This document shows positions 1 to 64,000 of a stretch of 64,000 bases of DNA, piece by piece (positions within the stretch are counted from its first letter, which is position 1; each line of letters opens with the position of its first letter). The notes below the pieces were generated by a model that ran no database searches, had not been told where the DNA came from, and saw nothing but the letters and a program-made list of their open reading frames with translations. Location: IMG/VR virus record IMGVR_UViG_3300031760_000008, positions 12,337 to 76,336 of that record; one strand, written 5' to 3'. Both the position numbers and the translations under genes were made by a program. This stretch comes from a virus. Its lineage: Duplodnaviria; Heunggongvirae; Uroviricota; Caudoviricetes.

Positions 1-74
1 ACTACTACATACTTTCTTGAATCGTCATAATATCCATAGCTTAAAATGTCGTCTTTCTTAATCATATCACTCAT
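1..74 (-). CDS. hypothetical protein, 5' end only (continues beyond window start)
   Basis: Minus-strand ATG at 74 (MSDMIKKDDILSYGYYDDSRKYVV..) open to window edge; conserved promoter-like motif at 104-118 about 34 nt upstream. Confidence 0.35.
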   Translation of the reverse strand, partial: MSDMIKKDDILSYGYYDDSRKYVV

Positions 75-103
75 AATTTTCTACCTCCAACAAAAACTTA
101 TTT

Positions 104-118
104 CTAATAATATTTTAC
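104..118 (-). promoter_or_regulatory. conserved late-promoter-like motif copy (plus-strand ctaataatattttac)
   Basis: Member of 17+ copy family; 34 nt upstream of ATG at 74. Confidence 0.4.
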
Positions 119-177
119 TATAAAAAATAAAACTATATTTCACAATATAGTTTTATTTTCATATACATTTTTATAGA

Positions 178-855
178 TTACCATACTTGATTATGATATT
201 GATTATGGGTTCCTTTATTAATAGCTGTAATATGATTAATATTTTCAACTTCAGCAAATCCAACTTTATCTTTATTACTAACTTCGTATCTTGTACTATC
301 ATAAGGAAATTTAGTATGATATTCATATGAATGAACTTGAATTCCATCTATTGTTTGAATAATTTCAGCAGGCACAAGTTCAAGACCACATCCCGCAGGT
401 CTGACTACTTCTATAAGATCTCTAACTTTAGATAAATTAGCTGGGAAATAAATATATATTTTAACTTTATTTCCATCTCTTTGATATTCAATATTAAACA
501 TTGACAAAGCTTCAATTTTATCTATTTCACCTAAAGCATTAACAGATAAAGCTGTAGCAAGTCTCATACCTAGTTTAGATCCTCTATTCCTAATCATATC
601 AGGATAATGTTTAATTATAATTCTATTAGAATCATATGATTCTGAATAATCATATTTATATCCTACATATGAAGCAAGTAAAGGTAATAAATGATTTGGA
701 CAAGAATCAAAATCAATTAAACTTATCCAATAATCAGCATTTGTTTTAAAATGATTTATTAATAAATCAAATAATTTACAATATGCCTGTACATCTCTAC
801 TTTGTCTCATAATATAAGGTATAAATGTTTTACTTTCTAATACATTAGTTGACAT
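178..855 (-). CDS. hypothetical late protein (225 aa), follows C1 peptidase gene
   Basis: Long ORF, tightly packed with upstream gene (11 nt gap); no motif I can name. Confidence 0.45.
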   Translation of the reverse strand: MSTNVLESKTFIPYIMRQSRDVQAYCKLFDLLINHFKTNADYWISLIDFDSCPNHLLPLLASYVGYKYDYSESYDSNRIIIKHYPDMIRNRGSKLGMRLATALSVNALGEIDKIEALSMFNIEYQRDGNKVKIYIYFPANLSKVRDLIEVVRPAGCGLELVPAEIIQTIDGIQVHSYEYHTKFPYDSTRYEVSNKDKVGFAEVENINHITAINKGTHNQYHNQVW

Positions 856-866
856 TTATTTCTACC

Positions 867-1634
867 TCATTTCTTAAATCTACGTAATAACATATTTATA
901 AATCTTAATATTTTTTGCCATATAGTTTGATAAGTATCTATTGTATTTTCTTTTGTTGAAATAGCCCAAGCTGAATCAATAGGATAATCATAAGGAAGTA
1001 TAGCTTGACCTTTATCTCCCCAATATTTACCCCAGCTATTTTGAATTATGTAACCATAGGGATTATAACCACAAATTATAATCATATGATATCCTTTTAA
1101 TTCACCTTCAGGTTCTTTAATAATATAATTTAAATCATAATCTAAATCATTATAAACTGGAATTGAAATAGGTACTGGAGTATTTTGAAGAAGACACTTT
1201 TTTATTTCTTCTTCAGTATAAATTCTAGCATATGATTCTATTTTATATTTTTCAGCAATTGGTTTTAATTTATCTATATTCTCATCAACAATGTCTTTAA
1301 TTTCTTTCATTTCTTTATTGTGATCAAAATTATCTCTAGGAACATCTCCTATCTTTTGTAAAGTTTTTAATGCTTCTCTAGGATACATTCCTTGTTCTTG
1401 ATTATATGTTATAGGTCTATATCCATATATAAATCCTGTAGACATTTTTTCATTATTAAATTTTTCTAAAAATGTAGCTAAAGAGTGAGCTACACAAGAA
1501 TTAACAATACCTTGATCTTTAACATCAGATATTGCTAATTCATATTTCTCAGGAAATTTTGGAGCAGAAACTATTTTTGATTTAAACTTATAATCCCTTT
1601 TATCTGGTATCTCTTTCTTACTTCCGTAATACAT
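867..1634 (-). CDS. papain-like (C1A) cysteine peptidase, candidate lytic peptidase
   Basis: Catalytic signatures with papain spacing: 'QGIVNSCVAHS' (Gln19/Cys25 box), 'GYHMIIICGY' (His159 box), 'NSWGKYWGDKG' (Asn175-Ser-Trp box). Confidence 0.75.
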   Translation of the reverse strand: MYYGSKKEIPDKRDYKFKSKIVSAPKFPEKYELAISDVKDQGIVNSCVAHSLATFLEKFNNEKMSTGFIYGYRPITYNQEQGMYPREALKTLQKIGDVPRDNFDHNKEMKEIKDIVDENIDKLKPIAEKYKIESYARIYTEEEIKKCLLQNTPVPISIPVYNDLDYDLNYIIKEPEGELKGYHMIIICGYNPYGYIIQNSWGKYWGDKGQAILPYDYPIDSAWAISTKENTIDTYQTIWQKILRFINMLLRRFKK

Positions 1635-1657
1635 AAGACCACCTCCTTATATAAGCT

Positions 1658-2446
1658 TTAACTTATTGTTAGAATAGTTTCTATCTTAATTTTTTTATCA
1701 TGTAAACAATGCTCTACTTGTTCCATATTAACTAAGTTTTTATCTACAAATTCTATAACAATAAAGCCTACAATAGATCCTTCATTATTTTCTATAGCAA
1801 TTCCATATACAGCTTGAATATTTCTACTTAAAAAATATTCATACATTGTAGTATCTTTATCTTTTAATTCATTTATATCATCAATATAACATTTACCATC
1901 TTTTATTAAACTTTCACACCAGTATGATAAAAATGATCTAAATAAATTTTGAAAATCTGGCATTATACCAGCAAATCCAGGACCAGGACATTCATTAGTC
2001 ATAGACATTTTTAAAAAAGACAAGCCATTCATATCTCTTCCACCATTATGAAATCTAACTAATGCTACTCTAGCAGAATTAGTTTTTTGTTGAGTTCTTT
2101 TTAAACAAGCATTAATTTGAGCTTCTTTTTCTGATAACGTATTATTATCTTCTGCAGAAAGTGTATGACTTGTAACTCCATTTATAATATGTTTTGTTAA
2201 TTCTTGAAGTTGTTGTTGTAATAATTTTTGATTTTCTTGATTCTGTTCTATAACAGTTTTAAACATTTCATCACAACGTGCATCAGATTTATTACTATGT
2301 TTATTTGTAGTATCTATTAATTCTTTTTCTCTTTCAATAAATCTTCTTAAAGCTAAAATAGCAAATAGGACTAAAAATATCGCAGCTAATCCTAATACAC
2401 CAACTTCTAAATATGGTTTTATAAGGTCTAAAAATCCTACTTCCAC
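1658..2446 (-). CDS. membrane-anchored protein with coiled coil and C-terminal globular domain
   Basis: N-terminal hydrophobic helix (VGVLGLAAIFLVLFAILAL), QQQLQEL coiled segment, start overlaps stop of upstream gene. Confidence 0.5.
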   Translation of the reverse strand: MEVGFLDLIKPYLEVGVLGLAAIFLVLFAILALRRFIEREKELIDTTNKHSNKSDARCDEMFKTVIEQNQENQKLLQQQLQELTKHIINGVTSHTLSAEDNNTLSEKEAQINACLKRTQQKTNSARVALVRFHNGGRDMNGLSFLKMSMTNECPGPGFAGIMPDFQNLFRSFLSYWCESLIKDGKCYIDDINELKDKDTTMYEYFLSRNIQAVYGIAIENNEGSIVGFIVIEFVDKNLVNMEQVEHCLHDKKIKIETILTIS

Positions 2447-2685
2447 TACTCCACCTCCTGTTGTTCTTTTAATTCATTTAATTCAAGTTCTATATTTAAT
2501 AATCTTCCTTCAATTTTTTCAATTCTTTCTACATCTCTTTGAACAACCATATTCTGTTTCAATAATGTATATGAGCTGAATAATAGGTTAGATAACAGTA
2601 ATAAACCAGCAATAGTTCCTACTAAAAATATAAAACCATCAGATTGAATAAATTTTCTTAATCTTTCTTTTACCATACTAACCAC
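2446..2685 (-). CDS. small membrane protein, holin-like candidate
   Basis: 79 aa, one TM helix (FIFLVGTIAGLLLLSNLLF) followed by charged coiled-coil tail; promoter-like motif 2701-2711 just upstream. Confidence 0.45.
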   Translation of the reverse strand: MVSMVKERLRKFIQSDGFIFLVGTIAGLLLLSNLLFSSYTLLKQNMVVQRDVERIEKIEGRLLNIELELNELKEQQEVE

Positions 2686-2700
2686 CTCTTAGTCTTTCAA

Positions 2701-2711
2701 TAATATTTTAC
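2701..2711 (-). promoter_or_regulatory. conserved promoter-like motif copy
   Basis: taatattttac; 16 nt upstream of ATG 2685. Confidence 0.35.
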
Positions 2712-2770
2712 ATAGAAAAAGAGATAGAAATTTTCTATACGCTCTTTCTACCTCTTTTAATTTAATCTTA

Positions 2771-3055
2771 TTATACATTTTCACCATTTATATTTTGTAT
2801 TTGACTAGCAACTCCAGCCAATTCAGCTTCAATATTTGTAACTCTATTTGTTAAATTACTAATATTAGTATTGCTTGCATTTATAGAATTATTAATATTA
2901 CTAATATTTTGAGTATGGGTATTAACTGTATTCATTGTATTAACTAAATTAGAGACTGGAATATTAGTTGCTTCTAAAACATGACTATTATTTAAAGTCA
3001 TAATATTTCCAATATTTTGATTTTGTAATTGGATATCTTTATAAAAAGTTGCCAT
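2771..3055 (-). CDS. Asn-rich coiled-coil small protein
   Basis: 94 aa ORF, low-complexity N/T/S-rich heptad-like sequence, RBS aggaggtaa upstream. Confidence 0.4.
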   Translation of the reverse strand: MATFYKDIQLQNQNIGNIMTLNNSHVLEATNIPVSNLVNTMNTVNTHTQNISNINNSINASNTNISNLTNRVTNIEAELAGVASQIQNINGENV

Positions 3056-3068
3056 TTTAAATTACCTC

Positions 3069-5255
3069 CTATATCATATCTTCCATATAATCTTTTTCAA
3101 GTGATGAGCTATCATAATAAAAGTATTGTGTATTTAAATTTCTATATACTGCTATTGAAGTTTCATTATGTGTATAAGAAACTACAATATCACTAGTTAA
3201 TGGTGCTGTAAATTCCATTTCAACTAAACCTGTGATATAATCTATATGTCCTTTTCTAACTAAAACGTTATCACTATTATAAATATCACCGTTATTATTA
3301 TCTCTTAAAGTAGTTTGTCCATTGTTAATTCTTATTATAGCAGATCCTGGTAATATTGATGGATGTTCTAAATAAAAACTATATTTTAAATTAAGACTAG
3401 GATCAGGATCATCTAACATAGGAACTATTTGCTCATATAAACCTGTTAGTTGTTCTTTAGTAATTTCTTCTCCTTCATAATTTACATATTCAATAGGTTC
3501 TAGATCTACCATTAATATTCTACTATCTACATCAAGAATTGTTTCAATAACTTCTTTATAATTTATTAATGTATTGAAATTAACTTTCTCTAAAGAATAT
3601 TTATATCTCAAATTATTATTTATAGTTACTATTATATTTTGTAGTTCATCTCTTGATAAAGGAACTTTTGTAAAGAATGTTCCTCTTACTGTCCAAAAAT
3701 ATTTTTTAATTGATTCAAGATCCACAATAATTGATAAAGGTAATATTTTATAGTCATCTAAAGCTGTTATAATAGCATTAGAAAATGTTTCTATATCTTC
3801 ATCTTGTGCTACTTCAGATCTTAATATATATAATTTAACTACGAAACTATCCAAAGTTTCTATTTGACTTACTTTTTGCACACCAATGAATCCTGAGTGC
3901 TCATAATCACCATTGAAATATGCAGTGAAACAATCTAAATCATCTTCATCAACTCTACCATCTTGATTTGCATCTGCAAGTTGTTGTTGATATTCTGTTA
4001 AAGGATGAGCTTTTCTATCTTGAATAAATAATGCTACTGCATTCATATCATTTTCATCTATTATTTCACTATATACTACTTGACCATCAACTGGTTTAGA
4101 TGTTCTATCCATATTAACATTACCAATTGTCCAAGATACTTCCATACCAGGATCATTTGTTAAGTCTGTTGCTCTAACATTTGCTACTCCCCATTCTCTT
4201 AATGTAGCTCTTTCAAAATCAGCAAGTGTGATAAGAGTATCCATTGTATTTAAAAACTTAACTGAATTTTTTCTAGCTTCATCAGGAGTTTCTGGATCAT
4301 ATCCTTCTGAACTATCATAATTAGTAAAATGAATAAATCCACTAACATTATATACTGTATTTATATTAGATCCATCTCTGGCCCATATATTTCCAGTAAC
4401 TTTCTTTATAGTATTTTCATATATTTGGCCACTTTGACCTTTAGATAATAAATAAAATAATTTAAATCTATTTACATTAAAATTATTCCAATAATCTACT
4501 AATTCAATATAAGGTCTATCATTAACATCTACACCGAATTCAAATAATCTACCTACATTAGATGTTAAATAAATATTATCTCTTAATTCCCATACTTCAT
4601 TTTGATCGTCAATAAGAATAATATGATCTTGATCTACATTATCATCAGGTAAATAAATCCTATTATTTATTACATCATCAGCTGTATAATTGTATCCGTA
4701 AATTGAATGCCAAGGTCTTCCAGCTTCTGGATATGGATTAGCTGAAGTTCTAACAGGTGTTACAGGAATACCTTGAGTTAGAGTAACAACTGTTTCTAAT
4801 CCGTTATTATACATATTAGAGGGTAATTCATATGCTTTAGTTATATTACAATAAACGGTTTCATTATCCTCAGTTGCAAAAGTACAAAACATTGGTAATG
4901 TAGCAGCTTGAGTATAAGTATTAATAACATTAACTTGTACTTCAGCTGATTTGTACCATCTCATTTTATATCCAATTAATCTATAAATAGCTGCTGCATT
5001 TTTTCTTTGAGTAACAGAATCAGGATATACTTCTAAAGACTGCATATCTTGAGTATAAAATAACATATCACCTACAATAGCCATCAATTTAACTAATATC
5101 ATACCAGGATCATTTGTATCAGTACTTACCCATTTTTGAGTTATACCAGGTATAGAATTTATTAAATCGTCTAAAATATTGACATAATCTTTATCTGTAT
5201 AATCAATTCTTACAGCACTATAATCTTTCTTTTGAACTTGATTTATACTTGCCAT
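3069..5255 (-). CDS. baseplate J-like (gp6/gpJ family) protein with an internal dockerin-like Ca-binding repeat
   Basis: N-terminal 'DPGMILVKLMAIVGDMLFY..SVTQRKNAAAIYRLIGY' resembles baseplate J family; 'ADANQDGRVDEDDLDCFTAYFNG' matches the dockerin/EF-hand consensus; position after gp25-like gene. Confidence 0.65.
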   Translation of the reverse strand: MASINQVQKKDYSAVRIDYTDKDYVNILDDLINSIPGITQKWVSTDTNDPGMILVKLMAIVGDMLFYTQDMQSLEVYPDSVTQRKNAAAIYRLIGYKMRWYKSAEVQVNVINTYTQAATLPMFCTFATEDNETVYCNITKAYELPSNMYNNGLETVVTLTQGIPVTPVRTSANPYPEAGRPWHSIYGYNYTADDVINNRIYLPDDNVDQDHIILIDDQNEVWELRDNIYLTSNVGRLFEFGVDVNDRPYIELVDYWNNFNVNRFKLFYLLSKGQSGQIYENTIKKVTGNIWARDGSNINTVYNVSGFIHFTNYDSSEGYDPETPDEARKNSVKFLNTMDTLITLADFERATLREWGVANVRATDLTNDPGMEVSWTIGNVNMDRTSKPVDGQVVYSEIIDENDMNAVALFIQDRKAHPLTEYQQQLADANQDGRVDEDDLDCFTAYFNGDYEHSGFIGVQKVSQIETLDSFVVKLYILRSEVAQDEDIETFSNAIITALDDYKILPLSIIVDLESIKKYFWTVRGTFFTKVPLSRDELQNIIVTINNNLRYKYSLEKVNFNTLINYKEVIETILDVDSRILMVDLEPIEYVNYEGEEITKEQLTGLYEQIVPMLDDPDPSLNLKYSFYLEHPSILPGSAIIRINNGQTTLRDNNNGDIYNSDNVLVRKGHIDYITGLVEMEFTAPLTSDIVVSYTHNETSIAVYRNLNTQYFYYDSSSLEKDYMEDMI

Positions 5256-5282
5256 AAAACTCTACCTTTCTTTAATATCTAT

Positions 5283-5293
5283 TAATATTTTAC
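5283..5293 (-). promoter_or_regulatory. conserved promoter-like motif copy
   Basis: 28 nt upstream of ATG 5255 (baseplate J-like gene). Confidence 0.4.
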
Positions 5294-5295
5294 AT

Positions 5296-5697
5296 CTATT
5301 CAGAATATGGTTTATCTGGATTATCTTCAGAAGTTATTTCTAAATTATATTGATTTATTTGACCAGTTTCTTTAATTTCATACATTATATAAATATTAAC
5401 AATTTGATCTTCGAATTTAATTATAATGTCATCTCCTCTAACTATTATTCTAGGTTCATATTTATCAATAGCTTGCATTATATCTTCTTTTAACAAAGGT
5501 TCAATTATTACTCCATTATATCTAAATATTCTATCTAAAAGGAAACAACCATATTCAGGATCTCCTAATAATTCTCCTGGTCGAGTTCTTAATAATAACC
5601 CTAAACATTCATTTATAGATTTTGTATTTTGAGAAAATTTTACATCTCTAGATGTTCTATCTACTATTTGTGGAAATGAAAAAGTGGATTGTCTCAT
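5296..5697 (-). CDS. baseplate wedge protein, gp25/GPW family
   Basis: 133 aa; 'LLLRTRPGELLGDPEYGCFLLDRIF' matches gp25/W signature; adjacent to baseplate J-like gene. Confidence 0.75.
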   Translation of the reverse strand: MRQSTFSFPQIVDRTSRDVKFSQNTKSINECLGLLLRTRPGELLGDPEYGCFLLDRIFRYNGVIIEPLLKEDIMQAIDKYEPRIIVRGDDIIIKFEDQIVNIYIMYEIKETGQINQYNLEITSEDNPDKPYSE

Positions 5698-5711
5698 ATT
5701 TTTCCTCCTTA

Positions 5712-7709
5712 TTATAATATTCTTCTAGCTCCCCAATATTTTTTAACATAATAATCTTCAGATAATGAAGAAATTTTAACAACATCCCCTGTACGAGGTG
5801 CATGTATAAAATTACCATCACCTACATAGATACCAACGTGTCCAGTAAAGTGAACCAAATCACCTTTCTGTAAATGATTTTTATCAACACCTGTACCATC
5901 AGTTCTTTGACCATCTGATACTCTATGAAGTTTATATCCAAAATGCTTATAAACATAATAGGTTAATCCAGAGCAATCAAAAGTGTTAGGACCTGTAGCA
6001 CCCCAAACATATTTACAGCCTAAAAATGTTTTAGCATAGTTTACAATATCATCACCTGTAGTCTGTCCAGATGTTTTTCTAACAGTATTAGTAACTATTC
6101 CTTGTACCTTCTTACCAAAATATGGTAAAGGATCTATTCTTGTAGATAAACTTGAAGGACTAGGCCATACAGCCCCTAAATGTAATCCTATATGTAAGTG
6201 AGTTCCTGTAGAATTACCAGTTGATCCCATATATCCTAAAGTATCTCCGGCCTTTACTTTATCTCCAACTTTATATGTAGGTTCCTTACATAAATGCATA
6301 TAAACAAAATAATGATTAGGATTTTTATCCATTTTTATCGCAATACAATTTCCTTGACCAGGACCAGCACCTGTTAGTCCTCTTACAACTCCTCCACCGT
6401 TGACATGAGCTACAGTACCATTACCTACAGCAATGACTGCACATCCTTCTTTACCAGAAATATCTAATCCTTTATGAGCTCCACCACCTGAATATCCTTG
6501 ATAATTATTAGGACTGTTATATTTAAAAGAATAAGGTAAAGCCTTTCTATTTTCTCCCCAGAAACAGCTAATATAATCTGTTGAAGGAACAGGCCAGAAA
6601 TATTCACCATATTCTGGAATATGTTTTAAACCTTCTAATATAGTTAAATCTATAAAGGTTAAAGCACTTAATTTACCTTGTTTTTCTATTTCAACTAAAT
6701 AATCATATGTAGTTTTTCTTCTTGAACTATATGCGGAAGTTCTACGTTTCCAATAATCATAATATTCTTTCAGTTGAGTCATAATATCTTTTCCGTTTTT
6801 ACTAATCTTAGCTGCTTCTGTTAAACATCCTGTTATAACTCCATTAACTCCATTACCATATTGATTCATAATATCCATACAGAATATTAAAATACCTGGA
6901 TTAGTAATACCATATGGCTCATCCATTAATTGATCTAAAGACACTTTAGTTTCTTGTTTTGCAAAAGATATTTGAGTTTCTTTTCCTTTTGCAGATACTA
7001 GCATTTTATGAGCTCCTGAAGTTATAGCTTGATTATAAACAGTTATATCCCAATTATTTCTTTTTGGAGAAGAACTTCCATTTTTTAAAGATGCTTGTAA
7101 ATCAGAAACAATGTTCAAAGATTGATCAGTCCAATTAGATAACCAATTAGAGTCAGCTGCTGCAATTTGATATAAAACATCAAAAGCTCTACAACCATGC
7201 CATTGTATTATTCCAATAGACCAAGCTCCTTTATCATTTGAAGTAACATTTCCAAATTGACCTTCAGTAATACCATTAGGCCAATTATTTCTATTAAGAC
7301 CTACCTCGTTTTCTACTATAATAGGCATTGCTAAATCTAATATAGCATCAGTACTTATTCCATACTCTCCATCAAAGCCTCCTATTCCAGCTGCTTCTGC
7401 ATTTTTTCCTAAAATTATAAAAGAATTATTAGAATTCTCAATGTAACTACCATATATAGGATCTCCTACTACTAAACCAGATACAAGAGATACAGCCCAT
7501 GGTAAAGAATAAAAAAGAGGACTTGATTTTTTAGACGAAGAATCTAATTTTCTATACTCTTCTACATTTGATTCAATTAAACCATAATGTACTTCAGGAA
7601 TATATATTTGATATCTATTTAATCCTTCTGGATCATCTGTAAGGCTATCATTAACTACATAACCTTTATATATACTATTATAATAACTATCTCTATTAAT
7701 TATATCCAT
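5712..7709 (-). CDS. tail-associated peptidoglycan hydrolase with M23 peptidase and NlpC/P60 domains
   Basis: 'HKGLDISGKEG..GSTGNSTGTHLHIGLH' = M23/LytM motifs; C-terminal 'FDCSGLTYYVY...GDLVHFTGHVGIYVG..FIHAP' = NlpC/P60 Cys-His-His; N-terminal 'IIQWHGCRAFD' possible glycosidase-like domain. Confidence 0.8.
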   Translation of the reverse strand: MDIINRDSYYNSIYKGYVVNDSLTDDPEGLNRYQIYIPEVHYGLIESNVEEYRKLDSSSKKSSPLFYSLPWAVSLVSGLVVGDPIYGSYIENSNNSFIILGKNAEAAGIGGFDGEYGISTDAILDLAMPIIVENEVGLNRNNWPNGITEGQFGNVTSNDKGAWSIGIIQWHGCRAFDVLYQIAAADSNWLSNWTDQSLNIVSDLQASLKNGSSSPKRNNWDITVYNQAITSGAHKMLVSAKGKETQISFAKQETKVSLDQLMDEPYGITNPGILIFCMDIMNQYGNGVNGVITGCLTEAAKISKNGKDIMTQLKEYYDYWKRRTSAYSSRRKTTYDYLVEIEKQGKLSALTFIDLTILEGLKHIPEYGEYFWPVPSTDYISCFWGENRKALPYSFKYNSPNNYQGYSGGGAHKGLDISGKEGCAVIAVGNGTVAHVNGGGVVRGLTGAGPGQGNCIAIKMDKNPNHYFVYMHLCKEPTYKVGDKVKAGDTLGYMGSTGNSTGTHLHIGLHLGAVWPSPSSLSTRIDPLPYFGKKVQGIVTNTVRKTSGQTTGDDIVNYAKTFLGCKYVWGATGPNTFDCSGLTYYVYKHFGYKLHRVSDGQRTDGTGVDKNHLQKGDLVHFTGHVGIYVGDGNFIHAPRTGDVVKISSLSEDYYVKKYWGARRIL

Positions 7710-7728
7710 ATATTATTTCCCTTCTTTA

Positions 7729-9306
7729 TTATCCTAATGACATTCCTGGTATATAAGATGATGGTCTAGAACTAGCAGGTTCTTTATCCCATTCAACTTT
7801 AGATATAGATATAGATGATTGACTAATTACATTACTTTCATTAGTATCATTAGTTTTATTTGTTTCAGTTGTTAAATCAATAGTATCTTTTCCTGTTGAT
7901 TTTTCTTGAGCTTTAGCATTTGATACAGGAGCTGCTCCTATATCTCTTATACGTAATAACTTTATCTCTGAAACAAATGTACCATTAGATGCAATTCTAT
8001 CTGTACATCCTTGTAACATATAAATTCCTGCGGTTCTACTATCTGACTCTAAAATTCTAGGTTTAATTGTAAATTCTGCACATAATGGTACATCAGCTGG
8101 AATACCTATAGTTGTTAACACTGCATCATACATTTCATATACATCAGCATTTCTAAGATAGTTATTTTTAACAGCATTTAAAAATTCCTCAGAAGCATTA
8201 TCTCCAGCTGCTTTTTTAATTTCAGAAGCTCTCTTATTAGCAGCTTTTTGTATTAAATATAATCTTAAATCTACTTGAGGATTCCACTTAACAACAATAT
8301 CAGGTATACCTTCTTTACCCCATTCAAAAACATGATTTATTTTAACATTATTAGCACTTGAATCAGCTGGACAAATATATGTTATATGTATTGTTTTATT
8401 ATCAGCCTCATCAGTAACATACATTAAATAATGAGGAACTTCTCTATAAGGCATATCTTCTTTATATTTTTGTTTATCCTCATCACTCTTAGACATATGA
8501 GACTCTAATAAATCTCTACAGTATATCCAAGGAGATTGACTAGATACTGCAGATGTAGTAATCTCAGGAGCATCTTTTCTTATATCATCATCAACTTCAA
8601 TTTTATAATTATAATCATTTGCATGATGAGTTAAATTACCCACTAGATGACTAGGTTGATTAGAACTAATGCCATAATAACTCCATAAAACAGATTCTAC
8701 TATATCAATTAAATTAATACCTTTTTCCTCACCTTCTCCTTTGAATTCAGGAATAGATGTTGAAAAGTCAGCATCGATAGCTAACATTGTAGTTCCTTCA
8801 AATGTATATTCAGAAATACCAGTAGACCAATCTATTTCAGATTCTGCATTGGTTAAGAAAAATTCATATTTTGGAGAAACTAATGTAGTATCATCTGGTA
8901 CATTATATCCATATTGAATAAATCCTCTTAGTCTTTTATTGGAATCATTCATGTCAACTCTCATTGCATGTGCTATTAATTCATCTAATAGTTCAACTTT
9001 ATCCTGAGTATTCTGACCATAATCAAAAGGATCATATTTTATTACTAGTTCAAAATCATTAACAGTTCCAGCTCCTTTTTTATTAAAAGTAAGTCCTGCT
9101 ATCATATTTTCCTTTTTATTATCAGAAGTAGAATCAAATGTAATAGGCTCAGTTTCACCTATTTGGAATCTAATCCATGTAGAATAAATAGGACCTTGCT
9201 TATTTAACATATTAATTATAGCTGTAATCATATTATCATATTTAGCAGCCATCTTTTTAGGAGTCGTGGTAGCTGATATATTTTTAAAATTTCTACTAGT
9301 TGCCAC
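7729..9306 (-). CDS. baseplate/tail structural protein (525 aa)
   Basis: Long ORF in baseplate module between LysM protein and tail lysin; overlaps upstream gene by 11 nt. Confidence 0.45.
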   Translation of the reverse strand: MATSRNFKNISATTTPKKMAAKYDNMITAIINMLNKQGPIYSTWIRFQIGETEPITFDSTSDNKKENMIAGLTFNKKGAGTVNDFELVIKYDPFDYGQNTQDKVELLDELIAHAMRVDMNDSNKRLRGFIQYGYNVPDDTTLVSPKYEFFLTNAESEIDWSTGISEYTFEGTTMLAIDADFSTSIPEFKGEGEEKGINLIDIVESVLWSYYGISSNQPSHLVGNLTHHANDYNYKIEVDDDIRKDAPEITTSAVSSQSPWIYCRDLLESHMSKSDEDKQKYKEDMPYREVPHYLMYVTDEADNKTIHITYICPADSSANNVKINHVFEWGKEGIPDIVVKWNPQVDLRLYLIQKAANKRASEIKKAAGDNASEEFLNAVKNNYLRNADVYEMYDAVLTTIGIPADVPLCAEFTIKPRILESDSRTAGIYMLQGCTDRIASNGTFVSEIKLLRIRDIGAAPVSNAKAQEKSTGKDTIDLTTETNKTNDTNESNVISQSSISISKVEWDKEPASSRPSSYIPGMSLG

Positions 9307-9709
9307 TTAATATACCTCCTTCATTATATAATGATAATATAGGAGGAATTCTTAAATAAGTACCAACCGGAACATCAAAAGGATCTATTATATAATTAGC
9401 TATTGCTATAATCCACCAATATTTAGGAGTTCCATAAAAACTATAAGCTATTAAATCTAATCTATCTTTTTCTGATTCAGTAACAGTATAATATTGATCT
9501 GAACTAGATTCATCTATAAATTTTTGAGTCCAATTTTCATGAAAATACACACCTTTATCTTTATCATATAATCTTCGTAATCTAGAATATCTACTATTAT
9601 TTTTATATTCTTTAGGTACATAATATTGTAGAGGTTCAAATACATCTCTTAATTCTTCTAGATAACTTGGTGAAACTTTATTAGTTCTTCTTACAGTATA
9701 TTTACTCAT
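9296..9709 (-). CDS. LysM-like tail protein (gpX/XkdP-like)
   Basis: 'DRLDLIAYSFYGTPKYWWIIAIANYI..DVPVGTYLRIP' resembles LysM fold; position after tape measure typical of myovirus protein X. Confidence 0.55.
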   Translation of the reverse strand: MSKYTVRRTNKVSPSYLEELRDVFEPLQYYVPKEYKNNSRYSRLRRLYDKDKGVYFHENWTQKFIDESSSDQYYTVTESEKDRLDLIAYSFYGTPKYWWIIAIANYIIDPFDVPVGTYLRIPPILSLYNEGGILSGN

Positions 9710-19901: not shown

Positions 19902-20618
19902 TTAACCATTAGTTAAGTTAGTTGATTGAGTACCAATGTAACTTGGATCATTATGTGTTGTATATGAAACATCTTGTTTAACTTTCCAAGCATTGTAATC
20001 AGGTGTAGCAAATGGTGTTGGTTTATCATAGTAAATTGTTGTTGAGAATAATCTTTGATCTGGTTGATATCTACTAAATTGTCCTTGATTATATTCATTA
20101 ATCCAACAACCCCATAGTCTCCAAGAAATTTGTCTTGTTCCGTTAGGAGCCCATTTATATAGTAAACCATTTTGTGCATAATATTCTTTAAATCCTATTT
20201 TATCATTTTGAATATTATGTGCCATTGAATACCAAGCTAGCAAAATTTGTTCTGTTAACATACCAATATAATCATTGAATGTTATTGCAGAAGTTCCAAC
20301 ATTTGGAGATCCTGCATAATGAACTGTTCCATTACCTGTTTTAATAGATATAGGATCTACAGAAAGTTGTGGTCCTGCATAATCTCTTAGAGATAATGCT
20401 AAAGCTTCTGTAGCTTCATCTTTACCACAAACTAATCTACCGTTCATATCATATAGATCTCTTGTAAATTTAACTTTAAGAATAAAGTCTGAAGATCTAC
20501 CAGGTTCGAAGTCTGCTTTATGATTTAAAATATATGTAGTACCTAAATATCTTGAAGTATCTACCATTCCTTTTTGTTCATTATCTCCAAAATTTGTATC
20601 AGCAAATATTCTTCCCAT
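19902..20618 (-). CDS. tail tube protein (candidate)
   Basis: 238 aa ORF immediately downstream of sheath gene (2 nt gap); followed by intrinsic terminator. Confidence 0.5.
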   Translation of the reverse strand: MGRIFADTNFGDNEQKGMVDTSRYLGTTYILNHKADFEPGRSSDFILKVKFTRDLYDMNGRLVCGKDEATEALALSLRDYAGPQLSVDPISIKTGNGTVHYAGSPNVGTSAITFNDYIGMLTEQILLAWYSMAHNIQNDKIGFKEYYAQNGLLYKWAPNGTRQISWRLWGCWINEYNQGQFSRYQPDQRLFSTTIYYDKPTPFATPDYNAWKVKQDVSYTTHNDPSYIGTQSTNLTNG

Positions 20619-20620
20619 AA

Positions 20621-22204
20621 TTATTCTTCACCTCCTGTTATTTCTACGGTTCCGTATGCAACATTAAGATAAATTTGAATTTTCTTAATTGTAGGTGTAA
20701 CAAATACGTCTAATTGAATTTTTAATGTTCTTGGATCTTCATTAGTACTTACATTATAAATATTGTAATCTTGTACTGCGCCTTCTGATGTCATTCTATC
20801 TAAAAATTCACTAGATCTTAATGAAAATTCTTCAAATGCTTCTGTATTATTATATTGATATTGAAGTTCAGTTCCTAAATTATAAACGAATCTTCTTATT
20901 TCTATAATAGCTAAATCAACACTTGATTCTTGGAATGCGTTTATTTCTCCTAATTCTGATTCAGGTAATAATAATGTACTATTTCCTGAAATTACATATT
21001 TTCCTGAATTATGCATTTTCATAATTGGGTTTATATTTACTCTTGTATCTGATTGCCATCTTTCTGCTAAATCAGAACCAATTTCGAATTCAGGTTTAAT
21101 TATATTTGATATTTGTCCATTAGAAATACCTGCTTTAGGAGTATATACAGGTCTTCCTTTACTTAAATCTCTTCCTAATACTGTTAAGAAAATATATGAT
21201 GGTGGCATCCAAGCTTGATCAGCTCCTACTTGCATCCAAGCCCATGGAGCACATATACTTGCACTTGGAATTAATTGACCATCACTTAATTGTTGATATC
21301 CTAATCCCTCTGCAAGTCCTTGTTGATCTTCTGCATCTGTTCCTAAAGGTAAATCTACAAGAGCTCTACAATCTTGTCTTATTAATGAAAGATTTATCAT
21401 TGCTGTAGCTATATCTTTATTTTCATCCATATTTAAATCTGTATATCCACCTGATGTTATGAATTTTGGTTGATATAAAATTTTATCTTTAATGAAATCA
21501 TATGTTTTTGGTAAAGCAGCTCTTACATTATTTTCATCAAAATCTTCTCCATCATGTAAATATTGATTCTTAATAAGAGGTAAATTAAATTGATCTGGAT
21601 CTGTATTAAGTACAGTTACATTAATTCTTTCTAGTGTTGTGTTAAAATTACTATCACTAAATGTATCTATTAATAATTGGTTGATTGTTCTTTGTCTATC
21701 TGTATCTGGTGTATCTGCTGGAAATTCAGGTATTCTAAATAATTTATGTTTCTCAAGTAATGTTGATTTTAGATATACTTCTAACCAATAAGCAGTTGTT
21801 GTAATTTTTAATGAAATGTTGATATCATTACCAAATGTTCCACCAAATTTTTCTTCTATTCTTAAAAGATCAATTGGATCTTCACCAGCTGTTGTAAAAA
21901 TATGAAATGCTGATGTTACACCTTTTTGTTCTTCATCACTATCTTGGTTTACACAAGCAATTCTTCTGAATAAAACAGGAATTCCTGAATTTAATAAACC
22001 AGCTACATAATTAAATGTAGGTGATCCTTCAGGTCCTTTTGCACCACAGACATTTTTGAATTCATCTAAAGATGTGAAAGCATATACTTTTGTATAATCA
22101 CCTGTTATAGTAGTTCCTGGTACATATGCCCAGTTATCTATAAATGTTGCAGCATTTCTAAGTTCTCTAGATAAATTATTTGTAGTTATTTCTATAAATG
22201 CCAT
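20621..22204 (-). CDS. tail sheath protein
   Basis: 527 aa, position and size typical; sequence character of contractile sheath proteins. Confidence 0.65.
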   Translation of the reverse strand: MAFIEITTNNLSRELRNAATFIDNWAYVPGTTITGDYTKVYAFTSLDEFKNVCGAKGPEGSPTFNYVAGLLNSGIPVLFRRIACVNQDSDEEQKGVTSAFHIFTTAGEDPIDLLRIEEKFGGTFGNDINISLKITTTAYWLEVYLKSTLLEKHKLFRIPEFPADTPDTDRQRTINQLLIDTFSDSNFNTTLERINVTVLNTDPDQFNLPLIKNQYLHDGEDFDENNVRAALPKTYDFIKDKILYQPKFITSGGYTDLNMDENKDIATAMINLSLIRQDCRALVDLPLGTDAEDQQGLAEGLGYQQLSDGQLIPSASICAPWAWMQVGADQAWMPPSYIFLTVLGRDLSKGRPVYTPKAGISNGQISNIIKPEFEIGSDLAERWQSDTRVNINPIMKMHNSGKYVISGNSTLLLPESELGEINAFQESSVDLAIIEIRRFVYNLGTELQYQYNNTEAFEEFSLRSSEFLDRMTSEGAVQDYNIYNVSTNEDPRTLKIQLDVFVTPTIKKIQIYLNVAYGTVEITGGEE

Positions 22205-22226
22205 TTTAGTATCTCCTTTCTAATAT

Positions 22227-23372
22227 TTATTTTACTAATTTTTTATTAGCAATACTTGAACATTCTAATTTATTTTCCTTAGTTAATTTAGTAATTAAAT
22301 TAGCTGTTGTTGAAGTTTTACTTTCTAATAAACCTTTTATATTAGCAATATCATATCTTGTATAGAATTTTCCTTCTTGAACTTTCTTAGCTAATAATTC
22401 AGTTCTAATAGATTTATCAAGTTTATTTGTTAGTATTCCTTCTATTTTTAATCCTTCTTCTGTTTTTGTTATATTTTCTACTTTATATCCTTTTATAGAT
22501 TTAGTATTTTCTTTATAATATTCTGTTAAAGCTTTTTCAAAAGATTCTTCTATAAACTCTGAATCATCTTCTACTTCTTCAGTTGTTTCTTCTTCAGGAA
22601 CTTCTACTACTTCTTCACTAGCTATTTCTTCAGCTTCATCAGATGTTTTTGGTTCTTCTGTTTCATCTACAACTTCAACATTTTCACCTTCATCTGTTTT
22701 GACTTCTACTTCTGTTCCATCTTCAGAAACTTCTATTTCAACATTCTCTTCAACTTTTTTAGATTCATTTTTTATATCTAAAAAAGCTGATAGAAAACTT
22801 ATATCTTCATCAGGTACTTTTTCAATGATTTCATGAATTTCTTCATCTGATTTAGCCTTTTTTAAATCATCAAAAACATTCTTAATTTTATCTATTCTGG
22901 CCATATCATTTAAAGTTAGAGGTTTCCAATCTTTAGCTTCTTCTGTGATTTTATCACATTCACATTTTTCTTTTCCACAATCTTCACATGGTTTTTTAGA
23001 TTCCTCTAAATCTTCCTCATCAGCTTCTGTTTCTCCATCTACGATTTCATCTATAGTAGGAACTTCCTCAACAGGCTCTTCAGTTACTTCTGGTTCTACT
23101 ACTTCTTCAGGAATTATTGTTTCATCTCCTTCAACAGGTAATTCTACAACTGCTACTCCTTCTTCAGGAACTTCAGCTACTATAGCATCCTCTACAGGAG
23201 CTTCTGTAACATCCTCAGTATCTGTAACAATTACTGTTGCTTCAGGAGTTTCAACAATAGTAGCTCCATTATCATCAACTGAAACGTCAATTGATTCTTT
23301 TTTAATTTCTTTAGACTCATCAAGTTTTAATTTACCTTGAATAGCTAACATTGTTGCTTCTGTTAAATTCAT
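22227..23372 (-). CDS. highly acidic Glu/Val/Pro-repeat protein with CxxC..CxC cluster
   Basis: 381 aa; long low-complexity acidic tracts (PEEVVEPEVTEEPVEEV), 'CEDCGKEKCECDK'; variant promoter motif 23397-23410. Confidence 0.5.
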   Translation of the reverse strand: MNLTEATMLAIQGKLKLDESKEIKKESIDVSVDDNGATIVETPEATVIVTDTEDVTEAPVEDAIVAEVPEEGVAVVELPVEGDETIIPEEVVEPEVTEEPVEEVPTIDEIVDGETEADEEDLEESKKPCEDCGKEKCECDKITEEAKDWKPLTLNDMARIDKIKNVFDDLKKAKSDEEIHEIIEKVPDEDISFLSAFLDIKNESKKVEENVEIEVSEDGTEVEVKTDEGENVEVVDETEEPKTSDEAEEIASEEVVEVPEEETTEEVEDDSEFIEESFEKALTEYYKENTKSIKGYKVENITKTEEGLKIEGILTNKLDKSIRTELLAKKVQEGKFYTRYDIANIKGLLESKTSTTANLITKLTKENKLECSSIANKKLVK

Positions 23373-23396
23373 AATACTTTTCTCCTTTCATTTATT

Positions 23397-23410
23397 TAAT
23401 AATATTTTAA
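23397..23410 (-). promoter_or_regulatory. variant promoter-like motif copy (taataatattttaa)
   Basis: 25 nt upstream of ATG 23372. Confidence 0.3.
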
Positions 23411-24159
23411 TTTAACACTGTAAAAATATCTTTATTACTATCTAAATGCTCTCGAACGGCTTGAATTTCAGCATTTCCCTCAGCAAGCAATGTTTGTCCA
23501 TCTAACTCGAATTTTGAAGATCTAGAAGTATATTTACTTCTTATTCTTCCTAAAATTACTTTAGTCATTCCTAAAGCTAATTTTCTAAGTTGAGTTTCCC
23601 AATATTGCTCTCTGATATCTTCAACTGAATAATATTCAGGTTTAAAATTAATAGTTACATAACTTGGTATATTAGGATTAGCATAAACATATAATTTTCT
23701 ATTTGGCTTATCCCATTGAAATTCCATATCAGTTGCAAGTATATTTAAATTTCTCTTAACTGATATTGCATTCATATATTCTTCCATGTTATACATTCCT
23801 GTTACATTCATTAAATCAATAGCAGGCATTTGAAAAGGAACTCCTGTTAAAACACTATCTGATCCTCTCCAAACTGATTCAATAGAATCAATATTATATT
23901 TTGAAAGATCTATACATTGTGCATATGGAACTGTTATTTGATATAAATCAGTCATGTAATGTACTAATTCTTCGAAAGCTTGTTCAACTATTTGTTTAAT
24001 TTGTTCAGGATTTAATTCAAGATCAAGTACTTGAGCTCCTAATTGATTTTCAATATATTGAACAATCTTTTTCATTCTTTTCTTCATACGAGGATAAGAA
24101 CGAGGTTTTACAAGATCTTGGTCATTAAATATAGGATCTAATTCTTCTTTATCTGCCAT
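23407..24159 (-). CDS. neck / head-tail joining protein candidate
   Basis: 250 aa ORF between head-side genes and sheath, as for T4 gp13-15 class proteins; no diagnostic motif. Confidence 0.4.
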   Translation of the reverse strand: MADKEELDPIFNDQDLVKPRSYPRMKKRMKKIVQYIENQLGAQVLDLELNPEQIKQIVEQAFEELVHYMTDLYQITVPYAQCIDLSKYNIDSIESVWRGSDSVLTGVPFQMPAIDLMNVTGMYNMEEYMNAISVKRNLNILATDMEFQWDKPNRKLYVYANPNIPSYVTINFKPEYYSVEDIREQYWETQLRKLALGMTKVILGRIRSKYTSRSSKFELDGQTLLAEGNAEIQAVREHLDSNKDIFTVLN

Positions 24160-24182
24160 TCTTATATCCTCCTATTTATTAA

Positions 24183-24644
24183 TTAATTTGATAAATGTTC
24201 ATAATCTGTAACATTTCCTTGTTTATCTAAAGTTACTTTAAATGATATATTATCAGCAACTACATATTCTTCTCGTTCATTTATTCTAACATTTTCATAT
24301 TGTGTTTCATCTAAAAAGAATTTATAATCAGAATGTTCAGATGATGTATCTTTTTCAAAAGATATAAAACTATATCCTTGTTCTTCGTTTAAATAATTAA
24401 ATGTTATTCTAGCAAAATCATCTGGAGTTAAAGAACCTGGAGTTTGAGTTATCTCTTCTAAAGATTCTTTTATTTTAGTATAATAAGCTAATCTTTCAGA
24501 AGATGTAACTGTTAATTTAACACTATCTCCTGGTTTTAATATATCTTGAAAATTAACATTATAATATCTAATAGCTTGATCTGTATTTGTTGTATTTTCT
24601 ATAGTTATATCTACTGGTTCTTCTAAAGATGTTTCATATTCCAT
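24183..24644 (-). CDS. small structural-associated protein, paralog 3 of tandem triplet
   Basis: N-terminus 'MEYETSLEEPVDITIENTTNTDQAIRYYNVNFQDILKPGDSVKLTVTSSERLAYYT' paralogous to 24674..25246 and 25389..25616. Confidence 0.5.
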   Translation of the reverse strand: MEYETSLEEPVDITIENTTNTDQAIRYYNVNFQDILKPGDSVKLTVTSSERLAYYTKIKESLEEITQTPGSLTPDDFARITFNYLNEEQGYSFISFEKDTSSEHSDYKFFLDETQYENVRINEREEYVVADNISFKVTLDKQGNVTDYEHLSN

Positions 24645-24673
24645 TATTAAGTTCTCCTTTCATTAAAATTTAA

Positions 24674-25246
24674 TTATGCAGGAGATGCTTCTGTATGTAT
24701 TCCAATTTGTTCTGCTACATCAGAGAAACCATATACAAAAGCAGCTTCATTATTTCCTTTAATTGAAAATACCCAATTTTCTGTAGATGTTTCATAATCA
24801 AGATCTGTGAAGAAAGAAATAACTACTATAGCATTTCTTTCAATACTTATTTCAGTAACAGCTGCTCCTAAAAGCCATTGTTTTCCGCTTTGTTTAACTA
24901 ATACTTTAACATAATCCCTTACATCACCTGTTTCAGGATCTGTAGTAGCTTCTTGTATAGCAGCAAAATCTAAACTAGATACATCTAGATAAGATCCTGA
25001 TATTAAAGCATCTGGTATTTCAAATACATAATCAGCAGATATAGGAGTTTCATCTTCTTTTAATTCTTCTTGAACTTCTGTATAATAAACTAATGATTCA
25101 GCAGTAGAAACTGTTAATTTAATCTTATCTCCAGGATGAAGAACATCTGTAAAGTTAGCTCCATAATATCTAAATACTTGATCAATATTAGTTTTATTTT
25201 CAATAGTCATATCTATAGAATTTTCTAAGTTTGTTTCGTAATTCAT
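24674..25246 (-). CDS. small structural-associated protein, paralog 2 of tandem triplet
   Basis: 'MNYETNLENSIDMTIENKTNIDQVFRYYGANFTDVLHPGDKIKLTVSTAESLVYYT'. Confidence 0.5.
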   Translation of the reverse strand: MNYETNLENSIDMTIENKTNIDQVFRYYGANFTDVLHPGDKIKLTVSTAESLVYYTEVQEELKEDETPISADYVFEIPDALISGSYLDVSSLDFAAIQEATTDPETGDVRDYVKVLVKQSGKQWLLGAAVTEISIERNAIVVISFFTDLDYETSTENWVFSIKGNNEAAFVYGFSDVAEQIGIHTEASPA

Positions 25247-25388
25247 TATTACTCCCCTCTCTGAGATATAATAAAGTTGAAGGCTATCTTAAATACTAGT
25301 ATCTGTGAGGTAGATATACAGACTTGGTATATCAAAATAGCCCTCAAATATATTAAGATTTATTTATAATTCTTAATATCATATAAAA

Positions 25389-25616
25389 TTATTCACCTGC
25401 TTCAACTGTAACAGCTAATCCTTTAGCTTCATCAGCAAGTGCTGCATAGTAAGCAGCTTCTTCAGAAGATGCAGCTGTTAATTTAACAGTATCTCCTGGT
25501 TGTAAAACTTCTACAAAGTTAACTCTAAAATATCTGAAAGCAACATCTTCTGTTTCGCTAACATTTTTTAGAGTAACTGTTCTTGGCATTGTAAAATCTT
25601 TCTCCATGATAAACAT
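25389..25616 (-). CDS. small structural-associated protein, paralog 1 (shortest) of tandem triplet
   Basis: '..TLKNVSETEDVAFRYFRVNFVEVLQPGDTVKLTAASSEEAAYYA'; slightly GC-richer codons. Confidence 0.5.
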   Translation of the reverse strand: MFIMEKDFTMPRTVTLKNVSETEDVAFRYFRVNFVEVLQPGDTVKLTAASSEEAAYYAALADEAKGLAVTVEAGE

Positions 25617-25676
25617 ACCTCCTTTTTAAAATTTTTGACAGTGTTTGAATCTGTCTATCTCTTATAATTTCTGAGT

Positions 25677-25739
25677 AACTGTTCATTACTGTTCAAAATT
25701 GATCAGTTATTGATCAGTCATTGATTAGTAATTGAACAG
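25677..25739. repeat. iteron/operator array: six copies of 9-mer TTGA(T/A)(C/T)AGT in helical phase
   Basis: Direct copies at 25698, 25709, 25720, 25731 (exact 11-bp spacing) and inverted copies ACTGTTCA(T/A) at 25677 and 25687 (10-bp spacing). Confidence 0.6.
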
Positions 25740-25800
25740 TAAAGAGTTTAAAAGAGATATATGTAAATATTACCTACCTCAAGGAATATTACTATTCCTA

Positions 25801-25811
25801 TTAATATTTTA
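25801..25811 (-). promoter_or_regulatory. conserved promoter-like motif copy
   Basis: 185 nt upstream of ATG 25616, iteron array lies in between. Confidence 0.35.
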
Positions 25812-25817
25812 CCAAAT

Positions 25818-26102
25818 TTAGAACAAAAATTGAGCTAAAGTAGAAACTCCTCTTTTAGTATCTTTCTTTATAGCTTTTTTAGGTTCAAGTTTCTTTTCTT
25901 CTTTAACTTCTTCTTTAATCTCTTCTACTTCAGGAATTTCTTCTTGAATAGGTTCTTCAGCAGCTTCTTCAACAACTTCTTCTACAGGTTCTTCGATTAC
26001 TTCTTCTTTAATCTCTTCTACTTCAGGCTCTGTTGTTTCAACAACTTCTTCTTTAACCTCTTCTATAATTTCTTCCTCTACAACTTTTTTACGTCTAGGC
26101 AT
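25818..26102 (-). CDS. small acidic EEV-repeat protein
   Basis: 94 aa, (EEVxE) repeats similar to acidic tracts of 22227..23372. Confidence 0.4.
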   Translation of the reverse strand: MPRRKKVVEEEIIEEVKEEVVETTEPEVEEIKEEVIEEPVEEVVEEAAEEPIQEEIPEVEEIKEEVKEEKKLEPKKAIKKDTKRGVSTLAQFLF

Positions 26103-26260
26103 AATATCTTTACCTTCCTTTCATAAATATTGTTAATTCGCACAAAATCATAGTTTTAATTAATTTTTACAGTAAAGCTAATACTTTATATATCTAAACT
26201 ATAAAAACAGAGTTAATCTAAAAATATATGAGACAAACCAATATCTTTGATTAACTCTGT

Positions 26261-26271
26261 TAATATTTTAC
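26261..26271 (-). promoter_or_regulatory. conserved promoter-like motif copy
   Basis: 159 nt upstream of ATG 26102. Confidence 0.3.
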
Positions 26272-26287
26272 GTTCAAAAATCTTAAA

Positions 26288-26335
26288 ATCTATAAAAAAT
26301 AAAAAAGCCCGAGAGAAAATCTAAAAACTCTCGAA
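26288..26335 (-). terminator. intrinsic terminator
   Basis: CGAGAG..CTCTCG stem followed on minus strand by GGCTTTTTTATTTTTT. Confidence 0.5.
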
Positions 26336-27050
26336 CTTAAACATAAGGATAAATGAAACGAATGTTTAAAAAAATATAAACACGAACTATTTATATAGGC
26401 CTATTGAGGATTCTAAAACAACTAATCATAATCCTCTGTAGAATGGATATTACCTTCATATAACATATCTCCCGTACTCATTCGTTGTTATACATATCTA
26501 CATGATTTTTAATAAGATTAACTATGAGTATATAAGTTCTTATCTTATTTTAGTTGATTTAAGTATTATTGTAACCTAATACTTTAAGGTAAAGAGTAAT
26601 TAAGGATTCGAACCTTATCTCCTCCGTCGAGGTATTTTTATTCCGATTAAACTATCTTACTCATATATTAATAACATCTTATCTTCCGAAAATTATTGTT
26701 TTTATAGATTCACTAATACAAAACCCTAAATAAGCTGTACCCAATAAAATTAACAAAGGTAAAGATATTATAAAAGACACTAAACTCATTAATAGTATCT
26801 CTATAAAATAAAATATATTTACTAATATATCTAATAAAAATTTCACATACATCATTCCTCTATTTTATAATCAAATTCATATACTATAAATCCTTTATCT
26901 TGAAGATTATTATAAATCTGCTCTAAGGTTAAGGCTTTAATTTCAGGAGATATAGATTTTACTTCTTCTATATCATAAAAACTAAATACATACATACAAC
27001 TTGCTTTAATAGCTTCTTTGACATAATATTCAGCTCTTTTATTAGGATTA

Positions 27051-27254
27051 TCATATCCGTAATATAGCTTCTATTTCTACTTGATTATCATCTTTAGTAT
27101 TACATATAACATTCATTTTAGTAATTCTATTTATATTTTCATTTGAAAAATATTTAGCTGGATTATTAAATTGTTTTGCAGTATAAAACCCAATAAAAAA
27201 AGCTATAATAAAAATAAGTATTAGTGATAACATTAATAATATCTTTTTCTTCAT
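27051..27254 (-). CDS. small membrane protein; reading frame appears to continue in another frame to ~26873
   Basis: N-terminal TM (ILLMLSLILIFIIAFFIGF); downstream frame encodes YYGYDNPNKRAEYYVKEAIKA... to a TGA overlapping the ATG of a 58-aa membrane ORF. Confidence 0.4.
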   Translation of the reverse strand: MKKKILLMLSLILIFIIAFFIGFYTAKQFNNPAKYFSNENINRITKMNVICNTKDDNQVEIEAILRI

Positions 27255-27274
27255 AATTATCTACTCCTTATTTA

Positions 27275-27673
27275 TTATAACTTCTTTAAAAGTTTATTTG
27301 CTTCTCTTATTATAATTCTTCTCTCATTAGTCAATCTGACAAATTCAATACATTCTTCTAAATCAGAAAATATTTGATGTTCAAATCTATTTATAAGTTT
27401 ATCTTTTGATGGAACTTTAATAGCATAATGCCATAAGCCATTTTCTGTAGGATGAAAAACTTCATATATTCTGATAATTTCTCCAGTAGCTACAATAGCT
27501 TCTAATCCAGATCTTTCAGGTAACATTTTATTATCATATGTGTATATTTTATCTCCTATATTAAATTTTCTTTTTTTATTTCTAAAACACTCCTTACAAC
27601 AATATTTACTTATCCAGTTAGACCAATTATCTTCATATTGTTGTTTACAATATCTACATGTTCTTAATGACAT
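27275..27673 (-). CDS. zinc-ribbon protein
   Basis: 'CRYCKQQ...CCKEC' four-Cys N-terminus. Confidence 0.45.
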   Translation of the reverse strand: MSLRTCRYCKQQYEDNWSNWISKYCCKECFRNKKRKFNIGDKIYTYDNKMLPERSGLEAIVATGEIIRIYEVFHPTENGLWHYAIKVPSKDKLINRFEHQIFSDLEECIEFVRLTNERRIIIREANKLLKKL

Positions 27674-27880
27674 TTAATAACCTCTTTCCATATTATAACT
27701 AATATTAAAATTATTATTACCTTTTTTCTTTATATTTAATAACAATTCTAAATCTTTATATAACTGAGCAGCTTCTTCATCGTCTATATGAAAATGTGAA
27801 AATCTACAATCATTATTACCTTTTAAATTTAAAAATATAACTCCTTCATCTATAGTAGTACCCATTTCATATTTTATCAT
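27674..27880 (-). CDS. hypothetical small protein
   Basis: 68 aa ORF, stop/start abutting neighbours. Confidence 0.35.
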   Translation of the reverse strand: MIKYEMGTTIDEGVIFLNLKGNNDCRFSHFHIDDEEAAQLYKDLELLLNIKKKGNNNFNISYNMERGY

Positions 27881-27882
27881 AT

Positions 27883-28626
27883 TTAATTTCCTTTCTGTTT
27901 ATTATTAAATTTAATTACATCTTTTATTAGTTCCATATTATATTGATTTGCTATTGCAGGTACATCTTTATTTAAACAATGACTATCCCAAAAAGGAGTA
28001 TCTTCATATACAAAAGTATGTGAAGGATTTACTCTAGGATCTAAAACAAATAATTCTCTTACTTCAGAATAATTAATATCTTCTTCCTTACATATATTAT
28101 AGAAAGCTTGACAGAAACTTACTTTTGTAGCTAAAAAAGAATTCTCCATGAATTTTACAGTTTCAGCTACTTTAGGTTCTACGGATCTAAATATATGTCT
28201 TCCATCATAACAAGGTAATAATATTTGAATTATATCATTACAATCTTTTTTATTACCTCCTAAAATTGTAAAATCAAAATAATAATTATTACAATGTTTA
28301 GTTCCTCCATAATATTCTGGACTAAAAACAATTCTTTTATTTGTTTCTTTAATCAATTTATCAACAGTACCTACAGGACAAGTTGATTTAATACAATAAA
28401 TTTCACAGTTATAATCATTTATACAATTTTTAACTTCTGTTATATCTAATACATTATCTTTTAAGGGAGTATCAACACATATAAATCCTAAATCATATCT
28501 AATATCTTTTATAGTATTTACTTCTGGTTTATATTTATCTACAATATCAGGATTTAGATCTTTTAATTCATTTGCTAAATTATGACCAACTACTCCATAT
28601 CCAATTATTAATACATTTTTCACCAA
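27883..28626 (-). CDS. UDP-glucose/GDP-mannose dehydrogenase family-like protein, short form
   Basis: Rossmann 'IIGYGVVGHNLA'; 'FSPEYYGGTKH' resembles UGDH 'SPEFLREG'; 'ENSFLATKVSF' ; candidate catalytic Cys in 'WDSHCLNKD'; only 247 aa. Confidence 0.55.
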   Translation of the reverse strand: MVKNVLIIGYGVVGHNLANELKDLNPDIVDKYKPEVNTIKDIRYDLGFICVDTPLKDNVLDITEVKNCINDYNCEIYCIKSTCPVGTVDKLIKETNKRIVFSPEYYGGTKHCNNYYFDFTILGGNKKDCNDIIQILLPCYDGRHIFRSVEPKVAETVKFMENSFLATKVSFCQAFYNICKEEDINYSEVRELFVLDPRVNPSHTFVYEDTPFWDSHCLNKDVPAIANQYNMELIKDVIKFNNKQKGN

Positions 28627-28660
28627 TAATATCTACCTCTTTCGTTAAAGTATTATGTAT

Positions 28661-28671
28661 TAATATTTTAC
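28661..28671 (-). promoter_or_regulatory. conserved promoter-like motif copy
   Basis: 35 nt upstream of ATG 28626. Confidence 0.4.
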
Positions 28672-28678
28672 TTATTTT

Positions 28679-29053
28679 TTAACATTGCTTAATTATAGCA
28701 TTGGTATATCTTCTTAATAATTCAGTCATATTTTTTCTACCTACAGGATTAGATGTATGTATTCTAAATTCATTACAAGGTATATTATTTTCTATAATAT
28801 ATTTACAAACATCATATCCAGTTTTTTCTTCTCCTAAATCATGATCTAAACATATTATATCATATCTAAATCTATGTAATTCATGAATAGCTTCATTATA
28901 AGATCTAGCTATAAATGTATGATATTCTCCTATATAATTATTAGGAATTCCTCTTAAATCATCTATCCATAATAAATATTTTTTAGGTTCTTTTCTTTTA
29001 GCTAAATGATCTTCATACCATTTCATAGCAAAATAATTATCAAAATTACTCAT
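28679..29053 (-). CDS. receiver (CheY-like) domain-like protein
   Basis: 'LLWIDD', 'DIICLDHDLGEEKTGYDVCKYI', 'FRIHTSNP' resemble REC-domain acidic pocket, phospho-Asp and Thr positions. Confidence 0.4.
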   Translation of the reverse strand: MSNFDNYFAMKWYEDHLAKRKEPKKYLLWIDDLRGIPNNYIGEYHTFIARSYNEAIHELHRFRYDIICLDHDLGEEKTGYDVCKYIIENNIPCNEFRIHTSNPVGRKNMTELLRRYTNAIIKQC

Positions 29054-29615
29054 CTTGAATTATATCTCCTTTTTCACGGTCTCCAAATTTCCATTCAGCG
29101 TTTACATAGCCCTTTTCTACTTTAACATCTATACCTATTATATTAAATAATATAGCACTATCTGATTCTAAAAATTCTTTTATTTGTTTATATACTTTAT
29201 TCTGTTTTTGCATCAATAAACAATCTTGAACCTGCATATCATCAGCTACTTCCATTATAGTTTTACCATATTTTATAGCTTCTTTTTTATTTGAAAAAAT
29301 ATAATCTTCTTTTACATCACAGAATTTATAAGGTTCATCTAATTTATTATATGAAATTCTATATGTTTTTACTCTTCTAGAACTATATGTAAAAATTCGT
29401 CCTTGTAATACTTCTAACTTATCTAAAGATCTATTATAATGTAAAAACCATATAGCATCTCTGATTTTATATTTAGTTTTAGACTCACATTCATTACATA
29501 ACCAACCTGCTACATAATTGCTCATATCAGAATATTCATCTTCTTCTCTACCACAATAAACACATTTCTTATCAAAATAACCATAACATTTACCTAATTT
29601 TAATGGATTACTCAT
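29046..29615 (-). CDS. zinc-ribbon protein
   Basis: 'CVYCG...CNEC'. Confidence 0.45.
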   Translation of the reverse strand: MSNPLKLGKCYGYFDKKCVYCGREEDEYSDMSNYVAGWLCNECESKTKYKIRDAIWFLHYNRSLDKLEVLQGRIFTYSSRRVKTYRISYNKLDEPYKFCDVKEDYIFSNKKEAIKYGKTIMEVADDMQVQDCLLMQKQNKVYKQIKEFLESDSAILFNIIGIDVKVEKGYVNAEWKFGDREKGDIIQDE

Positions 29616-29624
29616 TTTTATTAC

Positions 29625-29924
29625 CTATCCTATTCCAAATCCTACTTGATTTTTATATTGTTCTGGTTTTTCTTCCATTTTAACATATTCTTCATTTAAG
29701 TCATCCCATTTATACCAAACAGGATCTTGATCATATTGATATAATCCTTCTTCAACATTTTCTATAACAGCATAATCATAACAAGTTTCCCATATATCAC
29801 AAGCATTGTCTAATACTGCTTCTTCTGCTTTTTCAAATGTTGAATAATATCCTACACATCTTGTATCTCTATCTTTTGAATCAACTGTTGTAATAAAATA
29901 CATATTACTTACCTCCATACCCAC
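29625..29924 (-). CDS. hypothetical acidic Trp/Tyr-rich protein
   Basis: 99 aa ORF. Confidence 0.4.
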   Translation of the reverse strand: MGMEVSNMYFITTVDSKDRDTRCVGYYSTFEKAEEAVLDNACDIWETCYDYAVIENVEEGLYQYDQDPVWYKWDDLNEEYVKMEEKPEQYKNQVGFGIG

Positions 29925-30234
29925 ATAAATCTAAAAATCCAATAAGATCTAAATCTTTATATTCTTTTTTCTCTTTCCAAAACCATTGCATAAAATCATC
30001 ATGATTTATTAATTTTTCAGAATCACATAAACCTTTAAAACATAAACAAACATATGTATTAAGATGCTGAAAAATTCTACCTATGTAGTCAGGTATATTA
30101 GATTCAGATAAAAAAGATGACATATTCTTTTCAAATAATAAAGTATCTTTTCTGATATCTTCTATTATGTCAATAATTGCTAATCTTTCTTCTATAAAAT
30201 CATCTCTTGTTAACATATCTATATCTACCCCCAT
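29905..30234 (-). CDS. hypothetical protein
   Basis: 109 aa ORF. Confidence 0.4.
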   Translation of the reverse strand: MGVDIDMLTRDDFIEERLAIIDIIEDIRKDTLLFEKNMSSFLSESNIPDYIGRIFQHLNTYVCLCFKGLCDSEKLINHDDFMQWFWKEKKEYKDLDLIGFLDLCGYGGK

Positions 30235-30322
30235 ATAAATAAAATGTAAGAGGTTTTAATTTTATTTTCAACGCAGGTTCCTCTTCTTTATACTGACGCA
30301 TATCTAGGCGCTACCTAGCCTC

Positions 30323-30397
30323 TGGCTCCCTTGGATAGGTTCGAACTACCATTCCAGGAATCAAAATCCTGTATCCTACCAGTTAGATGACAAGGGA
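30323..30397 (-). tRNA. tRNA-Gln (anticodon TTG), CCA encoded
   Basis: Hand-folded cloverleaf: acceptor TCCCTTG/CAAGGGA, anticodon stem CAGGA/TCCTG with loop TTTTGAT, T-arm GGTAG-TTCGAAC-CTATC, discriminator G, 3' CCA. Confidence 0.65.
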
Positions 30398-30401
30398 ATA
30401 T

Positions 30402-30923
30402 TTAATCTAAATGTTTCCAGTTTATATTTTTAATTATATTTCTAATTTGTATTCTTGAAACATCATATCTTTTAGCTAAAGCATTAAAACTATTATTTTT
30501 ATCATAAGGAATATATGAAGCTCTAATTTCTTTTATATCTTTTTCAGACAATTTATGCATACCATTATCTTCTCCATAAGGTTTTAACAAATTATGTTCA
30601 ATTGCATGTTGAGTATTGTAAGAATCACTACACCATTCTAAATTATCACTATAATTATTTAATTTATTTCCATCTTTATGATTAATTGTTTTATATTTAA
30701 AAGGATTAGATATAAATGTACAAGCTACCGCTACATGAACTCCTAGATTTATAGCCTTTCCATTTATTTTAGTTACAAATCGATAATAACCGTTTTTATT
30801 TATTACAAATTTTATAAATCTATTAGTTCTTTTACTAAATATTCTTCCTTTATTAGATATATTAAAATATTTAGAATAATCTTTATCTCTATATATCATA
30901 CCTTTCCATAGCTCTTCTTGCAT
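30402..30923 (-). CDS. HNH homing endonuclease (NUMOD4/HNH_3 type with C-terminal HTH)
   Basis: 'NKGRIFS...NGYYRF', 'HKDGNKLNNYSDNLEW' HNH_3 signature; 5 nt from tRNA-Gln. Confidence 0.7.
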   Translation of the reverse strand: MQEELWKGMIYRDKDYSKYFNISNKGRIFSKRTNRFIKFVINKNGYYRFVTKINGKAINLGVHVAVACTFISNPFKYKTINHKDGNKLNNYSDNLEWCSDSYNTQHAIEHNLLKPYGEDNGMHKLSEKDIKEIRASYIPYDKNNSFNALAKRYDVSRIQIRNIIKNINWKHLD

Positions 30924-31147
30924 ATATCTACCTCATTTTTAAATATAAGCATGAGTAGGCATTGACTCGTACATGCGTCCACATATTATCGCACTTAATA
31001 GGTTGTTTACCGACCTACTCATATATTTGAGCAATTTTTTCTGTTAACGGATAGTTACTCTTCTATCTTACTATAGAATGATTTGACCCTAGTTGCCGTG
31101 ATAATCATTAAAAACCGGCCAGGAAGTAAAGATGCTATAGTCATCTC

Positions 31148-31221
31148 TTGGAGGTACAGATTGGAATCGAACCAATGATCGAGCTTTTGCAGAGCTTTGT
31201 CTTGCCACTTGACTACTGTAC
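31148..31221 (-). tRNA. tRNA-Cys (anticodon GCA), CCA encoded
   Basis: Acceptor GGTACAG/CTGTACC, anticodon loop CTGCAAA, T-arm TGGTTCGATTCCA, discriminator T as in Cys tRNAs. Confidence 0.7.
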
Positions 31222-31255
31222 CATATATCAGAGAGTATCTCTACTCTCTATTTGA

Positions 31256-32743
31256 CTATAATTCTTTTGGTTTTGTTAAATCTTCTTTTTTATCTTCAAC
31301 AGGTTTTGCTCCTAGTTTACCTACAGCATATCCTGCTACTATTGATTTTAAATCTACTCCTAAACTATCTTGAGCTACTTTTAATATCTTATCTATTTTT
31401 TGAGTTCCACTTTCTATTAATTGAGTTGATTGATCTCCATACATTGTAATTGAATCTACATTTGATAATGGAGTAGATACTTCTTTAGCTATATCAGGAA
31501 GTTTATTTATAATCATTTCTACTACTGAAGCTTGTTGCATTTTAGCTTGTGCTTCTGCTTTCTTTTCGATACCTTTTGCTTCTGCAATACCTTTTGCTTC
31601 AATACCAGCTGCTTCAGCTTCTAATTTTGCTTTTATACCATCAGCCTCTGCTACTGCTTTAGCCCTTATAGCTTGAGCTTCTAATTCTGCTGCTTCTTTA
31701 TTAGCTTTTGCTATTTCTATTTTAGCTTGAGCTTCTTGTTTTGCTTTTTCTAGATCAGCTTGAGCATTTTGTATTGTAACTTGTTTTTGAGCTTCTGCAT
31801 TAATTTCTGCTTTATATTTATCTGCATCAGCTTGTTTTCTAACTTCTGCATCTAATTGTTTTTCTCTTAAAGCTACTTCTTTTTCTTTTAATTCTGTTTC
31901 TTTTTCTGTTTTAGCTATTTCAGCAAGAACTGTGTTTTCATTTATAAGCTTTTGTCTTTCAGCTTTTTGTATTTCATAAATAGTATCAGCTTCTGCTTTT
32001 TTCTTATCTTGTTCAATTTGATATTCATATTGTTTTAAAGCTAACTCTTTATTTTGTTTTGCTATTTCAGCTTCTGATGCTGCTTTAGCTTCATTACCTT
32101 CTCTAGCTGCAGCTGCTTGTGCTACTTGAACATCTCTTTCAGCTTGGGCTTTTGCTATTTTAGCATCTTTTTGAATCTTTGATAAATTATCAATACCTAA
32201 ATCATTAATAGCATTATTCTCATCTGTACAAGATTGTACATTTAAGTTTACTATTTCTAATCCTATTGCTTTAATATCGTCTTTAGCATTTTCTTGAATT
32301 TTAGTTGAAAATAATTGTTTGTTATTAACTAAATCTTTAAGATTCATTTGACCAATTATTTCTCTCATGTTACCTTCAAGAACTTGTTGAACATTTCTTG
32401 CAATATATTCAGGATTTTGATTTAGGAAATGTCTTGCAGCTACCTGTATTAATTCAGGATTGTTAGGTATTCTAACATTTGCTACAGCATCTACATCTAC
32501 ATTAATAAAATCAGATGTAGGAACTCTTGATGTCTTAACATCAATTTGAATTAACTCTAAAGTTAATTTATCCACTCTCTCAAAGAATGGGATTCTTAAT
32601 GTTGCTTTACCTATTATTACTCTAGGTTCTTTTTTAAGACCTGATATTAAATATACCATATCTGGTGGACATTTAACATAGCTCATGAAAATTAAACCTA
32701 TCAGCAATATTACAGCAACAGCGATAATGATTGCTAATACCAT
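31256..32743 (-). CDS. SPFH/band-7 flotillin-like membrane protein
   Basis: N-terminal TM (LAIIIAVAVILLIGLIFM), SPFH-like core (..GKATLRIPFFERVDKLTLE..IQID..), then ~250 aa Ala/Glu/Lys/Gln coiled coil (AKAQAERDVQVAQAAAAREGNEAKAA...) typical of flotillin. Confidence 0.75.
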   Translation of the reverse strand: MVLAIIIAVAVILLIGLIFMSYVKCPPDMVYLISGLKKEPRVIIGKATLRIPFFERVDKLTLELIQIDVKTSRVPTSDFINVDVDAVANVRIPNNPELIQVAARHFLNQNPEYIARNVQQVLEGNMREIIGQMNLKDLVNNKQLFSTKIQENAKDDIKAIGLEIVNLNVQSCTDENNAINDLGIDNLSKIQKDAKIAKAQAERDVQVAQAAAAREGNEAKAASEAEIAKQNKELALKQYEYQIEQDKKKAEADTIYEIQKAERQKLINENTVLAEIAKTEKETELKEKEVALREKQLDAEVRKQADADKYKAEINAEAQKQVTIQNAQADLEKAKQEAQAKIEIAKANKEAAELEAQAIRAKAVAEADGIKAKLEAEAAGIEAKGIAEAKGIEKKAEAQAKMQQASVVEMIINKLPDIAKEVSTPLSNVDSITMYGDQSTQLIESGTQKIDKILKVAQDSLGVDLKSIVAGYAVGKLGAKPVEDKKEDLTKPKEL

Positions 32744-32919
32744 TTATCTCTACCTCCAAATAAATAATATTTGCTAGTCTCTCCTAGCAGTCACGTTGCT
32801 ACTTAATGTACTTCTTGCTCAACACAACGTTTGAACGAGACAAAGTTGCCGTGTACACCTGACCTGTAGAAATATCTGAGTTTCACTACAGAGAGGACTC
32901 AAACGCTCATACCTCATAC

Positions 32920-32993
32920 TGGCAGGAGTGGTAAGAATTGAACTCACATTAACGGTTTTGGAGACCGTAGTCCTACCATTGAACGACACTCCT
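32920..32993 (-). tRNA. tRNA-Trp (anticodon CCA), CCA encoded
   Basis: Acceptor AGGAGTG/CACTCCT, anticodon arm ACGGT-CTCCAAA-ACCGT identical to classic Trp arm, T-arm GTGAG-TTCAATT-CTTAC. Confidence 0.8.
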
Positions 32994-33071
32994 ATTTAAT
33001 TTCGTCAAAACACAAGATAGTTTCAAATGTAATGACGAAATATTAAGACTATTTTTCTTCCTTTAGGAAGA

Positions 33072-33158
33072 TGGTGGAGAAGGTGTGAATCGAACACACT
33101 CAGCCTTACGACAACAGTTTTACAGACTGCCCTGACTCTCCTACTTCAGCGCTTCTCC
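33072..33158 (-). tRNA. tRNA-Tyr (anticodon GTA), long variable arm, CCA encoded
   Basis: Acceptor GGAGAAG/CTTCTCC, D-stem CTGA/TCAG, anticodon loop CTGTAAA, T-arm GTGTG-TTCGATT-CACAC, discriminator A. Confidence 0.75.
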
Positions 33159-33164
33159 ATATAT

Positions 33165-33255
33165 TGGCACTAGGACTGGGATTTGAACCCAGGAGCCGCT
33201 CATCACGACTGCATGTTTTCAAGACATGTGCTTTCAACCGCTCAGCCATCCTAGC
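33165..33255 (-). tRNA. tRNA-Ser (anticodon TGA), long variable arm, CCA encoded
   Basis: Acceptor GCTAGGA/TCCTAGT (G-U top pair), anticodon stem CATGT/ACATG loop CTTGAAA, T-arm CTGGG-TTCAAAT-CCCAG, discriminator G. Confidence 0.7.
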
Positions 33256-33258
33256 ATA

Positions 33259-33795
33259 TTAATCAAATTTATATCTTTTATAAGTAACTATATTATATAT
33301 AGTACTATGAGCTACATTATACATATCTGCTATTTCTTGAATAGACTTACCTTCTTTATATAATCTTCTTATATTTAGGATATCTTCTTTAGTAAATTTC
33401 GTATTAGAATTATTACATCCATTTTGATCTGAATATAAACCATCTTTAGCTGCTTTTTCTGAATTTCCTTTAGGTGTCATCCAATGTAAATTAGTATCTC
33501 TATTATCAGATTTATTATTATTTTCATGATCTACAACGGTTTTATTTATAGGATCGTCATTATCTTTAAATGTCCAAGCTACACATCTATGTATAGGAAC
33601 AGTTAAACTATAATGTTTTCCATCATTATATTTACTTATAGTAACTCTTAAATAACCTTTTTTATCCATATGAGGTTTTCTTATTAATCCAGTTTCTTTA
33701 TTTCTAAAATGTCCAAAATTAGATATTTCGTAACCTTCTATTTCTTTTCCGTTTAATATAGCTTGCTTATATATTTCTTTTTTCAATATAATCAC
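33259..33795 (-). CDS. HNH homing endonuclease (NUMOD4/HNH_3 with C-terminal HTH)
   Basis: 'EISNFGHFRN..GYLRVTIS', 'DHENNNKSDNRDTNLHW', C-terminal 'SIQEIADMYNVAHSTIYNIV'; 4 nt from tRNA-Ser. Confidence 0.7.
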   Translation of the reverse strand: MIILKKEIYKQAILNGKEIEGYEISNFGHFRNKETGLIRKPHMDKKGYLRVTISKYNDGKHYSLTVPIHRCVAWTFKDNDDPINKTVVDHENNNKSDNRDTNLHWMTPKGNSEKAAKDGLYSDQNGCNNSNTKFTKEDILNIRRLYKEGKSIQEIADMYNVAHSTIYNIVTYKRYKFD

Positions 33796-33813
33796 CTATA
33801 TTATTATAACAAG

Positions 33814-34386
33814 TTATTTATCTTTTAATAAATCAGTACCTTTTATTTCATTACCATTTTCATCATATACATTAAAGAAGTTAAGTAAATCTAATCTATT
33901 CATTAATTTTAAAAACATTATTAGTTTTTCAGAATCTACTCCTCCTTTTGGATCTAAACAACTATTAAAAGCATATAACAAAATAATATTATAATCATTA
34001 TAAATTAAATCATCAAAAGTACCACATTTTCTATCTTTATGTAATGTAGAATTCCAAGAAGTTCTTTTTTCATACATATCTCTTCTCTTTTTCCAATCTT
34101 TATGATTACACATAAAGTCTTTACATACAAAAGGTCTAACAGGATATATATTACATTTTTTATTTTTACTATCATAGAAACAACATTGAGCTATAAGTTG
34201 ATTTTCATTAATAATTCTATTAGTAGGTTTAATATTATTTACTTTCACATAATCTTTTATTAATCTTAATTCTTCATCAGTGAATGGAATAAATAATCCA
34301 CAACAAGATCCACATCTACTACATTCACCATTACATGTCATATCATTTATTACTCCAGGTTTTGCTTCATTTTTATTAATTAACAT
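33814..34386 (-). CDS. YkgJ-family putative zinc/iron-chelating (CxxCxxCC) protein
   Basis: 'CNGECSRCGSCCG' and 'CCFYDSKNKKCNIYPVRPFVCKDFMC' match YkgJ/UPF0153 pattern. Confidence 0.6.
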   Translation of the reverse strand: MLINKNEAKPGVINDMTCNGECSRCGSCCGLFIPFTDEELRLIKDYVKVNNIKPTNRIINENQLIAQCCFYDSKNKKCNIYPVRPFVCKDFMCNHKDWKKRRDMYEKRTSWNSTLHKDRKCGTFDDLIYNDYNIILLYAFNSCLDPKGGVDSEKLIMFLKLMNRLDLLNFFNVYDENGNEIKGTDLLKDK

Positions 34387-34568
34387 TTTATTACTCCTTA
34401 TATCTACCAGTTTCTACATCTATATATAATTGTCTTAATTCTTCATTATCCATATCATCTGAATGAGGTATATTATGATCTCTTAACCAACATTCTAATG
34501 TTCTTCTTTCATTTTCATATCCAGGTAAAGACCATAATTCAGCATTTTCACTCATAAAGTCAACTCCT

Positions 34569-34901
34569 TTAAATTTTAGTTATTATAGGACAATATCTAG
34601 TTTGATAATTAATTTTATACATATTATTAATATAAATAGCTTTAAGATTACCTGTCCTAGTATAATCTTCTTTTAATTCATTTATTTCTATATTTAAAAT
34701 AGTTTTATCTAACTCATCTCTATAAGTAAGATAAGGATTATAAGTGTCTTCATTTACTTTTTTAATAGCTCTATCATATTCTTTTTGAAACTTATCTATA
34801 ATAAGTTGAGGTGCTTGTAATTCTTTTAATTTAACTATTCCATTTTCTTTTTCTTTTAATTTTTCTTTATGTTGATTTGTTAATAAATCTTTAATAGTCA
34901 T
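34569..34901 (-). CDS. hypothetical protein
   Basis: 110 aa ORF. Confidence 0.4.
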   Translation of the reverse strand: MTIKDLLTNQHKEKLKEKENGIVKLKELQAPQLIIDKFQKEYDRAIKKVNEDTYNPYLTYRDELDKTILNIEINELKEDYTRTGNLKAIYINNMYKINYQTRYCPIITKI

Positions 34902-34970
34902 AATAAATACCTCCTACATATCTATTATAACATATTTTTTAAAAATATTAACGTGATTTATATAAATTTA

Positions 34971-35567
34971 TTAATCTTCTTCAGATGAAAAGTATATATC
35001 TTGTTTATCCATTTCTTCTTTTTCATATTTTCTTAACTTTTCTATTATATCATCATATATATTTACCATTACATTTGGATCTATTTCTTGATTCATTGTA
35101 GTATCTCTTCCTAGATATTTATACCAAGAAATTTTTAAATCTGGCATATTGGCTTTAGTTTTATCTACATAATAAATAAAATTATATTCTTGACAAATAT
35201 CATCATCCCAATTATATGCTTCTACTTTAAATACTCCAGGTAGTTCAAAAGAGTTTCCTGTATTACTAAAAGGAGAATCATAATCTTTTTGTTCTGTATT
35301 ATGCATGATTCTATTTAATTCATTATCAATACTATCAAGCAATGCTATTATATATCTAGGACATGTATAACTTTGAATATTATTTGGATTAAATATTATA
35401 GCTCCTAATTCTAAACCTTCTGGTTGTACTTCCATATATCTACCTCTTTTCTTGTATAGAGAGATGATATATCTCATCTCTCTATTTTCTTTTATAACTT
35501 TTATACCAATCAATAATAGCTTCTTCTTTGGTTTCATTATATCTAGATTTCCAACTAGATACTCCAT
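34971..35567 (-). CDS. hypothetical protein (true start probably internal Met near 35435)
   Basis: N-terminal 44 aa of ORF overlap the next gene in another frame; 'MEVQPEGLE' with RBS is more plausible start. Confidence 0.4.
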   Translation of the reverse strand: MEYLVGNLDIMKPKKKLLLIGIKVIKENREMRYIISLYKKRGRYMEVQPEGLELGAIIFNPNNIQSYTCPRYIIALLDSIDNELNRIMHNTEQKDYDSPFSNTGNSFELPGVFKVEAYNWDDDICQEYNFIYYVDKTKANMPDLKISWYKYLGRDTTMNQEIDPNVMVNIYDDIIEKLRKYEKEEMDKQDIYFSSEED

Positions 35568-35814
35568 TTACTATTTCTTTTTGGTCTTTTTCCCAATCAT
35601 CAATAGCATCTTGTTTAGTTTGATAAGATTTATATTCCCAAAGATCCCAACTATCTAATCCAAATCTTTCATAATCTTTTCCATTACCTACATCAAGATT
35701 TGTATCTTTTAGTTTTCTTCTGATCTTTCTGTTATTATATTTCTTACCATCTTTTAAAGATCTTCCCCATAGATTATCTCTAAACTGAGGAAATTTTTTA
35801 TAACTTCTACTCAT
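35482..35814 (-). CDS. basic Trp/Lys-rich small protein
   Basis: 110 aa ORF with RBS ggaggtg upstream. Confidence 0.4.
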   Translation of the reverse strand: MSRSYKKFPQFRDNLWGRSLKDGKKYNNRKIRRKLKDTNLDVGNGKDYERFGLDSWDLWEYKSYQTKQDAIDDWEKDQKEIVNGVSSWKSRYNETKEEAIIDWYKSYKRK

Positions 35815-35902
35815 TATTGAGTCACCTCCTTAGGCACTAAGCCCTAGAAGACGTTTTGTAAGATAATCATAATTACCTCCTCCTTATTATTTATAACATA
35901 TT

Positions 35903-35993
35903 TGGCGTCATAGGTAAGATTCGAACTTACGGATCCTTTTATAGATCGATGCGTTAGCAGTGCATTGGTTTAAACCACTCACCCACTATGACA
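35903..35993 (-). tRNA. tRNA-Ser (anticodon GCT), long variable arm, CCA encoded
   Basis: Acceptor GTCATAG/CTATGAC, anticodon loop CTGCTAA, T-arm GTAAG-TTCGAAT-CTTAC, discriminator G; one mismatch at inner anticodon-stem pair. Confidence 0.6.
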
Positions 35994-35996
35994 TAT

Positions 35997-36073
35997 TGGT
36001 CTGATAGGCTGGATTTGAACCAGCGGTCCCTTCATCCCAAATGAAGTGCGTTACCAAGCTACGCTACTACCAG
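35997..36073 (-). tRNA. tRNA-Pro (anticodon TGG), CCA encoded
   Basis: Acceptor CTGGTAG/CTATCAG (one G-U), D-stem GCGT/ACGC, anticodon stem CTTCA/TGAAG loop TTTGGGA, T-arm GCTGG-TTCAAAT-CCAGC. Confidence 0.75.
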
Positions 36074-36396
36074 ATATAAAAATAGAGTATGATCATAGTG
36101 ATTAGACCATACTCTATTTTGTTGCCTGATTTCATATTTATAGAAAGAATGACTAATTACTATTACTTGATATTCAAGTTCACTGAAGAAACCATACTAG
36201 ATTGTACGGGCCAATTTTGATATGAACTTGTACAAGAATTTAATTTCTTCATAGTAATCAATCTCTCCTCTCTATTATTATTTTACTAACATAAAAATAG
36301 AAATACGGAAATTTATATATCTCATCGGAATTAACCTTGGCAATCGGATATTTTGGATAAAATATTTTTTATATCCGTATTTCTGTCGATATTATA

Positions 36397-37122
36397 TTAT
36401 AAATCTTCTTTATTGTCAACCTGATTTCTATAGATATTACAAATTTCATTTATTTTATATGACATATCAAGTAAGAATTTAGATAATTCTTGGTCTTCCA
36501 TATTAACTAATTTAATTAAAGGAATAGGAAGAATTTCTATAATATCATCTTTCTTTTGTTTTAATTCTTTTTCTTTTTTATCTCTTTCAGATACTACTTT
36601 ATACCAATTAGTATATATTCTACTATGTTCTTCTTTCTTATCTATATCTACTCCTAAATATTTAATAATATCTTTTAATATTCGTAATTCTGCAAAATGT
36701 TCTTCTAAATTATCACAGCATCCTTGACAATTATCTAACATCATATCTAGGTCCATATATCTAAATTCTAATTCTTCTCTTATTTTATTTTTAGCTTGTT
36801 CATCTAATATATCTTCTTTTTTAGTTTTATCTCCTTTAGGATTATCTAATATTTTTAGTTCTAAATTAATTAAATCAATATCATTATAAATACTTACTAA
36901 AGGTTCATCATCTTCATTTATAAAATTACCTGAATTAAAATCATATTCATAAATATAACCTTTAGGATCAGTAACAAATAAAGGAGATTTTATTTTATTT
37001 TCTTTTATTAGTTTTAGTAACTCTAACCATTTATAAGTATTCTTATTACCTTGTACAGATTTTATCATAATTGTAAACGGATCTGTTTCAGGACCAAAAT
37101 TAATCCCACCGATATCACTCAC
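36397..37122 (-). CDS. hypothetical protein (241 aa)
   Basis: ORF with Cys cluster 'CQGCCDNLEEHF'. Confidence 0.4.
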   Translation of the reverse strand: MSDIGGINFGPETDPFTIMIKSVQGNKNTYKWLELLKLIKENKIKSPLFVTDPKGYIYEYDFNSGNFINEDDEPLVSIYNDIDLINLELKILDNPKGDKTKKEDILDEQAKNKIREELEFRYMDLDMMLDNCQGCCDNLEEHFAELRILKDIIKYLGVDIDKKEEHSRIYTNWYKVVSERDKKEKELKQKKDDIIEILPIPLIKLVNMEDQELSKFLLDMSYKINEICNIYRNQVDNKEDL

Positions 37123-37346
37123 ATTAATCCCTCTTTTCTAAAATAATCATCAAAATTATTAAATTGATCTTTATCTATAATACAAAAAGCAATTTCATTA
37201 GGTAATAAAGTAGTAATAACATAATCTACTCCATAGAAATTAATATCTTTTAATATATTTAAACTAACTTTATTACTATTAATATATACTCTCTTTTCTT
37301 TAACTTTTTCTATTTTAGATAATGATTCTTCTAATTGTTTAATCAT
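37119..37346 (-). CDS. hypothetical small protein
   Basis: 75 aa ORF, 4-nt overlap with downstream gene. Confidence 0.35.
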   Translation of the reverse strand: MIKQLEESLSKIEKVKEKRVYINSNKVSLNILKDINFYGVDYVITTLLPNEIAFCIIDKDQFNNFDDYFRKEGLM

Positions 37347-37376
37347 ATTATATGATTTACCGATATCCTCTTCCTC

Positions 37377-37727
37377 CTAAGATTCTTGCCATGTTCTAAA
37401 CTCCTTAATTTGTTCTAATAAATGATCACAATCTCCATCAAAACAAATTGCTCTATCATCTACATAACACATAGCAGGTGGTTTATCAGAGTAAATACCA
37501 TCTACATATATTATATATTTATCTAACCAAGCTTGAATTGCCTTTTTACCTTCTTCTGTTCTAGATCTAGTACTCATTATTACTACTTCATAGCCAGCAT
37601 TTCTTAAATGATCTATAACTTGTTTAATACCTATAACAGGTCCATCATATATAGAACCATCATGCCAACCTTTTGAATATCTATGTACTACTCCGTCAAA
37701 ATCAAACACTATTCTTCTTTTACTCAT
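37377..37727 (-). CDS. HAD-superfamily phosphatase, 5'(3')-deoxyribonucleotidase-like
   Basis: N-terminal 'IVFDFDGVV' DxDG motif, small size typical of NT5C-like enzymes. Confidence 0.55.
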   Translation of the reverse strand: MSKRRIVFDFDGVVHRYSKGWHDGSIYDGPVIGIKQVIDHLRNAGYEVVIMSTRSRTEEGKKAIQAWLDKYIIYVDGIYSDKPPAMCYVDDRAICFDGDCDHLLEQIKEFRTWQES

Positions 37728-38118
37728 GTTTTCCTCCTTTTATAACTTTAAACTTAGGTTTAGTTTTAACAGGAATTATATTTATATCAAAATGACTATA
37801 TACAAGATCTTTTAATTTCTCATTTAATTCATTAGAAATCTTTATAGTATATGTTATAGATATTTCTAATTCATAATTAGGAACTGTTATATCTAATAGC
37901 CAAAAATTATCACAATTTGTAGATTTTAAATGCTCAACTCTATCTTGATTTATATCCACAACTAAATAATCTAAATAATTATCAGGAATATCTTCTACAA
38001 TCTTTACAGGCCCTTGTTTAGTATTATAACCTGATTTAATTATAAAATATTTCATATAAGGGAAAGTAGCTTGTATCCATTTATCTACATCATGTATATC
38101 TTGAACATCAGTTTCCAT
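37720..38118 (-). CDS. hypothetical protein
   Basis: 132 aa ORF. Confidence 0.4.
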   Translation of the reverse strand: METDVQDIHDVDKWIQATFPYMKYFIIKSGYNTKQGPVKIVEDIPDNYLDYLVVDINQDRVEHLKSTNCDNFWLLDITVPNYELEISITYTIKISNELNEKLKDLVYSHFDINIIPVKTKPKFKVIKGGKHE

Positions 38119-38124
38119 TATTTA

Positions 38125-38340
38125 TCACTCCCTATTTAAATATATTACAAATGGCCATATTAAGCTAAAGAATAAAAACCATTTTATTTTTCTCCATCCA
38201 TGTAATTCTGTTTTTACTCCAGTATCTCTCATTGTTAAAGTCATATTATAAGGTCTTACTAAAAAATTAATAAATGTTACAAGAGCTAGTGAAAAATAAA
38301 TCATAAGAAATATTTCTATAATTAACCATAATGTTATCAT
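38125..38340 (-). CDS. small membrane protein
   Basis: 71 aa, two hydrophobic helices. Confidence 0.35.
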   Translation of the reverse strand: MITLWLIIEIFLMIYFSLALVTFINFLVRPYNMTLTMRDTGVKTELHGWRKIKWFLFFSLIWPFVIYLNRE

Positions 38341-38915
38341 TGTTTCATCTCCTTAAATTCTTCATATCTTTGCTGATCCTGTTTTAATTTATCTTCCATT
38401 TCTTTCATTAATTCTTCTCTAGTACCTATAACAAAATAATCATCTGGTTGTTGCTCATAATATTCTAAAGCTTTAATATCTTCATCTAATATTTGACCTA
38501 AATGCTCTTTAGTTTCAAATATTGCCTCTAAAGGATGTCTATATCCATATCTTACATTACAGAAATTGGTTCCTATCCACATAGTAGTCTTCCATGGAAA
38601 ATTATTTTCTGATATATCACACTGTTTTGCTATTTCGCTTAATCTTCTATCTGGACCGTAATCACAATCAAGAATAATAGATTTCATTCCATTATTTATT
38701 AGACATTTATCAAACTCAATATCTAAATATTCTTTTAATCTTTTTTTAAACATCTCTGATTTTTCCTGAGATATAGGTTGCTGTAACATTTTACCTAAGA
38801 TGATAGCCATTGCTCCATCTCTACCATCATCTCCTGCATCTAATTTAGCATCTTTTATAGTATCAGCCCACCAAGATGATGCTATTTCAATAATCTGTTC
38901 TTTATATCTATCCAT
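38337..38915 (-). CDS. hypothetical protein (192 aa)
   Basis: ORF, 4-nt overlap with downstream gene. Confidence 0.4.
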   Translation of the reverse strand: MDRYKEQIIEIASSWWADTIKDAKLDAGDDGRDGAMAIILGKMLQQPISQEKSEMFKKRLKEYLDIEFDKCLINNGMKSIILDCDYGPDRRLSEIAKQCDISENNFPWKTTMWIGTNFCNVRYGYRHPLEAIFETKEHLGQILDEDIKALEYYEQQPDDYFVIGTREELMKEMEDKLKQDQQRYEEFKEMKQ

Positions 38916-38926
38916 AATGATTCTCC

Positions 38927-39178
38927 TTACATTATATTAGGTACATGTTTTTCAATAGCTTCTTCTATATCAAAATGTTGAGATTCTCCAGTAGTACTTG
39001 AAGTTGACCATCTTATTTCTTGAACTTCAGGAACTATTACCCAACCTTTTCCCTGACATCCATGACAGGTTTTTTCAATATAAGTAGCATTAGTATAGTT
39101 CATATTATATGTTTCTTTATATTTTCCTGTACCAGCACATACAGGGCATATTTCAGCATGATTTTGAACCTGTAGCAT
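38927..39178 (-). CDS. DnaJ-type CxxCxGxG zinc-finger mini-protein
   Basis: 'CPVCAGTGK' and 'CHGCQGKGW' repeats. Confidence 0.45.
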   Translation of the reverse strand: MLQVQNHAEICPVCAGTGKYKETYNMNYTNATYIEKTCHGCQGKGWVIVPEVQEIRWSTSSTTGESQHFDIEEAIEKHVPNIM

Positions 39179-39180
39179 AA

Positions 39181-39528
39181 TTACCTCCTATCACAATTAC
39201 AATATTCTACTATAACCCTTTCTAGTTCTTCTCTAAATTCTTCATATTTATCCGAAGGAACTTCTTTTATAGCATATACATTAAAGTGTAAACAAACAGT
39301 TTTTCTAAGTGCTTGACATATAGCTTCATACTGAGAGTATCCATTATGAGCAAACGTAACTTTAGATTTAGATAATAATTGATCTTTATATTTAGTTAAA
39401 ATATCTCTTACTTCTAATTTTTCTGATTTAGGTTTTAAATAATATTGTTGTTTTAATTCTTCTAAAACTTCTTGTCTTATTTTTTCTTTTTCTCTTTCTC
39501 TATCTCTTTTTAATTGCTCTGGATCCAA
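39181..39528 (-). CDS. hypothetical protein
   Basis: 115 aa ORF. Confidence 0.4.
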   Translation of the reverse strand: MDPEQLKRDREREKEKIRQEVLEELKQQYYLKPKSEKLEVRDILTKYKDQLLSKSKVTFAHNGYSQYEAICQALRKTVCLHFNVYAIKEVPSDKYEEFREELERVIVEYCNCDRR

Positions 39529-39529
39529 A

Positions 39530-39730
39530 TTATTCTACCTCCTTAGATTCTTGTTTGATAAATCCTAATTTATTATTGAAAACTTCTACCTCTTGATCTA
39601 TAATACTAGATGGTATGACTAGTTTTTCATTAAGACCGGTAACAATATTTAAATAAGTTTGTTCACGACGAGCTTTGTTAGCAGATTTCTCAATAGGAAT
39701 CTTAACTATTATTTCATCATATTCTTCCAT
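39530..39730 (-). CDS. hypothetical small protein
   Basis: 66 aa ORF. Confidence 0.35.
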   Translation of the reverse strand: MEEYDEIIVKIPIEKSANKARREQTYLNIVTGLNEKLVIPSSIIDQEVEVFNNKLGFIKQESKEVE

Positions 39731-39789
39731 TATTATATACCTCCTATTTTTAATAACAACATTATATCATAAAAATAAGGTTTATTCAA

Positions 39790-39822
39790 ATAAAAAAGAC
39801 TGAGCATTATTCCTCAGTCTAT
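39790..39822 (-). terminator. intrinsic terminator
   Basis: AGACTGAG-CATTATTC-CTCAGTCT, minus strand followed by TTTTTATTTG. Confidence 0.55.
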
Positions 39823-39830
39823 TGTTTTAT

Positions 39831-40082
39831 TTAGATTAGAGTTAATTTTAAAGCATTAATTACATCTTTATATATAGTAAATTCAAAGTCTTGTTCATTA
39901 ACAGTTAATTTATAATGATTAGCCCAGGTATTACTAAAAGTAATTTCTTTATGATACTTATTTTTATACTGTTCACATAAATCTAATACTTGTTGAATCT
40001 GTCCTTTACTTCTATCATAAGGTTCTCTTATTTCATGTTCAGCTAATTCTTTTGCTGTTGCATCTTGTATATTCATAATCAT
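39831..40082 (-). CDS. hypothetical protein
   Basis: 83 aa ORF followed by terminator hairpin. Confidence 0.4.
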   Translation of the reverse strand: MIMNIQDATAKELAEHEIREPYDRSKGQIQQVLDLCEQYKNKYHKEITFSNTWANHYKLTVNEQDFEFTIYKDVINALKLTLI

Positions 40083-40086
40083 CCTC

Positions 40087-40830
40087 CTATTTTACTATTT
40101 TAAATTCATTTTCATCCCATACTAAATATGATCTATCTCCAAATTCTGATCCATCTTTATAGGTAGAATGTGTATCTATAAAATAAATACCATTTTCTTC
40201 TATAATAGTTTTAACAGGAGTATGACCAACTATTTGATAAGGTATTAAAGGCTCTTGTAAACTAAAATATGCATGTTCTCTTCTATCACACCATAAACAA
40301 GAACTATTTTCATGTCTTCCTCCTCTTATATAAGAACAATGAGTAAAAGGTTCTAAATTATTCAATTTATCTTGATTCATATCTACTATTTTATAATATA
40401 AATCATAATCATGATATTCATCATAACCTTCTAATAATTCTTGTATAAAAGCATTAGTAAATCCTGCATGTGAGCATATATAAATTTTATCATCACAATT
40501 AACAGAAGTTACTAAATCAAATAGGTCTATATTTTCTTTTAATTGACTTGTTAATACATCTTCAAGTTCATACTGATGACCTGAGCATTTATAACCTAAA
40601 TAACTAAATTCATGATTTCCTAACAAGAAAGTATATTTTCCAGGTCTGCTTCTCTTTAAGTCAAATACTTTATTTAATGTTTCTAAGGATTCATGATTTG
40701 TAGTATTCCAATCATCTACATAATCTCCCATAAATATGATTCTATTAAAATCATATTCTTTATCTAATCTAGTAATATCATCAAACATATATTGATGATT
40801 ATGTACATCACCTACAAATAAATATTTCAT
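40087..40830 (-). CDS. calcineurin-like metallophosphoesterase (Ser/Thr phosphatase / lambda-PPase-like)
   Basis: 'FVGDVHNH', 'IFMGDYVDDW', 'LLGNHEF' metallophosphatase motifs. Confidence 0.7.
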   Translation of the reverse strand: MKYLFVGDVHNHQYMFDDITRLDKEYDFNRIIFMGDYVDDWNTTNHESLETLNKVFDLKRSRPGKYTFLLGNHEFSYLGYKCSGHQYELEDVLTSQLKENIDLFDLVTSVNCDDKIYICSHAGFTNAFIQELLEGYDEYHDYDLYYKIVDMNQDKLNNLEPFTHCSYIRGGRHENSSCLWCDRREHAYFSLQEPLIPYQIVGHTPVKTIIEENGIYFIDTHSTYKDGSEFGDRSYLVWDENEFKIVK

Positions 40831-40861
40831 TATAAATCCTTTCTATATTATGTTCAAAGCA

Positions 40862-41428
40862 TTAGTAATTTAAAGGGTCCCAATAATAAGGTAAATATAA
40901 AGTTTCTCCATAAGTTCTATTTAATACTTTCTCTAGTTGCTGTTTATATTCTTTCAAAGTACAATAATTACTAATATCTTCATATTCATAAACACTACCA
41001 TCTTGAGTATCTACAATCAAAAAAGTATCTCCATAATCACTTACTGAATATGGATCAGCTCGTTTACCTAATAAATAAGGTGGAAGTTTAATACTCATTT
41101 TATAATATAAATCTTGATTATTTTCCTCTTTCCATCCGGAATTAGTTTTATAATAGAATTTATCATTCTCGTATTTATAACTACTTTGTTTAGTAAAATA
41201 TTCTTTTTGTATAAAACTTTGAAATAAACCATTTATACTATTATCTTGATACTGAGATTTAACATTTTGAGCATCTAATTTTTCAGCTTCCTCTTGAGCG
41301 GTTTTTAAGTCATTGTATTGTTTATCTAATTCTGTACCATCTTTAAGAATAATTTTATAAATTAATTTATTTTCTAATTTATTATCTTCTTGTAAAACCT
41401 TGATAGTAGCATCTTGTAAATCTGACAT
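40862..41428 (-). CDS. hypothetical protein (188 aa)
   Basis: ORF downstream of capsid-gene terminators. Confidence 0.4.
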   Translation of the reverse strand: MSDLQDATIKVLQEDNKLENKLIYKIILKDGTELDKQYNDLKTAQEEAEKLDAQNVKSQYQDNSINGLFQSFIQKEYFTKQSSYKYENDKFYYKTNSGWKEENNQDLYYKMSIKLPPYLLGKRADPYSVSDYGDTFLIVDTQDGSVYEYEDISNYCTLKEYKQQLEKVLNRTYGETLYLPYYWDPLNY

Positions 41429-41485
41429 AATATTAATCTCCTATTTTTATATCTAATATTATTTTACTTATTTATTATATATGAA

Positions 41486-41511
41486 AAAAGAGTATTTCTC
41501 AATACTCTTTG
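41486..41511 (-). terminator. second of two tandem terminators after major capsid gene
   Basis: AAAGAGTATT-TCTC-AATACTCTTT, T-run. Confidence 0.55.
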
Positions 41512-41532
41512 CTGATACGTTATATAAAAAGA

Positions 41533-41560
41533 AAAGAGAGTATTTCTCAATACTCTCTTA
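41533..41560 (-). terminator. first of two tandem terminators after major capsid gene
   Basis: AAGAGAGTATT-TCTC-AATACTCTCTT then TTTTTATATA on minus strand. Confidence 0.6.
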
Positions 41561-41590
41561 ATAATGATAGAATTTATATTTAATCTAAGA

Positions 41591-42979
41591 TTAAACAGTA
41601 ACTCTTCCTCTGATATAAAGTTGAGGATTAACCATTTTCTTACCATAGATTGATACCCAACCTTGTTGTGTTGTGTAATCAGCAAGTGTAACTGGAGCTG
41701 TGTATGTAACTGGCATGTAATCACCAACTACATATCCTGCTTGCCAGAAGTCATTTCCGATTGCACCCATGAAGAAGTCATTAGCTCCTAATGCAGGTGT
41801 TTGATATACTTTAAGATCTCCTAAAGTACCAGCTAAGAAAGATCCACCATTCTTTGGTTGTTCATTTCCTTTGAAGTTTACACATTTTTGCATATAAGCT
41901 ACTACGTTAGCACCAGCTACAATGTAGTTAACATTTAGGTTTCCACCTGTTCTTGTATATACACTAGCTCTTGCTAAGTTGATAGCGATTTGTAATGATT
42001 CAGCATGTTCTGCATCTGATACACCTGGTCTTGGTGTTGCTGACCAAACAACTGCGTTTCCACCAGCTGCTCCAGCAAAGATATCAGCCATTACTATTCT
42101 TTCTTTCTCTTTGTTAATTTCATTAGCAACTTGTTTTTCGAATTCAAGTGGCATATTTACACCATATTCTTTATTGATTCTGTAAGCTGCTGTTAAAGCA
42201 TATACTGCTCTAATTTTGTGTTCTTCAGCTTCAATTAGAACTGGGTTAATACCAATTGTAACATCTCCAACTTGTTGTGTGTTATGTCCATCTAATTCTG
42301 GATATAGATAGTTAGGAACGATTGCATTGTTATATGTATAAGAAATTTTATCTCCATCAACAAATGCACTAGCAGGTACGATTTCACCTGTTTGATAGTT
42401 AATTGTACCACCATCTGATAAAGCTCCTGCTCCATCATCTGTAACAACTGTTCCATTAGCTAATACTATTTTAACTGTTCCAGCATCAATTGGTGTAAAT
42501 GGTGCTAGATAGTTAGCAGCAGCTGCTAAAGGTTGATTTGATACAACTTTGCTATCATATTCAGGATCTGTTTTACCCATTCCTGTTGCATCTAATGCAA
42601 GATCTCCAGCTTTTGTAGCTCCTTTATCTGTTCCATATCTGAATTCTAGAATTGGAAGTAATTGAGCTGCTGTTGACATAGGTTGTACTGATACTAATTC
42701 AGGTAATATTGTATTTTGGATTGCTAAACTAACAATGTTGAAAGCATCTCTTTTGAAGTTTCCAACGTTTGTTGTTTGTGTGTAAGCTTCATATAAGCTT
42801 CCTTTTTGAATATTTTCAAATAATTGTCCTGCATAATATTTTTCAAATGTGCTCATTGGTTTTGCACCAACAGCTTGTCTTGCAGATTCTAAAAGACCAA
42901 TTCTTTTAGCATATTTTGTAGCAACTGGGTTGCTAGCTATTTCTCTGTTTAAAGATTCTTTAGTCATAACTTTAGCCAT
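41591..42979 (-). CDS. major capsid protein (HK97-fold class)
   Basis: Start chosen at MAKVMTKESL with RBS aaaggagg 8 nt upstream (track ORF extends to 43069); GC-richer codon usage than surroundings; followed by two intrinsic terminators; position after protease/scaffold gene. Confidence 0.7.
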   Translation of the reverse strand: MAKVMTKESLNREIASNPVATKYAKRIGLLESARQAVGAKPMSTFEKYYAGQLFENIQKGSLYEAYTQTTNVGNFKRDAFNIVSLAIQNTILPELVSVQPMSTAAQLLPILEFRYGTDKGATKAGDLALDATGMGKTDPEYDSKVVSNQPLAAAANYLAPFTPIDAGTVKIVLANGTVVTDDGAGALSDGGTINYQTGEIVPASAFVDGDKISYTYNNAIVPNYLYPELDGHNTQQVGDVTIGINPVLIEAEEHKIRAVYALTAAYRINKEYGVNMPLEFEKQVANEINKEKERIVMADIFAGAAGGNAVVWSATPRPGVSDAEHAESLQIAINLARASVYTRTGGNLNVNYIVAGANVVAYMQKCVNFKGNEQPKNGGSFLAGTLGDLKVYQTPALGANDFFMGAIGNDFWQAGYVVGDYMPVTYTAPVTLADYTTQQGWVSIYGKKMVNPQLYIRGRVTV

Positions 42980-43151
42980 GATAATTTTCCTCCTTTTAAA
43001 TTTGTAATTTATATTTAAATTACAGCTAATATTCTTATTTAATAATTTTTTGGTTTTTATACTGACCACCAGTTGTTTCTAATATCTTTAAAAACTATAT
43101 ATTCATTAATCTCATTAAATATCTTTTAAATGATTTTAATTCCTAATCTAA

Positions 43152-43162
43152 TAATATTTTAC
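43152..43162 (-). promoter_or_regulatory. conserved promoter-like motif copy (second variant copy at 43197-43213)
   Basis: 173 nt upstream of chosen capsid ATG 42979. Confidence 0.35.
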
Positions 43163-43231
43163 GTTCACTTTTTTAAAAATTGAACTTTTTAATTTTCTAA
43201 TATTATTTTACAGACATAATTTCAAAATTTA

Positions 43232-44698
43232 TTATTTTCCTATTAAAGCATTATATAGATTTCTTTCATCTTCAGATAATTCCTCTCTATTACCGAAATT
43301 CTCTGTCAATGCTTTAACTGTTCCTATAGGATTAAATGCAAGTTTAGAAAATCTATCCTCTGCTTCTTCATATTTAGCATTATTTTCTTTTAAAGCTTTT
43401 ATTTCAGCTTCTAATTCTTTTATTTTATTTGATTCTATTAATTTACTTTCAGTTAATTTTTTAGCTGATGCAGCTTTATCAGCTTCTAATGATTCTACTT
43501 TCTTTTTAAGTGTTTCATTTTCAGCAAGTATCTTACTTGAGTTTTCTATATTTTTAGATAATACTTTATTTGCTTCTAATAATCTTGTAAATTTTAATTC
43601 AGCTGCTTTAACTGATTCTTTTAATTGAGCTATTTCTTCATCATGTTCTTTTTGAAGTCTTTCTATTTTCTTCTCATTAACTTCTTTTAATTTATTTATA
43701 GTTTCTTCATGAGCCTCTACATCTACTGCATTAGCTTCATTTAATTGTTTAGCTTCTTCTAATTCTTTCTTCAAAGATTCTACTTCTTTAGTTTCAGTAC
43801 ATTTAGCTTCTTTTAATTTTGATTTTAACATTTCTTTTGAATCTTTATAGTAAGTATTTTCTTCAACAAGTTTAGAATTTTCTTCAGCTAATTTAGAATT
43901 AGCCTCCAATGATTCATCAAGTTGAGCTTTTGCTTCTTCATATTTTTCTGTTATTAATTTTAAAGCAATAGCTTTATTTGATTCTAATAATTTATTCTCT
44001 GTCTTAGAAGCATCTAGTTGAGCTAATTTATTTTCAACTTCTTTAACTAAATTTTCTTTATCAGAAACTGCAACACTTTCTAAAACTGTTTTAGCTTGTT
44101 GTAATTGATTTTCTGTTTCACATTCATTAATTTCTTTCTTTAATGATTCAGTTAAAGTATTAAGCTGTTTACTTTCAGCAAGAGCAACTCTAGCTTTAGT
44201 ATTTGCAGGAGTAACTACAACATCAAATGTAATGAAATCATATGTATTTGGATCTATTATATTTTGACCATTTTCATATATTTCTTCTCCCATACCACGA
44301 GAGCTTACTCCTAATTTTGCTCCTGAATCTGCTAATGCTTTTACTATTCTACCTGTTGGAGTATCTAATATTTCAGCTTCTCCATATATTACTCCTTCTT
44401 CAGGTCTTTTCTCTAGTTTAACAATTGATATAGCTGCATTCTTAGCAAGTGTTTCACATCTATCACCTTCAGGGTGATCTAATTCACCAAATAATGTTTT
44501 TGTTTCCAAAGCTTCCATTACATCTTCAGATCCAAAAACTCTATTATCCCATAACTCCTCAGTATATAATCTATCAGCATTTCTAGTACCATGCTTATAA
44601 TCTGCAAATATTCCTTTTAATTTTCCTAATATTCCTTTTGAACCTTGTTCATATACTGTATTAGAGTTTTGAGCTTCTATAATAGTAGCTTTTCCCAT
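43232..44698 (-). CDS. prohead protease / scaffold fusion protein
   Basis: ~180 aa globular N-terminal domain then ~300 aa Lys/Glu coiled coil (scaffold-like); immediately upstream of major capsid gene. Confidence 0.55.
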   Translation of the reverse strand: MGKATIIEAQNSNTVYEQGSKGILGKLKGIFADYKHGTRNADRLYTEELWDNRVFGSEDVMEALETKTLFGELDHPEGDRCETLAKNAAISIVKLEKRPEEGVIYGEAEILDTPTGRIVKALADSGAKLGVSSRGMGEEIYENGQNIIDPNTYDFITFDVVVTPANTKARVALAESKQLNTLTESLKKEINECETENQLQQAKTVLESVAVSDKENLVKEVENKLAQLDASKTENKLLESNKAIALKLITEKYEEAKAQLDESLEANSKLAEENSKLVEENTYYKDSKEMLKSKLKEAKCTETKEVESLKKELEEAKQLNEANAVDVEAHEETINKLKEVNEKKIERLQKEHDEEIAQLKESVKAAELKFTRLLEANKVLSKNIENSSKILAENETLKKKVESLEADKAASAKKLTESKLIESNKIKELEAEIKALKENNAKYEEAEDRFSKLAFNPIGTVKALTENFGNREELSEDERNLYNALIGK

Positions 44699-44762
44699 AC
44701 TTAGTTCTCCTCTTTTCGTATACTAAATTTAGATAGATTTAGAGCATACTCTTATCTATCAA

Positions 44763-44773
44763 TAATATTTTAC
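44763..44773 (-). promoter_or_regulatory. conserved promoter-like motif copy
   Basis: 65 nt upstream of ATG 44698. Confidence 0.4.
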
Positions 44774-44799
44774 AGAATAGTTTTTGAAATTTTTAAACG

Positions 44800-44833
44800 A
44801 GCATAAAAATAAGAGAGTATTACTACTCTCTTA
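44800..44833 (-). terminator. intrinsic terminator after 798-aa gene
   Basis: TAAGAGAGTA-TTAC-TACTCTCTTA then TTTTTATGC on minus strand; promoter motif 44763-44773 follows. Confidence 0.55.
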
Positions 44834-44847
44834 CTAATTTTTATATA

Positions 44848-47244
44848 TTAAGTTTTATCAATTTTAGGTACTATCTTTTCATTTACATCTAATTCTAATA
44901 CTCTTTTAGCTACTCTTTCTATTTCAGCATCATCAGCTACATTTGTAACATTTATTTTTTCTACTGGTCTTCCTTTATAATATATTGTATAAAAACCTTC
45001 ATTTTCTTTAGCTGATGCCCAATGATAATCAGCATCGTCATATGGATGAATTGAACTTATACTAAATGTACTATTATGTTGAGGAGCTCTATAACTATTT
45101 ATCATATGTGTTACTGAGAAGCTTTGACCATCTACTTTAAATGTTCCATGATCATATACAGTATCATCATAATCAAAACGTCTGTATCTACCATCTTCAT
45201 CATTATGATAATCATAGTTTTTATCATGAACATCTTTTTTCCACTCTATACCTTCATTTAAATTATCGAAATCACTTTCTTTTATTTTCATGATATAAGT
45301 ATTTGGTATTAATTCCTTTTTAGATTTAACTTCTTTAGCTCCTAATTTATCAGCTATATCAGTTACATACATTTCATGATTTTTAATTTTTAATCTTATA
45401 TTTTTTAATTCATTAATAGTTAATGGTTTATCTAAATTATAATATTTTATATATGTTTCATTTGATACATATATTACCATTGCACTATTAACCAAATTCT
45501 CTCCATCTGTAACAGCAATTTCTTCTTCTACCTCTTCTGTTATAACTCCTCTTTCTTTTATTTCTTCTCTTATTGTAGCATCATCATTAGCTACATAAAC
45601 AGCATCAAGAGCTATTTCTCTTAATAATTCAAGGGGCATTCTGTAATAATTATTAGCTATATAATCATATGGTTTAGCTATAAAATTATTTAATTCTATT
45701 TTCCATTCTTTCTTTTCATCATCTGATAATCTACTTTTTAATTCTTTTATAATTAAACTATCGTTATCAGCAACATATATAGCATTTAAAGCTATTTCTT
45801 TTAAAGTAGTTCTATCTGATGTTTGATAACATTCATCATATAATCCTTCTTTTTTAATAGTTTTTGATTCATCTAATGATTCTTCATTAAAAGCTTCTTC
45901 ATAATTATCAATAAAATCATCTAAAATATTTTGCATATCTCTTTTTACAGATTTAACATATGTTACAGGACCTCTTGCTTCTGCATCTCCATTATCCATT
46001 ACTCTTTGAAATCCTGAATATATATCTTCTCCTGCATAATTTATATCTTTTATATCTTCAGTAGCTTCTAATATTTCATTAGCTATATCTTCTAAATCAT
46101 CGGCTTCAACTACATTTTCTACTTTTTCTTTCCATTCTTTAGCTTGATTAATTCTTTTTTCTATATCATTTTCTCTAGCTTCACAATATAATCCTTTTTC
46201 TATAGAATCTTTTTTAGCAGCTTCTATATCAGCATCAGTTGCTTCAGTTAATCCTGATTGTACTCCTTCATATCCTAATCCATAAGATCCTATTTTATTT
46301 CCATTAATATCTAATATAGAACTATCTAACATTCCTGATTTAACTTTATCAGCTACTTTATATAATATATCAGATATTGAATTTTCTAAGTCATAACCAA
46401 TTCCAAAAGTATCTTCATTAGAACAATCAAATTTTAATTCAAATATACAAGCTCCTTCTTCTATAGCTTCTTGCTTTTTACTCATCATTTCTTTTAGAGT
46501 GCTTTTTATAATTGATGATTCTGTAACTTTACCTTTTTCATTTAAATCTTTGCAAGCTGCATTCATTATATATTTAGAACCTTTTTGAACAAATTTCTTC
46601 TCTTTAGTATCATATACTCCAAATTTTGCTCCAGGTCCTTCAAATTCTCTTACTTGATATCTATCAGATGTATCTTTACTTTCTTTTAAAACAAAACTAT
46701 CTCCTAATTTCTTACCACCTTTATCTATCCAATATGCTTCAAAACTTCCATCATCATTTCTAATTACTTTATAATATGAATGACCCATGTCTGTAGTTAC
46801 ATCTAATATCATATCTTCTATTGCTTCATAATTTTTTGTAACATCACCTAATACTTTATTATTTTTGATTAATATATCTAACTCATCCTCATCTATATAA
46901 TCAGTAACTTTAGACTCTTTTTTAACTTCTTTAGCTTCTTCTATTTTTTCAGCTTTATCATCTTCATCTGGAATGTAATCTTCTGAAGCCATAAATAATT
47001 CTTTAGCTGTATCTTCCCATAATTTTTCATCTTCTATTGTTCCATAATCTTCTAAACATTTATCATCAATTTGTCCTTTATACAATACTTTAAATTCTTC
47101 AAAAGTATTTTTATCATCTTTTTCTATTTTAGTATCTACTGGTTCAGTACTAACTTCTAGAACTTCTTTTTCATCAGGTAATTCTACAACTTTACCTTCA
47201 GCTTTCTTTTTAAGTTCTTTTTGTTCTTTAAATGATTTAAACAT
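44848..47244 (-). CDS. large acidic head-module protein with internal repeats (candidate internal/ejected protein)
   Basis: 798 aa; repeats 'TLKEIALNAIYVADNDSLIIKELKSR' / 'LLREIALDAVYVANDDATIREEIKER'; terminator hairpin downstream. Confidence 0.5.
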   Translation of the reverse strand: MFKSFKEQKELKKKAEGKVVELPDEKEVLEVSTEPVDTKIEKDDKNTFEEFKVLYKGQIDDKCLEDYGTIEDEKLWEDTAKELFMASEDYIPDEDDKAEKIEEAKEVKKESKVTDYIDEDELDILIKNNKVLGDVTKNYEAIEDMILDVTTDMGHSYYKVIRNDDGSFEAYWIDKGGKKLGDSFVLKESKDTSDRYQVREFEGPGAKFGVYDTKEKKFVQKGSKYIMNAACKDLNEKGKVTESSIIKSTLKEMMSKKQEAIEEGACIFELKFDCSNEDTFGIGYDLENSISDILYKVADKVKSGMLDSSILDINGNKIGSYGLGYEGVQSGLTEATDADIEAAKKDSIEKGLYCEARENDIEKRINQAKEWKEKVENVVEADDLEDIANEILEATEDIKDINYAGEDIYSGFQRVMDNGDAEARGPVTYVKSVKRDMQNILDDFIDNYEEAFNEESLDESKTIKKEGLYDECYQTSDRTTLKEIALNAIYVADNDSLIIKELKSRLSDDEKKEWKIELNNFIAKPYDYIANNYYRMPLELLREIALDAVYVANDDATIREEIKERGVITEEVEEEIAVTDGENLVNSAMVIYVSNETYIKYYNLDKPLTINELKNIRLKIKNHEMYVTDIADKLGAKEVKSKKELIPNTYIMKIKESDFDNLNEGIEWKKDVHDKNYDYHNDEDGRYRRFDYDDTVYDHGTFKVDGQSFSVTHMINSYRAPQHNSTFSISSIHPYDDADYHWASAKENEGFYTIYYKGRPVEKINVTNVADDAEIERVAKRVLELDVNEKIVPKIDKT

Positions 47245-64000: not shown

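What the first reader, a model, noticed from the sequence alone, without database searches (positions are those of the whole stretch)
867..1634. Papain-like C1A cysteine peptidase in the terminal lysis-like cluster
The 255-aa product has all three papain catalytic boxes at papain-like spacing: QG..NSC.AHS, G.H..hhCGY and NSWG..WG. It sits at the distal end of the late operon next to small membrane proteins. No canonical endolysin (amidase, GH25 or similar) is visible in the window, and the only other lysin is virion-associated. C1A peptidases are unusual in phage lysis cassettes. It could be a peptide cross-bridge-cleaving endolysin, an S-layer-processing enzyme, or a virion protein maturation factor.
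Basis: partly seen in the sequence, partly recalled or inferred. Interest (0 to 1): 0.6.

Follow-up and report, generated by a model that had tools for sequence, protein, structure and literature searches.

The report
Phage papain-type peptidase, probable lysis enzyme
A large T4-like gut phage carries an intact papain-family cysteine protease beside two membrane-protein genes; comparison with hundreds of phage relatives suggests it attacks the host cell envelope at lysis, but no experiment has tested this role.

Summary
ORF 867..1634 (-) encodes a 255-aa papain-family (C1A) peptidase: Pfam PF00112 scores 43.9 bits, and Gln41/Cys47/His183/Asn199 sit at papain spacing and are invariant in 48 homologues. 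The AlphaFold model has pLDDT 94 and best matches xylellain (3OIS).

The "terminal" part is wrong. The gene lies among baseplate genes of a T4-like phage (relatives 180-210 kb), between a J-position protein and a P2-I-like protein. More structural genes, including the portal, follow it.

The lysis reading has circumstantial comparative support:
- The gene is packed with a 79-aa single-TM protein and a 262-aa TM+GAF-like protein.
- In other clades, homologues of the 262-aa protein sit directly upstream of a Pfam holin and a Peptidase_C39_2-SH3 endolysin.
- Phage relatives of the peptidase lack signal peptides. They end in wall-binding modules (PG_binding_1, SLH, Cu_amine_oxidN1, CWB2) or, like this one, a cationic amphipathic helix.
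- Several lie next to holins and Amidase_2/GH25 lysins.

Maturation protease is unlikely, because an S77 prohead protease is present. The substrate (peptidoglycan bridge or wall/S-layer protein) is unknown.

Xylellain-type C1A peptidases in tailed phages are already published, so this is a new member of a known kind. The possible lysin role is not in the two lysin domain surveys checked.

The parts
867..1634 (-). C1A (papain-family, xylellain-type) cysteine peptidase gene, 255 aa plus stop. It has no signal peptide and no I29 pro-domain.
   Evidence: ORF. PF00112 43.9 bits. PHROG 16701. AF2 pLDDT 94.3. Foldseek best hit 3OIS xylellain, E 8e-17, TM 0.75.
1494..1496 (-). Codon of the catalytic Cys47. 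Gln41 is at 1512..1514, His183 at 1086..1088 and Asn199 at 1038..1040.
   Evidence: These residues are invariant in 48 homologues of 43-85% identity. Their spacing matches papain.
870..923 (-). C-terminal cationic amphipathic helix, aa 238-255 (IWQKILRFINMLLRRFKK).
   Evidence: Helix 238-254 in the model. It has the highest hydrophobic moment in the protein (0.84), reached by 15 of 10000 shuffles, with net charge +6. A comparable tail occurs in 35 of 62 distinct viral relatives.
1639..1648 (-). Shine-Dalgarno sequence AAGGAGGTGG, ending 4 nt upstream of the peptidase ATG.
   Evidence: Read directly from the sequence.
1658..2446 (-). 262-aa membrane protein: N-terminal TM helix, long helices and a C-terminal GAF-like domain. 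Its build resembles T4 holin T, and its family is linked to lysis cassettes.
   Evidence: AF2 model, C-terminal domain pLDDT >90. Foldseek finds GAF domains, plus the T4 holin T periplasmic domain 6psk_T/6px4_B at E 5e-6 and TM 0.74-0.77. Annotated T-type/class III holins appear in BFVD. Homologues lie directly upstream of holin plus C39_2-SH3 lysin genes. The pairing with the C1 gene is conserved.
2446..2685 (-). 79-aa protein with one TM segment and a charged coiled-coil tail (76 aa if it starts at ATG 2676). It is a holin-like candidate. Its stop overlaps the start of the 262-aa gene (TAGTG).
   Evidence: There is a weak, sub-threshold match to the small membrane protein family TIGR04561.
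2771..3055 (-). 94-aa coiled-coil, fibre-like protein ending in ...NINGENV. It is the first gene of the block lying between the J-position and I-like genes.
   Evidence: The relative L003 has a 258-aa Phage_fiber_rpt protein at this position.
178..855 (-). P2 gpI-like tail/baseplate protein immediately downstream. It shows that the peptidase is not at the operon end.
   Evidence: Tail_P2_I 21.2 bits against a cut-off of 20.6. TIGR02242 E 2.4e-8, below its cut-off. 70% identical to the L003 gene that follows C1.
3069..7709 (-). Upstream baseplate context: a 728-aa J-position protein (3069..5255), a gp25-like wedge protein (5296..5697) and an M23+NlpC/P60 tail-associated lysin (5712..7709).
   Evidence: GPW_gp25 E 1.8e-11, NLPC_P60 E 2e-27, Peptidase_M23 E 8e-17. 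The PHROG tail-protein family phrog_400 matches at E 1.7e-37, second only to the unannotated phrog_12508 at 1.3e-37.

Best explanation
The gene encodes an active, pro-domain-less papain-family (C1A, xylellain-type) cysteine peptidase that most likely works as a holin-dependent lysis enzyme.

Proposed sequence of events:
1. The enzyme is made late in the cytoplasm. It is co-transcribed with baseplate genes, as the last gene of a tightly packed three-gene unit: 79-aa TM protein, then 262-aa TM+GAF-like protein, then peptidase.
2. It has no secretion signal, so it can reach the envelope only once the membrane is breached. The neighbouring membrane proteins presumably do this or time it.
3. Its C-terminal cationic amphipathic helix occupies the position where relatives carry wall-binding domains. 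The helix then directs the enzyme to the anionic membrane or wall.
4. The Cys47/His183/Asn199 triad cuts a peptide bond in the envelope. The target is either an L-amino-acid peptidoglycan cross-bridge or a wall-anchored (S-layer-type) protein.

Shown: the family, the predicted fold, the conserved catalytic residues, the gene arrangement and the architectures and contexts of relatives.
Inferred: late timing, the export route, the role of the helix and the substrate.
Open: whether it is the phage's only lysin or an accessory to one encoded outside the window.
For: (1) The enzyme looks intact.
- PF00112 scores above its cut-off.
- Q41, C47, H183 and N199-S-W are invariant in 48 homologues.
- The AF2 model has pLDDT 94.3 and a papain fold, with xylellain as best match.

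(2) There is no N-terminal hydrophobic segment. Only 2 of 62 distinct viral relatives have one.

(3) Relatives are built like endolysins.
- C1+PG_binding_1 occurs in L088 and L090.
- C1+SLH occurs in L054 and L059.
- C1+Cu_amine_oxidN1 occurs in L068, L074 and L078.
- phiCTP1 ORF27 carries CWB2 repeats (Pfam) behind an N-terminal region that matches the window peptidase by tblastn (25.5% identity, E 3e-6).
- 35 of 62 carry a cationic amphipathic tail like this one. Such tails are a described feature of single-domain lysins (PMC8223927).

(4) Some relatives sit in lysis cassettes.
- THSA-485A: the peptidase lies directly after the GH25 endolysin.
- L068: C1, then a TM protein, then Phage_holin_1 (E 6e-25).
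- L076: C1, then a TM protein, then Amidase_2, then a 2-TM protein.
- L059: C1, then a TM1 protein, then a TM2 protein, then a 133-aa ORF of unknown function, then Amidase_2.
- L006: the C1 start overlaps a 71-aa 2-TM ORF.
- Small TM proteins make up 12.6% of genes within two positions of C1, against 5.8% elsewhere in the same loci (Fisher p=0.0016; 20 of 52 loci).

(5) The 262-aa neighbour links the gene to lysis.
- Its homologues directly precede Phage_holin_6_1 plus C39_2-SH3 in L175.
- They precede a TM protein plus TM-C39_2-SH3 in L009 and L011.
- The C1 gene here occupies the slot just downstream of that family.
- Its fold and build resemble T4 holin T. T4's t gene likewise follows the tail-fibre genes.

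(6) The pair TM-GAF then C1 is kept in relatives down to 58% (C1) and 39% (TM-GAF) identity.

(7) Spacing is tight, with overlapping stop/start codons, and no terminator was found.
Against: - No experiment exists for any phage member of the family. The one distant relative tested, phiCTP1 ORF27, is recorded in GenBank as having no lytic activity on host cells.
- To my knowledge, C1A enzymes are not known to cleave peptidoglycan.
- Across IMG/VR the neighbourhood is heterogeneous. It includes NrdD, SHMT, dUTPase and RecJ, with only about five lysin or holin families among 147 neighbour clusters.
- In the 125-kb relatives a C39_2-SH3 lysin sits beside the TM-GAF gene, while the C1 gene lies about 17 kb away. 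There, C1 is at most an accessory.
- The 262-aa protein shows no sequence homology to T4 T (hhalign probability 0.8%). Generic GAF domains match it better.
- The charges flanking its TM helix (acidic N-terminus, RR after the helix) suggest the GAF domain may be cytoplasmic, unlike T4 T.
- Only 64 kb of a genome whose relatives are about 180-210 kb was seen.
Confidence: 0.5

Rival explanations
1. Intracellular host-takeover or counter-defence protease. The enzyme stays in the cytoplasm. Its C-terminal amphipathic helix would act as a membrane-targeting sequence of the MinD/FtsA type, tethering it to the inner face of the membrane. There it would cleave host membrane-associated or defence proteins.
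For: - It has no signal peptide and no pro-domain, so it should be active in the cytoplasm.
- In many large-phage relatives the gene sits among nucleotide-metabolism and replication genes, not lysis genes.
- In the 125-kb clade it is separate from the lysis cassette.
- The amphipathic tail resembles peripheral membrane anchors. That comparison rests on my own knowledge and was not tested.
Against: - Relatives with the same catalytic domain carry PG_binding_1, SLH, Cu_amine_oxidN1 or CWB2 modules. These only make sense outside the membrane.
- Several of those relatives lie in holin/amidase cassettes.
- Lysis genes of large phages are often scattered (T4 is an example), so a mixed context is weak evidence.
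Confidence: 0.2
2. Virion-associated or morphogenetic protease of the baseplate/tail-fibre module. It would either process a tail or fibre protein during assembly, or ride on the virion to cut surface proteins (S-layer, mucus) during adsorption.
For: - The gene lies between baseplate genes in the J and I positions.
- In L008 the upstream neighbours carry tail-type Pfam domains (GPW_gp25, BW3TFN). In L078 the upstream gene only resembles a fibre gene by eye and was not tested.
- In L176 the order C1 then I-like protein is kept.
Against: - It is flanked by membrane proteins, not structural ones.
- The position at the end of the tail-fibre genes is also the standard position of lysis cassettes. 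T4's t gene is one example.
- The context varies widely in other phages.
- The T4-type S77 prohead protease is present at 43232..44698.
- The phage already has a dedicated tail lysin, M23+NlpC/P60.
Confidence: 0.15
3. A hitch-hiking gene acquired from bacteria with no important role for the phage, or an inactive relic.
For: Horizontal acquisition of xylellain-type peptidases by tailed phages is documented (PMC10380794). Similar genes are widespread in bacteria, with at least 491 loci found.
Against: - All catalytic residues and 33 positions in total are invariant across 48 homologues down to 43% identity.
- Synteny with the TM-GAF gene is conserved.
- One relative carries an intein, which by my own knowledge is usually found in conserved, important genes.
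Confidence: 0.05

Closest known systems
Xylellain (Xylella fastidiosa cysteine protease, PDB 3OIS), the 'short bacterial' xylellain-type branch of MEROPS C1A
   Same: It is the best sequence-profile and fold match (E 3e-25; Foldseek E 8e-17, TM 0.75, 26% identity). Both share the DxRD(Y/F) N-terminal motif, the Gln/Cys/His/Asn residues and the absence of an I29 pro-domain.
   Different: The phage protein starts at about xylellain residue 31. It therefore lacks the N-terminal extension that the structure paper reports as covering the active site; that detail is from my own recollection of Leite et al. 2013, which I did not read here. The phage protein adds a C-terminal cationic amphipathic helix, and it is phage-encoded beside membrane proteins.
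Thermoanaerobacterium phage THSA-485A peptidase Tsac_2838 and PHROG 16701 'peptidase'
   Same: They belong to the same phage C1 family (36% identity over 89% of the query; PHROG E 2.6e-29). The THSA-485A gene lies immediately after the GH25 endolysin.
   Different: THSA-485A is a 42-kb temperate-type phage with a canonical endolysin next door. Here the gene is in a T4-like jumbo phage, next to a TM-GAF protein, and no canonical endolysin is in view. No member of the family has a tested function.
Cwp84 of Clostridioides difficile (C1A protease + CWB2 repeats that matures the S-layer precursor SlpA) and its phage look-alike phiCTP1 ORF27
   Same: All have a C1A catalytic domain and are aimed at the Gram-positive wall. 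ORF27 has an N-terminal C1-like region (tblastn 25.5% identity) followed by CWB2 repeats (E 1e-20). It lies just upstream of the holin and endolysin genes.
   Different: The window protein has no CWB2 repeats, no signal peptide, no pro-peptide and no lectin-like domain. Identity to ORF27 is only about 25%. ORF27 showed no lytic activity (GenBank note). Cwp84's role is from my own knowledge.
Single-domain endolysins with a C-terminal AMP-like amphipathic cationic helix
   Same: Both are one catalytic domain followed by a short, highly basic amphipathic helix, with no wall-binding domain. PMC8223927 describes this as a recurrent lysin feature.
   Different: Those lysins are muramidases or transglycosylases, mostly from phages of Gram-negative hosts. 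Here the catalytic domain is a C1A peptidase. Peptidase_C1 is not mentioned in the main text of either lysin survey that was word-searched.
T4 holin T (for the 262-aa neighbour, not the peptidase)
   Same: Both have a short N-terminus, one TM helix and a large globular alpha/beta domain. Fold matches to 6psk_T/6px4_B give E 5e-6 and TM 0.74-0.77. Annotated T/class III holins appear in BFVD. In both phages the gene follows the tail-fibre genes.
   Different: No sequence homology was detected. Generic GAF domains match better. An extra coiled coil is present. The predicted topology may be inverted. In two clades a separate Pfam or candidate holin follows it, so it may be a regulator rather than the holin.

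Membership tests
Papain family, MEROPS C1A / Pfam PF00112 | HMM match above the curated threshold | tested here: met
   43.9 bits against a cut-off of 20.7, covering aa 33-209.
Papain family, MEROPS C1A / Pfam PF00112 | Catalytic Cys at a helix N-terminus, His, Asn and the oxyanion-hole Gln, at papain-like spacing | tested here: met
   Q41, C47, H183 and N199. Spacings are 6/136/16, against papain's 6/134/16. The residues are invariant in 48 homologues.
Papain family, MEROPS C1A / Pfam PF00112 | Two-lobed papain fold | tested here: met
   AF2 pLDDT 94.3 and pTM 0.90. The top 50 PDB matches are all papain-family enzymes. Triad distances could not be measured because no model coordinates were available.
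Papain family, MEROPS C1A / Pfam PF00112 | Peptidase activity | not testable with these tools
   This needs an enzyme assay with an E-64 or C47A control.
Xylellain-type short bacterial C1A peptidases | No I29 pro-domain, about 250-290 aa, conserved DxRDY start, closest to xylellain | tested here: met
   Profile aligned to xylellain residues 32-275. No other Pfam domain was found. The acquisition of this type by Myoviridae and Siphoviridae is published (PMC10380794).
Phage endolysin (holin-dependent cell-wall hydrolase) | Degrades the host cell wall | not testable with these tools
   No assay was possible. The distant relative phiCTP1 ORF27 is reported as non-lytic.
Phage endolysin (holin-dependent cell-wall hydrolase) | Cytoplasmic synthesis without a secretion signal | tested here: met
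   The N-terminus is hydrophilic. Only 2 of 62 viral relatives have an N-terminal hydrophobic stretch.
Phage endolysin (holin-dependent cell-wall hydrolase) | Encoded next to a holin | tested here: inconclusive
   The two upstream genes encode TM proteins, but neither matches a holin HMM. The 262-aa family flanks true holins elsewhere. Some relatives of C1 lie next to Phage_holin_1.
Phage endolysin (holin-dependent cell-wall hydrolase) | Envelope-targeting module (wall-binding domain or AMP-like tail) | tested here: met
   An amphipathic cationic helix spans aa 238-255. Relatives carry PG_binding_1, SLH, Cu_amine_oxidN1 or CWB2 at the same end.
Cwp84-like S-layer-processing protease | C1A domain plus CWB2 repeats, a signal peptide and a pro-peptide | tested here: not met
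   The window protein has only the C1A domain. CWB2 repeats are present in phiCTP1 ORF27.
Prohead (capsid maturation) protease | Located beside the portal/scaffold/capsid genes, and the only protease of the head module | tested here: not met
   A T4-type Peptidase_S77 gene lies at 43232..44698, next to Gp23 at 41591..43069. The C1 gene is about 40 kb away, among baseplate genes.

The most novel reading that the evidence does not exclude
Xylellain-type C1A peptidases are an unrecognised class of phage lysis enzyme. The domain was not mentioned in the two lysin domain surveys checked. On this reading they are released through holin lesions and cut envelope protein or an L-amino-acid cross-bridge. 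They would either be the sole lysin of this T4-like jumbo phage clade, or a third lysis function that strips S-layer or wall-anchored proteins, playing the part that spanins or LysB play for other envelope layers.
Probability: 0.3. Interest if true: 0.7.

Novelty: new member of a known kind. Interest (0 to 1): 0.45.

Why it matters
If the lysis role is real, the papain family joins the repertoire of phage lytic domains. It would open hundreds of ready-made variants, with PG-binding, SLH, CWB2 or AMP-like targeting modules, for enzybiotic design against Firmicutes. It could also answer how phages of S-layered or protein-coated Gram-positive hosts clear the non-peptidoglycan layer at lysis. If the role is not real, the gene is an ordinary acquired bacterial protease whose presence in tailed phages is already documented.

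Tried and rejected
- **Sigma-70 promoter and terminator scan of 1..6000.** It found 42 promoter-like sites against 49 expected, and no terminators. There is no internal signal, which is consistent with read-through from the baseplate genes.
- **T4 late-promoter motif TATAAATA.** There are 49 matches against 38 expected, and none in the gaps before the three genes, so it is uninformative.
- **hhalign of the 262-aa family against T4 holin T.** No sequence homology was found (probability 0.8%). The T-like idea rests on fold and architecture only.
- **Profile of the 262-aa family against PDB sequences.** Only coiled-coil noise came back.
- **Search for a canonical endolysin in the phage clade.** The IMG/VR scan with the C39_2-SH3 lysin of the 125-kb clade found only one contig, of that same clade, because the derived patterns were poor. 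In the protein search, none of the best 120 of 2323 hits lies on a 205-212-kb contig. Both results are inconclusive.
- **Look-up of the window's 903-aa edge protein, to walk beyond the window.** The protein is not on record.
- **DNA-level search of window 1..8000 in the phage collection.** It returned only short NlpC/P60 matches to C. difficile phages, so no close cultured relative exists in that collection.
- **Head-maturation protease.** Rejected because an S77 protease is present.
- **NCBIfam.** No model matches the peptidase or the 262-aa protein.
- **Literature searches for a tested phage C1 peptidase or a C1 lysin.** None was found.
- **First structure job for the 262-aa protein.** It was rerun without that row.
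Full report
**1. The observation**

The ORF at 867..1634 on the minus strand is real. It has an ATG start, encodes 255 aa, and has a Shine-Dalgarno AAGGAGGTGG ending 4 nt upstream.

- It matches Pfam Peptidase_C1 (PF00112) at 43.9 bits against a curated cut-off of 20.7.
- It matches PHROG 16701, annotated only as 'peptidase', at E 2.6e-29.
- This gives Gln41, Cys47, His183 and Asn199, with spacings 6/136/16. Papain has 6/134/16.
- In an alignment of 48 metagenomic homologues (43-85% identity) these residues are invariant, along with 29 other positions.
- An AlphaFold2 model built on that alignment is confident (mean pLDDT 94.3, pTM 0.90).
- All of its top PDB matches are papain-family enzymes. 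The best is xylellain from Xylella fastidiosa (3OIS; E 8e-17, TM 0.75, 26% identity). Xylellain is also the best hit by sequence profile (E 3e-25).
- The profile aligns from xylellain residue 32, so the phage protein has no pro-domain and no long N-terminal extension.
- The N-terminus is hydrophilic, so there is no signal peptide.

I could not measure triad distances because model coordinates are not exposed.

**2. Where the gene sits**

The window is one long minus-strand block: 80 of 83 non-overlapping ORFs are on that strand. G+C is 23-34% in 2-kb windows. It carries T4-type structural genes:

| Gene | Coordinates |
|---|---|
| Gp23 capsid protein | 41591..43069 |
| Peptidase_S77 prohead protease | 43232..44698 |
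| T4_baseplate protein | 16844..17650 |
| gp25-like wedge protein | 5296..5697 |
| M23+NlpC/P60 tail-type lysin | 5712..7709 |

Homologues of the peptidase lie on metagenomic contigs of 205-212 kb. The order there is M23 protein, gp25, large J-position protein, fibre-repeat protein, a small protein, a 274-aa TM protein, C1 peptidase, I-like protein, five further ORFs without Pfam hits, then a T4-type portal. A 99% identical copy is on IMG/VR contig 3300032030_000012, which is 178.8 kb.

So the gene is not at the end of the late operon. It lies between the J-position protein (3069..5255) and a P2-I-like protein (178..855). The latter is supported by Tail_P2_I just above its cut-off and by TIGR02242 at E 2.4e-8.

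In a related 125-kb clade the J-position and I-like genes are adjacent. The segment of 94-aa fibre-like protein, 79-aa TM protein, 262-aa TM protein and C1 therefore behaves as a block lying between them.

The three genes are tightly coupled:
- The stop of the 79-aa gene overlaps the GTG start of the 262-aa gene.
- The peptidase starts 23 nt after the 262-aa stop.
- No terminator-like or above-chance promoter-like signal lies in 1..6000.

Late co-expression with the baseplate genes is an inference from this layout.

**3. The 262-aa neighbour**

It has no Pfam or NCBIfam match.

The AF2 model gives an N-terminal TM helix, long helices and a C-terminal alpha/beta domain with pLDDT above 90. Foldseek matches that domain as follows:
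- GAF domains score best (TM up to 0.81).
- Among solved structures it also matches the periplasmic domain of T4 holin T (6psk_T and 6px4_B; E about 5e-6, TM 0.74-0.77).
- Among predicted viral structures it matches many 190-260-aa 'GAF domain-containing' phage proteins.
- It also matches proteins annotated as holin, T holin lysis mediator or class III holin.

The build is that of T4 T: a short N-terminus, one TM segment and a large globular domain. T4's t gene also follows the tail-fibre genes. However, there is no detectable sequence homology (hhalign probability 0.8%). The charge distribution around the TM helix (acidic N-terminus, RR after the helix) would favour the opposite topology. I therefore call it 'T-holin-like in architecture' and not a member of that family.

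The genomic evidence is stronger:
- In the 125-kb clade its homologue (53-57% identity) is followed by a 115-118-aa N-terminal-TM protein. A 451-464-aa protein follows, with an N-terminal TM segment, Peptidase_C39_2 and SH3_3.
- In a third clade (45% identity) it is followed by a Pfam Phage_holin_6_1 gene. A C39_2-SH3 protein comes next, and a glucosaminidase lies three ORFs further on.
- Peptidase_C39_2 is a recognised lysin catalytic domain of Gram-positive phages (PMC8223927).

The family thus marks the start of lysis cassettes. In the window's clade the gene directly after it is the C1 peptidase. That pairing holds in relatives down to 58% (C1) and 39% (TM-GAF) identity.

**4. What the wider family says**

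A pattern scan of IMG/VR found at least 454 viral stretches encoding relatives. A scan of GTDB genomes found at least 491. The closest genome bins are uncultured rumen Erysipelotrichaceae, rabbit-gut Bacilli and Acutalibacteraceae. That suggests a low-GC gut Firmicute as host.

The C-termini of 62 distinct viral proteins fall into classes:
- 35 end in a roughly 20-aa cationic amphipathic helix like the window protein. Here that is IWQKILRFINMLLRRFKK, with hydrophobic moment 0.84 (reached by 15 of 10000 shuffles) and net charge +6.
- Others end in PG_binding_1 (L088, L090).
- Others end in an SLH domain (L054, L059).
- Others end in Cu_amine_oxidN1 (L068, L074, L078).
- Clostridium phage phiCTP1 ORF27 combines a C1-like N-terminus (tblastn) with CWB2 repeats, the build of C. 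difficile Cwp84.
- Only 2 of the 62 have an N-terminal hydrophobic stretch.

A catalytic domain followed by a wall-binding module, with no secretion signal, is the classic plan of holin-dependent Gram-positive endolysins. A short AMP-like C-terminal helix is the described alternative for single-domain lysins (PMC8223927).

Several relatives that carry wall-binding modules sit in recognisable cassettes:

| Locus | Gene order |
|---|---|
| L068 | C1-CuAO, TM protein, Phage_holin_1 (E 6e-25) |
| L076 | C1-CuAO, TM protein, Amidase_2, 2-TM protein |
| L059 | C1-SLH, TM1 protein, TM2 protein, 133-aa ORF, Amidase_2 |
| L088 | C1-PG_binding_1, then a protein with two PG_binding_1 repeats |

In addition:
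- In phage THSA-485A the peptidase directly follows the GH25 endolysin.
- In L006 its start overlaps a 71-aa two-TM ORF.
- Over 52 non-redundant loci, small TM proteins make up 12.6% of the genes within two positions of C1. Elsewhere in the same loci they make up 5.8% (Fisher p=0.0016).

**5. Counter-evidence**

- The neighbourhood is far from uniform. Among 147 neighbour clusters only about five are lysin or holin families. Many are nucleotide-metabolism or replication genes.
- In the 125-kb clade the C1 gene lies about 17 kb from the holin/C39_2 cassette.
- Wherever a canonical lysin is adjacent (GH25, Amidase_2), C1 is a second enzyme. This points to an accessory role with a different bond specificity rather than a stand-alone endolysin.
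- The only experimental datum is a GenBank note that His-tagged phiCTP1 ORF27 has no lytic activity on C. tyrobutyricum. That fits a protein substrate but concerns a relative of only 25% identity.
- Whether the window's phage has another endolysin could not be settled. No lysin domain other than the M23+NlpC/P60 protein was found in the eight ORFs at 178..7709 or the 55 further ORFs of at least 90 aa.
- About two thirds of the genome is outside the window, and attempts to reach it failed.

**6. Mechanism proposed**

1. The enzyme is synthesised late as an already mature enzyme, confined to the cytoplasm.
2. The membrane is breached or the breach is timed by the 79-aa protein, the 262-aa protein, or both.
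3. The enzyme is released to the envelope.
4. The cationic amphipathic helix binds anionic membrane or wall polymers.
5. Cys47/His183/Asn199 hydrolyse a peptide bond in the envelope.

Steps 1-4 are inferred from architecture and comparative context. Only the enzyme family, the fold and the arrangements are shown. I put this at about 0.5.

The rivals are:
- a cytoplasmic, membrane-tethered host-directed protease (0.2);
- a virion or morphogenetic protease (0.15);
- a dispensable acquired gene (0.05).

**7. Comparison and novelty**

The protein is a member of the papain family, in its xylellain-type bacterial branch. All testable defining features are met.

- It is not a Cwp84-type protein, because it has no CWB2 repeats, signal peptide or pro-peptide.
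- It is not the head protease, because an S77 protease is present.
- Membership of 'endolysins' cannot be claimed without an activity test.

The presence of xylellain-type C1A peptidases in Myoviridae and Siphoviridae has been published (PMC10380794). A PHROG and GenBank annotations also exist. The gene is therefore a new member of a known kind.

The functional picture assembled here does appear to be new. Peptidase_C1 is not mentioned in the main text of either lysin survey that was word-searched, and no paper linking a C1 peptidase to a holin was found.

Interest is moderate. It is a testable lead rather than a surprise on its own.

Noticed in passing
window 10587..12503 (-); also 3069..5255 (-): A 638-aa protein in the baseplate region carries three type I dockerin repeats (E 8e-26) and an EF-hand pair. 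The J-position protein has a weak dockerin match, as do its relatives. A dockerin on a phage baseplate suggests adsorption to cohesin-bearing (cellulosome-type) host surface proteins.
   Followed up: no
window 1658..2446 (-); L009 8001-8780, L011 8001-8780, L175 6001-6783, L176 5210-5977: This is a family of roughly 240-275-aa phage proteins with an N-terminal TM helix, a coiled coil and a GAF-like domain (invariant motif RFHNGG...SFLKMSMTNE...FRS). It has no Pfam or NCBIfam model. It sits at the junction between tail-fibre genes and lysis cassettes, and structurally resembles T4 holin T.
   Followed up: partly
L048 8708-10633 (IMGVR_UViG_3300025858_000009, 304 kb): In this relative the C1 peptidase gene encodes a 642-aa product that matches LAGLIDADG_3 (E 5.6e-6, above cut-off) and, weakly and below cut-off, the intein splicing domain. 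This suggests the gene is interrupted by an intein.
   Followed up: no
window 2771..3055 (-); L009 7669-7878; L011 7408-7840; L003 8820-9026: The small fibre-like proteins just upstream of the TM-GAF gene end in a shared C-terminal motif, ...N(I/V)NGE(N/E)(A/V/L). The L003 protein ends in the shorter ...VKNING. Its meaning is unknown.
   Followed up: no
window 53645..63434 (-): This is an array of large paralogous proteins that share N-terminal segments. At least one window ORF matches DUF285. Two of the array's ORFs match the repeat region of an annotated DUF285 protein in L011 by BLASTP. They may be variable receptor-binding proteins.
   Followed up: no
window 31256..32743 (-) and unlocated ORFs of at least 90 aa: The window encodes an SPFH/Band 7-flotillin-like protein (495 aa, 31256..32743) and an NTP_transf_2 protein at 48422..49195. 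It also has cREC_REC and HAD_SAK_2 domain ORFs whose positions were not determined. This is unusual cargo inside a structural gene block.
   Followed up: no
window 43232..44698 (-): The T4-type S77 prohead protease domain occupies only the N-terminal 170 or so residues of a 488-aa protein. The long C-terminal part has no domain match.
   Followed up: no
L009 9135-10529; L011 9126-10481; L175 7187-8752: Related phages encode large lysin candidates with Peptidase_C39_2 and SH3_3 domains. The L009 and L011 proteins have an N-terminal hydrophobic segment seen by eye. The family has more than 2300 members in the protein collection.
   Followed up: partly

What the first reader, a model, noticed from the sequence alone, without database searches (positions are those of the whole stretch)
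3900..3990. Additional dockerin-like calcium-binding repeat inside the baseplate J-like protein
Within 3069..5255 the segment ADANQDGRVDEDDLDCFTAYFNG matches the same dockerin/F-hand consensus. The motif is therefore shared by at least two baseplate proteins, which argues against a chance match and for a common calcium-dependent function of the baseplate.
Basis: seen in the sequence. Interest (0 to 1): 0.5.

Follow-up and report, generated by a model that had tools for sequence, protein, structure and literature searches.

The report
Dockerin module inside phage baseplate protein
The flagged motif is real: it is the second half of a complete calcium-binding "dockerin" docking module inserted into the gp6/J-type baseplate protein of an uncultured T4-like phage. 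Related phages carry one to four such modules at the same spot, so the module is probably an exposed adhesion device, but its binding partner is unknown.

Summary
Confirmed and extended. ADANQDGRVDEDDLDCFTAYFNG is aa 427-449 of the 728-aa ORF 3069..5255 on the minus strand (DNA 3909..3977). It is not chance: 6 strict motif hits in the window against 0.014 expected.

It is not an isolated repeat. It is the second F-hand of a full type I dockerin module (aa 378-449). A profile of the insert hits solved dockerins (E 3.7e-9). An AlphaFold model of the insert (pLDDT 88.7) has dockerins as its top 16 PDB matches.

The first calcium loop is split by a 14-aa beta-hairpin but keeps all ligand residues. 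This is why the window's copy scores below Pfam's cut-off.

The carrier is a true T4 gp6 / baseplate-J homologue (Foldseek E to 4e-22, directly after a gp25 gene). The module is an insertion: orthologues at 36-45% identity lack it, and closer relatives carry 1-4 diverged modules there.

Calcium-ligand positions are near-invariant, helix surfaces are hypervariable, and the insert evolves faster than the rest of the protein. No cohesin was found in the window.

Best reading: an exposed, multivalent, calcium-dependent docking or adhesion module on the baseplate, probably aimed at a host-surface partner. That function is inferred, not shown. I found no published description of this arrangement.

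The parts
3069..5255 (-). 728-aa baseplate wedge protein, homologue of T4 gp6 / P2 gpJ / Mu gp47, that carries the dockerin insert
   Evidence: ORF. AF2 model pLDDT 88.9. Foldseek against PDB: T4 baseplate 5iv5_A/B, 5hx2, T4 gp6 crystal 3h2t, KP1, P1, Mu and phi812 baseplates, E down to 4.4e-22. Profile hit to 9gtp 'Baseplate protein J-like', E 3.8e-6. tblastn to annotated baseplate J of Bacillus phage HSE3. No Pfam Baseplate_J hit.
4146..5255 (-). N-terminal conserved gp6/J core (aa 1-370), ending in the TNDPG anchor
   Evidence: This is the region shared by all 1888 library relatives; the best stretch is typically aa 16-372. Alignments A3 and A4.
3861..4145 (-). Accessory insert (aa 371-465): dockerin module plus its entry and exit strands
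   Evidence: Replaced by a 0-10 aa linker in orthologues P0124, P0128, P0131, P0135 and P0138. Close relatives hold 1-4 modules here.
3909..4124 (-). Type I dockerin module core (aa 378-449)
   Evidence: Pfam Dockerin_1 at 16.5-19 bits, below the 22.9 cut-off. Profile A5 against PDB dockerins: E 3.7e-9 (4fl4_A) and 1.9e-8 (8x39). AF2 model of the insert pLDDT 88.7. Foldseek top 16 hits are all dockerins, with TM-score (target-normalised) up to 0.84.
4047..4121 (-). First F-hand calcium loop (aa 379-403): N379, N381, D383 ... I399, D400, D403, an atypical split loop
   Evidence: Ligand positions 1, 3, 5, 9 and 12 are retained and near-invariant in 67 unique homologous modules.
4065..4106 (-). 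14-aa beta-hairpin (aa 384-397) inserted between loop positions 5 and 7 of the first F-hand
   Evidence: AF2 strands 384-389 and 392-397, block pLDDT 82-96. Absent from canonical relatives, which read GDINQDGxID. Loop length is bimodal: 27 canonical and 27 with the 14-aa insert.
3939..3974 (-).
   Evidence: Regex hit. D428, N430, D432, G433 and D439 are invariant or near-invariant.
3915..3947 (-). Helix 3 of the dockerin (aa 437-447), the putative partner-contact face
   Evidence: AF2 helix 437-447. Surface positions p10, 11, 14, 17, 18 and 21 are hypervariable among homologues.
3069..3860 (-). C-terminal gp6/J region (aa 466-728)
   Evidence: Conserved in orthologues with and without the insert. 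Foldseek hit to the T4 gp6 C-terminal crystal 3h2t.
5296..5697 (-). gp25-type baseplate wedge protein immediately upstream (synteny gp25 then gp6)
   Evidence: Pfam GPW_gp25 E 1.8e-11; PHROG baseplate wedge subunit.
10587..12503 (-). 638-aa protein of the same gene cluster with three dockerin modules of the same subtype
   Evidence: Pfam Dockerin_1 E 7.9e-26, 4 stretches. hhalign to the J insert: probability 96.6%, E 6e-10. Local HMM gives 6 F-hand hits.

Best explanation
What it is. The motif is the second calcium loop of a complete type I dockerin module (aa 378-449). The module has two F-hand calcium sites and three helices. It has been inserted as an accessory domain into a permissive loop of the phage's gp6/J baseplate wedge protein, between the conserved N-terminal core and the C-terminal region. 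In this lineage the first calcium loop carries a 14-residue beta-hairpin that packs with the entry and exit strands, yet it keeps every ligand residue.

How it most likely works. If gp6 stoichiometry holds as in T4 (about 12 copies per baseplate), the baseplate displays about a dozen dockerins, and relatives with arrays display up to four times as many. The most likely role is a calcium-stabilised, solvent-exposed protein-docking or adhesion device. It would latch the baseplate onto a cohesin-type or other proteinaceous partner on, or attached to, the host cell surface, supplementing receptor binding by avidity.

Shown: domain identity, the insertion, conservation of ligand residues, variable copy number, fast and surface-focused divergence.
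Inferred: calcium binding, exposure on the virion, the existence and location of a partner.
For: - Domain identity: Pfam Dockerin_1 over profile positions 11-56 of 57. All 16 orthologous inserts hit Dockerin_1, best E 4e-14. The profile hits solved dockerins at E 3.7e-9. The fold matches dockerins only among confident hits.
- Carrier identity: T4 gp6 and other J-type baseplate proteins, directly after a gp25 gene.
- Insertion: orthologues at 36-45% identity have a short linker at the same site, and P0125 has an unrelated ~100-aa insert there.
- Copy number among full-length homologues: 0 modules in 120, 1 in 76, 2 in 43, 3 in 5, 4 in 2. Such size variation is hard to reconcile with a buried position.
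- Arrays are old and position-specific: paralogous modules are 33% identical, positional orthologues 61-63%.
- Selection pattern: calcium-ligand positions are near-invariant (D403 and D439 in 67/67, D383 and D432 in 66/67), while helix-surface positions p10, 11, 14, 17, 18 and 21 are hypervariable. The insert is 47% identical on average to the window's, against 76% for the N-terminal part and 63% for the C-terminal part.
- No phage-encoded cohesin was found. Pfam on 56 window ORFs of at least 100 aa plus 2 downstream ORFs gave none, and precomputed Pfam for neighbours in L001-L003 and L007 gave none. This favours an external partner.
Against: - No partner was identified and the host is unknown. 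The MAG labels 'uncultured Bacilli' (twice) and Desulfovibrionaceae (once) are weak evidence.
- Only 64 kb of a roughly 140-220 kb genome was examined, so a phage-encoded cohesin could lie elsewhere or be too divergent for Pfam.
- T4 gp6 forms the inner ring of the baseplate, so exposure towards the host is not guaranteed. Model coordinates could not be superposed on the T4 baseplate.
- Many non-cellulosomal dockerins have no known cohesin partner (my own knowledge).
- The window's copy is below Pfam's gathering score, and its first loop is non-canonical, so that site may not bind calcium.
- Fast divergence is also what relaxed constraint on a decoration would produce.
Confidence: 0.45

Rival explanations
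1. Virion-assembly docking. The dockerins bind a phage-encoded partner, a divergent cohesin-like beta-sandwich, and so attach accessory proteins such as fibres or the 638-aa multi-dockerin protein to the baseplate. This would use the cohesin-dockerin principle as a plug-and-socket for building the tail tip.
For: - Two proteins of the same tail/baseplate gene cluster carry the same dockerin subtype.
- Position-specific conserved module types would suit specific partners.
- Many neighbouring structural proteins have no recognisable domains, so a cryptic cohesin cannot be excluded.
- The gene just downstream is a coiled-coil or fibre-like protein.
Against: - There is no Cohesin Pfam hit, even at E up to 1, in 10 unannotated or weakly annotated tail/baseplate-cluster proteins, nor in the other window ORFs.
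- Copy number varies from 1 to 4 between otherwise syntenic phages, which is awkward for a fixed-stoichiometry assembly joint.
- Orthologous baseplates assemble without the insert.
Confidence: 0.2
2. Partner-less calcium-dependent decoration. The module only binds calcium, and stabilises or rigidifies the baseplate periphery or senses divalent cations. It has no protein ligand.
For: - The calcium-ligand residues are the most conserved feature.
- The hairpin variant packs the module against its own entry and exit strands, as in a rigid pedestal.
- No partner was found.
- Dockerin-like modules without cohesins are common (my own knowledge).
Against: - A purely structural role does not explain tandem arrays of up to four diverged, position-specific modules.
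- It does not explain divergence concentrated on the helix faces that contact cohesins in characterised dockerins.
- Orthologues do without the insert.
Confidence: 0.2
3. Chance resemblance, or a decayed non-functional remnant of an acquired domain.
For: - The window's copy scores below Pfam's gathering threshold (16.5-19 against 22.9 bits).
- Its first loop is interrupted.
Against: - The motif is about 400-fold enriched over shuffles.
- The profile reaches E 3.7e-9 against solved dockerins.
- The model is confident and dockerin-like.
- Ligand residues are under evident purifying selection across 67 unique modules, including the hairpin-bearing form.
Confidence: 0.03

Closest known systems
Type I dockerin modules of cellulosomal enzymes (Pfam PF00404; e.g. 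C. thermocellum Xyn10B dockerin 1ohz/2ccl, Cel48S 2mte, 4fl4, double-dockerin 8x39)
   Same: Two tandem F-hand segments with D/N ligands at loop positions 1, 3, 5, 9 and 12. A three-helix fold. Significant profile and fold matches. Tandem double-dockerins also have a precedent in 8x39.
   Different: - It is internal to a virion protein rather than at the C-terminus of a secreted enzyme.
- The first loop is split by a 14-aa hairpin.
- The two repeats are dissimilar, so the symmetric 'dual binding mode' is unlikely.
- It carries a family-specific linker motif PLTxYQxKLAD.
- No cohesin partner is known.
Ruminococcus flavefaciens atypical dockerins (groups 1-6)
   Same: Precedent for non-canonical calcium-loop lengths (11 or 13 residues) and asymmetric repeats with single-binding mode (PMC2930009, PMC5429695). 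5m2o_B is among the best fold matches, with TM-score (query-normalised) 0.50.
   Different: The insertion here is much longer (14 aa, forming a hairpin) and lies in the first loop. The context is a phage baseplate.
T4 gp6 / P2 gpJ / Mu gp47 / TssF baseplate wedge proteins
   Same: Overall fold, N-terminal core and position after the gp25 gene.
   Different: None of the matched solved baseplate proteins is described as carrying a dockerin. Sequence identity is 7-16%. Pfam Baseplate_J is not detected.
Accessory adhesion domains on phage particles (Ig-like/BACON/CBM decorations; knowledge-based comparison)
   Same: An optional, fast-evolving, copy-number-variable surface module added to a conserved structural protein.
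   Different: A different fold and, by homology, a calcium-dependent protein-protein docking chemistry rather than glycan binding.
'Dockerin type 1' proteins auto-annotated in uncultured Myoviridae (UniProt A0A8S5M688, A0A8S5NQH0 in BFVD)
   Same: A dockerin fold in phage proteins from metagenomes.
   Different: They are shorter proteins (211 and 391 aa), not shown to be J/gp6 homologues, and no study of them was found.

Membership tests
Dockerin type I (PF00404) | Pfam model match above the gathering score (22.9 bits) | tested here: not met
   The window copy scores 16.5 bits in the whole protein and 19.0 bits as the isolated insert. Orthologous inserts with a canonical first loop pass: best E 4e-14, all 16 of 16 hit at E up to 0.1, and most homologues carry precomputed PF00404. 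The shortfall is explained by the hairpin in loop 1.
Dockerin type I (PF00404) | Homology to experimentally solved dockerins by profile search | tested here: met
   Profile A5 against PDB: 4fl4_A E 3.7e-9, 8x39 1.9e-8, CelD 6e-7, 1daq/2mte 8e-7, 1ohz 4.7e-5.
Dockerin type I (PF00404) | Two tandem F-hand segments (12-residue calcium loop plus helix) joined by a linker helix | tested here: met
   The second segment is canonical (aa 428-449). The first (aa 379-412) has ligand positions 1, 3, 5, 9 and 12 in place but a 14-aa insertion after position 5. Helices at 401-412, 421-427 and 437-447.
Dockerin type I (PF00404) | Dockerin three-helix fold | tested here: met
   AF2 model of the insert, pLDDT 88.7. 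The Foldseek top 16 PDB hits are all dockerins, probability 0.95-1.0, TM-score (target-normalised) 0.36-0.84 and highest for single-module targets. E-values are weak (0.04-0.5), as expected for a domain of about 60 aa.
Dockerin type I (PF00404) | Binds two calcium ions | not testable with these tools
   Only conservation of ligand residues could be shown.
Dockerin type I (PF00404) | Binds a cognate cohesin module | tested here: inconclusive
   No Cohesin Pfam hit in the window ORFs or in neighbours. The rest of the phage genome and the host were not available.
Dockerin type I (PF00404) | Typical context: terminal module of a secreted enzyme or scaffoldin | tested here: not met
   The module is internal (aa 378-449 of 728) in a virion baseplate protein.
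Baseplate J / T4 gp6 / TssF wedge proteins | Pfam Baseplate_J match | tested here: not met
   No hit at E up to 1.
Baseplate J / T4 gp6 / TssF wedge proteins | Fold similarity to solved gp6/J proteins within baseplates | tested here: met
   Foldseek: KP1 9f4a E 4.4e-22, T4 5iv5_B 2.1e-20, P1, Mu, phi812, CIS and pyocin baseplates, and the gp6 crystal 3h2t at 1e-5. Sequence profile hit to the 9gtp J-like protein, E 3.8e-6.
Baseplate J / T4 gp6 / TssF wedge proteins | Gene order: gp25-like immediately upstream, I/gp7-like downstream | tested here: met
   gp25 at 5296..5697. The P2-I-like protein at 178..855 scores marginally above its cut-off (21.2 against 20.6 bits). Three extra genes lie between J and I.
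Canonical EF-hand pair | Helix-loop-helix with an entering helix; Pfam EF-hand models | tested here: not met
   EF-hand_1 and EF-hand_5 reach only E of about 0.09. The loops are preceded by strand or coil rather than an entering helix, which makes them F-hands.

The most novel reading that the evidence does not exclude
A widespread clade of uncultured ~200-kb T4-like phages (GC about 27%, perhaps of low-GC Bacillota) uses arrays of dockerins on its baseplate to plug into cohesin modules displayed on the host surface, such as anchoring scaffoldins of cellulosome- or amylosome-like systems. This would be the first case of a virus exploiting the cohesin-dockerin system as its receptor interface. 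The module number and the helix-face sequence would set host range.
Probability: 0.2. Interest if true: 0.8.

Novelty: new variant of a known kind. Interest (0 to 1): 0.5.

Why it matters
Dockerins are the textbook high-affinity, calcium-dependent plugs of cellulosomes. Finding them as 1-4-copy, fast-evolving inserts in the gp6/J baseplate protein of hundreds of metagenomic phage contigs points to a so far undescribed type of phage adhesion or assembly module.

If the partner is a host-surface cohesin, three things would follow. It would define a new receptor class for phages of anaerobic Firmicutes. It would give a sequence-readable host-range determinant. It would offer ready-made orthogonal docking pairs for phage engineering.

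If the partner is phage-encoded, it would show cohesin-dockerin logic reused to build a virion.

Tried and rejected
- The + strand reading of the given coordinates has only stops; the feature is on the minus strand.
- PHROGs gave no family for the 728-aa or 638-aa proteins.
- tblastn against cultured-phage genomes: the J protein gave only two distant N-terminal hits (Bacillus and Streptococcus myophages, 26% identity), and the 638-aa protein gave none. No cultured relative is therefore available.
- Cohesin search by Pfam gave nothing (neighbours). Caveat: the sweep lists only 25 families, with the weakest listed hit at E 5.2e-4.
- Host inference from MAG titles was ambiguous: two 'uncultured Bacilli', one of them a 220-kb contig that is essentially the phage itself, and one Desulfovibrionaceae on a 2.6-kb contig that is probably mis-binned. 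The sample accessions were not found in the literature library.
- Five literature searches for dockerin together with phage, baseplate, tail fibre, receptor-binding protein or virion found no description of dockerins in baseplate proteins. The two phage papers that mention dockerin concern an unrelated CBM-like model and a BLAST remark.
- I could not reach model coordinates, so burial or exposure and calcium geometry could not be measured.
- I considered recent tandem duplication or slippage as the source of copy-number variation. I rejected it because paralogous modules are only 33% identical.
Full report
**1. The observation**

The window's genes in this region all lie on the minus strand. 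The 728-aa ORF occupies 3069..5255. The peptide ADANQDGRVDEDDLDCFTAYFNG is its residues 427-449, encoded at 3909..3977. The + strand of the quoted coordinates is not coding.

A strict F-hand pattern occurs six times in all six reading frames of the 64-kb window. Five hits are in the 638-aa ORF 10587..12503 and one is here. Residue shuffling of all minus-strand ORFs expects 0.014 hits. The chance of one hit in a shuffled 728-aa protein is 0.0015.

**2. What the motif belongs to**

Pfam aligns aa 400-447 to positions 11-56 of the 57-position Dockerin_1 model. The score is 16.5 bits, or 19.0 bits for the isolated insert, against a gathering score of 22.9.

The reason for the shortfall shows in alignments with homologues. 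Most relatives have a textbook two-repeat dockerin: GDINQDGxIDxxDxxxLxxYLADPxxxPLTxYQxKLADxNQDGxVDxxDLxCLxxYL. In the window's lineage the first loop reads GNVNMD[RTSKPVDGQVVYSE]IIDEND. A 14-residue segment has been inserted after loop position 5.

Further evidence that this is a dockerin:
- All 16 representative orthologous inserts hit Dockerin_1, best E 4e-14.
- A profile of these inserts finds solved dockerins: 4fl4_A at 3.7e-9, the C. thermocellum double-dockerin 8x39 at 1.9e-8, and CelD, Cel48S and Xyn10B dockerins.
- An AlphaFold2 model of the insert has pLDDT 88.7. It shows three helices at insert residues 36-47, 56-62 and 72-82.
- In that model the extra segment forms a beta-hairpin (residues 18-24 and 27-33) that pairs with the entry strand (5-11) and exit strand (96-102).
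- The 16 best Foldseek PDB matches are all dockerins, with probability 0.95-1.0 and TM-score up to 0.84 normalised to the target. Their E-values are weak (0.04-0.5), as expected for so small a domain.

**3. The carrier protein**

Pfam and PHROGs do not recognise the rest of the protein. Other evidence identifies it:
- A 99-sequence profile hits the 'Baseplate protein J-like' chain of 9gtp, E 3.8e-6.
- The full-length AF2 model (pLDDT 88.9, pTM 0.72) matches T4 baseplate chains of gp6 length in 5iv5 and 5hx2, and the T4 gp6 crystal 3h2t.
- It also matches the equivalent proteins of phages KP1, P1, Mu, phi812, phiCD508 and several contractile injection systems, with E down to 4.4e-22.
- The gene follows a gp25 homologue.
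- It lies in a T4-like module: a gp5-slot M23+NlpC/P60 hydrolase, weak gp53-like and tube-initiator-like proteins, and a T4_baseplate protein. A gp23 capsid protein and a gp21-type protease lie elsewhere in the window.

It is a genuine gp6/J wedge protein.

**4. The dockerin is an accessory insertion**

An exhaustive search found 1888 relatives. Their shared region is typically aa 16-372, plus the C-terminal part.

Orthologues at 36-45% identity (P0124, P0128, P0131, P0135, P0138) join TNDP.. directly to the ..KLYI strand with a 0-10-residue linker. P0125 has an unrelated insert of about 100 aa at the same place.

With a module HMM, the full-length homologues collected carry:

| Modules | Proteins |
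|---|---|
| 0 | 120 |
| 1 | 76 |
| 2 | 43 |
| 3 | 5 |
| 4 | 2 |

. Protein lengths step through about 720, 790, 880 and 964 aa.

The arrays are not recent slippage products. Modules within one protein are 33% identical, whereas modules at the same array position in different phages are 61-63% identical.

Gene order around the gene is conserved between a one-module phage (L001) and a four-module phage (L007).

**5. Selection pattern**

Across 67 unique first modules, the calcium-ligand positions are almost invariant.

| Loop | Position | Residues (of 67) |
|---|---|---|
| 1 | p1 | N or D, 66 |
| 1 | p3 | N, 62 |
| 1 | p5 | D, 66 |
| 1 | p9 | D or N, 64 |
| 1 | p12 | D, 67 |
| 2 | p1 | D, 64 |
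| 2 | p5 | D, 66 |
| 2 | p6 | G, 67 |
| 2 | p12 | D, 67 |

This holds in the hairpin-bearing variants too. By contrast, helix-surface positions p10, 11, 14, 17, 18 and 21 take 6-7 or more different residues each. From my own knowledge, positions 10, 11, 17, 18 and 22 contact cohesin in characterised type I dockerins.

Loop 1 comes in two main lengths: canonical in 27 unique modules and with the 14-aa insert in 27.

The insert as a whole diverges faster than its carrier. Mean identity to the window's protein is 47% for the insert, 76% for the N-terminal part and 63% for the C-terminal part.

**6. The second dockerin protein**

The 638-aa protein has three dockerin modules (Pfam E 7.9e-26; six F-hand hits with the local HMM). 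Its C-terminal module aligns to the J-insert profile with 96.6% probability, E 6e-10. The alignment includes the family-specific linker (..YLDDP...LSPIQKSRADINRDG..). The two proteins therefore share one phage-specific dockerin subtype.

No other ORF in the window scores. The 638-aa gene sits between the presumed tape-measure gene and a tube-initiator-like gene. Its location in the virion is not established.

**7. Partner and host**

No Cohesin family hit was found in any of these:
- the six proteins;
- ten unannotated or weakly annotated tail/baseplate-cluster proteins scanned at E up to 1;
- the precomputed annotations of neighbouring genes in four related contigs.

Only 64 kb of a roughly 140-220 kb genome was examined.

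The host is unknown. Relatives occur in MAGs labelled 'uncultured Bacilli' (one of them a 220-kb contig that is essentially the phage) and, on a 2.6-kb contig, Desulfovibrionaceae. The nearest cultured J proteins are from Bacillus and Streptococcus myophages at 26% identity. GC content is 26-30% across the window.

**8. Mechanism**

By homology, dockerins are calcium-stabilised plugs that bind cohesin beta-sandwiches. Several features are what one expects of an exposed interaction module and not of a core structural element:
- an optional insert at a site that tolerates 0-336 extra residues;
- a carrier protein present, by analogy with T4 gp6, in about 12 copies per baseplate;
- old, position-specific module types;
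- conserved metal ligands together with hypervariable helix faces.

I therefore favour a multivalent calcium-dependent adhesion or docking function directed at a partner outside the virion, most simply a host-surface protein (confidence about 0.45).

The rivals are:
- docking of a phage-encoded, unrecognised cohesin-like protein during tail assembly (0.2);
- a partner-less calcium-dependent stabilising decoration (0.2);
- chance resemblance or a decayed remnant (0.03).

That the feature is a dockerin module inserted in a gp6/J protein I hold at about 0.9.

**9. Comparison with what is known, and novelty**

Atypical calcium-loop lengths (11 or 13 residues) and asymmetric, single-binding-mode dockerins are documented in Ruminococcus flavefaciens (PMC2930009, PMC5429695). 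Tandem double-dockerins are documented in C. thermocellum (8x39). A 14-residue hairpin inside the loop, and a location inside a phage baseplate protein, are not.

BFVD contains auto-annotated 'Dockerin type 1' proteins from uncultured Myoviridae, so databases have registered dockerins in phages. Five full-text searches found no study of them in tails or baseplates. The two phage papers that mention the word concern other matters.

I class this as a new variant of a known kind: a known domain and a known carrier in a new combination, with a new loop architecture.

**10. Verdict**

Interest is moderate (0.5). It would rise sharply if a host-surface cohesin partner were demonstrated.

Noticed in passing
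window 867..2685 (-): A papain-family cysteine protease (255 aa, Peptidase_C1 E 3.7e-11) and two small transmembrane/coiled-coil proteins (262 aa, 79 aa) are wedged between the gp6/J gene and the P2-I-like gene (178..855). The arrangement is conserved in related contigs L001 and L007. This is unusual content for the middle of a baseplate operon; it might be a lysis or virion-protease cassette.
   Followed up: partly
window 2771..3055 (-): A 94-aa Asn-rich coiled-coil protein lies directly downstream of the J gene. In the four-dockerin relative L007 the same slot holds a 257-aa protein with a weak Phage_fiber_rpt hit, so this may be a short fibre that varies together with the J insert.
   Followed up: partly
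window 10587..12503 (-): A 638-aa protein with three dockerin modules (about aa 126-184, 336-404 and 523-601) of the same subtype as the J insert. The rest of the protein has no recognisable domain, and tblastn found no homologue in cultured phages.
   Followed up: partly
window 5712..7709 (-): A 665-aa protein in the gp5 (spike) slot combines Peptidase_M23 and NlpC/P60 peptidoglycan hydrolase domains. This is consistent with a host that has a thick cell wall.
   Followed up: no
window 30323..36073 (-): A cluster of seven tRNA genes: Gln, Cys, Trp, Tyr, Ser (two) and Pro.
   Followed up: no
window 16.8-64 kb; ORFs not individually assigned, except T4_baseplate at 16844..17650: The Pfam sweep shows a T4-like core (gp23 capsid, S77 prohead protease, T4_baseplate) and two NUMOD4/HNH_3 homing endonucleases. 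It also shows cREC_REC, HAD_SAK_2 and NTP_transf_2 domains (of the RNA-repair 'Swiss army knife' type). Other hits are a Band_7/flotillin protein, GT2 glycosyltransferases, a UDP-glucose dehydrogenase and a DUF285 protein.
   Followed up: no
protein P0125 (745 aa, 40% identical orthologue), at the position equivalent to window aa 371-465: The same loop of the J protein holds an unrelated insert of about 100 aa, not dockerin. Other relatives reach 1,000-1,680 aa. The site is a general hotspot for accessory domains.
   Followed up: partly
whole window 1..64000: GC content is 26-30%, with uniformly negative GC skew. Nearly all ORFs of at least 100 aa are on the minus strand. The closest contigs are 105-220 kb metagenome assemblies, and INPHARED holds no cultured relative.
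   Followed up: partly

What the first reader, a model, noticed from the sequence alone, without database searches (positions are those of the whole stretch)
30323..36073. Seven tRNA genes in three islands, each island adjacent to an HNH homing endonuclease
Hand folding gives Gln(TTG), Cys(GCA), Trp(CCA), Tyr(GTA), Ser(TGA), Ser(GCT) and Pro(TGG), all on the minus strand and all with genomically encoded CCA. NUMOD4/HNH_3 endonuclease genes at 30402..30923 and 33259..33795 abut tRNA-Gln and tRNA-Ser within 4-5 nt. This parallels the tRNA-island/seg-endonuclease association in T4-like phages, here in a clostridial phage. The set of tRNAs (Trp, Cys, Gln, Tyr, Pro, Ser) is consistent with compensating for host codon bias for late proteins.
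Basis: partly seen in the sequence, partly recalled or inferred. Interest (0 to 1): 0.5.

Follow-up and report, generated by a model that had tools for sequence, protein, structure and literature searches.

The report
Homing endonuclease–tRNA cassettes in a phage
Seven real tRNA genes lie in this uncultured T4-like phage, and two of them are joined head-to-tail to selfish HNH endonuclease genes in swappable cassettes that differ between near-identical phages, a new example of a pattern already known from phages T4 and T5.

Summary
All seven tRNAs sit at the stated coordinates with encoded CCA. Both ORFs are I-HmuI-type HNH endonucleases with intact catalytic residues, ending 4 and 3 nt before tRNA-Gln and tRNA-Ser(UGA). 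The third island (Ser-GCU/Pro) has no endonuclease.

Comparison with relatives adds the main result. In phages whose conserved flanking DNA is about 84-100% identical to the window, the two HNH positions are replaceable cassettes.
- Site B holds tRNA-Gln alone, or HNH1 + another tRNA-Gln (window), or a third tRNA-Gln + a PD-(D/E)XK endonuclease + tRNA-Asn.
- Site A holds HNH2 + canonical tRNA-Ser(UGA) + tRNA-Tyr (window), or an unusual '8/4' tRNA-Ser(UGA) with or without a different tRNA-Tyr.

Six of ten sampled HNH1 relatives have a tRNA starting within 10 nt of, or overlapping, their stop codon. The window's tRNA-Gln lineage travels with HNH genes into other backbones.

Best reading: free-standing homing endonucleases that move with a tRNA allele by gene conversion. 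Cleavage, target and transfer are untested. This matches T4 SegB and T5 F-Tfl, so it is a new member of a known kind. 'Clostridial host' is unproven, and codon compensation is poorly supported.

The parts
30323..30397 (-). tRNA-Gln(UUG), allele 'Gln_a', with encoded CCA. It is the tRNA part of cassette B.
   Evidence: ARAGORN; Rfam 54.1 bits. It is 99% identical to the tRNA-Gln beside the L062 HNH, 84-85% to those beside HNH genes in L065 and L003, and only 61% to the tRNA-Gln of the endonuclease-free allele L030.
30402..30923 (-). HNH1: a 173-aa free-standing I-HmuI-type HNH (His-Me finger) endonuclease gene. Its stop codon lies 4 nt before tRNA-Gln.
   Evidence: NUMOD4 30 bits and HNH_3 26 bits, both above cut-off. 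phrog_59 E 1e-40. PDB 1U3E (I-HmuI) E 1e-13. H82, N94 and N103 are invariant in 18 family members.
30323..30941 (-). Cassette B (619 nt): 18-nt leader, HNH1, 4 nt, tRNA-Gln_a. Between the same flanks it is replaced by a lone 74-nt tRNA-Gln in L030, and by tRNA-Gln_b + PD-(D/E)XK + tRNA-Asn (737 nt) in L001.
   Evidence: Alignments and sequence reads. Left flank '...gcctactcatgcttatatt'; right flank 'gaggctRggtagc...' begins directly after the tRNA CCA in all three alleles.
30942..31025 (-). 84-nt long-stem hairpin element bordering cassette B. It is conserved in L001 and L030 and also occurs in an otherwise unrelated viral contig (L026). Function unknown.
   Evidence: Its fold is not better than shuffles (z -1.2). 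No Rfam match.
31026..31129 (-). 104-nt non-coding stretch present in the window and L030 but absent from L001.
31149..31222 (-). tRNA-Cys(GCA), conserved in L001 and L030. In relative L066 an HNH1-family gene sits 9 nt upstream of the homologous tRNA-Cys.
31256..32743 (-). Flotillin/SPFH (Band_7) gene, the conserved anchor between the two variable sites.
   Evidence: Pfam Band_7 E 7.6e-23. 0-3 differences per 200 nt from L001.
32772..32789 (-). Terminator-like hairpin followed by a U-rich tail, downstream of tRNA-Trp. Three of its stem pairs are changed on both sides in L001.
   Evidence: terminator scan; sequence comparison.
32920..32993 (-). tRNA-Trp(CCA), identical in L001.
33072..33158 (-). 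tRNA-Tyr(GUA), allele 'Tyr_a', class II with a long variable arm. It is part of cassette A. L001 has a very different allele here, and L030 and L066 have none.
   Evidence: ARAGORN. Below the Rfam cut-off, but covariation supports 15 of 24 pairs. 23 differences from L001 fall in the 200-nt bin 33101-33300, which holds most of this gene.
33165..33255 (-). Canonical (7/5) tRNA-Ser(UGA), part of cassette A. The relatives examined that lack HNH2 at this site (L001, L030, L066) carry an 8/4-type tRNA-Ser(UGA) in this slot.
33259..33795 (-). HNH2: a 175-178-aa I-HmuI-type HNH endonuclease with a C-terminal helix-turn-helix. Its stop codon lies 3 nt before tRNA-Ser(UGA).
   Evidence: NUMOD4, HNH_3 and HTH_7. 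phrog_59 E 2e-33. 1U3E E 3e-10, with D89/H90/N102/N111 aligned to I-HmuI D74/H75/N87/N96. dN/dS 0.29 against its 82% homologue.
33072..33802 (-). Cassette A (about 730 nt): HNH2 + tRNA-Ser(UGA) + tRNA-Tyr_a. It lies between a conserved TGTTATAAT promoter-like motif after the CxxCxxCC gene and the shared spacer 'tcttcctaaaggaag'.
   Evidence: Fifteen differences from L001 pile up in the 100 nt next to it (33798-33900), while 34101-34700 has none.
35903..35992 (-). tRNA-Ser(GCU), third island, no endonuclease nearby.
35997..36073 (-). tRNA-Pro(UGG), third island, no endonuclease nearby.
36391..36419 (-). Perfect sigma-70 consensus (TTGACA-17-TATAAT) about 320 nt upstream of tRNA-Pro, a candidate promoter for the third island.
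   Evidence: 12 of 12 matches. The scan as a whole is not enriched over shuffles.

Best explanation
HNH1 and HNH2 are free-standing homing endonuclease genes of the I-HmuI type (His-Me finger, NUMOD4 + HNH_3). Each is joined head-to-tail, 3-4 nt apart, to a tRNA gene, forming a compact endonuclease-tRNA cassette inside the tRNA transcription units of an uncultured T4-like, low-GC myovirus.

Proposed mechanism. When this phage co-infects a cell with a relative that lacks the cassette, the endonuclease nicks or cuts the rival's DNA in or beside the corresponding tRNA locus. Recombinational repair then copies the endonuclease gene together with its own tRNA allele(s) into the rival, replacing the tRNAs that were there. 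The tRNA is both landing pad and cargo: it offers conserved sequence, and the recipient keeps a working isoacceptor. Because the endonuclease reading frame ends 3-4 nt before the mature tRNA 5' end, it is probably co-transcribed with the tRNA precursor and separated from it by RNase P cleavage.

Shown here: the anatomy, family membership by sequence, conserved catalytic residues, replacement polymorphism at both sites, co-inheritance of HNH with one tRNA-Gln lineage, and recombination breakpoints at tRNA 3' ends and inside an HNH gene.

Inferred: endonuclease activity, the target site, the direction of transfer, and RNA processing.
For: (1) Family. Both proteins match I-HmuI (1U3E) at E 1e-13 and 3e-10, Pfam NUMOD4/HNH_3 and phrog_59. 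The catalytic His and Asn residues are invariant in 18 homologues down to 36% identity.
(2) Polymorphism. The IMG/VR contig L001 is 96-98.5% identical over 18 kb except at the two HNH sites.
(3) Site B alleles between identical flanks: tRNA-Gln only (L030), HNH1 + tRNA-Gln_a (window), and tRNA-Gln_b + PD-(D/E)XK (PF11645, E 1.6e-21) + tRNA-Asn (L001).
(4) Site A alleles: HNH2 + Ser + Tyr_a (window), 8/4-Ser + Tyr_b (L001), and 8/4-Ser alone (L030, L066).
(5) Flank divergence. Differences from L001 concentrate beside the cassettes while the flotillin gene is nearly identical, as expected for co-conversion from a diverged donor.
(6) Boundaries. The right-hand boundary of each cassette is the 3' end of a tRNA gene, the place where T4 SegB cuts (PMC2330249).
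(7) Clade-level linkage. Of ten HNH1 relatives sampled at 37-73% identity, six have a tRNA starting -23 to +9 nt from the stop codon, two have one within 50 nt, and two have none.
(8) Module. tRNA-Gln_a is 99%, 84% and 85% identical beside HNH genes in L062, L065 (a different, siphovirus-like backbone) and L003, but 61% identical to the endonuclease-free allele.
(9) Breakpoint inside the gene. In L062, identity to the window rises from about 60% to 97-100% in mid-HNH and stays high through the tRNA.
(10) Census. Only 2 of 79 window ORFs are HNH, and both abut tRNAs (p about 0.005).
(11) The window's genotype recurs in contigs from several samples.
Against: No biochemical or genetic test was possible; cleavage, target and non-reciprocal transfer are all inferred. 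Other mismatch hot spots between the window and L001 lie far from any endonuclease (35100-35500, 24100-24700, 25900-26300), so mosaic recombination occurs without them. The tRNA alleles inside alternative cassettes differ by about 40%, far more than the few changes needed for target immunity, so the cassettes may come from distant donors rather than from simple homing into a cognate site. No shared motif was seen in the different tRNAs downstream of family members (Gln, Phe, Cys, Arg). HNH1-family dN/dS is fairly high (0.5-0.7), though one comparison is confounded by the chimeric L062 gene. The third tRNA island has no endonuclease, and two sampled family members are not near tRNAs.
Confidence: 0.65

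Rival explanations
1. Safe-harbour insertion without tRNA targeting. The endonuclease genes sit in tRNA operon leaders and spacers only because insertions there are harmless: RNase P and other processing still release the tRNAs. On this view the allelic diversity reflects ordinary recombination in a non-essential, fast-evolving region, and the enzymes are inactive or target something else.
For: The region is mosaic in general, with endonuclease-free hot spots of divergence. tRNA content around the flotillin gene ranges from 0 to 8 among relatives. Other accessory genes such as Tad8 also sit between tRNAs. No common motif was seen in the downstream tRNAs. HNH1 dN/dS is 0.5-0.7.
Against: Catalytic residues are invariant across the family. 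HNH2 dN/dS is 0.29. The junction is kept within about 10 nt across 45-100% identity and different backbones. Endonucleases of at least three different sequence families sit beside tRNA-Gln in different relatives. Cassette boundaries fall at tRNA 3' ends.
Confidence: 0.15
2. Domesticated, anti-defence role. The endonucleases are kept because they drive replacement or amplification of tRNA alleles, for example tRNA-Tyr variants or 7/5 versus 8/4 tRNA-Ser. This would let the phage escape host nucleases that cleave tRNAs, as shown for T6 SegB, tRNA-Tyr and Septu.
For: Precedent in PMC13096335. tRNA-Tyr is the most divergent element between the 97%-identical window and L001, including the variable arm. 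Cassette A exchanges an 8/4 tRNA-Ser(UGA) for a canonical one. An anti-Thoeris Tad8 gene lies in the same region in relatives.
Against: No repeat amplification of the tRNA region is seen in the window. No host or defence system is known. The divergence is equally explained by import from a distant donor. No experiment was possible.
Confidence: 0.12
3. The tRNA set exists to compensate host codon bias for late phage proteins, and the HNH genes are incidental neighbours.
For: The tRNAs read A/U-ending codons the phage prefers: CAA is 89% of Gln codons, and TCA/TCT and CCA/CCT dominate their families. Codon compensation is the prevailing general view of phage tRNAs (PMC13096335 discussion).
Against: The seven tRNAs cover only about 20% of codons and none of the six most-used codons. 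Cys and Trp are the two rarest amino acids, and Cys and Trp are more frequent in the small-gene middle region than in the structural modules. Phages 96-98% identical carry different tRNA sets: Asn present or absent, Tyr present or absent, two architectures of Ser-UGA. Host codon usage is unknown.
Confidence: 0.08

Closest known systems
Phage T4 SegB and the T4 tRNA gene cluster (Brok-Volchanskaya et al. 2008, PMC2330249; Chihara et al. 2026, PMC13096335)
   Same: A free-standing homing endonuclease gene lies inside a phage tRNA cluster. Relatives lacking it carry different tRNAs and ORFs at the same place. The endonuclease ORF ends at the start of a tRNA gene. In T4 cleavage occurs at tRNA-gene 3' ends, and here the cassette boundaries lie at tRNA 3' ends. 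The host phage has T4-like virion genes (Gp23, gp25, T4 baseplate, S77 protease).
   Different: SegB is a GIY-YIG enzyme, whereas these are HNH (His-Me finger) enzymes. Cleavage, recognition of the T-psi-C motif and preferential inheritance are demonstrated for SegB and untested here. The host is a low-GC Bacillota-type organism, not E. coli.
Phage T5 F-TflI / F-TflII / F-TflIV H-N-H endonucleases in the T5 tRNA region (Akulenko et al. 2004, as cited in PMC2330249 and PMC10644984)
   Same: HNH-family site-specific endonuclease genes embedded in a phage tRNA gene cluster, and a main source of differences between close relatives.
   Different: Different phage family (Demerecviridae). Sequence relationship to HNH1 and HNH2 was not tested here. 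The tight stop-codon-to-tRNA junction and co-inheritance with one tRNA lineage are not known to me for T5.
I-HmuI of Bacillus phage SPO1 (PDB 1U3E)
   Same: Best structural relative by sequence (E 1e-13 and 3e-10). Same length (about 174 aa), an N-terminal NUMOD4-type DNA-binding region, the HNH motif with aligned His and Asn residues, and a C-terminal helix-turn-helix (Pfam HTH_7 in HNH2; not detected by Pfam in HNH1, whose C-terminus aligns with HNH2's).
   Different: I-HmuI is encoded inside a group I intron of the DNA polymerase gene (from my own knowledge). HNH1 and HNH2 are free-standing between genes, and no intron RNA family was found. HNH1 has Asn where I-HmuI has Asp74, which is the norm in its subfamily.
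T4 Mob-type free-standing HNH endonucleases and 'nuclease genes at boundaries of genetic exchange' (PMC2790892; Barth et al. 2023, PMC10448857)
   Same: Free-standing HNH genes that mobilise flanking DNA. The endonuclease genes sit at edges of recombination tracts. Domain shuffling occurs within endonuclease genes; here the L062 gene is chimeric.
   Different: Those cases lie mostly beside essential protein-coding genes; here the partner is a tRNA gene.
(8/4) tRNA-Ser / allo-tRNAs (Mukai et al. 2017, PMC5389517)
   Same: The 87-nt element that occupies the tRNA-Ser(UGA) slot in relatives L001, L030 and L066, which lack HNH2 there, has an 8-bp acceptor stem, a 4-bp T stem, a 6-bp D stem with a tetraloop, a long variable arm, G73 and a serine anticodon. 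That paper reports this class in phage tRNA clusters and in rumen Clostridia.
   Different: It is not in the window itself, where a canonical 7/5 tRNA-Ser(UGA) linked to HNH2 takes its place. Aminoacylation was not tested.

Membership tests
I-HmuI-type HNH (His-Me finger) homing endonucleases (Pfam HNH_3 + NUMOD4) | Significant sequence match to the family models and to a solved member | tested here: met
   HNH_3 26.0 and 26.1 bits (cut-off 24.8); NUMOD4 30 and 34 bits (cut-off 23.4). phrog_59 E 1e-40 and 2e-33. 1U3E E 1e-13 and 3e-10 over about 100 residues.
I-HmuI-type HNH (His-Me finger) homing endonucleases (Pfam HNH_3 + NUMOD4) | Catalytic His and metal-binding/structural Asn residues of the beta-beta-alpha-metal motif present | tested here: met
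   HNH2 D89/H90/N102/N111 and HNH1 N81/H82/N94/N103 align with I-HmuI D74/H75/N87/N96. H82, N86, N90, N94 and N103 are invariant in 18 homologues.
I-HmuI-type HNH (His-Me finger) homing endonucleases (Pfam HNH_3 + NUMOD4) | Presence/absence polymorphism of the gene between closely related genomes (hallmark of mobility) | tested here: met
   L001 lacks both genes on a 96-98.5% identical background. L030 has an endonuclease-free site B. The L062 and L066 alleles differ again.
I-HmuI-type HNH (His-Me finger) homing endonucleases (Pfam HNH_3 + NUMOD4) | Site-specific nicking or cleavage of the endonuclease-free allele, and non-reciprocal transfer in mixed infection | not testable with these tools
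   Requires purified protein and DNA substrates, or phage crosses.
I-HmuI-type HNH (His-Me finger) homing endonucleases (Pfam HNH_3 + NUMOD4) | Beta-beta-alpha-metal fold confirmed by structure | not tested
   No structure prediction was run; the sequence match to 1U3E was judged sufficient.
Intron-encoded homing endonuclease (as I-HmuI itself) | The ORF lies within a self-splicing group I or II intron | tested here: not met
   No intron family among Rfam matches at E <= 1 over 30000-36500. The ORFs lie between a promoter-like motif or hairpin element and intact tRNA genes. They are therefore free-standing.
SegB-type tRNA-cluster homing system (T4) | GIY-YIG catalytic domain | tested here: not met
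   Pfam finds NUMOD4/HNH_3 and no GIY-YIG. The system works like SegB but is not a SegB homologue.
SegB-type tRNA-cluster homing system (T4) | Endonuclease gene embedded in the tRNA cluster, with the ORF abutting a tRNA gene | tested here: met
   Gaps of 4 and 3 nt. Six of ten sampled relatives are within -23 to +9 nt.
SegB-type tRNA-cluster homing system (T4) | Relatives without the endonuclease carry alternative tRNA genes or ORFs at the same locus | tested here: met
SegB-type tRNA-cluster homing system (T4) | Recognition of the tRNA T-psi-C-arm DNA motif and cleavage at tRNA-gene 3' ends | not testable with these tools
   Only indirect evidence: the right boundary of both cassettes coincides with a tRNA 3' end.
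T5 F-Tfl H-N-H endonucleases of the tRNA region | HNH-family endonuclease gene located in a phage tRNA cluster | tested here: met
   The T5 situation is taken from PMC2330249 and PMC10644984.
T5 F-Tfl H-N-H endonucleases of the tRNA region | Sequence homology to F-TflI, F-TflII or F-TflIV | not tested
   No direct comparison with T5 proteins was made.
Canonical bacterial-type tRNA genes | Cloverleaf recognised by tRNA predictors or covariance model | tested here: met
   Seven of seven by ARAGORN. Six of seven above the Rfam gathering score. Tyr is supported by covariation instead.
Canonical bacterial-type tRNA genes | Expression, processing and aminoacylation | not testable with these tools
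   Needs RNA sequencing or biochemistry.

The most novel reading that the evidence does not exclude
The endonuclease-tRNA cassettes may be more than selfish DNA. They could act as a tRNA-allele exchange system, in which nuclease-driven gene conversion swaps or amplifies structurally different isoacceptors. Examples here are canonical 7/5 versus 8/4 tRNA-Ser(UGA), and strongly divergent tRNA-Tyr alleles including the variable arm. Such swaps would let the phage population escape host defences that cleave specific tRNAs. Endonucleases of at least three sequence families (I-HmuI-type HNH, a second HNH family and PD-(D/E)XK) would then be competing for the same tRNA-Gln site.
Probability: 0.15. 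Interest if true: 0.7.

Novelty: new member of a known kind. Interest (0 to 1): 0.42.

Why it matters
This is a clean natural allele series for how selfish endonucleases reshape phage tRNA repertoires. It includes an endonuclease-free site, two sites occupied by endonucleases of different families, and chimeric forms. If the mechanism holds, tRNA content in these phages depends as much on cassette mobility as on codon demand. That bears on how phage tRNAs are interpreted in metagenomes and on the recent idea that endonuclease-linked tRNAs counter tRNA-cleaving host defences. It also extends the T4 SegB and T5 F-Tfl pattern to an I-HmuI-type HNH clade in uncultured low-GC phages. Finally, it shows that standard tRNA finders miss functional-looking 8/4 tRNAs at the same locus.

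Tried and rejected
(1) Large structured non-coding RNAs beside the tRNAs. The stretches 32744-32919, 30924-31148 and 30235-30322 have raised GC, but their folding energies equal shuffled controls (z 0.02, 0.13, -0.56) and there is no Rfam match at E <= 1. The compensatory changes I saw belong to short hairpins, one of them terminator-like.
(2) Extra tRNAs missed in the window. ARAGORN with relaxed thresholds adds only one implausible opposite-strand call inside an ORF.
(3) Promoter mapping by consensus scan. 37 sites were found against 45.5 expected, so the scan is uninformative apart from one perfect consensus upstream of tRNA-Pro.
(4) Close relatives in GenBank phages. There was no megablast match, so relatives had to come from IMG/VR and metagenomes.
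(5) Exact-pattern scans for further alleles found only the already known contig, plus L026 for the 84-nt element.
(6) I first read L066 site A as empty from BLAST coordinates. Reading the sequence showed it holds an 8/4 tRNA-Ser, so no fully empty site A allele was observed.
(7) HNH1 Asn81 as a sign of decay was rejected, because Asn-His is the norm for that whole subfamily.
(8) Host assignment. The evidence conflicts, so the question is left open.
(9) Chance adjacency was rejected (p about 0.005 in the window, plus the clade-level linkage).
(10) Pfam did not recognise the small nuclease-like ORFs of L003 and L004. PHROGs supports L003 as an HNH (E 4e-20) and supports L004 only weakly (E 1e-4).

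Full report
OBSERVATION

ARAGORN finds exactly seven tRNA genes in the 64-kb window.

| tRNA | Coordinates |
|---|---|
| Gln(UUG) | 30323-30397 |
| Cys(GCA) | 31149-31222 |
| Trp(CCA) | 32920-32993 |
| Tyr(GUA) | 33072-33158 |
| Ser(UGA) | 33165-33255 |
| Ser(GCU) | 35903-35992 |
| Pro(UGG) | 35997-36073 |

Six reach the Rfam tRNA gathering score, at 52-64 bits. tRNA-Tyr does not; at a permissive threshold it appears only as a 22.8-bit match to the related tmRNA model. An alignment of four divergent tRNA-Tyr alleles from this phage and its relatives still gives a class-II cloverleaf, in which 15 of 24 pairs are kept through changes on both sides. I therefore accept it as a real tRNA. All seven genes end in an encoded CCA (sequence read).

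Both match phrog_59 'HNH endonuclease' at E 1e-40 and 2e-33. They are 30% identical to each other. HNH1's stop codon is 4 nt from tRNA-Gln, and HNH2's is 3 nt from tRNA-Ser(UGA).

One part of the title is wrong. The third island (Ser-GCU/Pro) has no endonuclease neighbour, and only 2 of the 79 ORFs in the window match these families. Six ORFs border a tRNA, so the chance that both HNH genes are among them is 15/3081, or 0.005.

WHAT THE GENES ARE

Both proteins match the solved structure of I-HmuI, the HNH homing (nicking) endonuclease of Bacillus phage SPO1. The match is E 1e-13 and 3e-10 and covers the N-terminal DNA-binding region and the catalytic motif. I-HmuI residues D74/H75/N87/N96 align with D89/H90/N102/N111 in HNH2 and with N81/H82/N94/N103 in HNH1.

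In an alignment of 18 homologues down to 36% identity, the catalytic His and the Asn residues are invariant. Asn-His is the norm for the whole HNH1 subfamily, so it is not a sign of decay.

dN/dS is 0.29 for HNH2 and 0.5-0.7 for HNH1. That is below 1 but higher than the neighbouring genes at 0.11-0.24. One HNH1 comparison is confounded by a chimeric gene, described below.

No intron RNA family is detected, so the genes are free-standing.

THE GENOME

All but one of the ORFs run on the minus strand. The window encodes a T4-type virion module: Gp23-family capsid protein, prohead protease S77, T4 baseplate protein, gp25 and a tail sheath. GC is 27% overall and about 23% in this region.

No GenBank phage is similar at the DNA level. 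An ENA metagenome contig of 105.8 kb is 100% identical over the 12.5 kb compared. The same arrangement, with both HNH genes, recurs in contigs from several other samples, so this genotype is circulating.

COMPARATIVE EVIDENCE

An IMG/VR contig of 179 kb (L001/L002) is 96-98.5% identical to window 21.3-41.8 kb, apart from a few short gaps; the two at issue here sit exactly at the HNH genes. More alleles came from the flotillin-like gene as an anchor and from the contexts of HNH homologues.

Site B lies between identical flanks. The left flank ends '...gcctactcatgcttatatt', and the right flank 'gaggctRggtagc...' starts directly after a tRNA CCA.

| Genome | Site B / region downstream of the flotillin gene |
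|---|---|
| L030 | Lone tRNA-Gln (74 nt), no endonuclease |
| Window | HNH1 + a different tRNA-Gln (619 nt) |
| L001 | A third tRNA-Gln + PD-(D/E)XK endonuclease (PF11645, E 1.6e-21) + tRNA-Asn (737 nt) |
| L066 | A 48%-identical HNH sits 9 nt upstream of tRNA-Cys |
| L062 | An HNH directly follows the flotillin gene and is followed by tRNA-Gln |

Site A lies between the CxxCxxCC gene and the spacer before tRNA-Trp.

| Genome | Site A content |
|---|---|
| Window | HNH2 + canonical tRNA-Ser(UGA) + tRNA-Tyr |
| L024 | An 82% homologue of HNH2 at the same place |
| L001 | An 87-nt tRNA-like element + a very different tRNA-Tyr |
| L030, L066 | The 87-nt element only |

Differences between the window and L001 pile up next to the cassettes. 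There are 15 in the 100 nt adjoining HNH2 and 23 in the bin holding most of tRNA-Tyr, against 0-3 per 200 nt across the flotillin gene. Other hot spots exist elsewhere.

THE HNH-tRNA LINK IS A CLADE PROPERTY

HNH1 has 321 homologues at E <= 1e-8. I fetched the context of ten of them, spanning 73% to 37% identity.

| Locus | Identity to HNH1 | tRNA and offset from the HNH gene |
|---|---|---|
| L062 | 73% | Gln, +4 nt after the stop |
| L063 | 60% | Gln, overlaps the stop by 10 nt |
| L065 | 55% | Gln, +7 nt |
| L064 | 54% | Phe, +9 nt |
| L066 | 48% | Cys, +9 nt |
| L068 | 45% | Arg, overlaps the stop by 23 nt |
| L069 | 39% | His, 48 nt downstream |
| L067 | 43% | Arg, ends 31 nt upstream of the HNH start |
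| L070 | 37% | None within 2.5 kb |
| L071 | 45% | None; next to a DNA polymerase gene |

The window's tRNA-Gln is 99% identical to the one beside the L062 HNH. It is 84% identical to the one in L065, which has a different, siphovirus-like backbone, and 85% to the one near a second-family HNH in L003 (phrog_3106, E 4e-20). It is only 61% identical to the tRNA-Gln of the endonuclease-free allele. HNH plus this tRNA-Gln lineage is therefore a co-inherited two-gene module.

In L062, identity to the window rises from about 60% to 97-100% in the middle of the HNH gene, near the catalytic motif, and stays there through the tRNA. The recombination breakpoint lies inside the endonuclease gene and links its C-terminal half, which aligns with HNH2's DNA-binding helix-turn-helix region, to the tRNA.

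MECHANISM

Best-supported reading, confidence about 0.65: HNH1 and HNH2 are free-standing homing endonucleases that move together with a tRNA allele.

In a mixed infection the enzyme would nick or cut the rival genome in or next to the corresponding tRNA locus. Repair would then copy the endonuclease gene and its linked tRNA(s), replacing the resident ones. The tRNA supplies conserved sequence to land on and keeps the recipient supplied with that isoacceptor.

The 3-4-nt junction implies co-transcription with the tRNA precursor and separation by RNase P. This is similar to what was proposed for segB, whose ORF end abuts tRNA-Arg (PMC2330249).

- Shown: anatomy, family, conserved catalytic residues, replacement polymorphism, flank divergence, module co-inheritance and breakpoints.
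- Inferred: activity, target, direction of transfer and RNA processing.

RIVALS

- Harmless insertion into a 'safe harbour' with ordinary mosaic recombination (0.15).
- A domesticated anti-defence role, by analogy with SegB-driven tRNA-Tyr amplification against Septu (PMC13096335) (0.12).
- Codon compensation as the organising principle (0.08).

COMPARISON WITH WHAT IS KNOWN

T4 SegB is a GIY-YIG homing endonuclease inside the T4 tRNA cluster. It recognises the T-psi-C-arm motif and cuts at tRNA-gene 3' ends. T2L lacks segB and the flanking tRNAs and has other ORFs and tRNAs instead (PMC2330249). The SegB-tRNA association is widespread (PMC13096335). T5 carries H-N-H endonucleases (F-Tfl) in its tRNA cluster.

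The present case works like these, but it is not a SegB homologue because the catalytic domain differs. It belongs to the I-HmuI-type HNH family. It is therefore a new member of a known kind.

What it adds:
- a multi-allele natural series that includes an endonuclease-free site B;
- endonucleases of at least three sequence families (I-HmuI-type HNH, a second HNH family, PD-(D/E)XK; a fourth, weak candidate is in L004) beside tRNA-Gln in different relatives;
- a tightly conserved stop-codon-to-tRNA junction.

Host. The nearest cultured capsid relatives infect Listeria, Streptococcus and Bacillus at 28-34% identity. The only bacterial-genome hit for the tRNA-Gln lineage is a contig binned as 'Bacilli bacterium'. 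That contig is itself a related phage fragment: it has 12 tRNAs in 8 kb and a glycosyltransferase 78% identical to the window's. On the other side, a type-I dockerin domain and the 8/4 tRNA-Ser class reported from rumen Clostridia lean towards Clostridia. 'Clostridial' is therefore unproven.

Codon compensation. The seven tRNAs read about 20% of codons and none of the six most frequent ones. Near-identical phages carry different tRNA sets. Without the host this cannot be settled, but it does not explain the arrangement.

SIDE FINDING

The 87-nt element that replaces canonical tRNA-Ser(UGA) in L001, L030 and L066 (relatives that lack HNH2 at site A) folds by free energy alone into an 8/4 cloverleaf. 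It has an 8-bp acceptor stem, a 6-bp D stem with a tetraloop, a UGA anticodon, a 5-bp variable arm, a 4-bp T stem, G73 and CCA.

Across three variants, all 28 pairs are kept and six change on both sides. Controls with the pairing partners slid by 1-3 columns give only 26-45% pairing. ARAGORN and Rfam both miss it. It matches the '(8/4) tRNA-Ser' class of Mukai et al. (PMC5389517).

VERDICT

This is a well-supported new example of endonuclease-tRNA cassettes and is of moderate interest.

Noticed in passing
L001 7567-7653; L030 1366-1452; L066 1042-1128 (slot homologous to window 33165-33255): An 87-nt tRNA missed by ARAGORN and Rfam, with an 8/4 acceptor/T architecture, a 6-bp D stem plus tetraloop, a long variable arm, anticodon UGA, G73 and CCA. 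All 28 pairs are kept in three variants, six with compensatory changes. It matches the '(8/4) tRNA-Ser' (allo-tRNA) class of Mukai et al. 2017. The window has a canonical tRNA-Ser(UGA) linked to HNH2 instead.
   Followed up: yes
window 30942-31025 (minus strand); L026 4987-5058: An 84-nt long-stem hairpin element borders cassette B. It is conserved in L001 and L030, and about 72 nt of it recur at 94% identity in an otherwise unrelated viral contig. There it directly follows an uncalled tRNA-like sequence ending in CCA. It has no Rfam match and its fold is not better than shuffles. It could be a small processed RNA or a recombination or target site.
   Followed up: partly
window 32772-32789 (minus strand): A terminator-like hairpin lies between tRNA-Trp and the flotillin ribosome-binding site. 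Three of its stem pairs are changed on both sides in L001 (GCUAG/CUAGC versus GUCUG/CAGAC). It probably ends the Ser-Tyr-Trp transcription unit. A second hairpin just after tRNA-Gln (about 30305-30319) also shows a compensatory A:U to G:C change.
   Followed up: partly
L030 1530-1604: An uncalled tRNA-Trp-like sequence (anticodon loop CUCCAAA, CCA end) with an atypical T loop replaces the canonical tRNA-Trp of the window in this relative.
   Followed up: no
L062 715-1203 (protein P0005) versus window 30402-30923: This HNH gene is chimeric. Its 5' part matches the P0011/P0012 lineage, and its 3' half is 97-100% identical to HNH1. The switch lies near the catalytic NHKDGNKLNN motif, which is domain shuffling within a homing endonuclease gene.
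   Followed up: partly
L004 9009-9341; L063 5471-5719: A Tad8 gene (type II Thoeris inhibitor, PF25189, E 2.8e-23) sits among the tRNA genes in two relatives. The tRNA region therefore also hosts anti-defence genes.
   Followed up: no
L005 9264-9334; L004 13688-13776; L068 2309-2398; L072 3138-3214; L067 5049-5123: Unusual anticodons are called in relatives: UUA (ochre-suppressor type), ACU (twice), AUG (a tRNA-His), and one call with a 4-base anticodon. These may be suppressor or non-standard tRNAs, or predictor artefacts.
   Followed up: no
window 10587-12503 (minus strand): A 638-aa protein in the structural-gene region carries type-I dockerin repeats (E 7.9e-26) and an EF-hand-like match. 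A dockerin on a phage protein hints at attachment to a cellulosome-type scaffold, and so at a host or habitat.
   Followed up: no
window 37720-38118 (minus strand): A 132-aa ORF with no Pfam or PHROG match is present in the window but absent from the 98%-identical L001 (window 37728-38124 is replaced by 5 nt). This is another presence/absence gene, with no endonuclease attached.
   Followed up: partly
L072 (JBJEYJ010000082.1, 'MAG: Bacilli bacterium'), 1-8000: This contig, binned into a bacterial MAG, has 12 tRNAs in 8 kb and a glycosyltransferase 78% identical to window 52569-53615. It is most likely a related phage fragment, so the taxonomic label is only a weak host hint.
   Followed up: partly
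window 28679-29053 (minus strand): A 124-aa cREC_REC (cyclic-phosphate-processing receiver domain) protein lies just downstream of the tRNA region and is conserved in relatives (L062, L066). One window ORF, not localised, also matches HAD_SAK_2, a domain found in 'Swiss Army Knife' RNA repair proteins. This suggests possible RNA repair or processing functions near the tRNAs.
   Followed up: no
window 36391-36419 (minus strand) and 36074-36396: A perfect TTGACA-17-TATAAT consensus sits at the end of ORF 36397-37122, followed by a 323-nt non-coding leader before tRNA-Pro. A TGTTATAAT extended -10-like motif also recurs just upstream of the site A cassettes and of several small genes.
   Followed up: no

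What the first reader, a model, noticed from the sequence alone, without database searches (positions are those of the whole stretch)
31256..32743. Phage-encoded flotillin/SPFH membrane-microdomain protein embedded between tRNA islands
The 495-aa product has an N-terminal TM helix, an SPFH-like core and an Ala/Glu/Lys/Gln coiled coil of about 250 aa, the architecture of bacterial flotillins (FloT/YqiK). The gene is GC-richer than its neighbours and flanked by tRNA-Cys and tRNA-Trp, suggesting horizontal acquisition from the host. A phage flotillin could reorganise host membrane rafts during assembly or lysis, act in superinfection exclusion, or counter membrane-associated defence systems.
Basis: partly seen in the sequence, partly recalled or inferred. 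Interest (0 to 1): 0.6.

Follow-up and report, generated by a model that had tools for sequence, protein, structure and literature searches.

The report
Flotillin gene in rumen T4-like phage
A large T4-like phage from ruminant gut metagenomes carries a genuine, well-conserved flotillin (a membrane-scaffold protein) gene; similar genes are already annotated in other phages, nobody knows what they do there, and the claim that this one was recently taken from the host is not supported.

Summary
Window 31256-32743 (minus strand) encodes a 495-aa protein with an N-terminal TM helix, an SPFH/Band_7 domain (Pfam E 7.6e-23), a roughly 200-aa Ala/Glu/Lys/Gln helical hairpin and a flotillin-type C-terminus. 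It aligns with human flotillin-1 over residues 23-439 (E 2e-56). tRNA-Cys and tRNA-Trp flank it.

It is phage-encoded. The window is a T4-like myovirus (gp23, prohead protease, baseplate, sheath), and several independent ~200-kb assemblies have the same context.

Recent capture from the host is not supported:
- GC3 is 0.081, below the window mean of 0.100. The extra GC sits in codon position 1 (Ala/Glu codons).
- The tRNA and HNH flanks are lineage-specific.
- The nearest bacterial flotillins are only 44-50% identical.
- Within the phage clade dN/dS is 0.07-0.25.

The flotillin is 73-90% identical between phages whose virion proteins are 23-33% identical (major capsid protein 70% in one case). 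This suggests phage-to-phage exchange or strong constraint.

No NfeD partner, defence-family hit or canonical late-promoter motif was found. The likely mechanism is a membrane-anchored SPFH cage on the host membrane; its role in infection is inferred only. SPFH and flotillin genes are already annotated in other phages, so this is a new member of a known kind and of modest interest.

The parts
31256..32743 (-). Flotillin-family SPFH protein gene (495 aa plus stop)
   Evidence: ORF. Pfam Band_7 and Flot. NCBIfam FloT model, 257 bits. Human flotillin-1, E 2.4e-56. Best Foldseek matches are the flotillin complexes 9l3g and 9bq2, E about 1e-23. An identical protein occurs on 11 contigs, up to 205 kb long.
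32678..32743 (-). N-terminal membrane anchor, residues 1-22 (MVLAIIIAVAVILLIGLIFMSY)
   Evidence: Hydropathy 3.4 over 19 residues. AlphaFold2 helix 2-21 with pLDDT about 90. A TM helix followed by SY[VI]KCPPD is conserved in all clade members. YVKC is not a lipobox, so the PHROG 200 label 'lipoprotein' does not apply here.
32129..32677 (-). SPFH/Band 7 domain, residues 23-205
   Evidence: Pfam PF01145, E 7.6e-23. Modelled as a beta/alpha domain with pLDDT 85-94. Residues 23-205 fall within the 23-331 stretch that aligns to flotillin-1 residues 3-313.
31544..32128 (-). Ala/Glu/Lys/Gln-rich helical hairpin (CC1/CC2), residues 206-400
   Evidence: 67% A+E+K+Q and no proline. Modelled helices 178-277 and 292-427. 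Aligns with the coiled-coil region of flotillin-1.
31259..31543 (-). C-terminal flotillin-type segment, residues 401-495, containing the conserved LP motif (L415 P416)
   Evidence: The Pfam Flot match (residues 376-435) ends in this segment. Query residues 362-439 align with flotillin-1 residues 308-385. P416 is invariant and L415 nearly invariant across 52 homologues. The tail after about residue 428 has low pLDDT.
32753..32757 (-). Shine-Dalgarno GGAGG, 9 nt upstream of the ATG
   Evidence: Read directly from the sequence.
32772..32789 (-). Hairpin immediately upstream of the RBS, followed by GCAAATATTATT
   Evidence: Terminator-like hit. The stem is kept by compensatory changes in the sister genome L002 (TGCTAG/CTAGCA versus GTCTG/CAGAC). 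The following bases resemble, imperfectly, the phage's promoter motif. Its function is not established.
32920..32993 (-). tRNA-Trp (CCA), upstream flank (context)
   Evidence: ARAGORN and Rfam. It is identical, together with the 175-nt spacer, in L002.
31149..31222 (-). tRNA-Cys (GCA), downstream flank (context)
   Evidence: ARAGORN and Rfam. Conserved in L002.

Best explanation
The gene encodes a genuine flotillin-subfamily SPFH protein of a T4-like myovirus of about 205 kb from ruminant-gut metagenomes.

Shown here:
- The domain architecture is TM anchor, SPFH domain, CC1/CC2 helical hairpin and flotillin C-terminus.
- It is homologous to eukaryotic flotillin-1/2 and to bacterial FloT-type proteins.
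- It lies inside a phage genome.
- It is under purifying selection across a clade of T4-like phages.
- Its codon composition is phage-like.
- There is no NfeD partner and no canonical copy of the phage's structural-gene promoter motif.

Inferred from the family: every structurally solved SPFH protein returned by the fold search as a membrane assembly (flotillin-1/2, HflK/C, stomatin, prohibitin, erlin, QmcA-YbbJ) forms a large ring or dome on a membrane. The phage protein therefore most likely inserts its N-terminal helix in the host cytoplasmic membrane with the SPFH domain on the cytoplasmic face. It would then homo-oligomerise into a closed cage that fences off a membrane patch.

Inferred from context: it is probably made before or independently of the late structural genes. 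It sits in a 7.6-kb tRNA/small-ORF block headed by a consensus sigma-70-type promoter.

Most likely role (speculative, about 0.3): a host-like maintenance function. After host shut-off, the phage copy would replace or augment the host flotillin. This would keep membrane-bound processes and membrane integrity going until programmed lysis.

The overall confidence given (0.6) is a blend: identity as a phage flotillin about 0.95, cage formation about 0.7, the specific maintenance role about 0.3.
For: Identity and architecture.

Phage origin:
- T4-like hallmark genes lie on both sides, on the same strand: Gp23, Peptidase_S77, T4_baseplate, gp25, gp13, sheath.
- An identical gene sits in the same context in independent assemblies of 105-205 kb.

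Conservation:
- More than 100 protein clusters at 72-100% identity, on contigs up to 211 kb.
- dN/dS of 0.07-0.25.
- A conserved position after Tmk-ThyX/ThyA-SpoVG(-dUTPase), 4-6 kb upstream of Portal_T4, in relatives of about 130 kb.

Cage inference: the top fold matches are the flotillin complexes 9bq2 and 9l3g, followed by stomatin, HflK/C, prohibitin, QmcA-YbbJ and erlin assemblies.

Timing inference:
- The motif GTAAAATATTAWTR occurs 22 times against 2.1 expected, always on the coding strand and mostly in gaps upstream of structural genes.
- None lies between 28671 and 36273.
- A perfect TTGACA-17-TATAAT promoter sits at 36419-36391.
Against: - No experiment or expression data exist.
- Oligomerisation could not be modelled. 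The AlphaFold2 monomer has pTM 0.42 and low confidence after residue 428.
- The perfect sigma-70 match is expected 0.2 times by chance, and 19 of 100 shuffles had one.
- A degenerate look-alike of the late-type motif sits 20 nt upstream of the ATG, so late expression is not excluded.
- The maintenance role is only one of several equally untested roles.
- The host is unknown, so whether it has its own flotillin is unknown.
Confidence: 0.6

Rival explanations
1. FtsH-directed cage. Like HflK/C, which encloses FtsH hexamers, the phage flotillin captures or modulates the host membrane protease FtsH. This would protect phage proteins or rewire host proteolysis.
For: HflK/C-FtsH complexes are among the structural matches (7wi3, 9cz2). 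From established knowledge, HflK/C controls lambda CII stability through FtsH, and B. subtilis FloT/FloA interact with FtsH. The gene stands alone without NfeD, so a host partner is plausible.
Against: The protein is of the flotillin type, not the HflK/HflC type. The hflC model scores only 28.9 bits against a cut-off of 134. No FtsH-related gene or known FtsH substrate is linked to it. The host is unknown.
Confidence: 0.15
2. Superinfection exclusion or inter-phage competition. The membrane cage alters the membrane, or sequesters a membrane factor needed for DNA entry by secondary phages.
For: In the Vi01-like phage PhiSH19 an SPFH/Band 7 ORF lies next to an annotated superinfection exclusion gene (PMC3220722). 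The probable non-late expression context fits.
Against: There is no similarity to any known exclusion or defence protein: PADLOC gave no hit. High conservation across divergent phages and dN/dS of 0.07-0.25 are atypical of fast-evolving exclusion genes. The adjacency in PhiSH19 is a single anecdote in a distant SPFH family.
Confidence: 0.1
3. Counter-defence. The cage stabilises the membrane against, or sequesters, the membrane-disrupting effectors of abortive-infection systems.
For: Only general plausibility. Many defence effectors target the membrane. SPFH proteins are linked to the membrane-stress (PspA) response in B. subtilis (PMC8581546, found).
Against: No anti-defence homology and no linkage to known anti-defence genes.
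Confidence: 0.1
4. Virion-associated or assembly scaffold protein. It would be packaged, or would organise membrane-bound prohead initiation.
For: SPFH-domain proteins were detected by virion mass spectrometry in Erwinia jumbo phages (PMC7760394, PMC6034870). The gene lies between capsid and neck/tail modules here, and 4-6 kb from the portal gene in relatives.
Against: It lacks the canonical promoter motif that precedes many structural genes in this window, including gp23, the prohead protease and the tape measure. It is embedded in a block of tRNAs and small ORFs. An integral membrane anchor is unusual for a tailed-phage virion protein. The Erwinia proteins belong to other SPFH families; tblastn at E 1e-3 does not find them.
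Confidence: 0.07
5. One reading: a recently host-derived island, marked by higher GC and tRNA flanks.
For: Raw GC is 0.302 against 0.22-0.25 for adjacent ORFs. tRNAs and HNH homing endonucleases flank it. Flotillins are ultimately cellular genes, and bacterial ones are the sister groups in a rough NJ tree.
Against: - GC3 is 0.081, at or below the phage mean. The excess lies only in codon position 1.
- The best bacterial relatives are 44-50% identical.
- The gene is conserved across the phage clade.
- The tRNA/HNH flanks are absent in other carriers.
Confidence: 0.04

Closest known systems
Eukaryotic flotillin-1/flotillin-2 complex (PDB 9bq2, 9l3g)
   Same: It is homologous over SPFH, CC1, CC2 and the C-terminal segment: phmmer E 2.4e-56 with query residues 23-331 and 362-439 aligned. 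These are the best Foldseek matches, at 28% identity over about 450 columns.
   Different: The phage protein has a true N-terminal TM helix rather than a hydrophobic hairpin with acylation. A single gene suggests a homo-oligomer, not a flotillin-1/2 hetero-oligomer. Oligomer size and shape were not tested.
Bacterial flotillins FloT (YuaG) and YqiK (NCBIfam NF058507)
   Same: The length and architecture match. The FloT model aligns end to end (protein 41-472 to model 52-475 of 477, E 3.4e-76). The nearest cellular relatives (44-50% identity) are chromosomal genes of gut bacteria.
   Different: The score of 257 bits is far below the equivalog cut-off of 700, so it is not a FloT orthologue. No NfeD-family gene is adjacent or detected in the window. 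It is encoded by a lytic-type T4-like phage.
HflK/HflC-FtsH and other SPFH cages (QmcA-YbbJ, stomatin, prohibitin, erlin)
   Same: It shares the SPFH fold plus a coiled-coil wall (Foldseek E 1e-9 to 1e-12). A cage-forming membrane scaffold is the common mechanism.
   Different: These are different SPFH subfamilies with much shorter coiled coils (the hflC model scores 28.9 bits against a cut-off of 134). No FtsH or NfeD linkage was seen here.
SPFH/flotillin genes already annotated in phages
   Same: These are phage-borne SPFH membrane proteins of unknown role:
- csAssE-Sib 'flotillin family protein' WOZ57345.1 (566 aa, Band_7 plus Flot).
- Sinorhizobium jumbo phage Phosso, SPFH protein.
- PHROG 200.
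- T4-like 44RR ORF098c, Aeh1 ORF064c and RB43 ORF139c (PMC1524935).
- Vi01-like, RaK2-like and Eneladusvirus phages.

At least 198 IMG/VR stretches, the best 80 lying on 80 different contigs, encode full-length flotillin relatives at 40-75% identity.
   Different: Identity to csAssE-Sib is about 30% (over query residues 18-183, within the SPFH domain), and 24% to Phosso over residues 22-169. The SPFH ORFs of cultured T4-like phages are too distant for tblastn at E 1e-3. No DNA match exists in GenBank phages. This clade is specific to ruminant and gut T4-like phages.

Membership tests
SPFH (Band 7) superfamily | SPFH/Band_7 domain detectable above the curated threshold | tested here: met
   PF01145, 81.9 bits against a cut-off of 23.6, E 7.6e-23, residues 48-202. 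The modelled fold matches SPFH structures.
Flotillin subfamily | C-terminal flotillin region: a long Ala/Glu-rich coiled coil plus a conserved C-terminal segment after the SPFH domain | tested here: met
   Alignment with flotillin-1 spans residues 23-331 and 362-439 (E 2.4e-56). The FloT model is aligned end to end. PF15975 Flot scores 25.9 bits, 1.1 bits below its cut-off for this sequence, but is on record for nearly all clade relatives.
Flotillin subfamily | N-terminal membrane anchor placing the SPFH domain at the cytoplasmic membrane face | tested here: met
   One hydrophobic helix at residues 1-22, conserved in the clade. The orientation is inferred, not tested.
Flotillin subfamily | Assembly into large oligomeric domes or foci that delimit membrane microdomains | not testable with these tools
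   Only a monomer could be modelled. The inference rests on homology to 9bq2 and 9l3g.
Bacterial FloT equivalog (NCBIfam NF058507) | Score at or above the curated equivalog cut-off (700 bits) | tested here: not met
   257.2 bits. It is a flotillin-family member but not a FloT orthologue.
Bacterial SPFH-NfeD operon | An adjacent NfeD-family membrane protein gene | tested here: not met
   - No NfeD Pfam hit within +/-10 kb in precomputed annotations.
- None among the window's predicted membrane proteins.
- None among the 25 families shown of the 31 found in a scan of 72 window ORFs. The 6 hidden families were not seen, so a weak hit is not excluded.
- No recurrent TM neighbour in 80 viral loci.
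Known anti-phage defence proteins (PADLOC-DB) | Match to a defence-system model | tested here: not met
   No PADLOC family at E <= 0.01.
T4-like (Straboviridae-type) myovirus, for the surrounding genome | T4-type capsid, prohead protease, baseplate, neck and sheath genes | tested here: met
   Gp23 (E 1.2e-21), Peptidase_S77, T4_baseplate and GPW_gp25. Phage_T4_gp13. Sheath, PHROG 23. Portal_T4 in relatives.

The most novel reading that the evidence does not exclude
Flotillin cages are a widespread, horizontally exchanged tool of large gut and rumen phages. They would take control of the host membrane by enclosing host FtsH or membrane-targeting immune effectors. That would make this a new class of membrane-level host-takeover or anti-defence scaffold. 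The flotillin and the truncated UDP-sugar-dehydrogenase-like gene would then travel between phage lineages as a cassette.
Probability: 0.12. Interest if true: 0.75.

Novelty: new member of a known kind. Interest (0 to 1): 0.3.

Why it matters
Phage-encoded SPFH and flotillin proteins have been annotated since 2006, but in the papers found here none has been assigned a function.

This clade shows that a full-length flotillin is kept under purifying selection. It is more conserved than virion proteins across divergent T4-like phages. It also has hundreds of relatives in large uncultured phages. That makes it a reasonable candidate for asking what bacterial flotillin cages actually do, because a phage presumably needs only one specific effect from them.

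As a genome feature it is a correct but unsurprising annotation. The specific evolutionary inference attached to it, recent host capture flagged by GC and tRNAs, does not hold.

Tried and rejected
- **DNA similarity to GenBank phages:** no match.
- **PADLOC defence models:** none.
- **NfeD partner:** not found.
- **Recurrent neighbours across 80 IMG/VR loci:** only clade-specific synteny (AAA_33 kinases upstream, PIN/PhoH downstream in one clade). A PspA-like-looking neighbour in L045 and L047 gave no Pfam hit.
- **T4 late promoter TATAAATA:** uninformative in this AT-rich genome, with 49 matches against 38 expected.
- **Conserved GC-rich spacers after tRNA-Trp and tRNA-Cys as small structured RNAs:** fold z-scores of 0.7 and 0.1 and no Rfam hit, so rejected.
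- **NJ tree of 193 flotillins:** star-like with long branches and no support values, built mostly from unlabelled metagenomic sequences. It was used only qualitatively: the window clade is monophyletic, its sisters P0121 and P0126 are bacterial, and viral sequences are scattered.
- **GTDB genome scan:** returned only three loci. At least one is a mis-binned phage contig, the RUG12194 'Erysipelotrichaceae' contig of 124.8 kb with phage genes. No host was identified.
- **Lipoprotein reading (the PHROG 200 label):** rejected, because YVKC is not a lipobox and the Cys is the conserved start of the SPFH domain.
Full report
**1. Observation**

The window carries a 1488-nt ORF on the minus strand at 31256..32743 (495 aa, ATG start). 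A GGAGG Shine-Dalgarno sequence lies 9 nt upstream.

The protein has four parts:
- one very hydrophobic N-terminal stretch, residues 1-22;
- a Pfam Band_7/SPFH domain, residues 48-202 (E 7.6e-23, 81.9 bits against a cut-off of 23.6);
- a proline-free segment, residues 206-400, that is 67% Ala+Glu+Lys+Gln;
- a C-terminal part that hits the Pfam Flot model just below threshold (25.9 against 27 bits).

The NCBIfam FloT model aligns end to end at 257 bits, far below its equivalog cut-off of 700. phmmer against PDB sequences finds human flotillin-1 at E 2.4e-56, with query residues 23-331 and 362-439 aligned.

An AlphaFold2 model built from 52 homologues has mean pLDDT 75.7. It shows a TM helix (2-21), a beta/alpha SPFH domain, two long helices (178-277 and 292-427) and a poorly defined tail. 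Its best Foldseek matches are the two flotillin complex structures 9l3g and 9bq2 (E about 1e-23). Stomatin, HflK/C, prohibitin, QmcA-YbbJ and erlin follow.

tRNA-Cys (31149-31222) and tRNA-Trp (32920-32993) flank the gene. Every descriptive element of the finding is therefore correct.

**2. It is phage-encoded**

All long ORFs but one (16151-16606, plus strand) lie on the same strand. They include Gp23 major capsid protein, Peptidase_S77 prohead protease, T4_baseplate, gp25, Tail_P2_I, gp13 and a sheath.

The identical protein occurs in the same context on independently assembled contigs of 105-205 kb from different samples. Close relatives (72-100% identity) form more than 100 protein clusters on contigs up to 211 kb.

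Record names point to ruminant gut, for example a RUG rumen MAG and water-deer caecum. There is no nucleotide match among 50,697 GenBank phage records.

**3. The horizontal-transfer argument**

The gene's GC (0.302) exceeds that of the ORFs next to it (0.22-0.25). It is only about one SD above the window's gene mean (0.270 +/- 0.030), and seven other genes are at or above 0.30. The excess is confined to codon position 1 (GC1 0.526, 14% Ala). GC3 is 0.081, below the mean of 0.100. The local GC peaks in the profile coincide with the tRNA genes. Composition therefore gives no sign of recent import.

The flanks are a variable zone. The two HNH/NUMOD4 homing endonuclease genes (30402-30923 and 33259-33795) are absent from nearly identical genomes. 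In those genomes the tRNA set is also partly different.

Phages of about 130 kb carry a 72-76% identical flotillin. There the gene follows Tmk-ThyX/ThyA-SpoVG(-dUTPase) and lies 4-6 kb upstream of Portal_T4, with no tRNA within 8 kb in the one such locus scanned (L008).

The nearest proteins outside the clade are 44-50% identical. Three of the four whose contigs I examined are bacterial chromosomal genes, with contexts of SecA/DAHP synthase, DnaX/RecR/GlmU, and two-component/ABC genes. The fourth is another phage.

Within the clade dN/dS is 0.07-0.25.

So the gene is a long-resident, selected phage gene. Recent capture from the host is not supported.

**4. Evidence for transfer between phages**

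The flotillin is 73-82% identical between the window phage and the ~130-kb phages. The only shared virion proteins in the fetched loci are 23-33% identical. In the one IMG/VR contig found with both queries, the flotillin is 90% identical and the major capsid protein 70%.

A truncated UDP-glucose/GDP-mannose-dehydrogenase-like gene (27883-28626) shows the same high identity, 75-78%. It is adjacent or close to the flotillin in three lineages.

This discordance suggests exchange of the gene, perhaps as a cassette, between phage lineages. The alternative is unusually strong constraint. Whole-genome trees are needed to decide.

**5. Context and probable expression**

Aligning the upstream gaps revealed the motif GTAAAATATTAWTR. 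It has 22 hits with at most one mismatch, all on the coding strand, against 2.1 expected. It typically sits after a hairpin plus T-run, 20-60 nt upstream of structural genes such as gp23, the prohead protease and the tape measure. By analogy with T4 late promoters it is probably this phage's late promoter.

No copy lies between 28671 and 36273. That 7.6-kb block holds seven tRNAs, small ORFs, a CxxCxxCC protein, the HNH genes and the flotillin. The block is headed by the window's only perfect TTGACA-17-TATAAT (36419-36391). This match is expected 0.2 times by chance, so it is suggestive only. A one-mismatch copy of the motif sits at 36273-36286.

Directly upstream of the flotillin RBS is a hairpin (32789-32772). 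Its stem is preserved by compensatory changes in a sister genome. It is followed by GCAAATATTATT, an imperfect look-alike of the motif.

I infer, without proof, that the gene is transcribed with the tRNA block, early or middle or constitutively, rather than as a canonical late structural gene.

**6. Partners**

- No NfeD-family gene, the usual operon partner of bacterial SPFH genes, was found near the gene. None appeared among predicted membrane proteins or in a Pfam scan of 72 window ORFs, where 25 of the 31 families found were visible.
- PADLOC gave no defence-family match.
- Neighbour clustering across 80 viral loci found only clade-specific synteny and no recurrent functional partner.

**7. 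Mechanism**

Shown: this is a membrane-anchored flotillin homologue maintained by selection in phages.

Inferred from the family: it assembles into a large cage on the cytoplasmic face of the host membrane and fences off a membrane patch. This is the behaviour of the solved flotillin, HflK/C, stomatin, prohibitin, erlin and QmcA-YbbJ assemblies that the fold search returned.

My preferred role is host-like membrane maintenance or organisation during infection after host shut-off, at about 0.3. The rivals are listed in the Rival explanations section with their evidence:
- FtsH capture or modulation;
- superinfection exclusion;
- protection from membrane-targeting abortive-infection effectors;
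- an assembly or virion role.

None can be discriminated computationally here.

**8. Comparison with what is known**

SPFH/Band 7 ORFs were already listed in T4-like phages 44RR, Aeh1 and RB43 in 2006 (PMC1524935). They were also reported in Vi01-like phages (PMC3220722) and in RaK2-like, Eneladusvirus and other jumbo phages, where some were seen in virion mass spectrometry (PMC7760394, PMC6034870).

A full-length 'flotillin family protein' is annotated in the complete gut phage csAssE-Sib. At least 198 IMG/VR stretches, the best 80 on 80 different contigs and many of those over 100 kb, encode full-length relatives. In GenBank phages, only 9 records have tblastn-detectable relatives of this SPFH domain.

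The papers I found state that the function in phages is not understood.

**9. Verdict**

The annotation is real and correct, and the gene is a new member of a known kind. Its evolutionary interpretation needs correcting. Interest is modest (0.3). It rests mainly on the breadth and conservation of flotillins in large uncultured phages and on the open question of their role.

Noticed in passing
window 10587-12503 (-): A 638-aa ORF next to the putative tape measure carries four Dockerin_1 stretches (Pfam E 7.9e-26) and five DxNxDG calcium loops. A dockerin-bearing protein in the tail module of a rumen phage could bind cohesins of a cellulosome-producing host or particle. This may be a host-range clue.
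   Followed up: partly
window, 22 sites, e.g. 43149-43162, 44760-44773, 16035-16048, 19852-19865, 52515-52528, 56271-56284, 60573-60586 (-): The motif GTAAAATATTAWTR has 22 hits against 2.1 expected, all on the coding strand. Most lie in gaps upstream of structural genes; several of those inspected follow a hairpin plus TTTTTAT. It is probably this phage's late promoter and differs from T4's TATAAATA.
   Followed up: partly
window 30402-30923 (-) and 33259-33795 (-): Two HNH/NUMOD4 homing-endonuclease genes bracket the tRNA-flotillin-tRNA core. Both are absent from near-identical genomes (L002, L003), where other tRNAs (e.g. Asn) occupy the site. This is a zone where endonuclease genes and tRNAs are swapped.
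   Followed up: yes
window 27883-28626 (-): This is a truncated UDP-glucose/GDP-mannose-dehydrogenase-like protein (247 aa, against about 390-450 aa for the solved enzymes). It has a shortened Rossmann domain and the central domain but no C-terminal domain. It is 75-78% identical in divergent phages and adjacent or close to the flotillin in L005 and L008, so it may be co-transferred. It has its own late-type motif at 28658-28671.
   Followed up: partly
window 28679-29053 (-): A stand-alone cREC_REC (cyclic-phosphate processing receiver) domain protein of 124 aa (Pfam E 5e-25, PHROG 1479). Its function in a phage is unknown.
   Followed up: no
window 36391-36419 (-): This is the only perfect TTGACA-17-TATAAT in the 64 kb (0.2 expected by chance). 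It lies at the 3' end of ORF 36397-37122 and points into the tRNA-Pro/tRNA-Ser cluster and the block that contains the flotillin.
   Followed up: partly
window 32772-32789 (-): A hairpin 15 nt upstream of the flotillin Shine-Dalgarno sequence has compensatory stem changes in sister genome L002. It could be a leaky terminator of the tRNA transcript, a processing or stabilising element, or part of a degenerate promoter.
   Followed up: partly
window 25818-26102 (-): A 94-aa ORF is made almost entirely of Glu/Val/Ile/Pro repeats (EEVxEE...). It lies in a roughly 950-nt gene-poor stretch (about 26103-27050).
   Followed up: no
L012 1054-2163: An unrelated phage carries a 47%-identical flotillin. 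It also has a ThyX gene interrupted by an intein, plus Mom, QueC and Lar-like genes. This indicates that flotillins occur in several unrelated large-phage lineages.
   Followed up: no
L005 (GTDB record CACYRE010000001.1, RUG12194): A 124.8-kb contig binned as an 'uncultured Erysipelotrichaceae' MAG carries the phage flotillin (82% identity), the dehydrogenase-like gene, tRNAs and virion-protein homologues. It is most likely a phage genome mis-binned as bacterial.
   Followed up: partly
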